From Blastocystis sp. Blastoise (lineage: Eukaryota; Protista; Bigyra: Opalinata): 64,000 bases of DNA. The stretch covers positions 62,001 to 126,000 of the forward strand of contig JBBPEB010000008.1 in assembly GCA_039096225.1 (NCBI GenBank), in the 5' to 3' direction. Positions 1 to 64,000 of this stretch are shown here, one piece after another. The notes beneath the pieces were generated by a model, which searched no databases, was not told where the DNA came from, and worked only from the letters and a program-made list of their open reading frames with translations. How positions within the stretch are numbered: position 1 is the first letter of the stretch; each line of letters opens with the position of its first letter. The translations under genes were made by a program, and so were the position numbers.

Positions 1-3000
1 TCTCCAATACTTATAGGCCCATTCTAAGACTATATCATTAATTTTTGATATTAAAAAGTATAAGTATCTTCCTTTGAGTTTTGAGACTTGAGATATATTA
101 TGAATAGTAGATTCAGGAATTGTCCCAGAGGCACCAAGTATAACAGTATAGTAGGAGATTTGTTTATTAGGGAAATCATGTTGTAATTTTTGTATAGCTT
201 CATCATATGAATGATCTTTAGTATGTTTCATTTCTAAGATAGTATCACGAGTTCCATCTACTTGTTCATAAGTAACACCAATTTCTACCATTCTTATTTC
301 TTTCTCACTTGTAATTATAATATCTGGACGACGATTAGCCCATTCCTCTTTATTCTTACCATCATATAGAATAGTATTCATTGATTTTTCTTGATTGACT
401 TTATAAATAGTATAAGGAAGAGCTTTTGCCAAAGATCTAGTTAAACATTCTCGTATTTCATTATGTCTTTTGCTAATCAGATCGTGTCCATTTTCATTTC
501 TAGAGATTCTAGCACAAGTAGTCATGATGTGTGTTTGACTATGTATTCTTGATTCATTTTTAGTTTTCAAACAATAAGGACATAAAGCGACAGTATCATG
601 TAGAGTAGGTTTCTTTCCTTTCGGATCTTGTCTTCTATAAGCCATCTCACCAGTATATAGGGTTCTCATTCGAAGATTCAATAAGGCACAGTATTTTGAA
701 GGATTAATATGTTTTGTTTTGTATATCCATTTGTTACACGATATATTATTATTCAAATATTTAGTATATTGCAAATAGGAGTATTCTTTCAGCATAGAAG
801 CATGTCTTATTTTCAAAGATTCATTTAATAATTTACACATCTTACGTTTCACATCTTTCGCTTCTATAAATTTCGATATACTATTATCAGTACTTCTTAT
901 TCTTATTCCAGCTCCATTTTTCGGATTATTTTCATAGTAACATATGTCCATGTTTAAAGCAACTATAGCATCAATTGCTTTTCTTATATAAGGGAAGGGA
1001 TGGTTCAGTGTAGTAAAGTCTATATCTAGAGGAATAATAGTATTATTTTCTTTCTTTGCTTTTAAGGGTTTGTTAATATTGTTGATAGATAGATTAAAGA
1101 ATACCAAATCTTTCTTTCTAGTTTCAGGGATTTCAGTAGGAATATGGCCTCTCATATAGTTTATTGGATCATTAATCACATATAGAGAATTTTGTAGAGT
1201 AGTATATCTAAGAGCATAATATAAAGTATTTCTAATATTTATATCATTTGAATTAGCCATTCTTACCAGTAGAGAAGCTTTACCAATATAGTACCTATCT
1301 AACAACGAAGTAACACCAAGTCCACCATCTCGTATTGAAGTGCTATAAAAGTCTTTAGGCCAGACAGAAGAACATCCATTCCAATTCTTAACATTATTTC
1401 TTATTAGTACATCCAGTTCTTTTATTTTAAGTATATTAGTATCACCATTTCTAGCCAAGAATTCAATACAAGGAATAATATATTGACGAAGAGTTATTAA
1501 TTTTTGATGAGGACTAATAGGAATAGTATTTAAAGAATTTATTTTTTCTTTGATTTCATCTAACGTATTCACCCAGAATTCTCTTCGTTTAGTAATGGAT
1601 TCACCCATAGGACATCCTAAATATCTTTGGATTTCAGTATCTTTAAGTAGAGTAATCACTTCATTATTATAAGTAGGAGGAGGAGGAGTATACGTAAGTT
1701 TTCTATTTCCATCATTGGAATATTTCATCGCTAAACACTTACATTTATTAACCGATAGTTTCATATGATATATATTAAGTATTTCTTTTACCTTTCCTAA
1801 AAGAACTTCCGTATCTTCTTTATTGTTAGCTAGCAGGACGATATCATCTGCATAAGCATAAGCATTACTTTCTGATATAACAATAGGATTATTAGGAGTA
1901 GTGTTATCTTTAATATTCATCATCATGGCTTGATTATTGTTCAGGTAATTCAATAAAGGATTAAGTATAATATTGAATAGAAGAGGAGATAGGGGATCAC
2001 CTTGTCTTATTCCACGCTTTAAGTATATAGGATCTGTATATGAATTTTTGGTTAATCTTATAACAGTATTAGCAGAAGAGTATAAGGATAGAATAATATT
2101 TCTGAAGTCTATAGGGAAGTTCATATATTGAAGAATTTGATGCATTAATCTTTGAGGTACCGTATCATAGGCCTTCTCCAAGTCGAGGAAAGTAAAATAG
2201 GCAGCAGTTTTAGCTCTTCTAGATAGTTTAAAGTTAGCTATGTAGTTTTGTAGTATGAAATTAAGTTCTTCACAACCAGGTATTCCAGATATAAATCCTT
2301 TTTGATATTTTGACATAAAGTTTTGTTTATTGTTTAGTTCATTCATGTAGGTAACCATTATAGAAGAAAGTATTTTTGATTCAGTATTTTGTAAAGCCAA
2401 AGGTCTCCAGTTTCCTAAGCTACTAGGATCCGATTTATTTTTGTCTAGTAGGCAAGTGATAGAGGAACTCCAAGATTTTAGAGTAATACCATTCGAACGA
2501 CATATTTCTAATATATAAGCCAATAGAGAACAAGCAGAAGAGGAGTATTTGTAAACTTCATAAGGGAGACCATTAGGACCAGGAGTACTGTTATTTGGTA
2601 AAAATTTTAATGCATGTCTAATTCTTTCATAGGTTATCTTATTAAGGGCAGGAGGATTTAGTAATTGTTTAGTATTTGATTTTATAATATCTGGAAGTAA
2701 TATATTATCTGAAGTTTCTTGTGAATCATATAGTTTCGTAAATTGTTCTTGTAAATCCTTAGAAGGTATTTCACAATATCTAGGAGTAGTTTTAGAGAAT
2801 ACTTTACTTCTTAAGAAAGCTTTAGTATTCTTATCAAATTCGGATTGTATTTTCTTAGCATCATTAATAGAAGTAATTCTTATTTTAGCTTCTTTAAGTT
2901 GGTTAATATTCCATAAGCATGATTCTATCTCATTCATTATAAGATTTAATATCTCTTTCCATTGTTCTAGAGTAAGTAGAGGAGTATTATTATTTTCATT

Positions 3001-6000
3001 ATCTTTCTGTAAGATATTTAATATATTTATTTTTAATTCTTCATCTTCATCAAAGAGTGTAATAGATTGTAGTTTATTTTTCCAATTAAGGATAGACTCA
3101 GAAAGAGTAGAAGAGATAGTATAGGATTCAGTTTCAGGAATATTAGGTAATATAGTATGATTCAAATCGTATTTTAGAGTATCTAGATTACTTTTTAGAT
3201 TATTATAGTATTTCTTTAAAGCTTCAATTTCATTATCCGTAGATTTTCTGAAAGGATTATTATCAAAGAAATCATCATTCGTTTGTTTGAAATTATTATT
3301 CATATGTATAGTGTTAGTATTATTAGTAGGAGTAGTAGTAGTAGGAGGAGGGGAAGTAGTAGGAGGAGAAGCAGTAGAAGGAGAAGTAGTATCAGTAGAG
3401 GGAGTAGTACCATTTATAGTAGTAGATCGATTAGTAGTAGTAGTAGTAGAAGGACTTAAATCCATATAGTTCTTATATTTTTTATTCTTTTTATATTTGT
3501 TTTTATTACTATAATTGTTTATAGGATGATTATAATTATTCTTTCTTCTATTATATCTATGTTGATTATAATCATGATTATTTCCAGGAATATTTTGAGT
3601 ATCATATCGATTTTGAGTATTCCCATGATTATTCTGAGAAATATCATGAGTATTCATAGCATCCGTATTATTAGTAGTATTCTGAAGATTATTAGGAGAA
3701 GAACCAGTATAGTTTTGATTTTGACCATAACCGCGATTATTTTGAGAAATATCATGCATATCCATATACTTCTTTCTATATTGATTATTCTTTCTAGTAT
3801 ATGTTTTCTTTAAGTTTCTATATTGGTTATTTGATCTATATGAATTGCTATTTCTATTTTTTCCAGCATAAGAATATTTATTTGAAGAATTCTTATCATT
3901 ATAGTTATTCCTTTGAGAAGGAGAATAACTATTATTCTTTCTGTATATAGTATTATATTTCTTAATAGAACTGTTGTTATTGAGATTATTATTACGCCAA
4001 GATCTATAAGTAGGAGTAGAATTATTATATATCCAATTATAGAGTTCATTTTGAATATAATCACATATATTATTGAAGGAATTAATCATTTCGTTATTCA
4101 TCTGTATAGTATTCGATTCATCAGAGGAGTTAGGGAAAGGAGTAACAAGAGGTATGAGTTTATCTTCTATAAATTTGTTAAATCTAATGAAACTTTTCCA
4201 ATTTCCTAATTTATGTATAGCCATGGAAGAAAGTCGTCTTTTAGGAGTATTATCTACTTTGATAGTTTTTGAGAATTGTATAGTTTTCTGAATATTAATA
4301 GGAGAGTAAGTAGAAAGGAGATCTTCAGTATTAGGAATTCGAGGAGCCTTTATATAATCATCATATTTTGATTTATTCTTAGTATTCTTATTTCTATTTC
4401 CTTTTTGTGTAGAATTCTTTTTATTCTTTTGAGTTGAATTATTTGTAGAAGTATTTTCTTGAGTATTAGAAGATTCAATATCCATCATAGTATCATTATT
4501 AGTATTCATAGTAGTAGAAGCTATTTCTTCTTGTATTTCCATAGTATTCATAGGAGTATTTGTTTCAGAATTACTCATGTTTTGATCTATATCTATATCA
4601 ATATCTATAGTATTATTATTGTTTAAAATTTCATTCGTATTGATAGGAAGAGGAGTAGTAGTAGTTTCTATAGTAGTAGTAGTTTCTGTAGTAGTCTTCT
4701 TAGATCCATTTATGTCTTTTTGAGTAGAATTAAGTGGAGTAAAATTAAAATCTATATTCGAGAGACTTATATGATTTTCAAGAGGAATAGGAGAATTCAT
4801 AGGAGAGGTAGTAGTTGAAGTGGATGTAGAAGAAATATTAATTATCGATTCATCAGAAGATACATCATAGTATTCATTTCGATTCTGTATTGTAGTTGTA
4901 TTATTCATTTGAGTATTAGTTTCATCAAGATTAATAGTATTTCTCTTATTTTGTGTATTTTCTTCTTCATTAGTTATAGATGTAGTAATCTCCTTGTTTG
5001 TAGTAATATTCATAGTATTATTTACTAAATCCTTATGGATAGATTCCTTTTGCTGATTAATATTATTTGTATTAGAATCGATAGTATTCAAAGTAGAAGG
5101 AATACTATTAATATCTATATCTAATTCCATATCTATATTTTCTATAGAACTATTAGGAGACAATTGAGTATTATTTATAGAAGGAGAAGATATAATAGTA
5201 TTGTTTATTATATTGGTATTTATTTGATCTATATTCATAGAAGAAGATAAGTTTGTTGAATCTATATTAGAAGGAGATTCTATAGATATAGGAGATTCTA
5301 TAGTAGAAGAAATATTGACTGTAATAGGAGATTCTATAGATATAGAAGATTCTATTATAGTATGATCATCTGGATTTATAGTAGTATTCATGATAATAGG
5401 AGTATCAATATTATTTGTAGTATTTGTAGAAGAAGAAGAAATATGTATAGGAATAGAATTAGAATTAATTATAGAATTTGAGATAGAAGGAATAGTAGGT
5501 TCAATAGTAGTTATAGAATCAGAAGGAACAGGAGATAAAAAGGTACCCATATTAGTATGTGTATTATCCTCAATTTCATTTTGTATATAGTTATTTGTTG
5601 TATCACTTGGAGTTATTCTTTCTTGTATAGGGATTTCATTTTGTTTCGCTACTTCATTTATTGGAGCACTAGAATTTCTATGTTTATTTGAATAAATATT
5701 TCTGAGAGTTCGTAGTAAGTAGAACAGTGTATTCACACTTGACTGAGGGAATAACATGGAGAATGCTTTTTGGCGGGTAATTCTTTTTTGAATTCTAGGC
5801 CTATTTTTTCTTTTCTCGTAGATAAACATTAAAGTGAAGTGATTTATAAATTCCTTTAAGGATTCTATATTATTCCATTTCTTTCCATTTTTATGTTTTT
5901 TTATTGTGTTATAACCAATTAGAAATTCAGGTTTTGCCGGGAAAAGCCAATTAAATTTAGTAGGAAAATCTTTAGGAGGAGAAGTAATAGTATATATATT

Positions 6001-7611
6001 AGTAGGAAAAGAAAGAATAAATTCATTATTTTCAATAGTATTTAGTATAGTTTCATTTGTAGGAATCTCATTTTCATCTATTATATCATTAGGAGTAAGT
6101 ATAGGTATTTCTATATTAGAATCAGAATTCGTATATATATCTTGATCCTCTTGTTCGGTATTATTTAAATTGATAGAAATAGGTTCATCTTCAGAGGATA
6201 AAAGGGAGGTAGTTTGTATAGAAGGATGAATAATTTCATTTCCAATAGGAGTATTATTTGTAATTGTAGCAGTATCTATTATAGTAGTATTTGAAGATGT
6301 AGATAAAGAAGGAGATAGTTCTAGTGTAGGATTTCTTGCCCAAGAAGGAGGATTCGTATCATTTGGGAATATTCTATTGTGTAGTAATTGACTAAGTGTA
6401 GGAGTAGGAGGAGAATCAGAAGATTCAGGAGAATTTATAGCATCAGGAGAGTTTATAGAATCAGAAGAATCCATAGAAAAAGAAGAATCCATAGGAGCAG
6501 AAGAATCAAGAGCATTAGAAGAAACCATAGAAGCAGAAGAATAAATAGAATTAGTAGAATCAACAAAAGCAGAAGAATCAATAGCATTAGAAGAATTCAT
6601 TAAATTAGTAGATTCAGAAGTATTTAAAACAGTAGAATTAGATTGTGTAATGTTAACAGTAGGAATATTTTCATGAGTAGAAATAATAGATAAATTAGTA
6701 GATTCGTTAGTAGAATTGTTCAACAGGGATTCTTTTGTAGAGGACACATTTTCAGGAGTAGATAACGCATTAGAAGAAATAATAGTAGTAGAATTTTCAT
6801 TAAGAGTGTTTGTAGCCACCGAAATAACCATAGGTACATCATTTTGTTGATTTAGAGTCGTATTTTGTGTAGGAAGTCCAAGATTGGTAGTAGATTTTTG
6901 AGTAGATTTCACGTTTTGTTTAGGATCATCATAATCAATCCAAATGTTTACATTAGTAGACCAAGACTTAGCAAAGGCATCAGAAGACCAACCAGTAGAA
7001 GACCAAGATTCATCTTTCTTTTCAGAAGTATTTTCAGTAGAAGGTTTCAAAGGTTCAGAATTCACTTGTAGAGAAGAGTCAAGAGGAGGGTTCAAAGGAG
7101 TATCCACTCTTTTTCGAATAGACTTGTATTGTGTAGATATCGGAGACATAATTCGTTTCTTAGCCGAGGAAGTAGTATCTACGTAGAGGGTATCACTTTC
7201 AGAAAGTACCCAGTTAGAAGAATTGTTTGTAGTTGTAGTAGTTGAACCAGTAAGAGATAAGTCTATTAATTCTTTAGTATTTAAAGAATAATCTTGTTTA
7301 TTTTGAGGATCTATTTTAGTAGTAGTAGAATCACGGGAGAACTCGGAGTTTTGTGGGATTTCAAATCCGGAAAAAACCAATTTTGATCTTGGATCACCAT
7401 TTTCATCATAATTTTTTTGTTTTTCGTTTTTCTCATCTTCCACAGATTTAATTCGTTTCTCGTTTATCTGTAAACTGTTCTCATCGCTAGGGCTAGGAGC
7501 AGAAGAAGACGCCAGGTTCGTAGACCCAGATTTATCTCTGATCTTCAGATCAACTTGGAGTTTTGACTCCGGAACTTCACCGTTGTTACTAAAATGGATT
7601 GCTGATTGCAT
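1..7611 (-). CDS. Single ORF of an RLE-type non-LTR retrotransposon: long low-complexity N-terminus, reverse transcriptase, CCHC knuckle and restriction-like endonuclease; 3' end runs off the window
   Basis: ATG at 7611 (MQSAIHFSNNGEVPES...). The same frame gives PGPNGLPYEVYK, NWRPLALQN, QKGF, FLDLEKAYDT (~2170), RGIRQGDPLSPL (~2000), YAYADD (~1850), CPYC...HIMTTC...KRHN (~580-460) and RRPDIII...MVEIGVT (~330-270), and is still open at position 1 (...EWAYKYWR). The ORF track lists no stop-terminated ORF in this frame, consistent with one continuous ORF. Confidence 0.95.
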   Translation of the reverse strand, partial: MQSAIHFSNNGEVPESKLQVDLKIRDKSGSTNLASSSAPSPSDENSLQINEKRIKSVEDEKNEKQKNYDENGDPRSKLVFSGFEIPQNSEFSRDSTTTKIDPQNKQDYSLNTKELIDLSLTGSTTTTTNNSSNWVLSESDTLYVDTTSSAKKRIMSPISTQYKSIRKRVDTPLNPPLDSSLQVNSEPLKPSTENTSEKKDESWSSTGWSSDAFAKSWSTNVNIWIDYDDPKQNVKSTQKSTTNLGLPTQNTTLNQQNDVPMVISVATNTLNENSTTIISSNALSTPENVSSTKESLLNNSTNESTNLSIISTHENIPTVNITQSNSTVLNTSESTNLMNSSNAIDSSAFVDSTNSIYSSASMVSSNALDSSAPMDSSFSMDSSDSINSPDAINSPESSDSPPTPTLSQLLHNRIFPNDTNPPSWARNPTLELSPSLSTSSNTTIIDTATITNNTPIGNEIIHPSIQTTSLLSSEDEPISINLNNTEQEDQDIYTNSDSNIEIPILTPNDIIDENEIPTNETILNTIENNEFILSFPTNIYTITSPPKDFPTKFNWLFPAKPEFLIGYNTIKKHKNGKKWNNIESLKEFINHFTLMFIYEKRKNRPRIQKRITRQKAFSMLFPQSSVNTLFYLLRTLRNIYSNKHRNSSAPINEVAKQNEIPIQERITPSDTTNNYIQNEIEDNTHTNMGTFLSPVPSDSITTIEPTIPSISNSIINSNSIPIHISSSSTNTTNNIDTPIIMNTTINPDDHTIIESSISIESPITVNISSTIESPISIESPSNIDSTNLSSSMNIDQINTNIINNTIISSPSINNTQLSPNSSIENIDMELDIDINSIPSTLNTIDSNTNNINQQKESIHKDLVNNTMNITTNKEITTSITNEEENTQNKRNTINLDETNTQMNNTTTIQNRNEYYDVSSDESIINISSTSTSTTTSPMNSPIPLENHISLSNIDFNFTPLNSTQKDINGSKKTTTETTTTIETTTTPLPINTNEILNNNNTIDIDIDIDQNMSNSETNTPMNTMEIQEEIASTTMNTNNDTMMDIESSNTQENTSTNNSTQKNKKNSTQKGNRNKNTKNKSKYDDYIKAPRIPNTEDLLSTYSPINIQKTIQFSKTIKVDNTPKRRLSSMAIHKLGNWKSFIRFNKFIEDKLIPLVTPFPNSSDESNTIQMNNEMINSFNNICDYIQNELYNWIYNNSTPTYRSWRNNNLNNNSSIKKYNTIYRKNNSYSPSQRNNYNDKNSSNKYSYAGKNRNSNSYRSNNQYRNLKKTYTRKNNQYRKKYMDMHDISQNNRGYGQNQNYTGSSPNNLQNTTNNTDAMNTHDISQNNHGNTQNRYDTQNIPGNNHDYNQHRYNRRKNNYNHPINNYSNKNKYKKNKKYKNYMDLSPSTTTTTNRSTTINGTTPSTDTTSPSTASPPTTSPPPTTTTPTNNTNTIHMNNNFKQTNDDFFDNNPFRKSTDNEIEALKKYYNNLKSNLDTLKYDLNHTILPNIPETESYTISSTLSESILNWKNKLQSITLFDEDEELKINILNILQKDNENNNTPLLTLEQWKEILNLIMNEIESCLWNINQLKEAKIRITSINDAKKIQSEFDKNTKAFLRSKVFSKTTPRYCEIPSKDLQEQFTKLYDSQETSDNILLPDIIKSNTKQLLNPPALNKITYERIRHALKFLPNNSTPGPNGLPYEVYKYSSSACSLLAYILEICRSNGITLKSWSSSITCLLDKNKSDPSSLGNWRPLALQNTESKILSSIMVTYMNELNNKQNFMSKYQKGFISGIPGCEELNFILQNYIANFKLSRRAKTAAYFTFLDLEKAYDTVPQRLMHQILQYMNFPIDFRNIILSLYSSANTVIRLTKNSYTDPIYLKRGIRQGDPLSPLLFNIILNPLLNYLNNNQAMMMNIKDNTTPNNPIVISESNAYAYADDIVLLANNKEDTEVLLGKVKEILNIYHMKLSVNKCKCLAMKYSNDGNRKLTYTPPPPTYNNEVITLLKDTEIQRYLGCPMGESITKRREFWVNTLDEIKEKINSLNTIPISPHQKLITLRQYIIPCIEFLARNGDTNILKIKELDVLIRNNVKNWNGCSSVWPKDFYSTSIRDGGLGVTSLLDRYYIGKASLLVRMANSNDINIRNTLYYALRYTTLQNSLYVINDPINYMRGHIPTEIPETRKKDLVFFNLSINNINKPLKAKKENNTIIPLDIDFTTLNHPFPYIRKAIDAIVALNMDICYYENNPKNGAGIRIRSTDNSISKFIEAKDVKRKMCKLLNESLKIRHASMLKEYSYLQYTKYLNNNISCNKWIYKTKHINPSKYCALLNLRMRTLYTGEMAYRRQDPKGKKPTLHDTVALCPYCLKTKNESRIHSQTHIMTTCARISRNENGHDLISKRHNEIRECLTRSLAKALPYTIYKVNQEKSMNTILYDGKNKEEWANRRPDIIITSEKEIRMVEIGVTYEQVDGTRDTILEMKHTKDHSYDEAIQKLQHDFPNKQISYYTVILGASGTIPESTIHNISQVSKLKGRYLYFLISKINDIVLEWAYKYWR

Positions 7612-7619
7612 GAGGATAT

Positions 7620-7640
7620 AAAAAAAATGTAAAAAAGAAA
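7620..7640 (-). terminator. Pol III oligo-T terminator of the tRNA
   Basis: TTTCTTTTTTACATTTTTTTT immediately 3' of the tRNA. Confidence 0.7.
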
Positions 7641-7712
7641 CGCCTGATAGGGGGATCGAACCCCTGACCACTGGATTAAAAGTCAAGCGCTCTACCGCTG
7701 AGCTAACCAGGC
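7641..7712 (-). tRNA. tRNA-Lys (anticodon UUU)
   Basis: GCCTGGT TA GCTC AGCGGTA GAGC G CTTGA CTTTTAA TCCAG TGGTC AGGGG TTCGATC CCCCT ATCAGGC G; 72 nt, intact A and B boxes, one U-C mismatch in the anticodon stem. Confidence 0.93.
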
Positions 7713-8070
7713 TCCATGTTTAAGTTAGTTTTAGTGTCATAGACGTGACTAGTGGAAAAAGATGTTATAAAGAAAGCGTGTTATTATGGCAATGTTTTAT
7801 TTATGATTTTTAGTGTTTGTTGAGTTGTGAAACTAGGTTTATTTGTGATTATGGAAATTTTATGATGTTTTGGAGATATTCTTACACAACCGCGGATAAA
7901 ATATTTTTGACAAGGATATTTTTGAATTCGTCATGAAACTATCTTTTTGATAAAATTATTGAAATAGTGTTGTTTATTCGTTGTAGAGTATATAATAATC
8001 TATATTCTTCTTGCTACAGGAATTCTGTGAATATACAGTATCGTTTAGTTGATACAATTGCTTTTTATTT

Positions 8071-11015
<2,945 letters not shown>

Positions 11016-11609
11016 TTATATATATATAAATGTATATAAATAGAATATTATTTGATTTTTCTCTTATTAATTTATTATTTATGAATTATATATTTCTTTT
11101 TATTCATCTTTCTTTTTTTTTAAATATATGTTAATACTATTCATAATATTTATATATGATTATTTTATATATTATTTCAACTTCTTCTTCATAGTTGTTT
11201 TTATTTAATTATCATTTATTTAATAAAATAATAAAAAAATATTTAAATATAATCTATGAAACCATTTTCGTAAATTTTATTGTATATATAAATATTTTAT
11301 TCATTTATATCATTTTATTTTCTGTTAATTGTTGTTTTGTTAAATTGTATGTATATACAAATAGTTTATTTAATTTATATTCTATATTATATAAAAATTA
11401 ATGGTATATTAAATCTATATAGTATTTAGATATTATAAACAAATTAAAAGCAACTCTATTTTATATATAATAATAGTAAAGTGTATTAGCTATTGCCTTT
11501 TATAGAATTTTTAATGAAAAATGAGAAAAAAAAGTATACCTTTAAAAAGTGAAAAAAAAAATAGAAAATAGATTTGAGAATAAAAATGAAATTAAAATAT
11601 AAAAAAGAA

Positions 11610-11643
<34 letters not shown>

Positions 11644-11650
11644 GATACTA

Positions 11651-12655
11651 TTATTTCTTTGTTGAATGACTTAATTTAAATGGTTTAATGACAGTTGAAG
11701 GACGTTTAAATCGTTTCATTCGAGGAATAGTTGACGAAACGGTTTTTGGTGCTTTTTTATTATGATTTGAAGACTCAATTGTATTTTTTGATTGAATAGC
11801 TAATGATTATAATAGTAAGCATAATATATATAATAAATTTAAATAATATATTAGTGATAATATTATATATATATATTAAATTTATAAAATAATAAGAATA
11901 AATATAAAGTAGATTATATATACCTTTTTGTTTGTCTATTACTTTAATTGGTATTTCACTCTTTGTTTGCTTTTTAATAGTAGATAATTTTCTTGAAGAG
12001 GATGATGAAGAAGATGAAGAAATTGAAGATTTATGATTTGATTGACGTATAGATTTCTTTGAAGATTCTAATTTATTCTGTGTGGAATTTATATTTTGAA
12101 CCTTTTTATTAATACTTTTATTTTGCTGTTTATTGATTTTATTTCCTATTTTATGTACAGAAGAAGAAGAAGATGATGTTGATGTTCTTGTAGAAATAGA
12201 CTGTTTCTTTTGAAGTAACGAAAGTTGACGTTTAGTATAGCTATGACTTGCTTCAAATATATTATTATGATTATTAACCAAATTATTATTATTATTATTA
12301 TTAACCAAATTAGTATTACTATTATTATTAACCAAATTATTATTATGATTCATAGAGTAAGATAAAATAGAATCACTTGAGAATGATAATGATGATGATA
12401 AACTAACTTCAGGAACACAATTAGTTTCTCCATTATCAGGCAATCCTGTAAAATAAGAAGGAGAGTCAGTAAGTGACGCATGATGCATCATAGAAGATGA
12501 AATTGTGCTTTCCTGAGGAGACACAATTTTATCATTGGATAGAGAATTATTCATTTCAACGAAAGGTATAATATTATTATTCTTTGAATTACTATTATCA
12601 TCATTAATATATGTATTAATAGGAGCAACAGCACTAGTTACAGAATTATTATTAA

Positions 12656-12721
<66 letters not shown>

Positions 12722-13688
12722 GAATCAATTTAGATTGTATTTTACGTTTAAATACATCTTTTAAAGAAGAAGAAGGTGTATTATTCTCGCGGTTATTTTC
12801 TTCAGGAGAAATAGTAGAAGAAATAGGTAATATATCTAAAGCAGGAAGAGAAGGAGATTGAATAGTAATATCCTTTTGTATATTCTTATTTATTTTAGAT
12901 TTTTTTGTATTATTTTTTGTTGTTGCTATTGGTCGTTTCACATTATGTACATTCTTAGATTCTAATTGGACAGATTTTGAGTTTATTTTGGAATTAATTT
13001 TCTTCTGAACTTTCTTTTCTTTAGTATTTATTCTTGTTTTATTTTCAGATGATTTCAGTTTTCCTGGATTCAATTTTGTTTTAGATATATTATTTTTGTT
13101 TTGATTTATATTATTCTCTTGATTATATAAAAGATTCCTTTGAATTGTTTCTTTAGAAGGTATAGTAGTTCTATTATTTGATATACTCTCTTCAGAAGAA
13201 GAAGAAGATATCTATATATATATACATAGAATATAATAATATAAAAAAAAGGAAAAAAAAAATATTTATTGGATTGAAAAAAAAATGTAATTTATATATA
13301 TATATATACATTTAATTCTGAGTCTGAAGATAATTCATGATTATGTTTATATACTAAATTTGCTGATGATTTTGTTCCAATATGACGATTTTGAGAGGGA
13401 AGTGTACTTCTTCTTTCTTCTTTTTCTTGTTTTTTCTTTTTTTCCAAATATTCCAGTTTCTCTTCTATGAATTATATATAATAATAATAATAATAATATA
13501 TATATATATACTTTCTAGATCTTTGTTTAATAAATATTTACCTATATATAACATAAGTATAACAAATAATAATATAAATATACGTTTCTTTTCATCGGTC
13601 ATTAGTGTTCCTCTACGACCCCCTTGAGGTATAACATCTGAAACAGAAAGTAACGAATCACATGATAAATCCTATATAATTTATTCAT

Positions 13689-13719
<31 letters not shown>

Positions 13720-14268
13720 AAACTATTTGAAAGTCTTTTCGCAATTTCCGAAAACCGTTTTTCTGGTTCATCAACTATATAATAATAATAATAATAATAA
13801 ATATAATACCATATACTACATTAAATAAAATAAAATAAAATAAAATAAAATAAAATAAAATAAAATAAAATAAAATAAAATAAAAATAAATATAAATAAA
13901 ATAAAATAAAATAAAATAAAATAAAATAAAATAAAATAAAATAAAATAAAATAAAATAAAATAAAATAAAATAAAATAAAATAAAATAAAAAATAAAATA
14001 AAATAAAATAAAATAAAATAAAATAAAATAAAATCAATACGAATATGGTTGTCTGTAATATAATTTGTTTTATCATGATTTTGTTTAATAGTTTCTAATC
14101 GTTGTAAGTAATCTTCTATATCTCTGTTAATATAAGTACCAAGGCTTTCTTTAGACTCTAAAGATATACTGGAATCACTTTCTATGTAGGGAACATTTGA
14201 AGGGGATATATTATTATTATTATTATCAGCATTATCTGAGATATTATTATTATGAGCATTATCTGAGA

Positions 14269-14304
<36 letters not shown>

Positions 14305-15154
14305 CTGAGATATTATTATTATCAATATTATTATTATTATCAATATTATTATTATCATTAGACAAAGAAATATTAGATATTTCTTTATAAATATCATTAG
14401 TAGAAATGGAGGATAATTGATTTGATAAATCAATAAGAGAAGAATGATTAGAAGAAACAATATTATTACTATTATTATTATTTACTATTTGTATATCATT
14501 ATTAAGTGAAATAGAATTTGTATTCAATATACTATTTAAACTGCTTAAGCTACTCTTATTAATTGCTTCTACAGCAGAAACTTGCTCTTTTGAAGTACTC
14601 TGACGATTTTTAGTGAAAGGAGATAATATAGAATCATGTGAATCATCAAGATTATCTCTAGAACTTATACCAGAAGCGACACTTAATGAGTTCAACATTT
14701 CTGGATTTAATTGAACATCAAGATAATGATCTGGTTTTTGTATAGGAGAAAAATGAGAAAGAGAGGGATACGATGGCATAGTAGGAAGATTTTTTGGTGA
14801 AGTATTTAAAAACGAATCATCATCATGAGGAGTTGTAAATACCGTAGAAGAAGATCTAGAACTAATAGATGTAGTTTGAGTTGACTTTATAGAAGACATG
14901 CGTTGTTGAGTTAAATCTTGGTATGATCCATTTATTACATGATCTACTTGCTGTACATTCGTCGATAGACAAGAATCAATAAGACTAGTATCATAAGATT
15001 TCTGAAGACACTGATTTTCATTACGTTTGTTATCAGAAAATACTATTTGAGAAGTTGGAAGTGAATTTGTTGAAACTGAATTATCAAGTACAATCACAGA
15101 AGAAGATTTTGAAACAGAAGTATCATCACTTATACTAATCGGTATCGAATTCAT
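11651..15154 (-). CDS. Multi-exon Ser/Asn/Lys-rich low-complexity protein of unknown function
   Basis: ATG at 15154 (MNSIPISISDD); two long exons (track ORFs 13775-15208 and 11775-13073) linked by small GT-AG exons; last exon ends RFKRPSTVIKPFKLSHSTKK* with TAA at 11651-11653. Confidence 0.7.
13825..14033. repeat. (TAAAA)n intronic microsatellite
   Basis: Pentamer array; it explains the FILFY ORF artefacts. Confidence 0.95.
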
Positions 15155-15731
15155 ACTAGTATTTGTACTCAAAGTAACTACCAAGACTAAATTTCTTATA
15201 TGGACCACAAATAAATATCAAACTATCGTTCACTAAATGTAATGATGCTTATAATCAAAGTTTAGACTTTTCTAATTTTCTGTTTTTTCCAAGAATATGT
15301 TGTTGTATCTGCCTTATTTTTTGAAATTCATTTATATGTAATTTTTAAATAATTTTCTTATAAATTTTTCACATTTTTTATTTTTTTTTGAAACTGATGT
15401 AGTTAATTTCTATTTTATACAAAGTTATAGATACATAAATTTATGCCATGGTATGTAAATATGGAATGAATTGCGTTTGTGATGCCACTGTTTTTTTAGT
15501 TTTGGATTGTATCTTAAAGAAATGGCTTCTCTCAAGTTAATTCAAAGAGTTATAAAGCAAAATAAAAAGAAAGTATCGTCTTTTTTTTATATTTTCAAAT
15601 ATATTCTTTTAATCGTGAATATTTATTACACTTGTAATTTTTTTAACTCGAATTTTGAATTAGAGAAATGTATATCTTTATGTTATAGGTAAAAAAATCA
15701 TAAGTTTTTTTTATTCCTTTTATTGTTTAGA

Positions 15732-17310
15732 ATGGTGGAAGAGAAGGCAGGATTTGATGCTGATAAGATGGTTGATATCCAGAAGGATGTAACTCATTTT
15801 GAAAGACTGATTGGTGATTTGATTGGTATTTTAAGTAAGTCAATAAGTTTCTGTATTCATTCAGGTGAATCTATAAATGAATTGGTAAAGCAATCCGTAA
15901 GAAATTGTGAAACAATGAATGATAAGAATGGCGATGATCCAAATATGATTATCCAAGAATCTTCATATATTCATGAATGTGATACTACTATGAATAATAA
16001 TGATAATGGAATTGATTATATTCGATTCACAAGTAGTGGTCTGGCTTATTCTCTTCCTAAAAGAATAACGAATAGTTTAGTAGGTAGTCTTCTGTATGAA
16101 TATTCCCAAGAAAATCAAAGAACTGTTGATGGTGATATGTTTTTAGATTATCGTGGAGATGATACAGTTGCTCCTTTATTAATTGATTCTTTAATGAATA
16201 AGAAAATTAATATAGATATATTAGACTTAAATGATCAATTTAGTTTATTAAATTTATTTGAATATTGTTGTTTACCTATTCCTGAAGAATTAACGAAAAC
16301 TTATTATAGAAGAGATCATAATTTGAAACTATATAAAGAAGGTGATGATGTTATTCTTTATATAAATGATAAGAAAGATGATATACTAAGAGATTATTGG
16401 AAAGAGAATGGATTATGGAATAAGATTATTAATAGATATAATAATGGATCTGTAGATTATGATGAAAAGAAAAATGAAATGTTTATGAAGAAAGATTATC
16501 AATATATTAATCAAATTCATGATTATATTCAATATAATTGTATTTATATTTCAGAAGAAGAAATGAACAATATGAATAAACAATTATTAGAAAATGAAAT
16601 GTGTAGATTATTTGGTGATAAAGTAATAAATATAGTGGATGAATGTATAATCCCTTATTCATATTTCCCCTATACACGTATACTTACTAATAAATCCATG
16701 GAAATACCTTTAATGAATTGGCTTGGTAAAGAAAAGAAATGGAAATTATTATTTAGGTATTTATACTTTATTATATTATATTATATATATATATATATAG
16801 AGCAAGTGAGCATGATTATAAAGCAAGTGAATTTCATAAATATTGTGATAATAAAGGAGAAACAGTTACTCTTATTAAGCATATAGGCCATAATAATCAT
16901 ATTAATATATTTGGTGGATATACAGATCAAAGTTGGGCTGGTTCAGGTAATATATTTATTCATTTTATATAGTTACTCAATATGATTATATAGATTGGAA
17001 ACCTTATTCTAAAGAATTTCTCTTTACTTTAAGTAATGAGCATGGTATTCCTCCTACTCAATATGATTATAATTATAAAACTAATAATAAAGCTATATAT
17101 TGTTATTCTTCTTATGGTCCAACATTTGGAATGGGCTATGATATCTATATATCTAATCAATGTCATAGTAATACGAATTCTTATTGTAAAGCATCTTGCT
17201 ATTCTGAAGTCAATACTCATCAATACTCATCATTATTTGTGAATACTAGTAATACTAATTCTAAAAATATTTTTACAGTTGAAGATTATGAAGTCTGGGG
17301 AAGAGCTTAA
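15732..17310 (+). CDS. TLDc-domain protein with degenerate BTB-like N-terminal region, 3 exons
   Basis: KKWKLLFR|ASEHDYKASEFHKYCDNKGETVTLIK...IFGGYTDQSW...FLFTL...YGPTFG...DIYIS...VEDYEVWGRA*; introns at about 16757-16800 and 16947-16993; MFLDYRGDD resembles the BTB FIDRDG segment. Confidence 0.88.
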
Positions 17311-20300
17311 AATATAATAATACATTATTATTTCTCTTATTTTCTTTCTTTATATATATATATATTTTCATGTTTTTAATAAGTTTTTTTCATTATATAT
17401 ATTATCATTTTTTAACAGGTTTAAAAATAGTTTTGTAAATTTATTGTTTAAATATGTTTATGATATTAAAATATTATCAACATAATTATTACATAATACT
17501 TTTAATCATAACAGAGAATTAATGTTTTCCCAACATTATGTTATTATCATAAGAAACTACTCTATGTCACTTTATATAATAATAAAATTTTAACTATCAA
17601 AAATTAACAAAAGTTTCATATTCTTTTATAACAATTGTAGCTTTGTAATAAAGTTTCATTTTGGAAAGCAATTTATAAAAATATCATTTTAAACGAAACA
17701 ATATTTGAAAAATATATTGATATATATATAAGAAATATGATTAATAATATATTAGTAAACAAGTAAAAAATATATATTTTAATCAATGTTTAATATGATT
17801 ATTATATAACAAAACTAATAGAATATTATTATAATATTAATCATGAATAATTATTAAAAATAAAATAAAAAAATAATAATAATATATATATATATGAAAT
17901 TATAAACAAAAGCATTATAACGTAACAGGTTTTTCAACTTTAACAGTTTCGATTTCAGGTGTTTTTTTATGAGGTTGTAATTTCTTTTCTTTCTTTTCTT
18001 TCTTTATATTTTTTAGAACAAATATTAATATCAAAAGTATAACAAGAATGACAATAACAACAATAAGAATAATTGTTGTGACTGAAAGAGAATTACCTGT
18101 TGATACTATTTTTCCATTAATTGAAGTATTAGTAATATTTTGAAGATTAGAATCATTACTTGTTTTACATGCTTTAAGAAGAATAGAATCAATACCAGTA
18201 AATAAAGTATTTATATCATTCTTTATATTATCTTCATCAGCTTGATTAGCAGTTATTCTTACATTAACTGAAACACCATCAGTATAAGTAGATATACTAG
18301 AAACACTAATAATCTTTACAGCAGATGAAGGAATAGAATAACTAGTAAGTGATTGAACAATAAGTGTTCTAAATGTTTCAGTAGTAGAAGGAGTATTAAA
18401 AGCAGTTTCAGTTAATCCTTCAAGTTTTATAGGAACATCAATAAATATTTTATTATCACCAGGATTCTCATTTGTAATAAATATATAACAATCAGAACTA
18501 TCAGCAATTTGCCAAGAAGCAGTACCAACACCTGTATTTTGACAAACACGACTTTGAATACCTAATTGACCAGAAGGACATTCAATATAAGCAGTTATAT
18601 CTCTTTCTGTAATAGGCCAATTATCATCAGAAGGACAATAAACAATACTTATCGTAATAGTAATAGTAGCAGTAGATTCTCCTCTTGCATTAGAAGCAGT
18701 AATAGTATAACTATTAGAAGAAGCTGAAGTAGGAATACCATATATAAAGCCATTTTGAGTATTAAATATTAATCCATCAGGAAGAGAAGGAGATATAGTT
18801 AAAGGATTAAGATTACCACCTGTAATAGAAGCCATAATTGGAGTAATAATATCATTCTTATATCCAATAATAGTATTTGTATTATAAGAAATTGAAGGTA
18901 TCTTTAATTCACAATTATTAATAATATCTCCCCAAACAGCAGGATAACCAAGTTTACATAATCTTGTTCTAAATCCTTCATAATTAATAGGATCTTCACA
19001 AGGTAAAGTAACTTGGTTACCAATTTCTGTAATAGGCCAAATAATATCATCAGGACAATTAGCAATACTAATAATAATAGTAATAGTAGTAGTATATTCT
19101 CCTCTTGAATTAGATATAGTAATAGTATAAGTATTAGAAGAATCAGAAGTAGGTGTACCATATATTTGACCATTTTGATTATTAAGTATTAATCCATCAG
19201 GAAGAGAAGGAGATATAGTTAAAGGATTCAAATTACCACCTGTAATAGAAGCCATAATAGGAGTAATACCAATATTTTTATATCCAGTAATAGTAGTAGT
19301 TGTATAAGAAATCGAAGGATTCTTTAGTTGACAATTATTAACGGCATCTTCCCAAACAGCAGGATTTCCTAATAAACATAATCTTGTTCTAAATCCTTCA
19401 TAATTAATAGGATCTTCACATGGTAAAGTAACTTGCTCTCCAGCTTCTGTAATAGGCCAAATATCATCAGAAATACAATTAAAAGTACTAATAATAATAT
19501 TAATAACAATATTATCTTCTCCTCTTGTATTAGATACAGTAATAACATAAGAACCAGAAGAAGAAGAAGTAGGTGTACCATATATTTGACCATTTTCAGT
19601 ATTAAATACTAATCCATCAGGAAGAGAAGGATTAATAGTAATAGAATTCAAATTACCACCTGTAATAGTAGCATTAACAGAATTAATAGCAACATTCTTA
19701 TAACCAGTAATAGTTGTGATATCATATATAATTGAAGGCATTTTTAGTTGACAATTATTAATAATATCTCCCCAAACAGCAGGATATTCAAGTTTACATA
19801 ATCTTGTTCTAAATCCTTCATAATTAATAGTATCTTCACATGGTAAAGTAATTTGTTGACCAGCTTCTGTAATAGGCCAAATATCATCAGAAATACAATT
19901 AGAAGCACTTATCGTAATTGTTATAGTAGCAGTAGATTGACCTTTTGAATTAGAAATTGTAATAGTATAAGTATTAGAAGAATCAGAAGTAGGAATACCA
20001 TATATTTGACCATTCTCAGTATTAAATATTAATCCATCAGGAAGAGAAGGAGATATAGTTAAAGGATTCAAATTACCACCTGTAATAGTAGCAGCCACAG
20101 GAGTAATAGCATTATTTTTATTACCTATTATAGTATTAGTAGCATATGAGATAGTAGGTAATAAAAGTTGACAATTATTAATAATATCTCCCCAAACAGC
20201 AGGATCTCCTCTTATACATAATCTTGTTCTAAATCCTTCATAATTAATAGTATCTTCACAATCTAAAATAGCTTGTTCTCCAGCTTCTGTAATAGGCCAA

Positions 20301-21137
20301 ATATCATCAATAGGACAACTACTATCTTTTATAGTAATAGTAATAGTAGCAGTAGATTCACCTCTAGGATTAGAAATCGTAATAGTATATAATACAGAAG
20401 AAGAAGAAGTAGTAGTAGTAGGTGTACCATATATTAATCCAGTAATAGAATTGAATAATAAACCATTAGGAAGAGAAGGAGATATAGTTAAAGGATTCAA
20501 ATTACTTCCAGTTATAAGAGCAGTAATAGGAGTAATAGGAATATTTTTATATCCAATAGTTGTAGGTACTGTATATATTATAGTTGGCATTCTTAATTCA
20601 CAATTATTAATAATAGTATCCCAAATAGCAGGATAACCAAGTTTACATAATCTAGTTCTAAATCCTTCATAATTAATAGGATCTTCACAAAGTAATGAAG
20701 TTTCTTGACCAATTTCAGTAATAGGCCAATTATCTTCAGAAATACAAAATACTACATCAATAAGAATCAAAATAGTAGTAGTAATAGAACCAGCAGTATT
20801 CGTAGCAGTGATAGTATAAGTAGTAAGAGCAGAATTAGTAGTAGGTGTACCAGAAATCATACCATTAGAAGGATTAATAGTAAGACCATTAGGAAGAGAA
20901 GGATAAATAGTAAAAGTTAATTCAGCACCAGTAACAGTAGCAGGAATAGAAGAAAAAATATTTTTATGTAAAGTAAAAGGAGAATCAATATAAGAAAGAT
21001 CAGAAGGAGCAGTAAGATAACATAAATCTTGTTCATCACCAAATACACCAGCAGTACATAATCTTCTCTTAACACCAAGATAACCATTAGGACATTCTTG
21101 GAATGAATAACCACCTTCAACAGCAGGCCCCCAAATA
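16549..21137. repeat. Left arm of a 4.59-kb inverted repeat
   Basis: Mirrored coordinates sum to 53173 (17915+35258, 16886+36287, 20451+32722, 20705+32468), so no net indels are seen. Confidence 0.95.
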
Positions 21138-24100
21138 TCATCAGATACACAAGAGGAAGGAGTATTAGTAATATATAAACCAAATTCAGATAATTGAAAA
21201 TATCCATCACCACAATTATCACTATCAAGAGAAGTATTATCACACTCAGTAGCAATAAATCTATAAGAATTATAAGGTTGAGAAGAATAGAAACCATAGG
21301 AGAGTGTTTGTCTATATTTAGTAAAAAATTGTTGGTATTCATGATCTAATAAAGTCCAAGTAATACCATTATCATTAGAACCTTCAATTCTCCAACCAGA
21401 AGGAGATCTTTGATTACACTCATTACCACTAATAATCTTATAATGATTAATAAATTCTTTACGACCATTATTGAAAGTATATTGATAAATAGCACCAACA
21501 CATCGTGGACCACTAAGAACCTTTGTATAAATACTATTATCAAATAACATATCAGTACCTTCAGAATCAGTCTTTTCAATATCAGACCAAGCAACACCAT
21601 CAGTTACTCTGTATTCACCAGAAGGAATAAAAGCAACAAAACAAGTGAAATCATTAGTAGCAGGAAGAGTATCTTTCTTATGTATTTCAACAGCTATAAC
21701 ATTAGTACCAACAACAAGAATAGGATTAACAAGTGTAGAAACAGAACTTGTAAATACAGCACTAGAAGTATATTCAGCAGTAGCAGCAGTATTATAATTA
21801 ATAGTACCAGTAGGCATATTAATTCTTCTGATTTCATGACCATTAAGATAAACAATCATACCAGCATAAGTACTAGCACCAATATCAATACCAGCATAAG
21901 CAGCATCAACAGTAGAAAGAGTAAAAGTAGTTCTATAATATTGAGTAGTACCAGTAGGAACAGGTAAAGATCCAGCAATACCAGAAGACCAATCAATATC
22001 AGAGAAAGTAGCAGTATTCCAATCAGAAGGAGCTTCAATATCATCATTTAAGTATTTCCAAGCAGCACTAGTAGAAACAATTCTACCAATATTAAGAGTA
22101 ACAGTCTTAGGAGATTCACCTATAGCAAGAGAACCAGAAACAAGAGCAGTTGTACTATCTTCAACAAATACAGAATAAGTACCATCACCCCAACCATTAT
22201 TCTTACTATCCGATAAAACTAAAGAATAAACGCCAGTAGCTCTACAATAAATGAAATCTTGTGTATAATAGTTAATAGAAGTAGATCTTGAATCAATAAC
22301 AGTACCAGTAGAATCCTTAAGAGTCCAAGAAGCTTCATTAGCATAAGTAGAGAAATAGAAAGATAATTTGAATAAGTTATTAGGATAAGAACAAGCAATT
22401 ACAGAGAAAGTAATAGTAGTAGTAACAGGAGTACCTTGAAGACTTTTAGCACTAATAGTATATACAGTAGGAGATTGAAGTAGAGTTGGAATACCATTGA
22501 AATAACCATTAGAAGAATCCATAGAAAGACCAGTAGGAAGAGCAGGAGAAATAGTGAAATCATAATAATGTTCAGAAGAAACTAAAAGAGCAGGAACAGG
22601 AACACTCTTATAAGCAACAAGATCAGAAGGTGTGAAACTGAAATCAGGAATAACAAGAGATTCAATATCTTCAATTAAGAATTCCCATTCAGAGAAAGCA
22701 TATTTATTTTCAGCTTGAATAACAACAGCTTTAGTAACAGCAATCTTATAATTAGTATAAGCTTGAGTAGAACCAAGAGCATAGAAACATTTTTTTTGTT
22801 GTCTTTCTTTCCAAGAATTATTAGTTTGAGAAGTAATAGTAGTCCAAGTAGAACCATCCATAGAACCATAAATAGTCCAATCAGCAGGATCATAATTAGG
22901 AGTATCTCTGTTAGAATAAATACAATATTTATTCATATAAATAGCTCTCTTATTATTAAATTGAACGGAAACCCATTTTTCACTTACAGAATCATGAATA
23001 GGAGTAATCCAACGAGTATAAGGATTAGAATCAAAAAGATTAGCAGGATTACCATCAGAGAAAACACCACTAGAAGTATAACTACCACCAGAAGAATTTT
23101 GAATGACATTAGAATCACCAAGAAGATGGAATAAACCATCAAAATCAACATAATAAGAGCCACTGCCACGATTAACAAGAGCAATAGCTATAGTAACACT
23201 ATTACCATTAGAAAGAGTAGTCATAGGACCCGATACTGATCTCCATAAGAAAGAAGAATCACCATCAGTAGCAACAGTAGTTGTAGTAATTTCACCAGCA
23301 GCAATATTATATCTATAGACTTCATTACCATTTACATAAATAACACAGCCAGCTTTAGATTTAAAGAATAATTCCCAACCAACCATATTCGTCTTAGAAA
23401 TAATAGTAAAAGTACTTCTAAGAAGAATAATACTTTGAGTAACAGAAACAAGAGGATTATAGTAAAGTTGAGACCAAGATACATCAGAGAAAAGAGCAGT
23501 CTTCCAATTAGCATCAGTAGGAGCACCTTGTTGATATCTCCAAGCAGATTGAGGAGCAAGATCAAGACGAGTATTAACATAATAAGTAGTAGTAGTACCA
23601 GCTAATAAATACATACGAGCAATTCTATGTTCAGTAGTAAGATCATATTTTAATGAAACATCAAGATAAGCACCTTTTTCCCAACCATCATTATTATCAT
23701 CGAAAAGTACAAACTTCCAACGACCAGCAACTTGACATTCATTTAATACTTGATTCGCACCATTATTAACACCAGTAACAGTAATAATTTGAGTATTATC
23801 TTCAGAATAAATAGCAACACGTTCATCTTTAGAAGTCGATTTATTCACTTTAGTAATAACTACTTGAGCCATAGCAGGTTGTTGACAAACAATAAAGCTA
23901 ATAGTCATAGTAAAAGTAGTAGCAGCATTAGTAGCACCATCAATAGCACTAATAGTATAAGTTTTAGTGGGTGAAGTTGTAGTTACAGAACCATAAATAA
24001 TACCATTAATAGAATCAAGAAATAATCCAGTAGGTAAAACAGGAGTAATAGTATAAGTATGAATACCACTTGAAAGAGGAGCAACAGATATAGCTACATT

Positions 24101-25943
24101 AGTATAGATATTAAGAGTACTAGAAGGATATTGGAGACCAGGAGCAACAAGAGATTGACTATTTACAAAAGTACGAATTTCAGCTAATTGAGTAATACTT
24201 TTGCTATAATTATTCAATAGATCTAATTTAATTTGATTAAAAGATTTTCTATTCGAAGGAATATTAAATATATAATTAGTACTTCTAGCAGCAAATTTGT
24301 TATTAATAACATGGTCCAAGAATATCCAGGTAGCACCATCATCTTCAGAACCATAGAACTTCCATTCTCTAGGATCTTGTCCATTATAATCATTACCAGA
24401 AGTAATTTGATAAGCATTAAACCAAGTTTTAGATCCATTAGGAAGAGCAATAGTAATAGTACTAGCAGTAGCTTGGAAATAATATTTAGTAGAATCAGAA
24501 TTATCAGCAACATTACCACAAATTTCACTTGTAGTAGCTGCTTCAACAGAACAAGTAGCAGTACCACCAGAAGTAACAACATCACCAGCTAGAAAAACAA
24601 TTATGATAATTTATATATGAATATAATATTTTTAATAGATTATAATAGATATCATTGAATAAAAATAGATTTATAGTAAAATATATATATGTATATATAT
24701 GAATATAATAATAATATACTAGTAGATGAAATAGTAGTAGCATAAGCATCAAAGACATCAGCAGTAGTTAATTGAGAAGAATGAGAGTGAACTTCAACAG
24801 CTACAGTTAAAGAAGTACCAGATGTAATATAAAGAGAAAGAGGAAGAACAATTCTATATTTATAATTATAATAAATATATATATATAATAGATAAATTAT
24901 ATATTTACACTTTCCAAGTAGCATCAGTTTCAGAAGTTAAAGAAGCAGTATTAGAATAAGATACACTATATATAATATATAATTATTTTATAATTATTAT
25001 ATATATGTTTATAAATAGAAAAAAGTGATATATATGTTGTATATAAATAAACAAAGAACACTTACATAGGTAATCCAACACGAGAAGCTTCAACACCATT
25101 TATATAAAGAACAAAGCCAGAATTTGTTTTAACACCAAAACGAAGAGCATAAGCAGCAGCATCAGAAATAGAAGAAGTATATCTATAATAACGAGTAGTA
25201 GTAGAAATAGCAGGGAAAGCACCAGGAGCAAGAGGAGTCCAAGCAGCATCAGCGAATGATATTTGAGTCCAAGAAGTACCAGTTTGAGCAGTAGTAGAAG
25301 TCTTCCAAGTAGCACCAGGAGGAATAGAAAGATTCACTATATAGAATTAATATTATTTAATTATGAATGAAATAATAATTATTATTATTATAAGTAAAAA
25401 AGAAATAATCATATACAAGTGAATTGTTGTAATTTAGGAGCTTTAGCAAAAGCTTCACCACTATTGAGTCTTGCAGTTAAGAAGGTGACTCCATTATAAT
25501 TAATATAAAGATAAGCACCAGTAGACCAACCATCTCCATAACTAAAATGAATATATAATTATTATGATTATTTTATTAGAAAATGTATTAATTATGTAAA
25601 AAAAAATCTTATAAATATAATCAATTACATACCTATCGTACATAGCAAGAGTATAGACAGTGTTTAATTGAAGACAGACATCATATTCCTTGGATTTAGA
25701 GCTATCAGCAGAAGTACCAGCTCCTTCATGGACAAGAGTTCCAGTTAAATCACTACCTTGAAATATTTTCCATGATTCTTCATAAGCATAAGAACCATAT
25801 GTTCTCTTAAGAATAAAAGGTAAACTAGGAGCAACACATTCCGATTGAACTATATGTTCGTTAATAGTCAAAAATAAAAATGTTATAAATATACCTAAAG
25901 ATATCAATCCTAAAATACTAATAAGGTCAATGAATTGTCTCAT
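17915..25943 (-). CDS. Large type-I membrane surface protein A: signal peptide, 3 x [DGW module + jelly-roll + F5/8C discoidin-like] with He_PIG Ig domains, 7 HRM-like/6 He_PIG stalk repeats, SEA-like domain, TM, Lys-rich tail; about 7 exons
   Basis: 2134-aa track ORF plus upstream exons (MRQFIDLISILGLISL; KRTYGSYAYEESWKI; YGDGW; TRYYR...YINGVE; REWKFYGSEDDG). LPxGLxxxxxxGxIxGxPT repeats; C-terminal IILIVVIVILVILLILIFVL-KNIKKEKK. Confidence 0.88.
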
Positions 25944-27564
25944 TTCTTATTAGCTAAAAATAAATAAAAAAAAACCATTGTACTCATTTTTTGTTAAGAT
26001 TTAAAACTTGCCGAGTAAAACTTGTTAAATTTGTTTTGCATTTTAATACATGACATCACCAATAAACTTGGTTTAAACATGCCAATGACAGAGAGTTTTT
26101 CATATAAAAAAAATGGAAATTCTATTAAAAAATTTTTAGTACTTTCTTTTAGTAATGCAAGTTATTTTGAAAAGAAATCTCTGCAATTCTATTAAATTAG
26201 CATCAAAGACTTTTAATCCATTAATATATATGATTCAATATTTCTCTATTAAAAAGATAATATGCTAAAACATTAAAATGACAATCATAATAACGAATGC
26301 TCATGACGAATAACTATAAGAAATTGGTCTTTTAAAAAGTTTTAATTCATTTAAAAATTTATATGGCAGATTTCATTTTGAAATAATATTTGATTCCTTA
26401 GATTTATAAAAAGAAATACTTACATTTTTCAATACCTTCCAAAGAGTTTGTGACACTTGCGGCGAGACTTTTGTGACACGTTTTTCAGCCATGCTTAATT
26501 CAGCTGAATTCAGATAAGCAGAGCAAATGAGTGATTTCTATCACTGATTGACACTTTTGACTCTTTAAAGTTTTTAATTGCAATTTCCACAAAAAGATTT
26601 CTAAGTCAATAATAATTCAATAAGCAAAAGACTTTAAAACAAAAAAGAATATTCCAGGAAGCTTTAAGTGATTTATGATTGAGACTCAAAAGCACTGTTG
26701 AACATATTTAATCAAAGAATTGACATCTTCACAATTTTAGAATGTTATACAATATTAAAAACGTTTCTATTTTATTTAAAGTCACAACTTTGTCAACTAA
26801 TCGGGTCAGTAGTTTTAAAAATTTTATAGCTATGCTTAAAGTAAAAGACCTCTTAGAGTTATAAGTATGTGTGAATGTGAGTAAAATGACCTCTATGGGT
26901 TAAAAACAAAACTCAGTCAAAAAATCATAATTATTATTTTTTACACTGAAAAATTCAAATACGAATTTTTTTTTCTTTTTTTAATACGATTTTTAACTAT
27001 TTTTTTATGATCAAAATATAAAAATGAAATATACTTGACGATTCTTATAATAAACAAATGAGAACTCTAAAAAATACCATGCTTCCTAATGGTATCAAGT
27101 AAGCCACTGACTTCTATGTTTCTATTATTTCTCTATTCACAGATTTATAATATTAGCAATTCTTATTAATAGGTCTCATTATTTATTTGTTTGTAGCCAA
27201 ATGTATGTTGCTATTAATCAGTTGATGCTATTATTTACAAATTGATTCAATGTCAACACCTTCTATCATCAGCCTAACATAATAGAATATATAAAAATAG
27301 CTTTCTGAACTGAATGAGATAGAAACAAATATCTATTTTTTGAGTCATTTTTTAAAACTTGCATTAAAACTACATTTTTAATCGACATCCACACACTCAA
27401 CCATGACCGCTTCTTAATCTTTCATGTGAGTCAACTGACCACTGTTTCAAAAAAAAATTAAAAGTTGTTGAAAGACAAGATATTCTGACTTGCTCTTCAC
27501 ATTACATCTATAAATATTTTTATAAAGACTTCATTTTTATTATATTTATTATACATAATAGACG
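25944..27564. promoter_or_regulatory. Divergent (possibly bidirectional) promoter region between surface genes A and B
   Basis: 1.62 kb between two outward-facing ATGs; about 9 GTCAA/TTGAC motifs by hand count. Confidence 0.5.
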
Positions 27565-30500
27565 ATGAAATCATTCATTGTTTGCTTATTTATTGCTTTA
27601 GGTATTTAATTATAGTTATGAATCATGTGAGCATACTAATTGTGTATATATAGCTGTTGCACAAACATGTATATCTCCTAAGATGATTGTCAACATTAAA
27701 AGAACTTACAAAAGTTCTGCTACTCAAGAAGGTATTCAAATTTGGCAAGGTAATTACCAAACTGGTACTTTAATTGGTGAATGGAATGGTAATGGACATG
27801 ATAATACTATTCAAACTTATTCTCTCTGTTTATCTTCTACTTTACATACCCTTGTTGCTACTGATGGGTATATTTTTTTTTATACATAAGAATTAATAAC
27901 GTTTTTCATAGTGCTAAGGATGGATGGTATGATGGTTCTATTTTTGAAATTGTTACTAGATCTGGTGTTGTTATTCTTAAGGGTACACTTGATAGTTATC
28001 AACAAAAATTATTCACTTTCTATCGTAAGTTTTTATTTAAAACAAATTTTATTTTTAATTCACCAAATAATCTTCTCTTTCTTTAGCTGCTTTTTCTATA
28101 AAATCTACTGATTCTTGGAAATATTCTGCTGTCGCTCAAAGTGATAATCAATGGACTGCTGCTGGTTTTGCTGATTCTACTTGGACTTCTTATGCTCCTG
28201 GTTCTTTCCCTGAAGTTTCTTCTATTACTAGATATTTCCGTGCTACTGCTAGTGTTCCTTCAAATAAGAATAGTTTTGCTCTTGTAGATTGTGGTGTTTT
28301 AAGTAAGGATGGTGTTGCTATTTATATTAATGGTCAAGAAGTATATCGTCGTAATATTCCTACTGGTGCTTCTGGTAGTACTCCTGCTACTACTGTTGAT
28401 GCTGTATCTGCTTACAGACGTGTCACTTTCCCAGTTACTTCTTCTTTCCTTTCTGGTTCTACCGTTACTATGGCTGTTGAAGTTCATGGTGCTTCTGCTA
28501 CTCCTGTTGCTGAAGATTTCATGGGTATTTTAATCTTTGTTTATGGTCCTTCTGTTTCTCGTAATATGGATTTCACTGTTAATGCTGAAAGACCTGCTGA
28601 TTATTCTGGTGAACCTGTTGGTAATGCTTTTGATGGTGATATTCAAACTAAATGGTATATTAACCCTCTTCCTATTTGGGGTGAAATAAGATTCAATAAT
28701 GGTAGAAGAGAATGGGTAAATAGATATGTTTTAACTGTTGGTAGTTTTGGTATTTATCGTAGACCTACTTCCTGGAAGATTTTTGGTTCTAATGATGGTA
28801 CTAATTATGATCTTCTTGATGCTAGATCTCATTTTGATTGGGAAGGTACAAGACTTGACACTATGTTTGAAATGAATACAAATCAAAAGTCATATGAAAT
28901 TTATAGAATTCAAGTTTTAACTTCTGGTGGTACTGATAGTGAAATTGCTGAAATTCAATTCTATGCTACTACTAATGCTTATGTTACTCCTTCTCTTTCT
29001 TATGGTACTACTACCGTAAGTCTTATTGCTAATATGGATAGTAAACAATTAACTCCTACTCAAAATGGTTTCCAAAACTTTGCTATTAGTCCTGCTCTTC
29101 CTGCTGATGTTGGTGCTACTTTTGATCCTGTTACTGGTGCTATTACTCTTATTCCTACTGCTGTTATTACAGCTGCTCAATATCAAATTACTGCTTCTCA
29201 TGCTGTTACTGGACAAAGCTATACTACTTCTGTTATGATTAGTGCCACTCTTTGTCTTTCTCCTAATATTCGTTTCGATTTATTCCAACAAGTTGGTAAA
29301 GCTGGTACTACTGCTGGTGATGCTGAAACTGTTTCTGTCTTAAATTCTGCTGGTACTCAAATTTTCACTTCATCTCTTAGACCTACTGATTATACTGATT
29401 ATAATGAAAAAACCTATAAATTCTGTCAAGCACCTGGTATTTATGTTTTTAAATTAACTGCTGCTTCTTCTGCTGGTTTCTCTACTGCTTCTTATGTTTC
29501 TGTTGATATTTACAGAGCTGATGGTTCTAAATTAGTTGCTTCTAGAAGAAAACTTCTTAATAAGAGTAGTGATTCTTTCAATGAAGATATTTCTTTCAAT
29601 TTACCTACATCTACTAAGATTTTAACTGGTGTTACTTCCATTCCTGCTGGTTGGAATACTCTTTCTTTTGCTGATTCTGCTTGGGCTACTTATGTTAGTG
29701 AACCTGCTATGACTTCTACTAGTAGAATTGTTCTTGTTAGAAGTACATTTACTGTTACTCCTACTTCTGATACTCAAGGTTGGCAACTTAATTATAGAAC
29801 TAATGCTGGTACTATTGTTTATTTAGATGGTACAGAAATTATTCGTTTCCAAACTACTGAACCTGCTGGTACTACTCTTTCTACTACTTCTACTGCTAGT
29901 GCTAGTGACTATTCTTATGCTTGGAGAACTTTAACTGGTGTTATGTCTCAATTAACTGCTGGTTCTCATGTTTTCAGTATTGCTATGATTGCTAAATATA
30001 ATTCTTTTGCTACTGATCCTATTAATTTCGATTGTTTCCTTCGTTTCTTAGCTGATTCTAATACTAATTCTAGAACATGGAATATGGATAGCAAGCAATC
30101 TTCTGTTGTTTGGGATGATTCTAAAGCTGATAAATTATTTGATTCTAATTATAATACTCGTTTTGCTACTTGGTTTAGAGCTTCTAATCCTGCTCCTCAA
30201 TGGGGTGCTGGTAATTTAGAAGCATTATCTTTTGAAGTATTTAATAAATATTGTATTGTAAGTGGTTGGGATGCTCCTCAACATGATCCTAAGAAGATTA
30301 CTCTTTCTGCTTCTACTGGTAGTTGGGATGAAATTGCTTTTGAAATTATTGATGCTCAAGAAGACATTGTATTTGATGGAAGATCTCAACGTATTTGTTT
30401 CTATATGCCTACTGTTACTAAAGCTTATAATATTTTCAAGATTTCTGCTCTTGAAACTAATGTTGCTCCTCCTGATAATGATAGATTTTATCTTGCTGAA

Positions 30501-33500
30501 TTAGAATTCTATTTAATTGATTTCAATAAACTTACTATTCCTCCTCTTGCTTATTCTGCTTCTTCTGTTACTGGTTATACTAATTCTCAAATTACTTCTT
30601 TATATCCTACTTCTGAATATTATAGACAATTTACTACTACTCCTGCTCTTCCTGCTGGTATAACTCTTTCTGCTTCTACTGGTATTATTTCTGGTACTCC
30701 TACTGCTCCTTCTTCTGGTACTTATACTATTTCTGCTACTGGTATTACTGGTACTGCTACTACTGTTAGTGTTACTATTACTATTCAAGCTTGTACTTTA
30801 CCTAATGTTTTCTTTAAGGTAGTTTTCACTGGTATGGATGATGCTAATGCTTATCAAAATGGTTTCTCTCTTAGTAATATGGCTGGACAAGTTATTGATA
30901 AATTAGATACTTTCCCTAATTATTTACTTACTGGTTTAACTCGTGGTTATTGTCAACCTTCTGGTGCTTATTCTCTTATTTTAAAGGATGCTTTTAATGA
31001 TGGTTGGAATAATGCTAAAGTTACTGTTTATAATTATGATGATATTATTATTCTTCAAGATACTCTTCTTTCTGGAGACTCTTCTAAGACTTTATATATT
31101 AATGTTGGTTATTTAGTTGCTTTTGGTCAAAGTTCTTGGAAATATACTTCTACTGTTCAATCTGATGCTGCTTGGGCTGCTACTACTTTCAGTGATGCTA
31201 CTTGGTCTACTGCTCAAGCTGGTTCTTTCACTGGTTTAACTGGTACTACTGTTTATTATAGAACTACTTTTACTGTTAATAATCTTGAACAATTCTCTCT
31301 TTATGAATTATCTCTTAAGATTAAGTCTGGTGTTATTGCTTATATTAATGGTAAAGAAGTTTATAGATATGCTGTTCCTACTACTGGTGTTACTTCTTCT
31401 ACTTTAGCTACTAGTGAATTTGATGATGTTACTGTTGTTACTTCTTCTGAATCTGCTCAATATGGTAGTTTAGTTAATGGACAAAATGTTTTAGCGGTTG
31501 AAATTCATAGATATGGTCCTTCTCAAGAAACTACTTTTGATGCCCAAGTTGTTCTTCAATTATCAGGAAATAATAGAGTTTCTGGTGGTACTGTTAAGAC
31601 TAATGTTCCTGGTTTAAATACCGATCAATGGCATGAAACTGAAGATAAGGCTTTTGATCGTAATATGGATACTAAATATTATGCTCAAGGTTGTGGTCAA
31701 ACTATTTGGTTAGAATATATTTATAATTATAATCGTAAAGAATATGTTTCTTCTGTTGCTGTTTCTCGTGCTAACAATTGGAATCGTAAACCTACTGCTT
31801 TCATTTTATCTGCTTCTAATGATGGTATTAACTATATTACTCTTACTTGTGATTTCAATATGACTTTTGGTAATTATAAATCTGCTGCTGGTACTAAAAC
31901 TTATGATTTCTTTAATAATGTTGCTTATAATAGATATAGATTTACTTTTGATACTCGTTCTTGTTCTGAAGGTGTAGAAATTTCTGAATTAGCTCTTACT
32001 TCTAAGAGAATTGATATTTCTTGTGTTGCTTCTAGTATTTGGGGGCCTGCTGTTGAAGGTGGTTATTCATTCCAAGAATGTCCTAATGGTTATCTTGGTG
32101 TTAAGAGAAGATTATGTACTGCTGGTGTATTTGGTGATGAACAAGATTTATGTTATCTTACTGCTCCTTCTGATCTTTCTTATATTGATTCTCCTTTTAC
32201 TTTACATAAAAATATTTTTTCTTCTATTCCTGCTACTATATTTGGTGCTGAATTAACATATACTATTGATCCTGTTCTTCCTAATGGTCTTACTATTAAT
32301 CAAATTAATGGAATGATTTCTGGTATACCTACTACGAATTCTGATATTACTACTTATACTGTTACTGCTACTAATGAATTTGGTTCTGTTTCTACTACTA
32401 TTTTCATTTACATTGATGTAGTATTTTGTATTTCTGAAGATAATTGGTCTATTACTGAGATTGGTCAAGAAGCTTCATTACCTTGTGAAGATCCTATTAA
32501 TTATGAAGGATCAAGAACTAGATTATGCCAAATTGGTTATCCTGCTATTTGGGGAGATATTATTAATAATTGTGAATTAAGAAAGCCAAGTATAATATAT
32601 ACAGTACCTACAACTATTGGATATAAAAATATTCCTATTACTCCTATTACTGCTCTTATAACTGGAAGTAATTTGAATCCTTTAACTATATCTCCTTCTC
32701 TTCCTAATGGTTTATTATTCAATTCTATTACTGGATTAATATATGGTACACCTACTACTACTACTTCTTCTTCTTCTGTATTATATACTATTACGATTTC
32801 TAATCCTAGAGGTGAATCTACTGCTACTATTACTATTACTATAAAAGATAGTAGTTGTCCTATTGATGATATTTGGCCTATTACAGAAGCTGGAGAACAA
32901 GCTATTTTAGATTGTGAAGATACTATTAATTATGAAGGATTTAGAACAAGATTATGTATAAGAGGAGATCCTGCTGTTTGGGGAGATATTATTAATAATT
33001 GTCAACTTTTATTACCTACTATCTCATATGCTACTAATACTATAATAGGTAATAAAAATAATGCTATTACTCCTGTGGCTGCTACTATTACAGGTGGTAA
33101 TTTGAATCCTTTAACTATATCTCCTTCTCTTCCTGATGGATTAATATTTAATACTGAGAATGGTCAAATATATGGTATTCCTACTTCTGATTCTTCTAAT
33201 ACTTATACTATTACAATTTCTAATTCAAAAGGTCAATCTACTGCTACTATAACAATTACGATAAGTGCTTCTAATTGTATTTCTGATGATATTTGGCCTA
33301 TTACAGAAGCTGGTCAACAAATTACTTTACCATGTGAAGATACTATTAATTATGAAGGATTTAGAACAAGATTATGTAAACTTGAATATCCTGCTGTTTG
33401 GGGAGATATTATTAATAATTGTCAACTAAAAATGCCTTCAATTATATATGATATCACAACTATTACTGGTTATAAGAATGTTGCTATTAATTCTGTTAAT

Positions 33501-35258
33501 GCTACTATTACAGGTAGTAATTTGAATTCTATTACTATTAATCCTTCTCTTCCTGATGGATTAGTATTTAATACTGAAAATGGTCAAATATATGGTACAC
33601 CTACTTCTTCTTCTTCTGGTTCTTATGTTATTACTGTATCTAATACAAGAGGAGAAGATAATATTGTTATTAATATTATTATTAGTACTTTTAATTGTAT
33701 TTCTGATGATATTTGGCCTATTACAGAAGCTGGAGAGCAAGTTACTTTACCATGTGAAGATCCTATTAATTATGAAGGATTTAGAACAAGATTATGTTTA
33801 TTAGGAAATCCTGCTGTTTGGGAAGATGCCGTTAATAATTGTCAACTAAAGAATCCTTCGATTTCTTATACAACTACTACTATTACTGGATATAAAAATA
33901 TTGGTATTACTCCTATTATGGCTTCTATTACAGGTGGTAATTTGAATCCTTTAACTATATCTCCTTCTCTTCCTGATGGATTAATACTTAATAATCAAAA
34001 TGGTCAAATATATGGTACACCTACTTCTGATTCTTCTAATACTTATACTATTACTATATCTAATTCAAGAGGAGAATATACTACTACTATTACTATTATT
34101 ATTAGTATTGCTAATTGTCCTGATGATATTATTTGGCCTATTACAGAAATTGGTAACCAAGTTACTTTACCTTGTGAAGATCCTATTAATTATGAAGGAT
34201 TTAGAACAAGATTATGTAAACTTGGTTATCCTGCTGTTTGGGGAGATATTATTAATAATTGTGAATTAAAGATACCTTCAATTTCTTATAATACAAATAC
34301 TATTATTGGATATAAGAATGATATTATTACTCCAATTATGGCTTCTATTACAGGTGGTAATCTTAATCCTTTAACTATATCTCCTTCTCTTCCTGATGGA
34401 TTAATATTTAATACTCAAAATGGCTTTATATATGGTATTCCTACTTCAGCTTCTTCTAATAGTTATACTATTACTGCTTCTAATGCAAGAGGAGAATCTA
34501 CTGCTACTATTACTATTACGATAAGTATTGTTTATTGTCCTTCTGATGATAATTGGCCTATTACAGAAAGAGATATAACTGCTTATATTGAATGTCCTTC
34601 TGGTCAATTAGGTATTCAAAGTCGTGTTTGTCAAAATACAGGTGTTGGTACTGCTTCTTGGCAAATTGCTGATAGTTCTGATTGTTATATATTTATTACA
34701 AATGAGAATCCTGGTGATAATAAAATATTTATTGATGTTCCTATAAAACTTGAAGGATTAACTGAAACTGCTTTTAATACTCCTTCTACTACTGAAACAT
34801 TTAGAACACTTATTGTTCAATCACTTACTAGTTATTCTATTCCTTCATCTGCTGTAAAGATTATTAGTGTTTCTAGTATATCTACTTATACTGATGGTGT
34901 TTCAGTTAATGTAAGAATAACTGCTAATCAAGCTGATGAAGATAATATAAAGAATGATATAAATACTTTATTTACTGGTATTGATTCTATTCTTCTTAAA
35001 GCATGTAAAACAAGTAATGATTCTAATCTTCAAAATATTACTAATACTTCAATTAATGGAAAAATAGTATCAACAGGTAATTCTCTTTCAGTCACAACAA
35101 TTATTCTTATTGTTGTTATTGTCATTCTTGTTATACTTTTGATATTAATATTTGTTCTAAAAAATATAAAGAAAGAAAAGAAAGAAAAGAAATTACAACC
35201 TCATAAAAAAACACCTGAAATCGAAACTGTTAAAGTTGAAAAACCTGTTACGTTATAA
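27565..35258 (+). CDS. Large type-I membrane surface protein B, paralogue of A; 4 exons
   Basis: ATG at 27565 (MKSFIVCLFIAL), three short introns at positions equivalent to the first three of gene A, then the long exon containing the 2262-aa ORF; same domain order as A. Confidence 0.9.
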
Positions 35259-36624
35259 TGCTTTTGTTTATAATTTCATATATATATATATTATTATTAT
35301 TTTTTTATTTTATTTTTAATAATTATTCATGATTAATATTATAATAATATTCTATTAGTTTTGTTATATAATAATCATATTAAACATTGATTAAAATATA
35401 TATTTTTTACTTGTTTACTAATATATTATTAATCATATTTCTTATATATATATCAATATATTTTTCAAATATTGTTTCGTTTAAAATGATATTTTTATAA
35501 ATTGCTTTCCAAAATGAAACTTTATTACAAAGCTACAATTGTTATAAAAGAATATGAAACTTTTGTTAATTTTTGATAGTTAAAATTTTATTATTATATA
35601 AAGTGACATAGAGTAGTTTCTTATGATAATAACATAATGTTGGGAAAACATTAATTCTCTGTTATGATTAAAAGTATTATGTAATAATTATGTTGATAAT
35701 ATTTTAATATCATAAACATATTTAAACAATAAATTTACAAAACTATTTTTAAACCTGTTAAAAAATGATAATATATATAATGAAAAAAACTTATTAAAAA
35801 CATGAAAATATATATATATATAAAGAAAGAAAATAAGAGAAATAATAATGTATTATTATATTTTAAGCTCTTCCCCAGACTTCATAATCTTCAACTGTAA
35901 AAATATTTTTAGAATTAGTATTACTAGTATTCACAAATAATGATGAGTATTGATGAGTATTGACTTCAGAATAGCAAGATGCTTTACAATAAGAATTCGT
36001 ATTACTATGACATTGATTAGATATATAGATATCATAGCCCATTCCAAATGTTGGACCATAAGAAGAATAACAATATATAGCTTTATTATTAGTTTTATAA
36101 TTATAATCATATTGAGTAGGAGGAATACCATGCTCATTACTTAAAGTAAAGAGAAATTCTTTAGAATAAGGTTTCCAATCTATATAATCATATTGAGTAA
36201 CTATATAAAATGAATAAATATATTACCTGAACCAGCCCAACTTTGATCTGTATATCCACCAAATATATTAATATGATTATTATGGCCTATATGCTTAATA
36301 AGAGTAACTGTTTCTCCTTTATTATCACAATATTTATGAAATTCACTTGCTTTATAATCATGCTCACTTGCTCTATATATATATATATATAATATAATAT
36401 AATAAAGTATAAATACCTAAATAATAATTTCCATTTCTTTTCTTTACCAAGCCAATTCATTAAAGGTATTTCCATGGATTTATTAGTAAGTATACGTGTA
36501 TAGGGGAAATATGAATAAGGGATTATACATTCATCCACTATATTTATTACTTTATCACCAAATAATCTACACATTTCATTTTCTAATAATTGTTTATTCA
36601 TATTGTTCATTTCTTCTTCTGAAA
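32036..36624. repeat. Right arm of the 4.59-kb inverted repeat
   Basis: Reverse complement of 16549-21137; differences seen are a diverged patch at about 32237-32590 and a SNP at 33516 (partner 19657). Confidence 0.95.
35863..36624 (-). pseudogene. 5'-truncated duplicate of the TLDc gene
   Basis: Matches 16549-17310 but lacks the first ~270 codons; the match stops at 36624. Confidence 0.88.
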
Positions 36625-36638
36625 GGTTAGGGTTAGGG
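36625..36638 (+). repeat. Interstitial telomere-like repeat GGTTAGGGTTAGGG at the duplication breakpoint
   Basis: Starts at the first base after the inverted-repeat match and is followed by A9; single TTAGGG units recur near 36836 and 36865 inside a ~29-bp tandem pair. Confidence 0.75.
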
Positions 36639-36740
36639 AAAAAAAAATATATAATGAGAGTATGTTAAAAAATGTTATAATATTTTTTAATATTATAAAT
36701 ATAATTGGATAAAAAAAGATTTATTTAATTTAATTGGTAG

Positions 36741-36787
36741 TCTAGAATTCTAGAATTCTAGAATCTAGGATTGTAGAATTGTAGAAT
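36741..36787. repeat. Short (TCTAGAAT/TGTAGAAT)n 8-mer tandem array
   Basis: tctagaattctagaattctagaatctaggattgtagaattgtagaat. Confidence 0.8.
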
Positions 36788-38094
36788 GAAATAAACCAAT
36801 AGAATGAATTAAAAAAAAAGTGAAATAAAATAGTGTTAGGGTAAAAAAGTGAATAAAAATAGTATTAGGGTTAAAAAATCTACAATTCACTCGTTTTTGT
36901 CAAAATTATGACTCGTTTTTGGTGATTTTTATTTGAGAAAATGATAAATATGTCCTAAATACGTCTACTTCTGAGAAGTATGTCTTTTATTTTTGCATAA
37001 GTGATAAATATGTCGCTTTGTGCTGTTAGGTTCTGAATTTATTATCCAATCATTTGTTATCTTATATTCTTTTGAAGCTCTACATTTCTTTTTCTTTATT
37101 ATTCATGAAAATTTATTTTTTATTTTTTCATTTTTTATTTTTATTTTATTAAATACAAATGAATGATATGTATCCATTTGGATGAAACATAATATGTCAA
37201 TATATTCTGTATAATAGATAAATTTATCTTTTAGAATAGAATTATACATTCGATTTTTCAATAGCCCGTTAAAAGGTAGATTATATACTTTTAAAACAAT
37301 AGACTGCATAGTTTATTACAAAATATACAATAATAATGAAATTCAATCAATATTAGAATTTATAATGAGAATATTTTTAAATATTTCTTTTATTGTAAGA
37401 TTTTATTCTTAACATCCTTTATACCTTGTCAAAATCAGTCACTATACAAAAATTTAAACTCATATAACAACTTTTGAAGACCAAGAGAATACTGAAATTA
37501 AATACATATTTGTAATTATGCAGTTATTAGTACTTCATTATAAGTGATTAATATAAATATTTATATGAAATCCGTTAAGTACATGCTTACGGCCTAATTC
37601 TTAGAATTTCTTCTAAAATTCGTTTAATAGAGTGAGATTCAAAATAATATTGGCTTTTACATATATTACAGACATTCGTCTATATTTTCTCAAAAGGAGA
37701 GGAGATATTGTTCTGTGTCAAGTAAATGTCGAAATGTAAAATGTTGTTAAAAATTTACAAATTTACATATATTGCGTTTAATTAGCTACGCTAATTATAC
37801 TGACAAGAAATCAGCTTATAATAGCAAGCTTAAGTGTTTAAAATCTTGATAATTGCTAAATAATTTTCTGTATTTGGCTCATTTTGATAATGAAATGATT
37901 ATTCTCTGTTTTTATATTATAGTTGACTCAAAACTAACATAAATTCATTAACCTACACTATTGAGAATACATCAGATTACAACTCATATCAGGTACTGTT
38001 CGCTTTTAAAGCATGAAAAACTATAAAAAAAAATAATACAGATTTTCATGAGTGTGAATAGAACTTTTAAACAGATTCTTATTAAATAAAACAT

Positions 38095-38140
<46 letters not shown>

Positions 38141-38208
38141 GCTTATGTCAGGAGTTGAACCTGATGGCCATGTAATTATTAAAGCCTCTCACCTTATAGA
38201 GCATAAGA
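38141..38208 (-). ncRNA. Non-canonical tRNA-like element, copy 1 (68 nt)
   Basis: TCTTATG CTCTATAAGGTGAG AG GCTTTAATAATTACATGGC CA TCAGGTTCAACTCCTGA CATAAGC; perfect T-arm and B-box, 6 of 7 acceptor pairs, weak anticodon arm. Confidence 0.55.
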
Positions 38209-38429
38209 GTTATAACAGTATTAATATATATATATATATATAAAGAAGCATATATTATATATGAATGAATATTAATATGATATATATGTATATTTATAAA
38301 GAAAAAATTATTCAACTAAATATTAATTAATGTAGGAATAAGAATCATGTAAATAGATATAAATTACTAAAATAGTAATCAATAATATAAAAAAAAAATA
38401 AATCTTTTTATTAATAAAAACAGAAAATA

Positions 38430-40450
38430 TATAATATAATAATATATTTAATAGATAGAAATTAGTTAAATATGAAAAAGAAGTCTATATATGACAAATA
38501 TAAAAAAAAATAAAAGACAGAAACTAAGTATTAAAAAATGAAGAAAGGAGGATGAAGCTAACTAAAAGGATATAGAGTAAGAAAAAAAATATAAAGAAGA
38601 ATTAAAAGAAAATGAAATAATACTAGAAAATATTTTAAGAATTAAAAAAGAAGGACAATAAAAAGTACTATATAATAGAATAATTAGAAAAGAAGATGTA
38701 GAAAGAAATTAGAAGAATAGTCAAGGAAAATAAAGTATGAGGAGAGTATACATAGGAAGTACAATAGAGTGGAGACATCTAAAAGAAAAGAAATAACTAT
38801 TCAAAAGAGATAGAGTAGGAATATAAAATATATATATATAAGAATGAATTGCAAATGATACTATATGTTATAATAGAGTAAAATATTGAGATTAGATAAA
38901 ATGACGATAATATGAAGGGAAAGGAGTAGAAGATTTAGAAAGCAGAAAAATAGGAAGAAGAATAAGAAGATTGAACAGAAAAACATAGAAAGAAGGAGAT
39001 TGAGAAGAAAAAGAATGAGGTAATAAGAATAAAAATGAGATTGAGAAAGAAGAAGAAGAAGAAGAAGAAGAAGAAGAAAGAGAAAGAGAAAGAGAAGTAG
39101 AAGTAGAAGGAGAAGTAGAAGTAGAAGGAGAAGTAGAAGGAGAAGGAGAAGTAGAAAAAGAGAAGTAGAAGTAGAAGGAGAAGGAGAAGGAGAAGGAGAA
39201 GGAGAAGTAGAAGTAGAAGTAGAAGTAGAAGTAGAAGTAGAAGAAGAAGAAGAAGAAGAAGAAGAAGAAGAAGAAGAAGAAGAAGAAGAAGAAGAAGAAG
39301 AAGAAGAAGAAGGAGAAGGAGAAGGAGAACAAGGAGATTGAGAATGAGAACAAGGAAAAGAGCGAAAAGAAAAAAAAGAATATATCGAAAAAGAAGAATA
39401 TATATATAAAGAAGAAGAATAAGGAGAATAATGATATATAGACGAAGAATAAGATAAACAGAAGATACAGAAAAGAAGGAGAAGGAAGAGAAAAGAAGAA
39501 GTACAATAGAAAAATATGTTGGAAAATAATGATAAATAGAAGATATAGAAGAAGAAGTAGATGCAGAAAATATAGAAGAAAGATATATAGACGAGGATAG
39601 AGAAGAATAAGTAGAATATATATATAGAAGAAGAAAAAAGGTGAAGAATGATAAATAGAAGACATAGAAGAAGAATAAGAAGATAAAGGAGGTACATAAG
39701 ATATAGGAGGAGAATGATATGGAGAAAATGTAGAATAAGAATAAGGATAAATAGAAGAGAAAATACAGATGAAGGAGATAGAGAGAAAAAGAATATATAG
39801 AGAAGAATGTATAGAAAGAGAAGAAGAAGAGAAGAAGAAAAATAAGATCAAATAGAAGAAGAAGAAACAGAAGGAGAGAGAAAGAAGGTGATTCAGAATT
39901 AAAATAAATAGAAGAAGGATAAATAGAAGAAGGATAAATAGATGAAGAAGAACGAGAAGGGAATGAACAAAGGGACAGAGAATAAGGATATATAGAAGAA
40001 GAAGTAATAAAGAAAGAACATGTAGATGAGAATTAAAAGGAATAAAGAATAAGGAAAGTATAATTGGAAGAAGATGAGAAAAAGAAGTAATAATATAGAA
40101 GGAAATAAAGAAGAAGAATAGGAAAAGGAAGAGTTGAAGGAAATGAAAAAGAAGAAGATCATGATAAAGAGAAGGAAATGAAGAGAGTATGTAATGATAG
40201 GAGAAGAAGAGCCAGTAATAATTATGGAGGAAAGAAGAAAGTGAAGGAAAAACTAGAATATAGAATAGAAGAACATGAAATAAAACATACTATAAAGTAA
40301 TATTAAGAAAAACAATAACTGTATTATGTAACATAAGAGTATAAGAATAAAAATGAGTAAAAACTAGAGAGTAGATGAATGGAAGAGAGAAGAGGAGAAC
40401 AAGGCCAATTCAGGACAAGAGGAGAAAATAAGAATGAAGAAAAACAAATA
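38430..40450. repeat. Polypurine (GA-rich on +) low-complexity tract with (GAA)n, (GAAGTA)n and (GAAGGA)n runs
   Basis: Direct composition; no long ORF on the purine strand. Confidence 0.85.
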
Positions 40451-40463
40451 TATAAAAGTTTTG

Positions 40464-40501
<38 letters not shown>

Positions 40502-42173
40502 AATAAAAAAAGAGAAGAATAGAACAAAGTCAATAAATATATTGAATAAAACTAATAATAAATATGAACAAAATTTATTCTTAATAATAAAGAAAATAAT
40601 AATATATAAGCAAAATAAAAAAAGTCAATTATATATATATATATATATATAAGAAAAAACAAGAAGTTAGTGACAAGAAGAACAAGAACTAGGCTTAATA
40701 ACTATATAATAACCTATATAAATATCTATATAATATTATAATTATAATTATAAAGAAAATAAATACAGAAAATATATACATCTAGAATCTGAATATGACT
40801 AATACCAACTAACTCTAATTATAAGCATTTGAGTGTTATAGGTAGTGATTAAGTGAAGAGATCCATGCTTCTCTGTAATTTAAGACCAATCTATTTATCC
40901 AATTAAGTAATTTTTTTTTTGAAAGTATCAAGCCACGCTCAGTTAATATAACCGACCAATTGCTACTCAGTGAGAAAGCCTAAAGAAATAACTTTGTATG
41001 GTGACGTCACATCATCCCATTTAAACCACAATACAATAGCAGACCATCTAGCTCAACCACTTTACACCACTCAGACAAGCTCACCATAGAGAAAGAGAAC
41101 ATAGCACAACAGATCAATCTGCCAATGGAGACTGGAAGGTACTCTACTATACTCCTAGGGCCTATATATAGATAAATATATACTTAAAACATACAAAAAC
41201 GAAATTAATCATATTTTTTATATGATTATTGAAACTTCACTATAAATTAACTTATTAAATTTTATTGAAATCTTAATATTTCTACTTTTTATTATTTATT
41301 ATTTTATTTAAATACTTTAAACCGTTATTCTTACTCCTGATGTCTTCTTGTTGTTGATGGAGTATGTATTTATGTAAATAAAATTAGTTAATTGATTAAT
41401 TATTTATAGAGTGTTACATAAAATGAAATTAATGGTTATGGTCATGAGGAAATCACTAGACTTGATGAAGACAACAAAAATTAGTCGATTATGTGATAGT
41501 CACTAGATTGCCTAAATGTGTTGAACTGTCAGAAAAGGTGAGTTTGTGTGTGTTTGAATTTGAATTCAACATTAATTAAAATACGTCTTTTAGTAATTAA
41601 TTTAATTTTAGGGAAGTTACAAACAGAATCGATTTTTCTTGGTGATATGTTGAGTTAGAATGCCTTTATTTTAATTTTTTATTAGTAATTTGAATTTAAT
41701 TATGACCTATATAAACTAAAGTTAATTATAATAGTTTTCTAGGTAATGTAGATTTGTCAAGGTTCTTTAAAAGTTTTGAAAGTAGTTTATAAATGTTAGA
41801 ATAGATTATTTGTGTCAATCATGTTAATATAAACAGTAGAAATGCTTTTTAAGAGTATAGACAAAGAATGCATTGCGTGTTTATAGACTTCAAGGTGTTA
41901 TTGATGAATATTTATTTTTTATTTGTGTGTAGAATTGATCAATAGGATATATAGCAAAACAAAATAATGAATGTGGTATTCTAAGTGAATGTAATTGTGA
42001 ATGTGTTGTGTGTTGAATATAGTAAACTAAAAACAATATAGAAGAGCGACTAACGATGTATAGAGTTTATTCAATTACATGAAACTCAATATACCCTTTC
42101 ATACTGGCTATAATGAATGAAAATATCTATAGAGAAAAATATTGAAAATTTTTATAAAAAATATAATATATGA

Positions 42174-42241
42174 CCCTAGATCAGGAATTGAACCTGATAA
42201 CAATCTATTAATGATTGCTACTAACCATATTCAGTCTAAGG
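42174..42241 (-). ncRNA. Non-canonical tRNA-like element, copy 2 (68 nt)
   Basis: CCTTAGA CTGAATATGGTTAG TA GCAATC ATTAATA GATTGT TA TCAGGTTCAATTCCTGA TCTAGGG; all four stems pair. Confidence 0.65.
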
Positions 42242-42249
42242 AATATTAA

Positions 42250-42308
42250 TTATTTGAATATAACCATGTATATATGTTTAACAGACAAAAACCCAAAATA
42301 TAATTATA

Positions 42309-42366
<58 letters not shown>

Positions 42367-42473
42367 AATACTCCATTATACCTATTAATAATAATCTATA
42401 TAATAAAAACCTTATAATAAAAGATAACTATTAATATGTGATAAGTATAATGTATCAGAGATATAAAAAGAGA

Positions 42474-42504
<31 letters not shown>

Positions 42505-43002
42505 TTAAAGCCATATATACATAGGAGACAAGCTAAGGATATGTTCTATAAATAGTTAGAGAATAAAGAAAATGAATAATAATATATAAATAAATTTGGT
42601 TAAAATATTAATAAAATACTATATAATAAGCTTTATAAAAATTATTAATATATATATATACAAATAGTTGTATCACTATTATTTATAGTAGTTTCAATTA
42701 GAAGTTTAGATTCTATAGATACATTTAATAACATACATATGAATAACATATATAAATATAAAGAAATATAGATATACATTAGAAAAGAACTAATTAACAG
42801 TAGAAAGTTATATATATATATATATTTAAAAAAAAATTTCAAAAAGTAAAAAGGAAATTGAAAAAAATATATATTTAAATATAATATGAGAACATAATAG
42901 TTATAAGAATAAAAGTAATTAATATATATATAAATATATATTCTGTAGATGGACCATATTAAAATCTCATTAGACACTATATATCTCATAATAACAGAAC
43001 AT

Positions 43003-43042
<40 letters not shown>

Positions 43043-45000
43043 AAATAGAAACATAAAGTTGGAAAACATATAGTAAAGAATTAGATATATATATATATAT
43101 ACAAGAGAGCAGACTTAATATATTACCAAAAATAAATTTCTCACAATTAATTATGTTATATATATATTAATCCTATATATACAAAAATAATATAAATATA
43201 ATATAAAAAATAATAAAATATAAGAGTATATACATAATAATTATTAATCTTTATTTTAAATTAAATACAAAACGATATATAAATAAAAGACAATTAATAT
43301 ACATATATACCACAATACATATACTAACATAATTGAATAAAACATACATAAAGAAGCGCTATGACTATTACTATATGTATGTATAATAAACTATATGGTA
43401 TATGGTATTTAAAAAAGATAATAAATAATAAAGTTGTAGAAAGATAAATGATATAAAAGAGTTAAATAGAAGAATAATTGATATAAAATATTAAATACAC
43501 AAAATATTATCTTTTATATTAATAAAAAAATACATAATATATATAGAATAAGATGATATATATAATAATATATACATAATCAGAATTAAAGGAATATATT
43601 TATATAAATTCATAAGAAACATGAAAGGATGACTTACATATAACTATTAAACTATACATAATATATTATAATATGAATACATATAAAATACTATATATAA
43701 GTATATATATTTATATATATATACTTTGAATATTAATATCAATGATATCTATATATATATATGTATATATATGGATATAAAATAATTACATATATATATA
43801 TATATTAAATATAATAAACATGTATAAATTAATACATAATATATATATAATGAATACAAAATAATTCTATAATATCATATATAAATATATATATTTGTTC
43901 ACTAAAGCAACATTTGAATATGAAATAAAATAACTATATATACATATGTAAGCAAATAGACATATTATGGTAATAATATAATAAAAATAAATAATACATA
44001 ATAATAATTTATATACATATATCTCTAAGTATATATATATAACTTATAAAACTAAATAAAACTAAATAAATAAACACATATAATGTGATAGTTATTAAAT
44101 ATATTTATACATATAGAATGAATATATAATAAATATTAATAATAATAATAATAATAATAACATGAATAAGAAATAAAAAGTATAAATAATCTAAATAATG
44201 ATAATTAGTAAAACGTATCTATTTGTATAAACTACATACTTTATAGATTAAAAATGAAAGAAGAATGAAGTATATAACTCAAAATGGAATATAATATATA
44301 ATATAATATATAATATAATATATATATACTAAAAAATAATCTTGAATATAACAATAACTATTCACTATATAAAAAATGACATATAGCTAATAATAGAAAT
44401 ATAATATATATATAATCATTGTTTAAAAATAAAATAAAAGATAATAAACAACATAATACTAATAAGAGATAAAGAATAATAGAAAAGTAATATAACATAT
44501 ATATTTACATAAAAAGAATATGTATTATGTAGTAATATCGATTATAGAAAGCAAACCATTCAATGGCAGTAATAATTCTATATATATATATAAGTTTAAG
44601 AATAAAAAACAATAGATTATAAAAAGAAAAAGAAAATGTATAACATAATATTATATTATATACAAAATATTCTAGACAAATTATTAAAATATAAATTAAT
44701 AAATAGGAATATATATTTATATATACATTGTGTGATTGCTAATAAGATAATACTTAAATATTATAATAAATAATGTAATCTATATACATATGTTATTAAT
44801 ATAAATATATATATATATACATATATAAACAAGAATATATGTAGATATATATACTATATGTATATAATGAGTTGATTATCCAAGTGATCATTAATACGTC
44901 TATATATGATAATATATAATAAATAATATTATATATATATAATGAATAAAAGGAATAAAAATGATAAATAAATAATATATATATATATATATATATCAGA
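42250..45000. other. Extremely AT-rich, A-biased non-coding core
   Basis: Very few G/C, many TA runs, no credible ORF. Confidence 0.6.
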
Positions 45001-45962
45001 ATCAACTATTGATGATGATGTTTAAGTTCTAATAAATATATATACTTTTAACTGAATATATGTAAAATAATCTTGACATAATCATTGTTTTGTTTCTGTT
45101 ATACCTATAGAAGATATGATAATTATTATATATATATATACCTTCAATAATTCAATGATACTATGAATTTGAAAGATAATAAAACTTCAAACAACTGATC
45201 ATTCACCATTTCTATATAATAATATGAGGTATATTGATAATAATAAAAATATATACTTGTAAGATCATGAGAGAAGTCATTAAAATAATAAAAAGACCTA
45301 GGTAACATTCTTCTCAGTAAATGTAATTCATTTAATTTTTTCTTTCAAATTCTTCACTATATAATAATTAAATATAGAAACAAAATATAAAACAATATAC
45401 TACTAGAGCATACTAAAACCAAAATTGCCAATCAAGAAATTATGACAAATATAGTTTCTTCCAATATTGAATAGCGAACGTCATCAGGCTCTCTAAATCA
45501 TGTTTTCAAACCTATAGATATAATATTAATTCAAATAAACATATACCTGAAAGAATGAATCACCAATTGGCTTATTATTTGGATTTATTTCATTCCTAAT
45601 CTATAATAATATGCATATAAAAATATAATATAAATATAAAGTATAAAATAACCTTCTAAATAATTAAATAATCCATATAATAATATTTAAAAAATATACT
45701 CTTTCAGCAGTTCATTTAAGCCGATGCTGAATAAGACTTTCACGGATTGAAGTGATTCTAAAAAACTTTAAGAATAGGGAACATATCAAAAAAGACTTTT
45801 TATCCCAAACTTTGAATCTCTAGAAATTATTTTTAAAACTTGTTCACTGAATCACAAAAAAGTTTTTATCAAAGAGGTTGTTTCCGCTATTTAGGCTGAT
45901 TTATCCCTGTTTCCATCCTCAGAATGATTATTTCTTGAGATTCAAATATTGATTTATTTCAT
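44990..45962 (-). pseudogene. Decayed multi-exon gene or spliced non-coding transcript
   Basis: About six exon-like blocks bounded by GTATAT...TATAG splice-like signals (acceptors near 45601, 45512, 45357, 45212, 45105), but stops in all frames. Confidence 0.4.
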
Positions 45963-46595
45963 ATATTGTCATTATAAACATATAAAATGAATCTACGTAT
46001 GTTTTCTAGTCATAAATATATATGTTATATAGTTTACTCTCTTCAAATATTTTGTTTTATATAGTAATCAGTTGATCAATTGGTTGCGTATTGTTTAGAT
46101 ATTCAGAAAAAGCTATATCTAGTTTCAAATCAACTCTAAAGGTCTTGGTGAACAATAAAGATGAATCTAAGGTATATAATTATTTTACATTTTCTCATTT
46201 TGTTTATTCTTTGCTATATTTATTTCATGTCTATGCTATTAGTATATTTTTATCATTCACATAACATATTTATTTTGTTTTCATTAGTATTATTATTTTT
46301 ATAATTGAATTAGCTCCTACTTTTCTATCTAGTTGTTTCTTTAATATATATATACTTTTATCTATTTAATTTATTCTACGTATTTATTTCTTTAGTAAAA
46401 CCAATCAAACTGAAGCACAACCTGGGAATCAGATTGCAATGATTCAAGTCTTTATTAAGGTATATATGTATTTAATAATATATTTAGTTTGTTTTAACTG
46501 ACTATTAATAATATATATGTTATTTTTTGTCTTTATAATATTATTATTATTCTATTTTTATAATATTATATATTCTTTAGATTTATTGGTATTAA

Positions 46596-49500
46596 TTCTT
46601 CATTCTTCATTCTTCATTCTTCATTCTTCATTCTTCATTCTTTATTGTTAATTCTTCATTCTTAATTCTTCATTCTTCATTCTTAATCTTTATTCTTTAT
46701 TCTTTATTGTTAATTCTTCATTCTTAATTCTACTGTACATCTTACTCTAGTTTTTCTTCTTTTATGTATAGATATAAACTTTTCTTTTCTTTACTATTAC
46801 CTCTTCACAAATTCTACTATTACTTCTTCGTCCTTCTCATTATACTTCTTATCCCTATCCTTTTCATTATTCTTCATTCTTCTTATCCTTTCATGATTCT
46901 TCTTTTTCTTCTACTTTACTTCTTCTAATGCTTCTTTCACCTTTACATCTTATTTTACTTTTCATTATTCTTCTTCTCTACTATACTTCCTTTCCACTTC
47001 TCCTTCTCATTATAGATTTACTTCTTGTTCTCATTATTATTGTTTTTTCTTCTTTTATTATCCTTCTACATCTTCTTATTCTTATTGTTTTTTCTTCTTC
47101 TTTTCTTTTTTCTCTCGTTATCATTTCCATTCCATTTTGTTCCTTTTTTTTCCTTATTCTCCTTGCAATTCTTCTCCTTTAGCTTCTTTCTTCTTTCCTT
47201 CTTTCCTTCATTCTTCTATTCCTACTTGTACTTCTACTCATATTTTTTCTACTACTACTTACTCTTTTATTTTTTCTTCTATTTCTACAGCTACACTACT
47301 AATAATAATACTTCTTATTATTCTACTTATATTTCTGCTTATATTTCTACTTGTAGTTCTGCTTTTACTCCTACTCCTACTCGTGCTTTTGCTTCTACTA
47401 CTTTATTCTTCTCATTCTTCTTATACTTATACTTCTTCTTGCTATTATCTTTCTCTTTCTCTTTTCTTCTTCTTCTTTTTTTCTATATTCAATTTCTCAT
47501 TCTTCTTCTTCTTCTTCTTCTTCTTCTCATTTTTCTTCTCATTTTTCTTCTTCTAATAATTCTCATTTTCTTATTCCTAATACTTCTATTTATACTTCTG
47601 TTTCTACTACTATATTTTTATTTATTTATTTTTCTCCTTCTACGTCTACTTTTTTGTCTCCATCTCTATCTCCTTTTTTTATTCTCATTCTATTTATGCT
47701 TTTACTTTTCTTTATCCTTCTTCTTGTTTTTCTTCTCATTCTTATCCTTCTTATTCTTCTTCTTGTTCTTGTTCTTGTTCTTGTTCTTCTTGTTCTTGAC
47801 ATTCCTTCCTCTCCTTCTTGTCCTTCTTCTTCTTCTTCTTGAAATTCCTTCATCTCCTTCTTGTCCTTCTTCTCCTTCTTCTTCTTCTCTTTCTTCTCCT
47901 CCTCCTCTTTGTCCTTCTTCTTATAATTGTTCTTCTTATCCTTTTCTTTCTCTTTCCTCTTTTTTCCACAACTTTTCTTTTTCCTTCTTATCCTTCTTCT
48001 TATAATTGTTCTTCTCCTCCTCCTCTTTGTCCTTCTTGTCCTTCTTGTCCTTCTTGTCCTTCTCTTTCTCTTTCCTATTCTACTTCTTATTCATATTTTG
48101 CTCCTCTCCTTCTCTCTCTTTTTATTCTCTTCTTGCTCCACATTTTATTTTCATGTTTCTTCTTGCTCCATATATTCTTCTCTGTCTTCTTCTTCTTATA
48201 CTTCCACTTCTTATCCTTCTCATTCTACTTATCCTTACCTTCTACTGTTTTTTCCTGATTATGCTTATTCTTGGTTTATTCTTATTTTCTTCTCTTTCTT
48301 CTTTTTCTTATTCTTCTACTTCTTCTACTTCTCCTACTTTTTGCCATTCTTGTCATTCTCCTCCTCCTTCATGTCCTTCTTCTCCTCCTCCTTCTTCTTC
48401 TTCTTCTTCTTCTTCTTCTTCTTCTTCTTCTTCTTCTTCTTCTTCTTCTTCTCCTTCTCCTTCTCCTTTTTTCTATTCTTCTTCTTCTTCTTTCACCTTT
48501 ACACCATATTTTTCTTCTCCTTAATCTTCTTCTATACTTATGCTTCCTTGATGCTTCTTGTTCTCTTTGTTGTTGATATCTTCTTTTATTATCCTTCCAC
48601 ATATTCGTATTCATATTTTCTTCTCCGTCTTCTACTTTTACTTCTTTATCTTATTCAGCTTCTTCTTATATTTCACATTCTTCTTCTTATTCAACTTCTC
48701 CTTATATTTCAATTTCTCTTTCTTCTTCTTATTATTATTATACTCTTTCTTCTCTTTTTCTTTCATATTTTACTTTCTCCTTTTCTTTCATCGTCTTATT
48801 TATATTTTCGTTTTTCTTCTACTTCTCTAGTTACTTATACTTCTTTTTTCTATTGTAATTTCTACCTTACTTCTCATCCCTATTTTCCTTCTTCTTAATC
48901 TTCTAATACTCCAATTATTTATTCTTACACTTATTCTCGTTCTACTTCACCTCCTACTTCTTTTCCTGTCTTCTTTTGATTCTTCTTCTATTTCATCTTT
49001 TTATTCTTTTTCTATTTCATTTAGTATTCTTAGTGTTATTCCTATTTTTTTTTCCATTTCATTATCCTTATTATTTTACTTTCCATTTTCTGTCTACTTC
49101 TTAATCAACTTCTACTACTTATTCACCTTTCGCTTTTTATTCTTATTCACATTATATTTCTCACCCTCATTCTACTTCTACTTCTTATTGTATTTCTTAT
49201 TCATTTCATATTCTTATTCCTATTCTCATTATCTTTCATACTCTTCTTCTACTTCTACTTCCTAATCTTTTCTCTTATTATTCTCCTTCTACTTCTTATT
49301 CTATAAATTTTACTAACATTATCTTTCTCTCTATTATTCTATTTGTAGTTATACATTTTAACCTTATTTTCTTTTTCTAATTAGTATTCTTTTTCTAATT
49401 AGTATTTTTCTTCTACTTCTACTTAGCCTTATTTCTTATTCTTCTTCTTCTTATTAGTATCATTCTAACATTTTTCCTTCTTTTGATTCACTTCTGCTTC

Positions 49501-52500
49501 TTATATTCATTATTCGTATTCTTCATTTTCTTATTATTTATTCTATTTCCTCATCTTATTACTTTCCTTCTTCTTCTTGTTTTCTTTATACTTTTCAATC
49601 TCTGTTCTATTCTACTATTCCTATTTTCCTTCTTATTCTTCTTTATCTCTTCCTTTTTCTCCTTCTATTTTATTTTAATTTCTCCTTTTTAGTCTTCTTA
49701 TTCTTATTCTTATTCTTATTCTTATTCTTATTCTTATTCTTATTTTTTCCAGATTCTTCTTTTTTTGCCTTTCTTCTACTTTCTTGTCTATTTCTCATTA
49801 TTCTATTTGTACGTTTCTCATTTCTTATTCTTCATATTCTTCTGCTTTTATGTATTTTTTTTCTAAATTCGTCTCATTTTGCTTCTATTTCTTCTTCTAC
49901 ATTTTATTTATATTCCTATTATCTTTCTTATTTTCATTCTACTTTTCTTTTCACTTTATTCTGTTTCTCGCTCTACTTCTTCTTCTACTTTATCTTCTTC
50001 TTCTCCTATTCACTATCTTCTCTTTCTTCTATATCTTTGTTTACTCTATATTTTGTCTCCTCCTTATTCCTTTAATTTGTAGTATCATTCATTTTCTTAT
50101 TTTCATTCCTGTTCTTGTTCTCATTCTTATTATTATATTTCTTCTTTTTTTACATTTTTTCTCCTCACTAAAAATGTAATTCTTCTCGTTCTCTTTCTAC
50201 TTCTTCTTTTTCTTTTTGTGATTCTTATTTTGCTTCACATTCTCCTTTTCCTTCTATTTCTCTTTATCTTCCTTATTATCAGCCTTCCTATTTTTCTTCA
50301 ACATTACCTTCTACTTCTGTTCTACTCCTTATCTCCTTTTTCTTTATACTCCTCCTTATACTTCTACTTATTCTTCTTATTCTTATTCCTATTATCTTTC
50401 ATGATTTTCCTTTTTCTTATCATTTTCAATCTCATTATTCTATTTCTAATTATTTTTCTTTTTCTTTTTCTTCTTCTTCTATCCATACTTATTAAAGTTT
50501 GCTTTTTATTATTCTTTTACTTCTCGTTCTATTTCTCAAAATTTTACTCCTTTTTACTTTTCCTTATTCTTCTTCTCCTCCTCCTCCTCCTCCTCCTCCT
50601 TATTCTTCTGTTTCTTCTTTTTTACTACTTCTCCTTACTATTATTATTATTATTATTCTTATATTTACCTTCTTTTCCTTATACTTCTTCTTCTTCTTCT
50701 TCTTATATTTACCTTCTTTTCCTTATACTTCTTCTTCTTCTTCTTATATTTACCTTCTTTTATTTATACTTCTTCTACTTCAGCTTCTTTCCTTCTTTTC
50801 TTTATTCTTCTATTTCTACTTGCTTATACTCATATTTCTACGACTACTACTTACTCTTATTCTTTTTCTTCCATTTCGACTTCTACACTATTACTAATAC
50901 TACTTCTCATTCTTCTACTTATATTTCTACTTATATTTCTATTCTACTTCGCTTGTACTCCAACTCCAACTCCTACTTCTACTTCTATTTCTACTACTTC
51001 TTATACTTCTACATTCACTTCTATTACAACTACTTCTTTTTCTTCTCATTATCTTTGTGCTTATACTTCTCCTTGTTCTTCTCTTTCTGTTTCTCTTTCT
51101 TCTCTTCTTCTTCTTCTTCTATTTCTTTTCTATATTCTATTTCTCATTCTTCTACTACTAATTCTCCTTTTCCTTCTATTTCTATTTCTACTTCTACACT
51201 ATTACTAATACTTTTATTTCTTTTTCATGCTCATTCTACTTCTTCTTATTCGTCTGCTTCTATATCTCCTTCCTATTCTTCTTTTATTTATACTTTTACT
51301 TTTACTTCTTTTTCTTCTCCACCTTCTTCTTCTTCTATTTTTCCTTTTCCAACTATTATTGCTTCTATTTCTACTTCTATACTACTATTTCTTTCTCTTT
51401 CTCTTTTTCATTCTTCTCATTCTCATTCTCTTTCTCTTTCTTTTTCTCTTGTTCCTTTTTTTCTTTCTCTTTCTGTTTTTACTTCTCCTTCTCTATTCCT
51501 TCTTCTACTCTTCCTTCTGCTTCTTCTTATCCTTCTTCTACTCTTGCTTCTCCTTTTTCTACTTTTCCTTCTGCTTCTTCTTATCCTTCTCCCTCTTCTC
51601 TTTCCTTTTTCTATTCGTCTCTTTCTCGTTCTTTCTTCCTTCTCCTCCTTCTCTTTGTCATTCTTCTACTCTTCCCCTTCTTATCATTATCCTTCTTATT
51701 CTCCTTCTTATTCATATTTTGCTCCTCTCCTTCTATTCTCTTTTTAGTCTTCTTGTTCCATATTTTATATGTTTCTTTTTCTACTTCCACATATTTTCTA
51801 CTTCTACGTCTTCTTCTTCTTATTATCCTTATACTTCTTCTTATAATCATTCTTATTTTCCCTTTGTTCTCCTTCTCCTTCTATTTCTTCTTCTTCTTGT
51901 CATTCTTCTCCTTCTCCTTCTCCTTCTCCTTCTCCTTCTACTTCTACTTCTACTTCTACTTCTACTTCTACTTCTACTTCTACTTCTACTTCTACTTCTA
52001 CTTCTACTTCTACTTCTTCTTCTCCTTCTCTTGTTCCTTCTTCTGCTTTTCGTTCTTCTCGTTCATCTCTTGCTCCATCTTGTCCTTCTCTTTGTCATTC
52101 TTATCCTCTTATCTTTCTTATCCTTCTTATCCTTCTCCTTCCTATTCATATTTTACTCCTCTCCTTCTATTCTCTTTTTAGTCTCTTCTTGTTCCACATT
52201 TTATTTTCATGTTTTTTCTTTTATTTCCACATATTCTTCTCCCTTCTCCATCTTCTTCTTTTTATTATCCTTGTACTTCTACTTCTAATCATTCTCATGC
52301 TACTTATCCTTAGCTTCTACTGATGTTTTCATTATTAAACTTATTTTTGGTTTATTCTTATTTTCCTTGTCCTTCTTCTTTATTCTTCTTATCCTTATTC
52401 TTATCTTTCTTGTCCTTATCGTTGTACTCCCTTTTCTTGCCTTTCATCTTTTCCTTGTCCTTGTACTTGTACTTGTCCTGCTTCTTCTGCTTCTTCTTGT

Positions 52501-53400
52501 TGTTCTTCTCCTTCTCCTTCTTATCCTTCTACTTCTACTTCTACTTTTTTTTTCTTCTTCTTCTACTTCTTCTTTTTTTTATACTTCTAATCATTCTTAT
52601 TCTCCTTCTTCTTATCTTCTACTGATGTTTTCCTTATTATGTTTATTCTTGGTTTATTCTTATTTTCTTCTTATTTTCTTCTTATTCTTCTACTTCTACT
52701 TCTACTTCTACTTCTACATCTTGTCATTCTTCTCATTCTCATTCTTCTTCTTTTTCTTCCTTTTCTTCTTCTAGAATTACTTCTACTTCTACTTCTACTT
52801 AATTACATCTACTTCTACTTCTACTTCACTACTTTTTTTTTACTTATACATCCACATATACTTCTACTTTTTCTATATCTTCTATATCTATATCTACTTC
52901 ACTACTTCTTATTATTGTTATTCTTCTCATTCTACTTCTACTTTTTTTCTCCTCCTTCTTCTATTTCTATTTCTCTTTCTTCTTTTTCCCCTTTTCTTTC
53001 TCATTCTCATTCTTGATATACTTCTTATAAGTCTATTTCTACTTGTTCTTCTTCTTCCACTTATTATTATTATTATGATTCTTCTTCTTCTTCTTCTTCT
53101 TCTTATAGTGGTATAACTATACTATTACTTCTTCTTACACTACTACTGCATCTTCTTATATTTTGTATAATATTCTTCTTCTTATACTACTACTTCTTCA
53201 ATTATTATTATTTACTTTCCTCTTCTTCTATTATTATTCATCATTCTTATGTTGCTATTTCATTACTTGCTCCTATTAATCCTAATTTCTCCTTTATCTT
53301 CCTTATACATATTTAGTTACTTTATTTTCCAAATTCTTCTTATTATGAAACAAATTTTACTATATTGATAGATTATTCTCCTTCTTCTGGTTGTACCTAT
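46596..53400. repeat. 6.8-kb polypyrimidine (CT-rich on +) tract with degenerate internal duplications
   Basis: (TTC)n, (TTCTAC)n, (TTCTCC)n and (TTCATTC)n runs; duplicated blocks near 47210/50805, 48085/51706/52141 and 48236/52312/52615. Confidence 0.88.
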
Positions 53401-53787
53401 AACTCCTGTTTCTTCATATATTACTGTCCATACTTCGATTCAGATTTTTATTACTAGTCTTCTATTTATTTTTATTCTTATCTCTATTATTCAAACTTTA
53501 TTAGTATCTGAATTGATATAAACTCTTTTCTCTTATTAATGAATTATATTACTAATTAGTCACTGATGTTGCAATTATATTCTCATTTTCAAAATATTGA
53601 TATATGTATTCAAATATAAATATATTATTTAGTTAATGAATTCAAATAATTCAGTTTTTAGTAACATAATAATGTTATTACTCTCCTTGTTAATGAATAA
53701 TACGTGTACCATATTATATTATACTGGCTAATAAATATACAAATTATTCATACTGAGTTGTTCTACATGATGAATATAAACCAAACA

Positions 53788-53920
53788 ATATATGAATATA
53801 TGATGATATTAGATGAATATATATATGAATATATGATGATATAAGATGAATATATATATGAATACATGATGATATAAGAAGAATATATATATGAATATAT
53901 GATGCTATTAGATGAATATA
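53788..53920. repeat. ~33-bp tandem repeat (about 4 copies) just 3' of the transposase gene
   Basis: ATATATGAATATATGATGATATWAGATGAAT units. Confidence 0.75.
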
Positions 53921-54015
53921 TAATATAAGAGTAGTTATGAAGAAGAAATAGAAAATTTTTATTCTTAAAGAAGTTGATTTAGATGATTATAAATATATAC
54001 TTATTAATGTTCTCA

Positions 54016-54384
54016 TTAAACACTTGAAGTGTTTAATCGTTTAGCATTATATGAATTTTCAGTAGTTGATATATTACTTTCATTCAAGAACCCACTTATA
54101 TCTTCTTCAGATGTATTAGTTGGAATGTCTTGATCCATACTAGGTATATCTATACTATCTGATTCTCTTGCCTTCTGAAGAATTGACTCATTTGAAGTTA
54201 TTGATTCCATAAGTGATTCAAGTGCTGGCATATTTCGTTTTATTTGCCAAGATTCATGACGATAATAGTAAGATTTAAAATTAGAAAAATTCACTTTAGA
54301 AGGTCTTCCAGATGATCTAATAGTATACTTTGGACTTGATATAGAAGATGTATTTACAGAATTGATAATGTTACTACTCACTGA

Positions 54385-54424
<40 letters not shown>

Positions 54425-57400
54425 GTATAATACTATATTATATACATACCTATCGATGTAACCATTGTAATACATATCTCTTGTTCTATATGAGTAAAGC
54501 TGCTTAAATGTATTAAAAACATTAAATATGGTAGATGCTTGTCTTTTATTATTATGAACATCATCAAGCATCTTTCTAAACAATACTATTGCATGAAAAC
54601 ATGGGTATTCCTGAAATTGATAGATACCACAGTTACATGTTTTATCTCTATAGTTTACTATATATTCATCATCGATCATAACTCTACCGGCCATATTATT
54701 ATCGTCATAATTGTAATGATTTACTTCTGCTATAGCTTTTCCTCCAAAATCATAATTTGCTTGAAAATAATCCAAAAACGTATTATCACTTGTTTTATTA
54801 ATAGTAGATAACTGATAAGCATGACCATAATTATATATCTCAATTAACATCTTATGTACTGGAAGTCTTCTAAGATCATATATAGCATTATTAAATGATT
54901 CAGCAGGGCTGGAAGCTATATAGCCAAATCTTCTAATCCTTCTATTATTAATATCTATATTATATAATCCGTTATCTCTATATTTCTCAATGTTATCCAT
55001 TTCATGTTTTGTAAGATGAGCTTCCTCTATTATTTCTTCCCAATCCATGATGTTATCAGCTAGTATTAATTGTGGCAATATAGTAGCAAGGGTGCTTCCT
55101 TTTCGACATATCTTCTTCATTACATGGAAAGCACATGAAAAGGATACACAATTTGGGAATATGGAATATATACTATTTTTAAGTCCCTTATCCATATCAG
55201 AAAAAAATGATATATTATCTATATTACAATTCTGCTCTTCTAATGATATCTTTAAGTGTTTTTGAAAATTGGTCCATGTTGCAGTACATTCTACAGCATA
55301 TAAACCAAAGGCTAGTAGAAGTATCTTTCTTTCAATCGTAATTGTTACAGCAGTTAATATGGTTTGTTTTGATCTCGTTATATGAGTACCATCAAGGAAT
55401 ATAATTGGCTGGTCTATCTTGTTATACAACTCTATATTTGATTTAAGACTTACGAAGTAATATAAGAATTCTGGTATACTATCTTGTCCTTTAGTAGTTT
55501 CTTTACTGTTATCTGCTTGATTATTCTCCATGGAGATACTACAACCCAATAGGTCTTCATCAAATTTATCGTTAGTATCAAATGACATATTATTAGATCT
55601 ATAAATATTATTATTATATGTATCCATTATTCCATTAGAAGACTCTACTTCTTTACTATAATCATCAAAATTTATATTATTATATGCTTCTTCTGATTTA
55701 TAGGATACTGATGAAGGTAATACGCCATATGAAACATGGTTTCCTTTCTTTTTCATTATTTCTAATATACCAGGTATAAGGTTATACTTGTTCTCACATT
55801 TTATGCCAATTGATTTTAAAACTGAACGACATATACTATTTGTTATATTCATTCCCTGGGAAGTCAGATATTTCTCCAACTGAACAGTTGATTTAAAGTA
55901 ATTGGTTAGATTCTTCTCTTTTAAGTATTCAACAATTGATGTAGATGACATTTGGTTTTTAATAGAACGTAGATTCTTCTTATGAAAAACTATATTAATA
56001 CTTGGTTTTGTACATATTTCCTTAAAACGTTCCAAAGTGATTCCATGAAGAAGTTCCTCATTAGAAAATATCCTTACAGACCTTTCATTATCACTACTTG
56101 TAGCTATTCCGATAGATTCATCAATTTTCATCATTTCATCAATAGTTATTGATTGTTGATTATCAGCACTAGACGCATTAATGTGCTTTAAAATAATATC
56201 ATCTAGAACAGCTATAGAAAGAAGTAATAGAAATAATATATACATATTAAAATTTAATATATAGATAAAAAGAATTAAAAAAAATTGGATAATAAGACAC
56301 TATGAATATATATATATAATGAATAATAATATATATCTATAGAATGAGAATAAGAATATATATATATATAATGAATAATAAGAAAGAATAATAAGAATAT
56401 ATATATATATATATATATAATGAATAATAAGAAAGAATAATAAGAATATATATATATATAATGAATAATAAGAAAGAATAATAAGATAATACAAGCGTTT
56501 CACGACTGGCTACGCCAGCCTACGCTTGAGTTTAGATAATTATTATCTCTCAAATGTTATATCTTACATTGAATTTTAAAAAATGAATATTTATTCTTAT
56601 GTTTTTGTTATTCATTTCTGTTTTTATTTTTTTTTAGGATTAAAACTATTTTATATTTTATAAAATATTATTTCAATTGCTTTTAATTGTTATCTTCTAA
56701 TCTTAATTTTCAATTTAGTATTTTAAATAATTTAATTCATACATATTGATAATTCTTACTTAACATTCTATATGTTTTTGAGTATTATTTCCTTTTTTTT
56801 TTAATATTCTTTTTAGCCATTTTTATTATTGATTATATATATTTATTGTTTATCAATGATAATTAATTAACTCTTGTGTTTTATTTTTGATCTTATTTCT
56901 ATTTCTATTTCTATTTCTATTTCTATTTCTATTTCTATTTCTATTTCTATTTCTATTTCTATTTCTATTTCTATTTCTATTTCTATTTCTATTTCTATTT
57001 CTATTTCTATTTCTATTTCTATTTCTATTTCTATTTCTATTTCTATTTCTATTTCTATTTCTATTTCTATTTCTATTTCTATTTCTATTTCTATTTCTAT
57101 TTCTATTTCTATTTCTATTTCTATTTCTATTTCTATTTCTATTTCTATTTCTATTTAGTTTTTAGTTTTCAATATTAATTCACTTTTCTTTGTTATTTCA
57201 TTTATAACTTTCTATGTATTTTATCAATTCATTTAGTTTTATAAATATTTAGTATTTTAAATAATATCAATATGATTATAAAATACTTTTTCTTTTAAAA
57301 CATATTATTATCACTTATACCCTACCTTTAAATATTTATGTTTTATTTGAATTAGTCTATATAATTATTATTGTGAGAAATAGCTTATTCTCTTGTCTAA

Positions 57401-60400
57401 AAAAATATTATATATTCTTTTTTATTCTTTTCATATATTGTTTTGTTTTATTTTTAAAATATTATAATTTTGATATCTATTTGTTTTTTTATATTTTATC
57501 CTTTCCTTTTATATATACTATTATATAAATATTTTAGAAATTTTATTATACAGCTTTTCTCAATTAATAAATGTTTAATTATATAAATAGTAATCATATC
57601 TTGATATTATTTGATAAATATTATAATTTTTCTTTTATTATACTTATTTTAGTTTGAATTATTAACACAAAAGTACTCTTAATAATTAAAAGATATTTAT
57701 TACTTTATATAATAAACAAAAAAATTAGAGTTTTATTTTAATATTTATCATTAATAGAATTTATTCGTTATAAGTAAAAGAGAATATTTATAGAGAAATT
57801 ATCTTTTCATTATTTAAAATTAATTAATTCAAATTTAATTCAATTTTTATAGTGTTATCAAAATCATTCTAGAAATAAGAAATAAAAACTAAAATATAAA
57901 ACAAAAATTACATTTCATTTCATAACTAAATAGATTTAAATACTTTGGAAACTTTACCTATTATACATACAATATAGCTTCTAAAACAAATAAGTTATCA
58001 TAAAAAAACTCTAAAAGACTGAACGTTTTTAAATACATATACTCACTTTTATTTTAACTAATTTTATATTCATATACATATATATTTGATTTATTATTTT
58101 AATTTGTAAAAAATAACTTGAATCTCTTTTGTTTAAAGTCACAATTACAAAAAATGAGTTCTTTTGAAAGACAAAAAACATTCTTTAAACAATAATAATT
58201 TTGTATTTAGTGACATAAAAACGTATTATACTGTTTTAGAAACAATTAAAATCATTTTACCCATTTTAACACTCCTATCAAACAGTCAACCATGTTTAAT
58301 TAAACTAATTTTTAATATTTTATATTCTATAATAGGTCTATTTATTATTTTTATAAAAGGTAACTTGAATCTCTTGACATAACTATTGTAATTCTAAAGA
58401 ATCAAATTTTTAAACAACTTAAAATGTTTATTTATTGTAGATTTTAATATGAAATACTCTAAAAACACTCAATATATACTTATTGTAACCATTTTAGAAA
58501 AATAGACTCATTTTAACATTTTGGTCAAACACACAACCACCTTTATTTCAAACAATTCTTTTATTATTATAAACATTAAACACTCTAATACTCATTTTTA
58601 TAAAAAGTGTATTGAATCTCTTCACTTAAGACAGTCAAACAGACAATTCAAAATTATTTTACACTTTAAACTCATTATAAAGTGATAATATTTATAGAAT
58701 TGCTTTGATATGTGATTTAGGACACATTGAACTACTTTTTATAAAATTATGAGTCAACATTTCCAGTTTGTCACTCACTCGTCAACTCCACTTTTGACCA
58801 TTTTTTTGAGAAACGTAATACATATAAGGTCTAGTTTTCAAATATGTAAAAATTAATTGTCAAATATGAATTTGATTTGTCAACTTTCGGAAAATTTTTA
58901 GAAAAACGATTTTTCAATTTTCAGTTTTTTAACATGTTATACTATTGACGCTACTGAACTTATTTCTTAATTAATTTTAAATATTAAAAATTATATTATT
59001 AATATGTTTTATTCTCTATATTAATTTGTTAAAATTATTTAAAATAATTAAATATTGACTGAGAAATTAAAACCATAAACTATACCCTTTTTTCAAAAAT
59101 TAATTTTTTTATGTTTTGCATATATAATTTTTTATCTCAAAAGTTATTTTATATTTTGATAATATTTTTATAAATATATAAACTATAGGTTGTCTAGTTT
59201 ATAAATAAGATTTATTTATTTTATTTAAATTAATATTGATGGAGAAATTGTCAAAATAAACTATAGTATCAAAAATGCTTTCTTCTTTTTAAACGACTTA
59301 TTTCACTAATTAAAGACAATTAAAAACAAATTTATTTATTTTAAGCTTATTTATGACATATACAACTCATAAAGACTCATAACTAACTTTTTAAGACAAA
59401 CATTGTCTGTATCAGTTCAACATGTTGTCTTAACTTTTTCAAATAAGTCACGTACAGTGTCTATGAGTGGTTCTAAACACGTATTAAAACGTTTTAAGAG
59501 TTTATTGAGTTAACATTGTCTGGTGATCTGTTGTCAAAGTCTTTTAAAAACAAAATAAAATTGTAAAATATGTTTATTTTGGTATGTAGTTTTTAAATAT
59601 GAAGTCAAATGTCAAATAAAATTGTTAATGATGAAAATATAAACAAAAAACAAATGAAAACTTTTTAAGAAAATTTTTTGAAAGTCATTTTTTATTGAGT
59701 TCAACTATTGACTCTTGTCACCTGAGTTTTCAATTAATTAAAAAAATGAAAAATATGTATCTGCTATGACATGTCTAGTTTCTAAATATGTTCTAACTTT
59801 TTTATTTTATTAAGAATTGATTGAGAAATCACAATAACAAACTATACCCTTTTTTTGAAAATTTTCATTTTTATGTTTTTCATATAAATGAATGTTTCTC
59901 AGTCAATATTAAATATTTAGATAAAATAAAAAATATGTATCTGCAATAGCTTATCTTAATTATAATTATACTTTTATTTTTAAAAAATATCCAAAACTCA
60001 AGGAGAAAGACGAATAACAAACTATACTATCAAAACATCAAAATTTCTATTATCAAATATTTTCTTATTAAAACTTTTTAAACAACTAAAAGATATACTT
60101 ATGACATGTATTGATTCTAAATAACTTGAATAAACTCAAATAAGTTTATAAAGAAGGAATGTGTCGGATATCAGTTTGACTTTTGTTGTTATTTAAAGGA
60201 ATTATTGTTGTTTCAGAGTAGTTGAGGTCAGTATCATAACAACTGAAACCATTTTAGAGTTTAAAGTTAGTAATGTGTGTATTGATATGTTGTCAAGTTG
60301 TAAATATAAACAAATTTACCCGTCAAAACTATTTATAAGACTAATCCGTCAATAAAAGTCAATTTTATAAAAATAAATATAGAGTATGTGAGTAGATATA

Positions 60401-63384
60401 AGAAAAATAAGAAAAAAATAAAAAATGAAAAACGAAAAATAAGTGTTTTTATAAAAATGAAAAATATTGGATAAAATAAAAATAATCCAATAATTTTGGT
60501 TAAAATTTTGTGCGAAAATGGTTTTTTGCGATTTTTAGCCAGAAATTTAGAGTTTTTGAAAAATTTCTTTAACAGTCATTTTTAGAATTGTGTTCCGGTT
60601 TTTATGATGTTATTTTTATTTTATAAAAGTTAATAACAAAGTCAATAATGGTGAAAGTGTGTGAGACACCGTACTTTTGGGCTGCTAAATTAAGGATATT
60701 AATATATATATAATGAATAATAAGAAAGAATAATAAGAAAGAATAATAAGAATATATATATATATATAATGAATAGTAAGAAAGAATAATAAGAAATAAT
60801 AATGAATATATATAAATATATAATGAATAGTAAGAAAGAATAATAAGAAAGAATAATAAGAATATAAATATATAATGAATAGTAAGAAAGAATAATAAGA
60901 AATAATAATGAATATATATAAATATATAATGAATAATAAGAAAGAATAATAAGAAATAATAATGAATATATATAAATATATAATGAATAGTAAGAAAGAA
61001 TAATAAGAAAGAATAATAAGAATATAAATATATAATGAATAGTAAGAAAGAATAATAAGAAAGAATAATAAGAATATATATATATATATAATGAATAGTA
61101 AGAAAGAATAATAAGAATATATATATATATATAATGAATAGTAAGAAAGAATAATAAGAATATATATATATAATGAATAATAAGAAAGAATAATAAGAAT
61201 ATATATATATAATGAATAGTAAGAAAGAATAATAAGAAATAATAATGAATATATATAAATATATAATGAATAATAAGAAAGAATAATAAGAAATAATAAT
61301 AAGAATATATATATATAATGAATAGTAAGAAAGAATAATAAGAAAGAATAATAAGAATATATATATATATAATGAATAGTAAGAAAGAATAGTAAGAAAG
61401 AATAATAAGAATATATATATATATAATGAATAATAAGAAAGAATAATAAGAATATATATATATATATATAATGAATAATAAGAAAGAATAATAAGAAATA
61501 ATAATGAATATATATAAATATATAATGAATAGTAAGAAAGAATAATAAGAAATAATAATGAATATATATAAATATATAATGAATAGTAAGAAAGAATAAT
61601 AAGAAAGAATAATAAGAATATATATATATAATGAATAGTAAGAAAGAATAATAAGAAAGAATAATAAGAATATATATATATAATGAATAATAAGAAAGAA
61701 TAATAAGAAATAATAATGAATATATATAAATATATAATGAATAATAAGAAAGAATAATAAGAAAGAATAATAAGAATATATATATATATAATGAATAGTA
61801 AGAAAGAATAATAAGAATATATATATATATATAATGAATAGTAAGAAAGAATAATAAGAATATATATATATATATAATGAATAGTAAGAAAGAATAATAA
61901 GAATATATATATATAATGAATAATAAGAAAGAATAATAAGAATATATATATATAATGAATAGTAAGAAAGAATAATAAGAAAGAATAATAAGAATATATA
62001 TATATAATGAATAGTAAGAAAGAATAATAAGAAAGAATAATAAGAATATATATATATAATGAATAGTAAGAAAGAATAATAAGAAAGAATAATAAGAATA
62101 TATATATATAATGAATAGTAAGAAAGAATAATAAGAAATAATAATGAATATATATAAATATATAATGAATAGTAAGAAAGAATAATAAGAAAGAATAATA
62201 AGAATATATATATATATAATGAATAATAAGAAAGAATAATAAGAATATATATATATATATATAATGAATAATAAGAAAGAATAATAAGAAATAATAATAA
62301 GAATATATATATATAATGAATAATAAGAAAGAATAATAAGAATATACATATATAATGAATAGTAAGAAAGAATAATAAGAAAGAATAATAAGAATATATA
62401 TATATAATGAATAGTAAGAAAGAATAATAAGAAATAATAATGAATATATATAAATATATAATGAATAATAAGAAAGAATAATAAGAAAGAATAATAAGAA
62501 TATATATATATATAATGAATAATAAGAAAGAATAATAAGAATATATATATATATAATGAATAGTAAGAAAGAATAATAAGAATATATATATATATATAAT
62601 GAATAATAAGAAAGAATAATAAGAATATATATATATATATAATGAATAGTAAGAAAGAATAATAAGAATATATATATATAATGAATAATAAGAAAGAATA
62701 ATAAGAATATATATATATATAATGAATAGTAAGAAAGAATAATAAGAAAGAATAATAAGAATATATATATATATATAATGAATAGTAAGAAAGAATAATA
62801 AGAATATATATAAATATATAATGAATAGTAAGAAAGAATAATAAGAATATATATATATAATGAATAATAAGAAAGAATAATAAGAATATAAATATATAAT
62901 GAATAGTAAGAAAGAATAATAAGAAAGAATAATAAGAATATATATATATATAATGAATAGTAAGAAAGAATAATAAGAATATATATATATATAATGAATA
63001 GTAAGAAAGAATAATAAGAATATATATAAATATATAATGAATAGTAAGAAAGAATAATAAGAATATATATAAATATATAATGAATAGTAAGAAAGAATAA
63101 TAAGAATATATATATATATATAATGAATAGTAAGAAAGAATAATAAGAATATATATATATATATAATGAATAGTAAGAAAGAATAATAAGAAAGAATAAT
63201 AAGAATATATATAAATAATAAGAAAGAATAATAAGAATATATATATATATATAATAAGAGTATATATATATATATATATATATACCTTTTGGAATAGACT
63301 TAATGTCTATTTTATTTTCTTTGTTTAGAGATATATATATATTATTATTCTTATTACATATCTATATATTTATATTTGTAAATC

Positions 63385-63426
<42 letters not shown>

Positions 63427-63813
63427 CTTCACTTTTATGTTTTCTATATTTTTTTAATATGAATCCTCTAATATTATTTCCTCTATAGTGAAGGTAGAAT
63501 CCACAATCACTAAAAGGGCAAATAATAGTTATTTCGCTTTTATTTGATTTTTTAATTTTATATGAGTATCCTTTATCTTGAAGTTTTGTACTTATATCTT
63601 TTATTAATTCTTGTTTTGTTTGATATATTGTTTTAATAGAGTATAAATTATTAATCTCGAATTCTAACATATCTTCTCGACTTGTAAATTCATCATAACA
63701 AACTGATTCCATGTTTTCATTCTGAATACTATTTACATCATCAACATCATTAACCTGAATCTAGTGAAAGTGAGTTTAAAATATGTTATAAATACATTAT
63801 TTTGAGTCTCCAT
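54016..63813 (-). CDS. Mutator-like (MULE) DDE transposase, about 852 aa, 5 exons (63813-63796, 63760-63428, 63361-63286, 56211-54450, 54385-54016)
   Basis: MuDR/WRKY-like DNA-binding domain (YKIKKSNK...CPFSDCGF...KHKSE|IC), catalytic IFLDGTH, FFSDMDKGL, CAFH and SPAESFNN, SWIM finger CNC...PCFH, C-terminal GRP. Splice phases 0, 0, 1, 2 all match; 2559 nt in frame. Confidence 0.88.
56490..60690. mobile_element. Putative 4.2-kb non-autonomous insertion within the transposase intron, possibly Helitron/Helentron-like
   Basis: The same minisatellite flanks both sides (56300-56485 and from 60703); GC-rich nested hairpin at the left end; no coding capacity. Family assignment is weak. Confidence 0.45.
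56894..57156. repeat. (CTATTT)n microsatellite
   Basis: Pure hexamer array. Confidence 0.95.
60703..63255. repeat. 2.5-kb intronic minisatellite, unit about TAATGAATA(A/G)TAAGAAAGAATAATAAGAA(TA)n
   Basis: Dozens of length-variable units; the same unit occurs at 56300-56485. Confidence 0.95.
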
Positions 63814-64000
63814 GTTTTCTAAACTATTACGTTATAAAAAACTTTAAAAATGAAATAACAAAAAAATATTCTAAACATAAAAAAAATATTTCTCTGTTTT
63901 TATAAAAGAATCATTTTTGCGTTGTGTTTTCTTTTTAAAAAAAGTAATAAATCAATAAATGACTTAGTCCAACACACATTTCATTAGTAAAAAATTGTCT

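Follow-up and report, generated by a model that had tools for sequence, protein, structure and literature searches.

The 64,000-nt stretch of DNA analysed here (the window) contains a single tRNA gene according to ARAGORN, a tRNA-Lys with anticodon TTT, and a long retrotransposon ORF that begins directly behind it. Read along the minus strand, the tRNA 3′ end at 7641 is followed by a leader (7640-7612) and an ATG (7611-7609). The original observation that an ATG lies about 30 nt behind a co-oriented tRNA-Lys gene was accurate, with a spacer of 29 nt. The features are as follows:

7641..7712, minus strand: intact tRNA-Lys(UUU) gene heading the element array (ARAGORN, anticodon TTT)
7641..7664, minus strand: duplicated 24-nt segment X, GGGGTTCGATCCCCCTATCAGGCG, the same 24 nt that stand behind the 3′ ends of the copies
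7612..7640, minus strand: 29-nt leader TTTCTTTTTTACATTTTTTTTATATCCTC between the tRNA 3′ end and the ATG, identical at five loci
1..7611, minus strand: single ORF, 2537 of 2568 codons inside the window (translation)
7557..7570, minus strand: hairpin GGAGTCAAAACTCC, 41 nt into the ORF (junction listings and fold)
1615..2433, minus strand: reverse transcriptase (RT) domain (Pfam RVT_1, E 5.1e-33)
514..582, minus strand: CCHC zinc knuckle CPYC..H..C before the nuclease (regex scan; aa 2344-2366)
112..474, minus strand: restriction-like endonuclease (RLE) of the PD-(D/E)xK type (motifs RHN, RRPDIII, VEIGV and K..KDHSY)

The frame is open to window base 1 and runs on for 31 codons outside it, to a TAA at C10:61905-61907. 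The full ORF has 2568 codons, which agrees with the minimum of 2,537 first noted, and database protein P0121 is of the same length (2568 aa). To the left of the window, C10:52484-62000 holds these last codons, an 830-nt 3′ UTR and a second tandem copy of the element. The best relatives of solved structure in a phmmer search were R2 proteins (9nl2, E 2e-41 over an alignment of ~500 aa; R2Bm 8gh6, E 4e-29), with L1 ORF2p at 1e-21. The CCHC knuckle is kept in a sister family (family 2) and in most relatives in the alignment. Across eight RLE sequences, from the element and seven relatives, P, D, I, K, Y and G were invariant, and the element's motifs align with RHN/RKPD/VDV of the R2 nuclease (domain 2, weak score). 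Pfam gave no match to an APE or RNH domain in the ORF. The N-terminal ~1500 aa are rich in N, S and T and have one Cys only (Cys and low-complexity scan); the N-terminal region has no Pfam domain even at E 10 and no C2H2-type pattern, and the N-terminal zinc fingers and Myb domain by which the R2 clade is recognized are absent. With an RT, a CCHC knuckle and predicted RLE, a precise 3′ junction at a single target and no LTR, the element is, judged by its sequence, an RLE-type (R2-supergroup) non-LTR retrotransposon. The RT-RLE identity proposed for it was therefore upheld (RVT_1 at E 5e-33, CCHC, and the RHN, PD, E and K..Y motifs).

The genome holds six identical tRNA-Lys(UUU) genes. Five of them are occupied by the element, and the empty one on C1 (C1:374804-374875) served as the reference for junction comparison. 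At all five occupied loci the element has the same orientation as the tRNA and identical spacing from it, and the upstream flanks are unrelated, so the arrangement of tRNA, leader and ATG is not a matter of chance. This confirms a specific link between element and tRNA-Lys: when the genomic copies were tabulated, every occupied locus had its adjacent tRNA at the same distance, and not at random spacing.

Our genome search found 11 element copies, which occur singly or in head-to-tail arrays of about 8.59 kb. The 3′ ends located in that search adjoin the last 24 nt of the tRNA, segment X, in 11 of 11 cases. The junction, ...GGCTAACACTT followed directly by X, was read in all 10 junctions inside the fetched loci, which were identical; one of the 10 was re-read in a second fetch and gave the same sequence. 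What adjoins the 3′ end of the element is tRNA nucleotide 49, the second T-stem base (50 in canonical numbering), which lies 2 nt ahead of the GGTTCGATCC B box. X comprises all of the T stem but its first base, the T loop with the B box, and the 3′ acceptor strand. With these 24 nt directly behind every 3′ end, the first-strand nick falls within the gene, at the T stem, and not in the tRNA's 3′ flank, which had been suggested as the target.

A copy of X stands at both sides of each element copy, and because X is also present in front of each copy, an intact tRNA gene is rebuilt upstream. The tRNA-Lys gene at 7641-7712 is such a regenerated target: its first 48 nt lie in the native locus and its last 24 nt are the duplicated segment. 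It scored 64 bits against the Rfam tRNA model (gathering score 29), with one U.C mismatch in the anticodon stem. The leader is T-rich and contains T6 and T8 runs, which would supply a Pol III terminator for the rebuilt gene. It is identical behind the tRNA at the five loci and at the inner array junctions. In contrast, the native or far-end flanks after X differ (C33, ATTTCTTTTTATC; C10, TTTCTTTTTTATTTTT; C29, TTTCTTTTTTACATTTTTTATTTAAA). The leader is therefore element-borne, being identical at five loci whose native trailers differ.

Array ends run after X into unique flanks. The proposed comparison with an empty tRNA-Lys locus was informative here: at the far end of the C10 array, X precedes a flank that matches the empty C1 gene's trailer at 99.7% identity. 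The suggestion that the element carries a tRNA as its 5′ module may hold in a restricted form. The leader, and probably the 3′ part of the tRNA, travel with the element, whereas the upstream two-thirds of the gene lies in five different native flanks. Because the tRNA part is identical in all copies, an element-borne X and an exact 24-nt target-site duplication are not separable by sequence.

The tRNA is adjoined by the eight copies of a ~100%-identical subfamily; further out lie diverged copies, with 55% identity over the first 700 aa. New copies enter the intact gene at the array head; arrays thus grow head to tail, and their youngest members adjoin the tRNA. Unequal crossing-over, and not repeated insertion, could also have produced identical neighbours. 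In copies iii and iv a single extra A stands precisely at the tRNA/leader boundary.

Family 2, a sister family with 45% identity, occupies six of the seven tRNA-Phe(GAA) genes. Its 3′ ends adjoin the last 22 nt of tRNA-Phe, giving a 22-nt duplication. The leader of family 2 is TAATTTTATTTTT, unlike the native trailers at the empty gene and at two array ends, which read ATTTC... In both families the 5′ junctions are uniform and full-length at every occupied tRNA gene (5 Lys and 6 Phe, 11 in all); no 5′-truncated insertion turned up that would tell an element-borne X from a duplication. The B box begins 0-2 nt after the nick in either family. A quick RT tree, built from database hits only, grouped family 1 (the present element) with family 2 (support 100) as sister to P0014 plus P0001-3 (support 94). 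The contigs of P0001, P0003 and P0014, distant relatives from other assemblies, open with a tRNA 3′ end and a T run. One sister-clade contig has at its end the decayed remains of a T arm and, behind them, a second leader; in the only 3′ junction of this clade that was read, a decayed one, the nick would be at or next to the start of the B box.

Run X1 contains GT..AG-spliced contigs of a neighbouring gene and is therefore RNA. Its mapping covered the element from position 3000 onward, and its contigs tile 3000-7605 with no mismatch among the pieces listed; the element is transcribed. Among the contigs listed, the one at the 5′ side ends at 7605, 6 nt into the ORF, and none bridges tRNA and ORF; the contigs show neither starts nor strand. 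Depth is zero at 7728-7924, upstream of the tRNA, so any co-transcript made at this locus has its start near the tRNA. The 5′ end of the template RNA must coincide with the tRNA 3′ end or lie upstream of it, and RNase Z cleavage is a possible maker of this 5′ end.

An Rfam ribozyme search of the 5′ region, junction and 3′ UTR (E up to 1) returned no HDV-like or other ribozyme, although a divergent one could escape it, and no processing signal was found in the element. The hairpin at 7557-7570 is invariant across all subfamilies although adjacent codons vary; family 2 carries GGAGTTCAAACTCT at the equivalent position, and no Rfam family matches the hairpin.

We consider it highly probable that this is a young, transcribed RLE-type non-LTR retrotransposon of ~8.57 kb, with one ORF of 2568 aa, that is site-specific for tRNA-Lys(UUU) and inserts inside the gene while rebuilding it. 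The element protein directs an integration that joins the element 3′ end to tRNA nucleotide 49. The template RNA may be co-transcribed with the rebuilt tRNA and carry tRNA sequence at its 5′ end. Once target-primed reverse transcription had started at the T-stem nick, the end of the cDNA would pair with the upstream half of the target gene and prime second-strand synthesis, much like the homology-guided 5′ joining put forward for R2 RNAs with retained 28S sequence. Uniform 5′ junctions result where R2 RNA is cut upstream, within 28S, and earwig R2 propagates at its 5′ end a 22-bp copy of target sequence from downstream (PMC3774820). The 24 nt and the trailer-like leader would have been captured once and would now be propagated with the element. 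To this combination of co-transcript, cDNA pairing and single capture we give a probability just short of even.

Staggered nicks could give the same structure, and we regard this as a tentative possibility, below an even chance. The 24 nt (22 nt in family 2) would be a true target-site duplication, with the bottom nick in the T stem and the top nick at the tRNA 3′ end, and the RNA would begin at the first leader base, either because RNase Z cuts a precursor of tRNA and element or because the element has its own start. Long target duplications at both ends are known for RLE elements, with 20 bp for reptile Utopia (PMC4640811) and 126 bp for R9 of rotifers (cited in PMC13580325); their targets are U2 snRNA and 28S genes, respectively, and these texts do not describe a restored functional gene. 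In both families the element-specific sequence starts exactly after the discriminator base, which is the RNase Z site. However, staggers of 24 and 22 nt would have to end exactly at the tRNA 3′ end by the same coincidence twice, although the duplication could be longer without harm. The leader of family 1 also resembles a native trailer: ATTTCTTTTT is the common native form, and capture from a co-transcript explains this more easily. The extra A in copies iii and iv is what junctional additions would give, but it may just be that ancestral trailer base.

Integration behind the tRNA, within ~30 nt of its 3′ end, would make the 24-nt tRNA-like piece and the T run the element's own 3′ tail, and the repeat unit can indeed be written either as X, leader and body or as leader, body and X. 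We think this very improbable. Target-primed reverse transcription pairs the RNA 3′ end downstream of the nick, not upstream, and the tail would have to copy its target's own upstream sequence in two families (24 nt for Lys, 22 nt for Phe). The match of the C10 flank to the empty C1 trailer starts from the tRNA end, which fits X as the target's own sequence.

The proposal that Pol III reads through from the tRNA promoter to make full-length element RNA, which RNase Z releases, also appears very unlikely. It would parallel R2, which rides on Pol I transcripts, and the zero depth upstream of the tRNA is in its favour. However, the tRNA is followed by T6 at +5, T8 at +14 and T6 at +265, the first two within 21 nt of its end, and runs of T5 or longer occur five times in the ORF and five times in the 830-nt 3′ UTR. 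The ORF count is close to the codon-shuffle expectation of 5.8, and host ORFs are more depleted. We know of no precedent for a Pol III transcript of 8.6 kb. Of the two polymerases, Pol II, starting at the tRNA or close by, is the likelier.

Spread of an ancestral tRNA-plus-element block by segmental and tandem duplication, with no site specificity, would suit the common upstream flanks of some family 2 loci (C23:69972 with C23:238358; C15:482873 with C15:752962) and the identical neighbouring copies as tandem duplicates, but it is extremely improbable given that the five tRNA-Lys loci differ in upstream and far-end flanks, that arrays mix subfamilies 55% identical in the N-terminal third, and that the same arrangement recurs at other tRNAs in a second family and in a sister clade.

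tRNA-gene-specific RLE elements have already been published, in a brief note: NeSL-1_TV (tRNA-Pro), LIN15_SM (tRNA-Arg) and LIN25_SM (tRNA-Glu), from Trichomonas and a planarian (Kojima & Jurka 2015, PMC4640811). As that note describes them, they resemble the present element in having an RT with a C-terminal RLE and in inserting into one tRNA gene species. The note's account of these three gives no junction details and makes no mention of a rebuilt target, head-to-tail arrays or near-full occupation. Published tRNA-specific RLE families belong to the NeSL/Utopia group, whose N-terminal zinc fingers are absent in family 1.

With R2 the element has in common a single ORF with RT, CCHC and RLE, 3′ junctions that are precise and lack poly(A), and 5′ junctions that are uniform; with earwig R2 it has in common a short piece of downstream target propagated at the 5′ end. 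It differs in its target, a tRNA gene and not 28S, with all element copies in tRNA-Lys genes, in having no N-terminal zinc finger or Myb domain, and in that no HDV-like ribozyme was found; these three points exclude the R2 clade proper. Its ORF (2568 aa) is given as more than twice the R2 protein length, solved R2 chains being 1114-1390 aa.

The dictyostelid elements TRE5, TRE3, DGLT-A, Skipper-2, NLTR-A and NLTR-B have nearly all their copies at tRNA genes (Spaller et al. 2016, PMC5006619). Their insertions lie at a distance of 2-400 bp on either side of a tRNA gene, whichever tRNA it encodes, and the Pol III transcription complex is thought to be what they recognize. No RLE-type element is among them, NLTR-A and NLTR-B have an RNase H domain behind the RT, and the sole R4-like fragment reported, Pp_NLTR-C, is not tRNA-associated (PMC5006619). 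The present element likewise uses tRNA genes as safe havens in a compact, AT-rich genome, but it cuts inside the coding sequence of one tRNA species. TRE elements carry an APE endonuclease. Membership among the TRE or NLTR elements is ruled out by the RLE nuclease, the lack of an APE or RNH match, and integration inside the tRNA.

The known RLE elements of multicopy RNA genes are held to disrupt whichever copy they insert into, as R2 does with its 28S unit (PMC4370867). Where R2 leaves an inactive 28S unit, the duplication here makes the target gene whole again. The gene is cut inside, yet a complete copy is left in front, and so five of six tRNA-Lys genes are occupied and none is destroyed. 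Site-specific RLE elements are under development for transgene insertion (PMC13580325), and a natural target-restoring system is a useful design precedent. Our findings also raise the questions of how an RLE protein without zinc fingers or Myb reads a 70-bp gene, where the precise 5′ junctions come from, and whether a tRNA gene can act as a retrotransposon promoter or processing signal.

Retrotransposons of compact genomes survive through safe landing sites, and the known amoebal elements land beside tRNA genes. By leaving behind a complete gene with its own terminator, two families have spread over five of six tRNA-Lys(UUU) and six of seven tRNA-Phe(GAA) genes. A more far-reaching reading, which we think unlikely on balance, is that tRNA gene and retrotransposon form one transcription and processing unit, whose precursor would yield both tRNA-Lys and element RNA, through RNase P/Z-type processing or as an uncut co-transcript, and that the tRNA sequence on this RNA would direct precise integration, with restoration of the gene, at the next tRNA-Lys locus; the tRNA-Lys so made would be functional. 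In a genome this rich in AT, AAA is presumably the Lys codon used most. If that reading were true, most genes for the AAA-reading tRNA would be partly retro-copied chimeras kept alive by a parasite, and the element would be a eukaryotic, RNA-based counterpart of those integrative elements of bacteria that bring a replacement tRNA 3′ end with them.

The original prediction described a long ORF encoding a reverse transcriptase (RT) and a restriction-like endonuclease (RLE) that opens at ATG 7611 close behind a co-oriented tRNA-Lys gene, and ARAGORN, the reading frame, Pfam and a motif alignment all bear this out. The features of this element, which we call family 1, and the other features of the window are as follows.

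7641-7712, minus strand: tRNA-Lys(UUU), the sole tRNA in the window (ARAGORN; Rfam score 64 bits)
7611, minus strand: ATG of the family 1 ORF, open as far as window base 1 (2537 codons)
7557-7570, minus strand: hairpin GGAGTCAAAACTCC, 41 nt into the ORF
2900-7611, minus strand: N-terminal extension (aa 1-1500) with one Cys and without zinc finger or Pfam domain
17918-24319, minus strand, and 28470-35255, plus strand: ORFs of 2134 and 2262 aa, with seven He_PIG Ig-like repeats and HRM-like matches; F5/8 type C in the first ORF only
54389-56245, minus strand: MULE transposase with SWIM finger

Along the minus strand, TTTCTTTTTTACATTTTTTTTATATCCTC (the leader) separates the tRNA 3′ end from the ATG. 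The final 31 codons of the ORF lie to the left of the window, so its whole length is 2568 codons. Pfam RVT_1 matches with an E value of 5e-33. At the C-terminus lie a CCHC knuckle and the restriction-like endonuclease motifs RHN, PD, E and K..Y; aligned with seven relatives, these motifs are invariant or conserved. The best PDB matches are the solved R2 proteins, and the RLE motifs align to the R2 nuclease. Family 1 differs from R2 proper in its target, tRNA-Lys genes; searches for an N-terminal zinc finger or Myb domain found neither, and Rfam found no self-cleaving ribozyme or other RNA family at the 5′ end, the array junction or the 3′ UTR.

The N-terminal extension contains two less repetitive blocks (aa 520-690 and 1100-1200). 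In the genome search, a sister family at tRNA-Phe(GAA), family 2, matched it at 29-33% identity inside aa 249-686. Pfam returned nothing credible for the N-terminal conserved block or the second globular stretch, and BLASTP of the conserved block against the related database proteins P0001 and P0123 gave no match. The hairpin within the ORF does not vary between subfamilies, whereas the adjacent codons do, and family 2 has GGAGTTCAAACTCT at the equivalent position. The hairpin may act as a promoter, in processing or in protein binding. Neither the 3′ UTR end plus the 24 nt of tRNA sequence behind it (z -0.5) nor the first 161 nt (z +1.1) folded more stably than shuffled sequences, and we make no claim for a tRNA-like tail or a structured leader.

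The assembly (33.3 Mb in 34 contigs, with the window at C10:62001-126000) has 15-34% G+C in 2-kb windows, N/S/T-rich proteins and short GT..AG introns, a combination that looks dictyostelid. We searched it with the C-terminal 1000 aa of family 1. This query identified 11 copies at 98-100% identity: three on contig C14, two each on C10, C13 and C29, and one each on C33 and C23. Where a contig has more than one copy, these are arranged head to tail and repeat about every 8.59 kb. The fixed arrangement of tRNA, spacer and ATG that the original prediction drew from one locus recurs across the genome, since five of the six identical tRNA-Lys(UUU) genes (C10, C13, C14, C29 and C33) have unlike upstream flanks and an identical leader and ATG behind them. 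The sixth gene (C1:374804-374875) is empty. A looser anticodon-loop pattern run over the whole genome found no further tRNA-Lys(UUU) genes. All six genes share one U.C mismatch in the anticodon stem, and this variant appears to be the tRNA-Lys(UUU) on which the genome relies, because the search revealed no further gene whose UUU anticodon loop has this shape.

The junctions between tandem copies indicate where the element inserts. Behind the 3′ UTR, which ends in ...GGCTAACACTT, come first GGGGTTCGATCCCCCTATCAGGCG (the last 24 nt of tRNA-Lys) and then the leader and ATG of the copy that follows. Eleven element 3′ ends were found in the genome search, and the ten that fall within retrieved loci and could be read all have the identical junction. 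Where an array ends on its far side, unique flanks follow the 24 nt. The tRNA base joined to the element 3′ end is number 49 (canonical position 50), which is second in the T stem and lies 2 nt ahead of the B box GGTTCGATCC. In target-primed reverse transcription, the 3′ junction of an element is the position of the first-strand nick. Since the junction marks that nick, the predicted target of family 1 is the interior of the tRNA-Lys gene. Of the original proposal, then, a tRNA-Lys-linked RLE family stands, and targeting of the tRNA 3′ flank is not supported. Every copy is also preceded by the last 24 nt of the tRNA, and for this reason the gene that heads each array is complete.

In an empty-site comparison of the kind that the original prediction had suggested, the flank that ends the C10 array and the trailer of the empty C1 gene were 99.7% identical over 349 nt. 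The two loci (C1:374600-375200 and C10:51910-52483) have this downstream stretch in common but differ in their upstream flanks, which points to a duplication or exchange with a breakpoint within the tRNA or the array.

The sequence downstream of the rebuilt tRNA-Lys is identical at all five occupied loci, while the far-end flanks diverge at once or soon after the 24 nt (C33, ATTTCTTTTTATC...; C10, TTTCTTTTTTATTTTT...; C29, TTTCTTTTTTACATTTTTTATTTAAA...). Because of this difference, the 29-nt leader with its T6 and T8 runs must be copied along with the element, and it is the predicted terminator of the rebuilt tRNA gene. The start of the template RNA must then lie at the first base behind the tRNA or upstream of that base.

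Eight copies form one near-identical subfamily. The ORF is intact in seven of them and frameshifted in the copy that heads the C14 array. Where an array is mixed, it is copies of this subfamily that adjoin the tRNA. Distal copies have variant leaders and an N-terminal third that has diverged (55% identity), and the sole remnant at the far end of the C13 array is a diverged 5′ stub. This order is as expected if each new copy goes into the intact gene at the head, and unequal crossing-over may also add identical neighboring copies.

Several loci have further irregularities. Array ends on C13 (just beyond 636217) and C15 (about 722079) carry 5′ stubs of older elements, in which a tRNA fragment and a diverged leader are followed by no more than 70-85 nt of ORF, and these stubs stop at the conserved hairpin or just past it. 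In the third copy of the C14 array (C14:679293-696851), similarity is lost directly after the stop codon; a nested insertion is likely, because the end of the 3′ UTR resumes about 11.8 kb further on. No 5′-truncated family 1 insertion was found. The only shortened copy (C23:740728-746727) begins to match at position 4051 of our locally built reference, about 3860 nt behind the ATG; the end of an unrelated repeat lies upstream of that point, and a degenerate further copy with a 790-aa open frame lies behind it. We rejected this copy as a 5′ truncation at a tRNA, since it was shortened by the other repeat.

Family 2 is 45% identical to family 1 in the RT-RLE region. TAATTTTATTTTT...ATG lies directly behind six of the seven identical tRNA-Phe(GAA) genes in the genome, and the remaining gene (C25:44575-44647) is empty. 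Family 2 loci, which include arrays, are found at C23:69972-80040 and C23:238358 and on C15 and C4. The last 22 nt of tRNA-Phe follow the family 2 3′ ends. Because the native trailers (the empty gene and two array ends) begin ATTTC..., the duplication comprises exactly the tRNA part, with the leader TAATTTTATTTTT borne by the element. At one locus in the first C23 interval (L033, 625-1030), an old family 2 stub is broken by an insertion that resembles a DNA transposon and has 'TTGCAAAATACTTTGG' repeats and a long terminal hairpin; this hairpin (920-1013) has sub-threshold Rfam matches to miRNA precursors.

The closest database proteins share only about 31% identity with families 1 and 2. A quick RT tree of database hits groups the two families together (support 100) as sister to P0014 and P0001-3 (support 94). 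P0001, P0003 and P0014 are encoded on contigs of other assemblies that open with a tRNA 3′ end (GTTCGAGTCCCCCGGTGGGCGA) and a T run, and one sister-clade contig closes with a decayed T-arm fragment and then a second leader. The Logan contig of P0014 also encodes a ubiquitin-specific-protease-like Cys box (GNTCYINSFLQ; about 330-420) near the N-terminus, ahead of the RT. The predicted nick falls 0-2 nt ahead of the B box in families 1 and 2; in the sister clade, where a single decayed 3′ junction was read, it falls at or adjoining the B box start. These positions suggest that the B-box region belongs to the recognized sequence.

The 5′ junctions are uniform and full-length at all 11 occupied tRNA genes (5 Lys and 6 Phe). 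We tentatively prefer a co-transcript model, which explains this uniformity. The element RNA would begin within or ahead of the tRNA, and the cDNA end, paired to the target gene's upstream half, would prime the second strand. Pairing-primed second-strand synthesis is the model put forward for R2 RNAs that keep 28S sequence and have uniform 5′ junctions, and in earwig R2 a 22-bp duplicate of downstream target sequence is propagated at the element 5′ end (PMC3774820). The co-transcript model needs no coincidence, and it accounts for the resemblance of the family 1 leader to a native trailer. Staggered nicks 24 or 22 bp apart that end exactly at the tRNA 3′ end, with an RNA that starts at the first leader base, are somewhat less likely; the first leader base is the RNase Z site, and long target duplications are known in R9 (cited in PMC13580325) and in reptile Utopia (PMC4640811). 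The Pol III read-through put forward in the original prediction is very improbable for a full-length element, because T6 and T8 runs lie within 21 nt behind the tRNA, another T6 lies at +265, and runs of T5 or longer number five in the ORF, where they match codon-shuffle expectation, and another five in the 3′ UTR. T-run depletion was rejected as a Pol III mark since host ORFs are depleted at least as much.

One public sequencing run (X1) contains 86% of the sampled words, and it is RNA, since its contigs skip three GT..AG introns of a neighboring gene. Its contigs, which carry no strand or true-end information, cover the element at 3000-7605 with no mismatch among the pieces listed; leader pieces fall outside that listing. 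Depth is zero at 7728-7924, upstream of the window tRNA, and one contig connects the tRNA with the sequence upstream of it at the C33 locus.

Earlier work described NeSL-1_TV (tRNA-Pro), LIN15_SM (tRNA-Arg) and LIN25_SM (tRNA-Glu) as RLE elements with specificity for tRNA genes (PMC4640811), so this kind of element is already known. A survey of tRNA-targeting retrotransposons in dictyostelids describes only integration beside tRNA genes, with no RLE element at tRNAs (PMC5006619). Family 1 is a real, active, site-specific RLE retrotransposon that is predicted to cut inside tRNA-Lys(UUU) genes and to regenerate them. What is new here is an N-terminal region of roughly 1500 aa without a zinc finger, the near-saturation of two tRNA gene families, arrays that would grow at an intact gene, and a target gene that is apparently rebuilt with a terminator supplied by the element.
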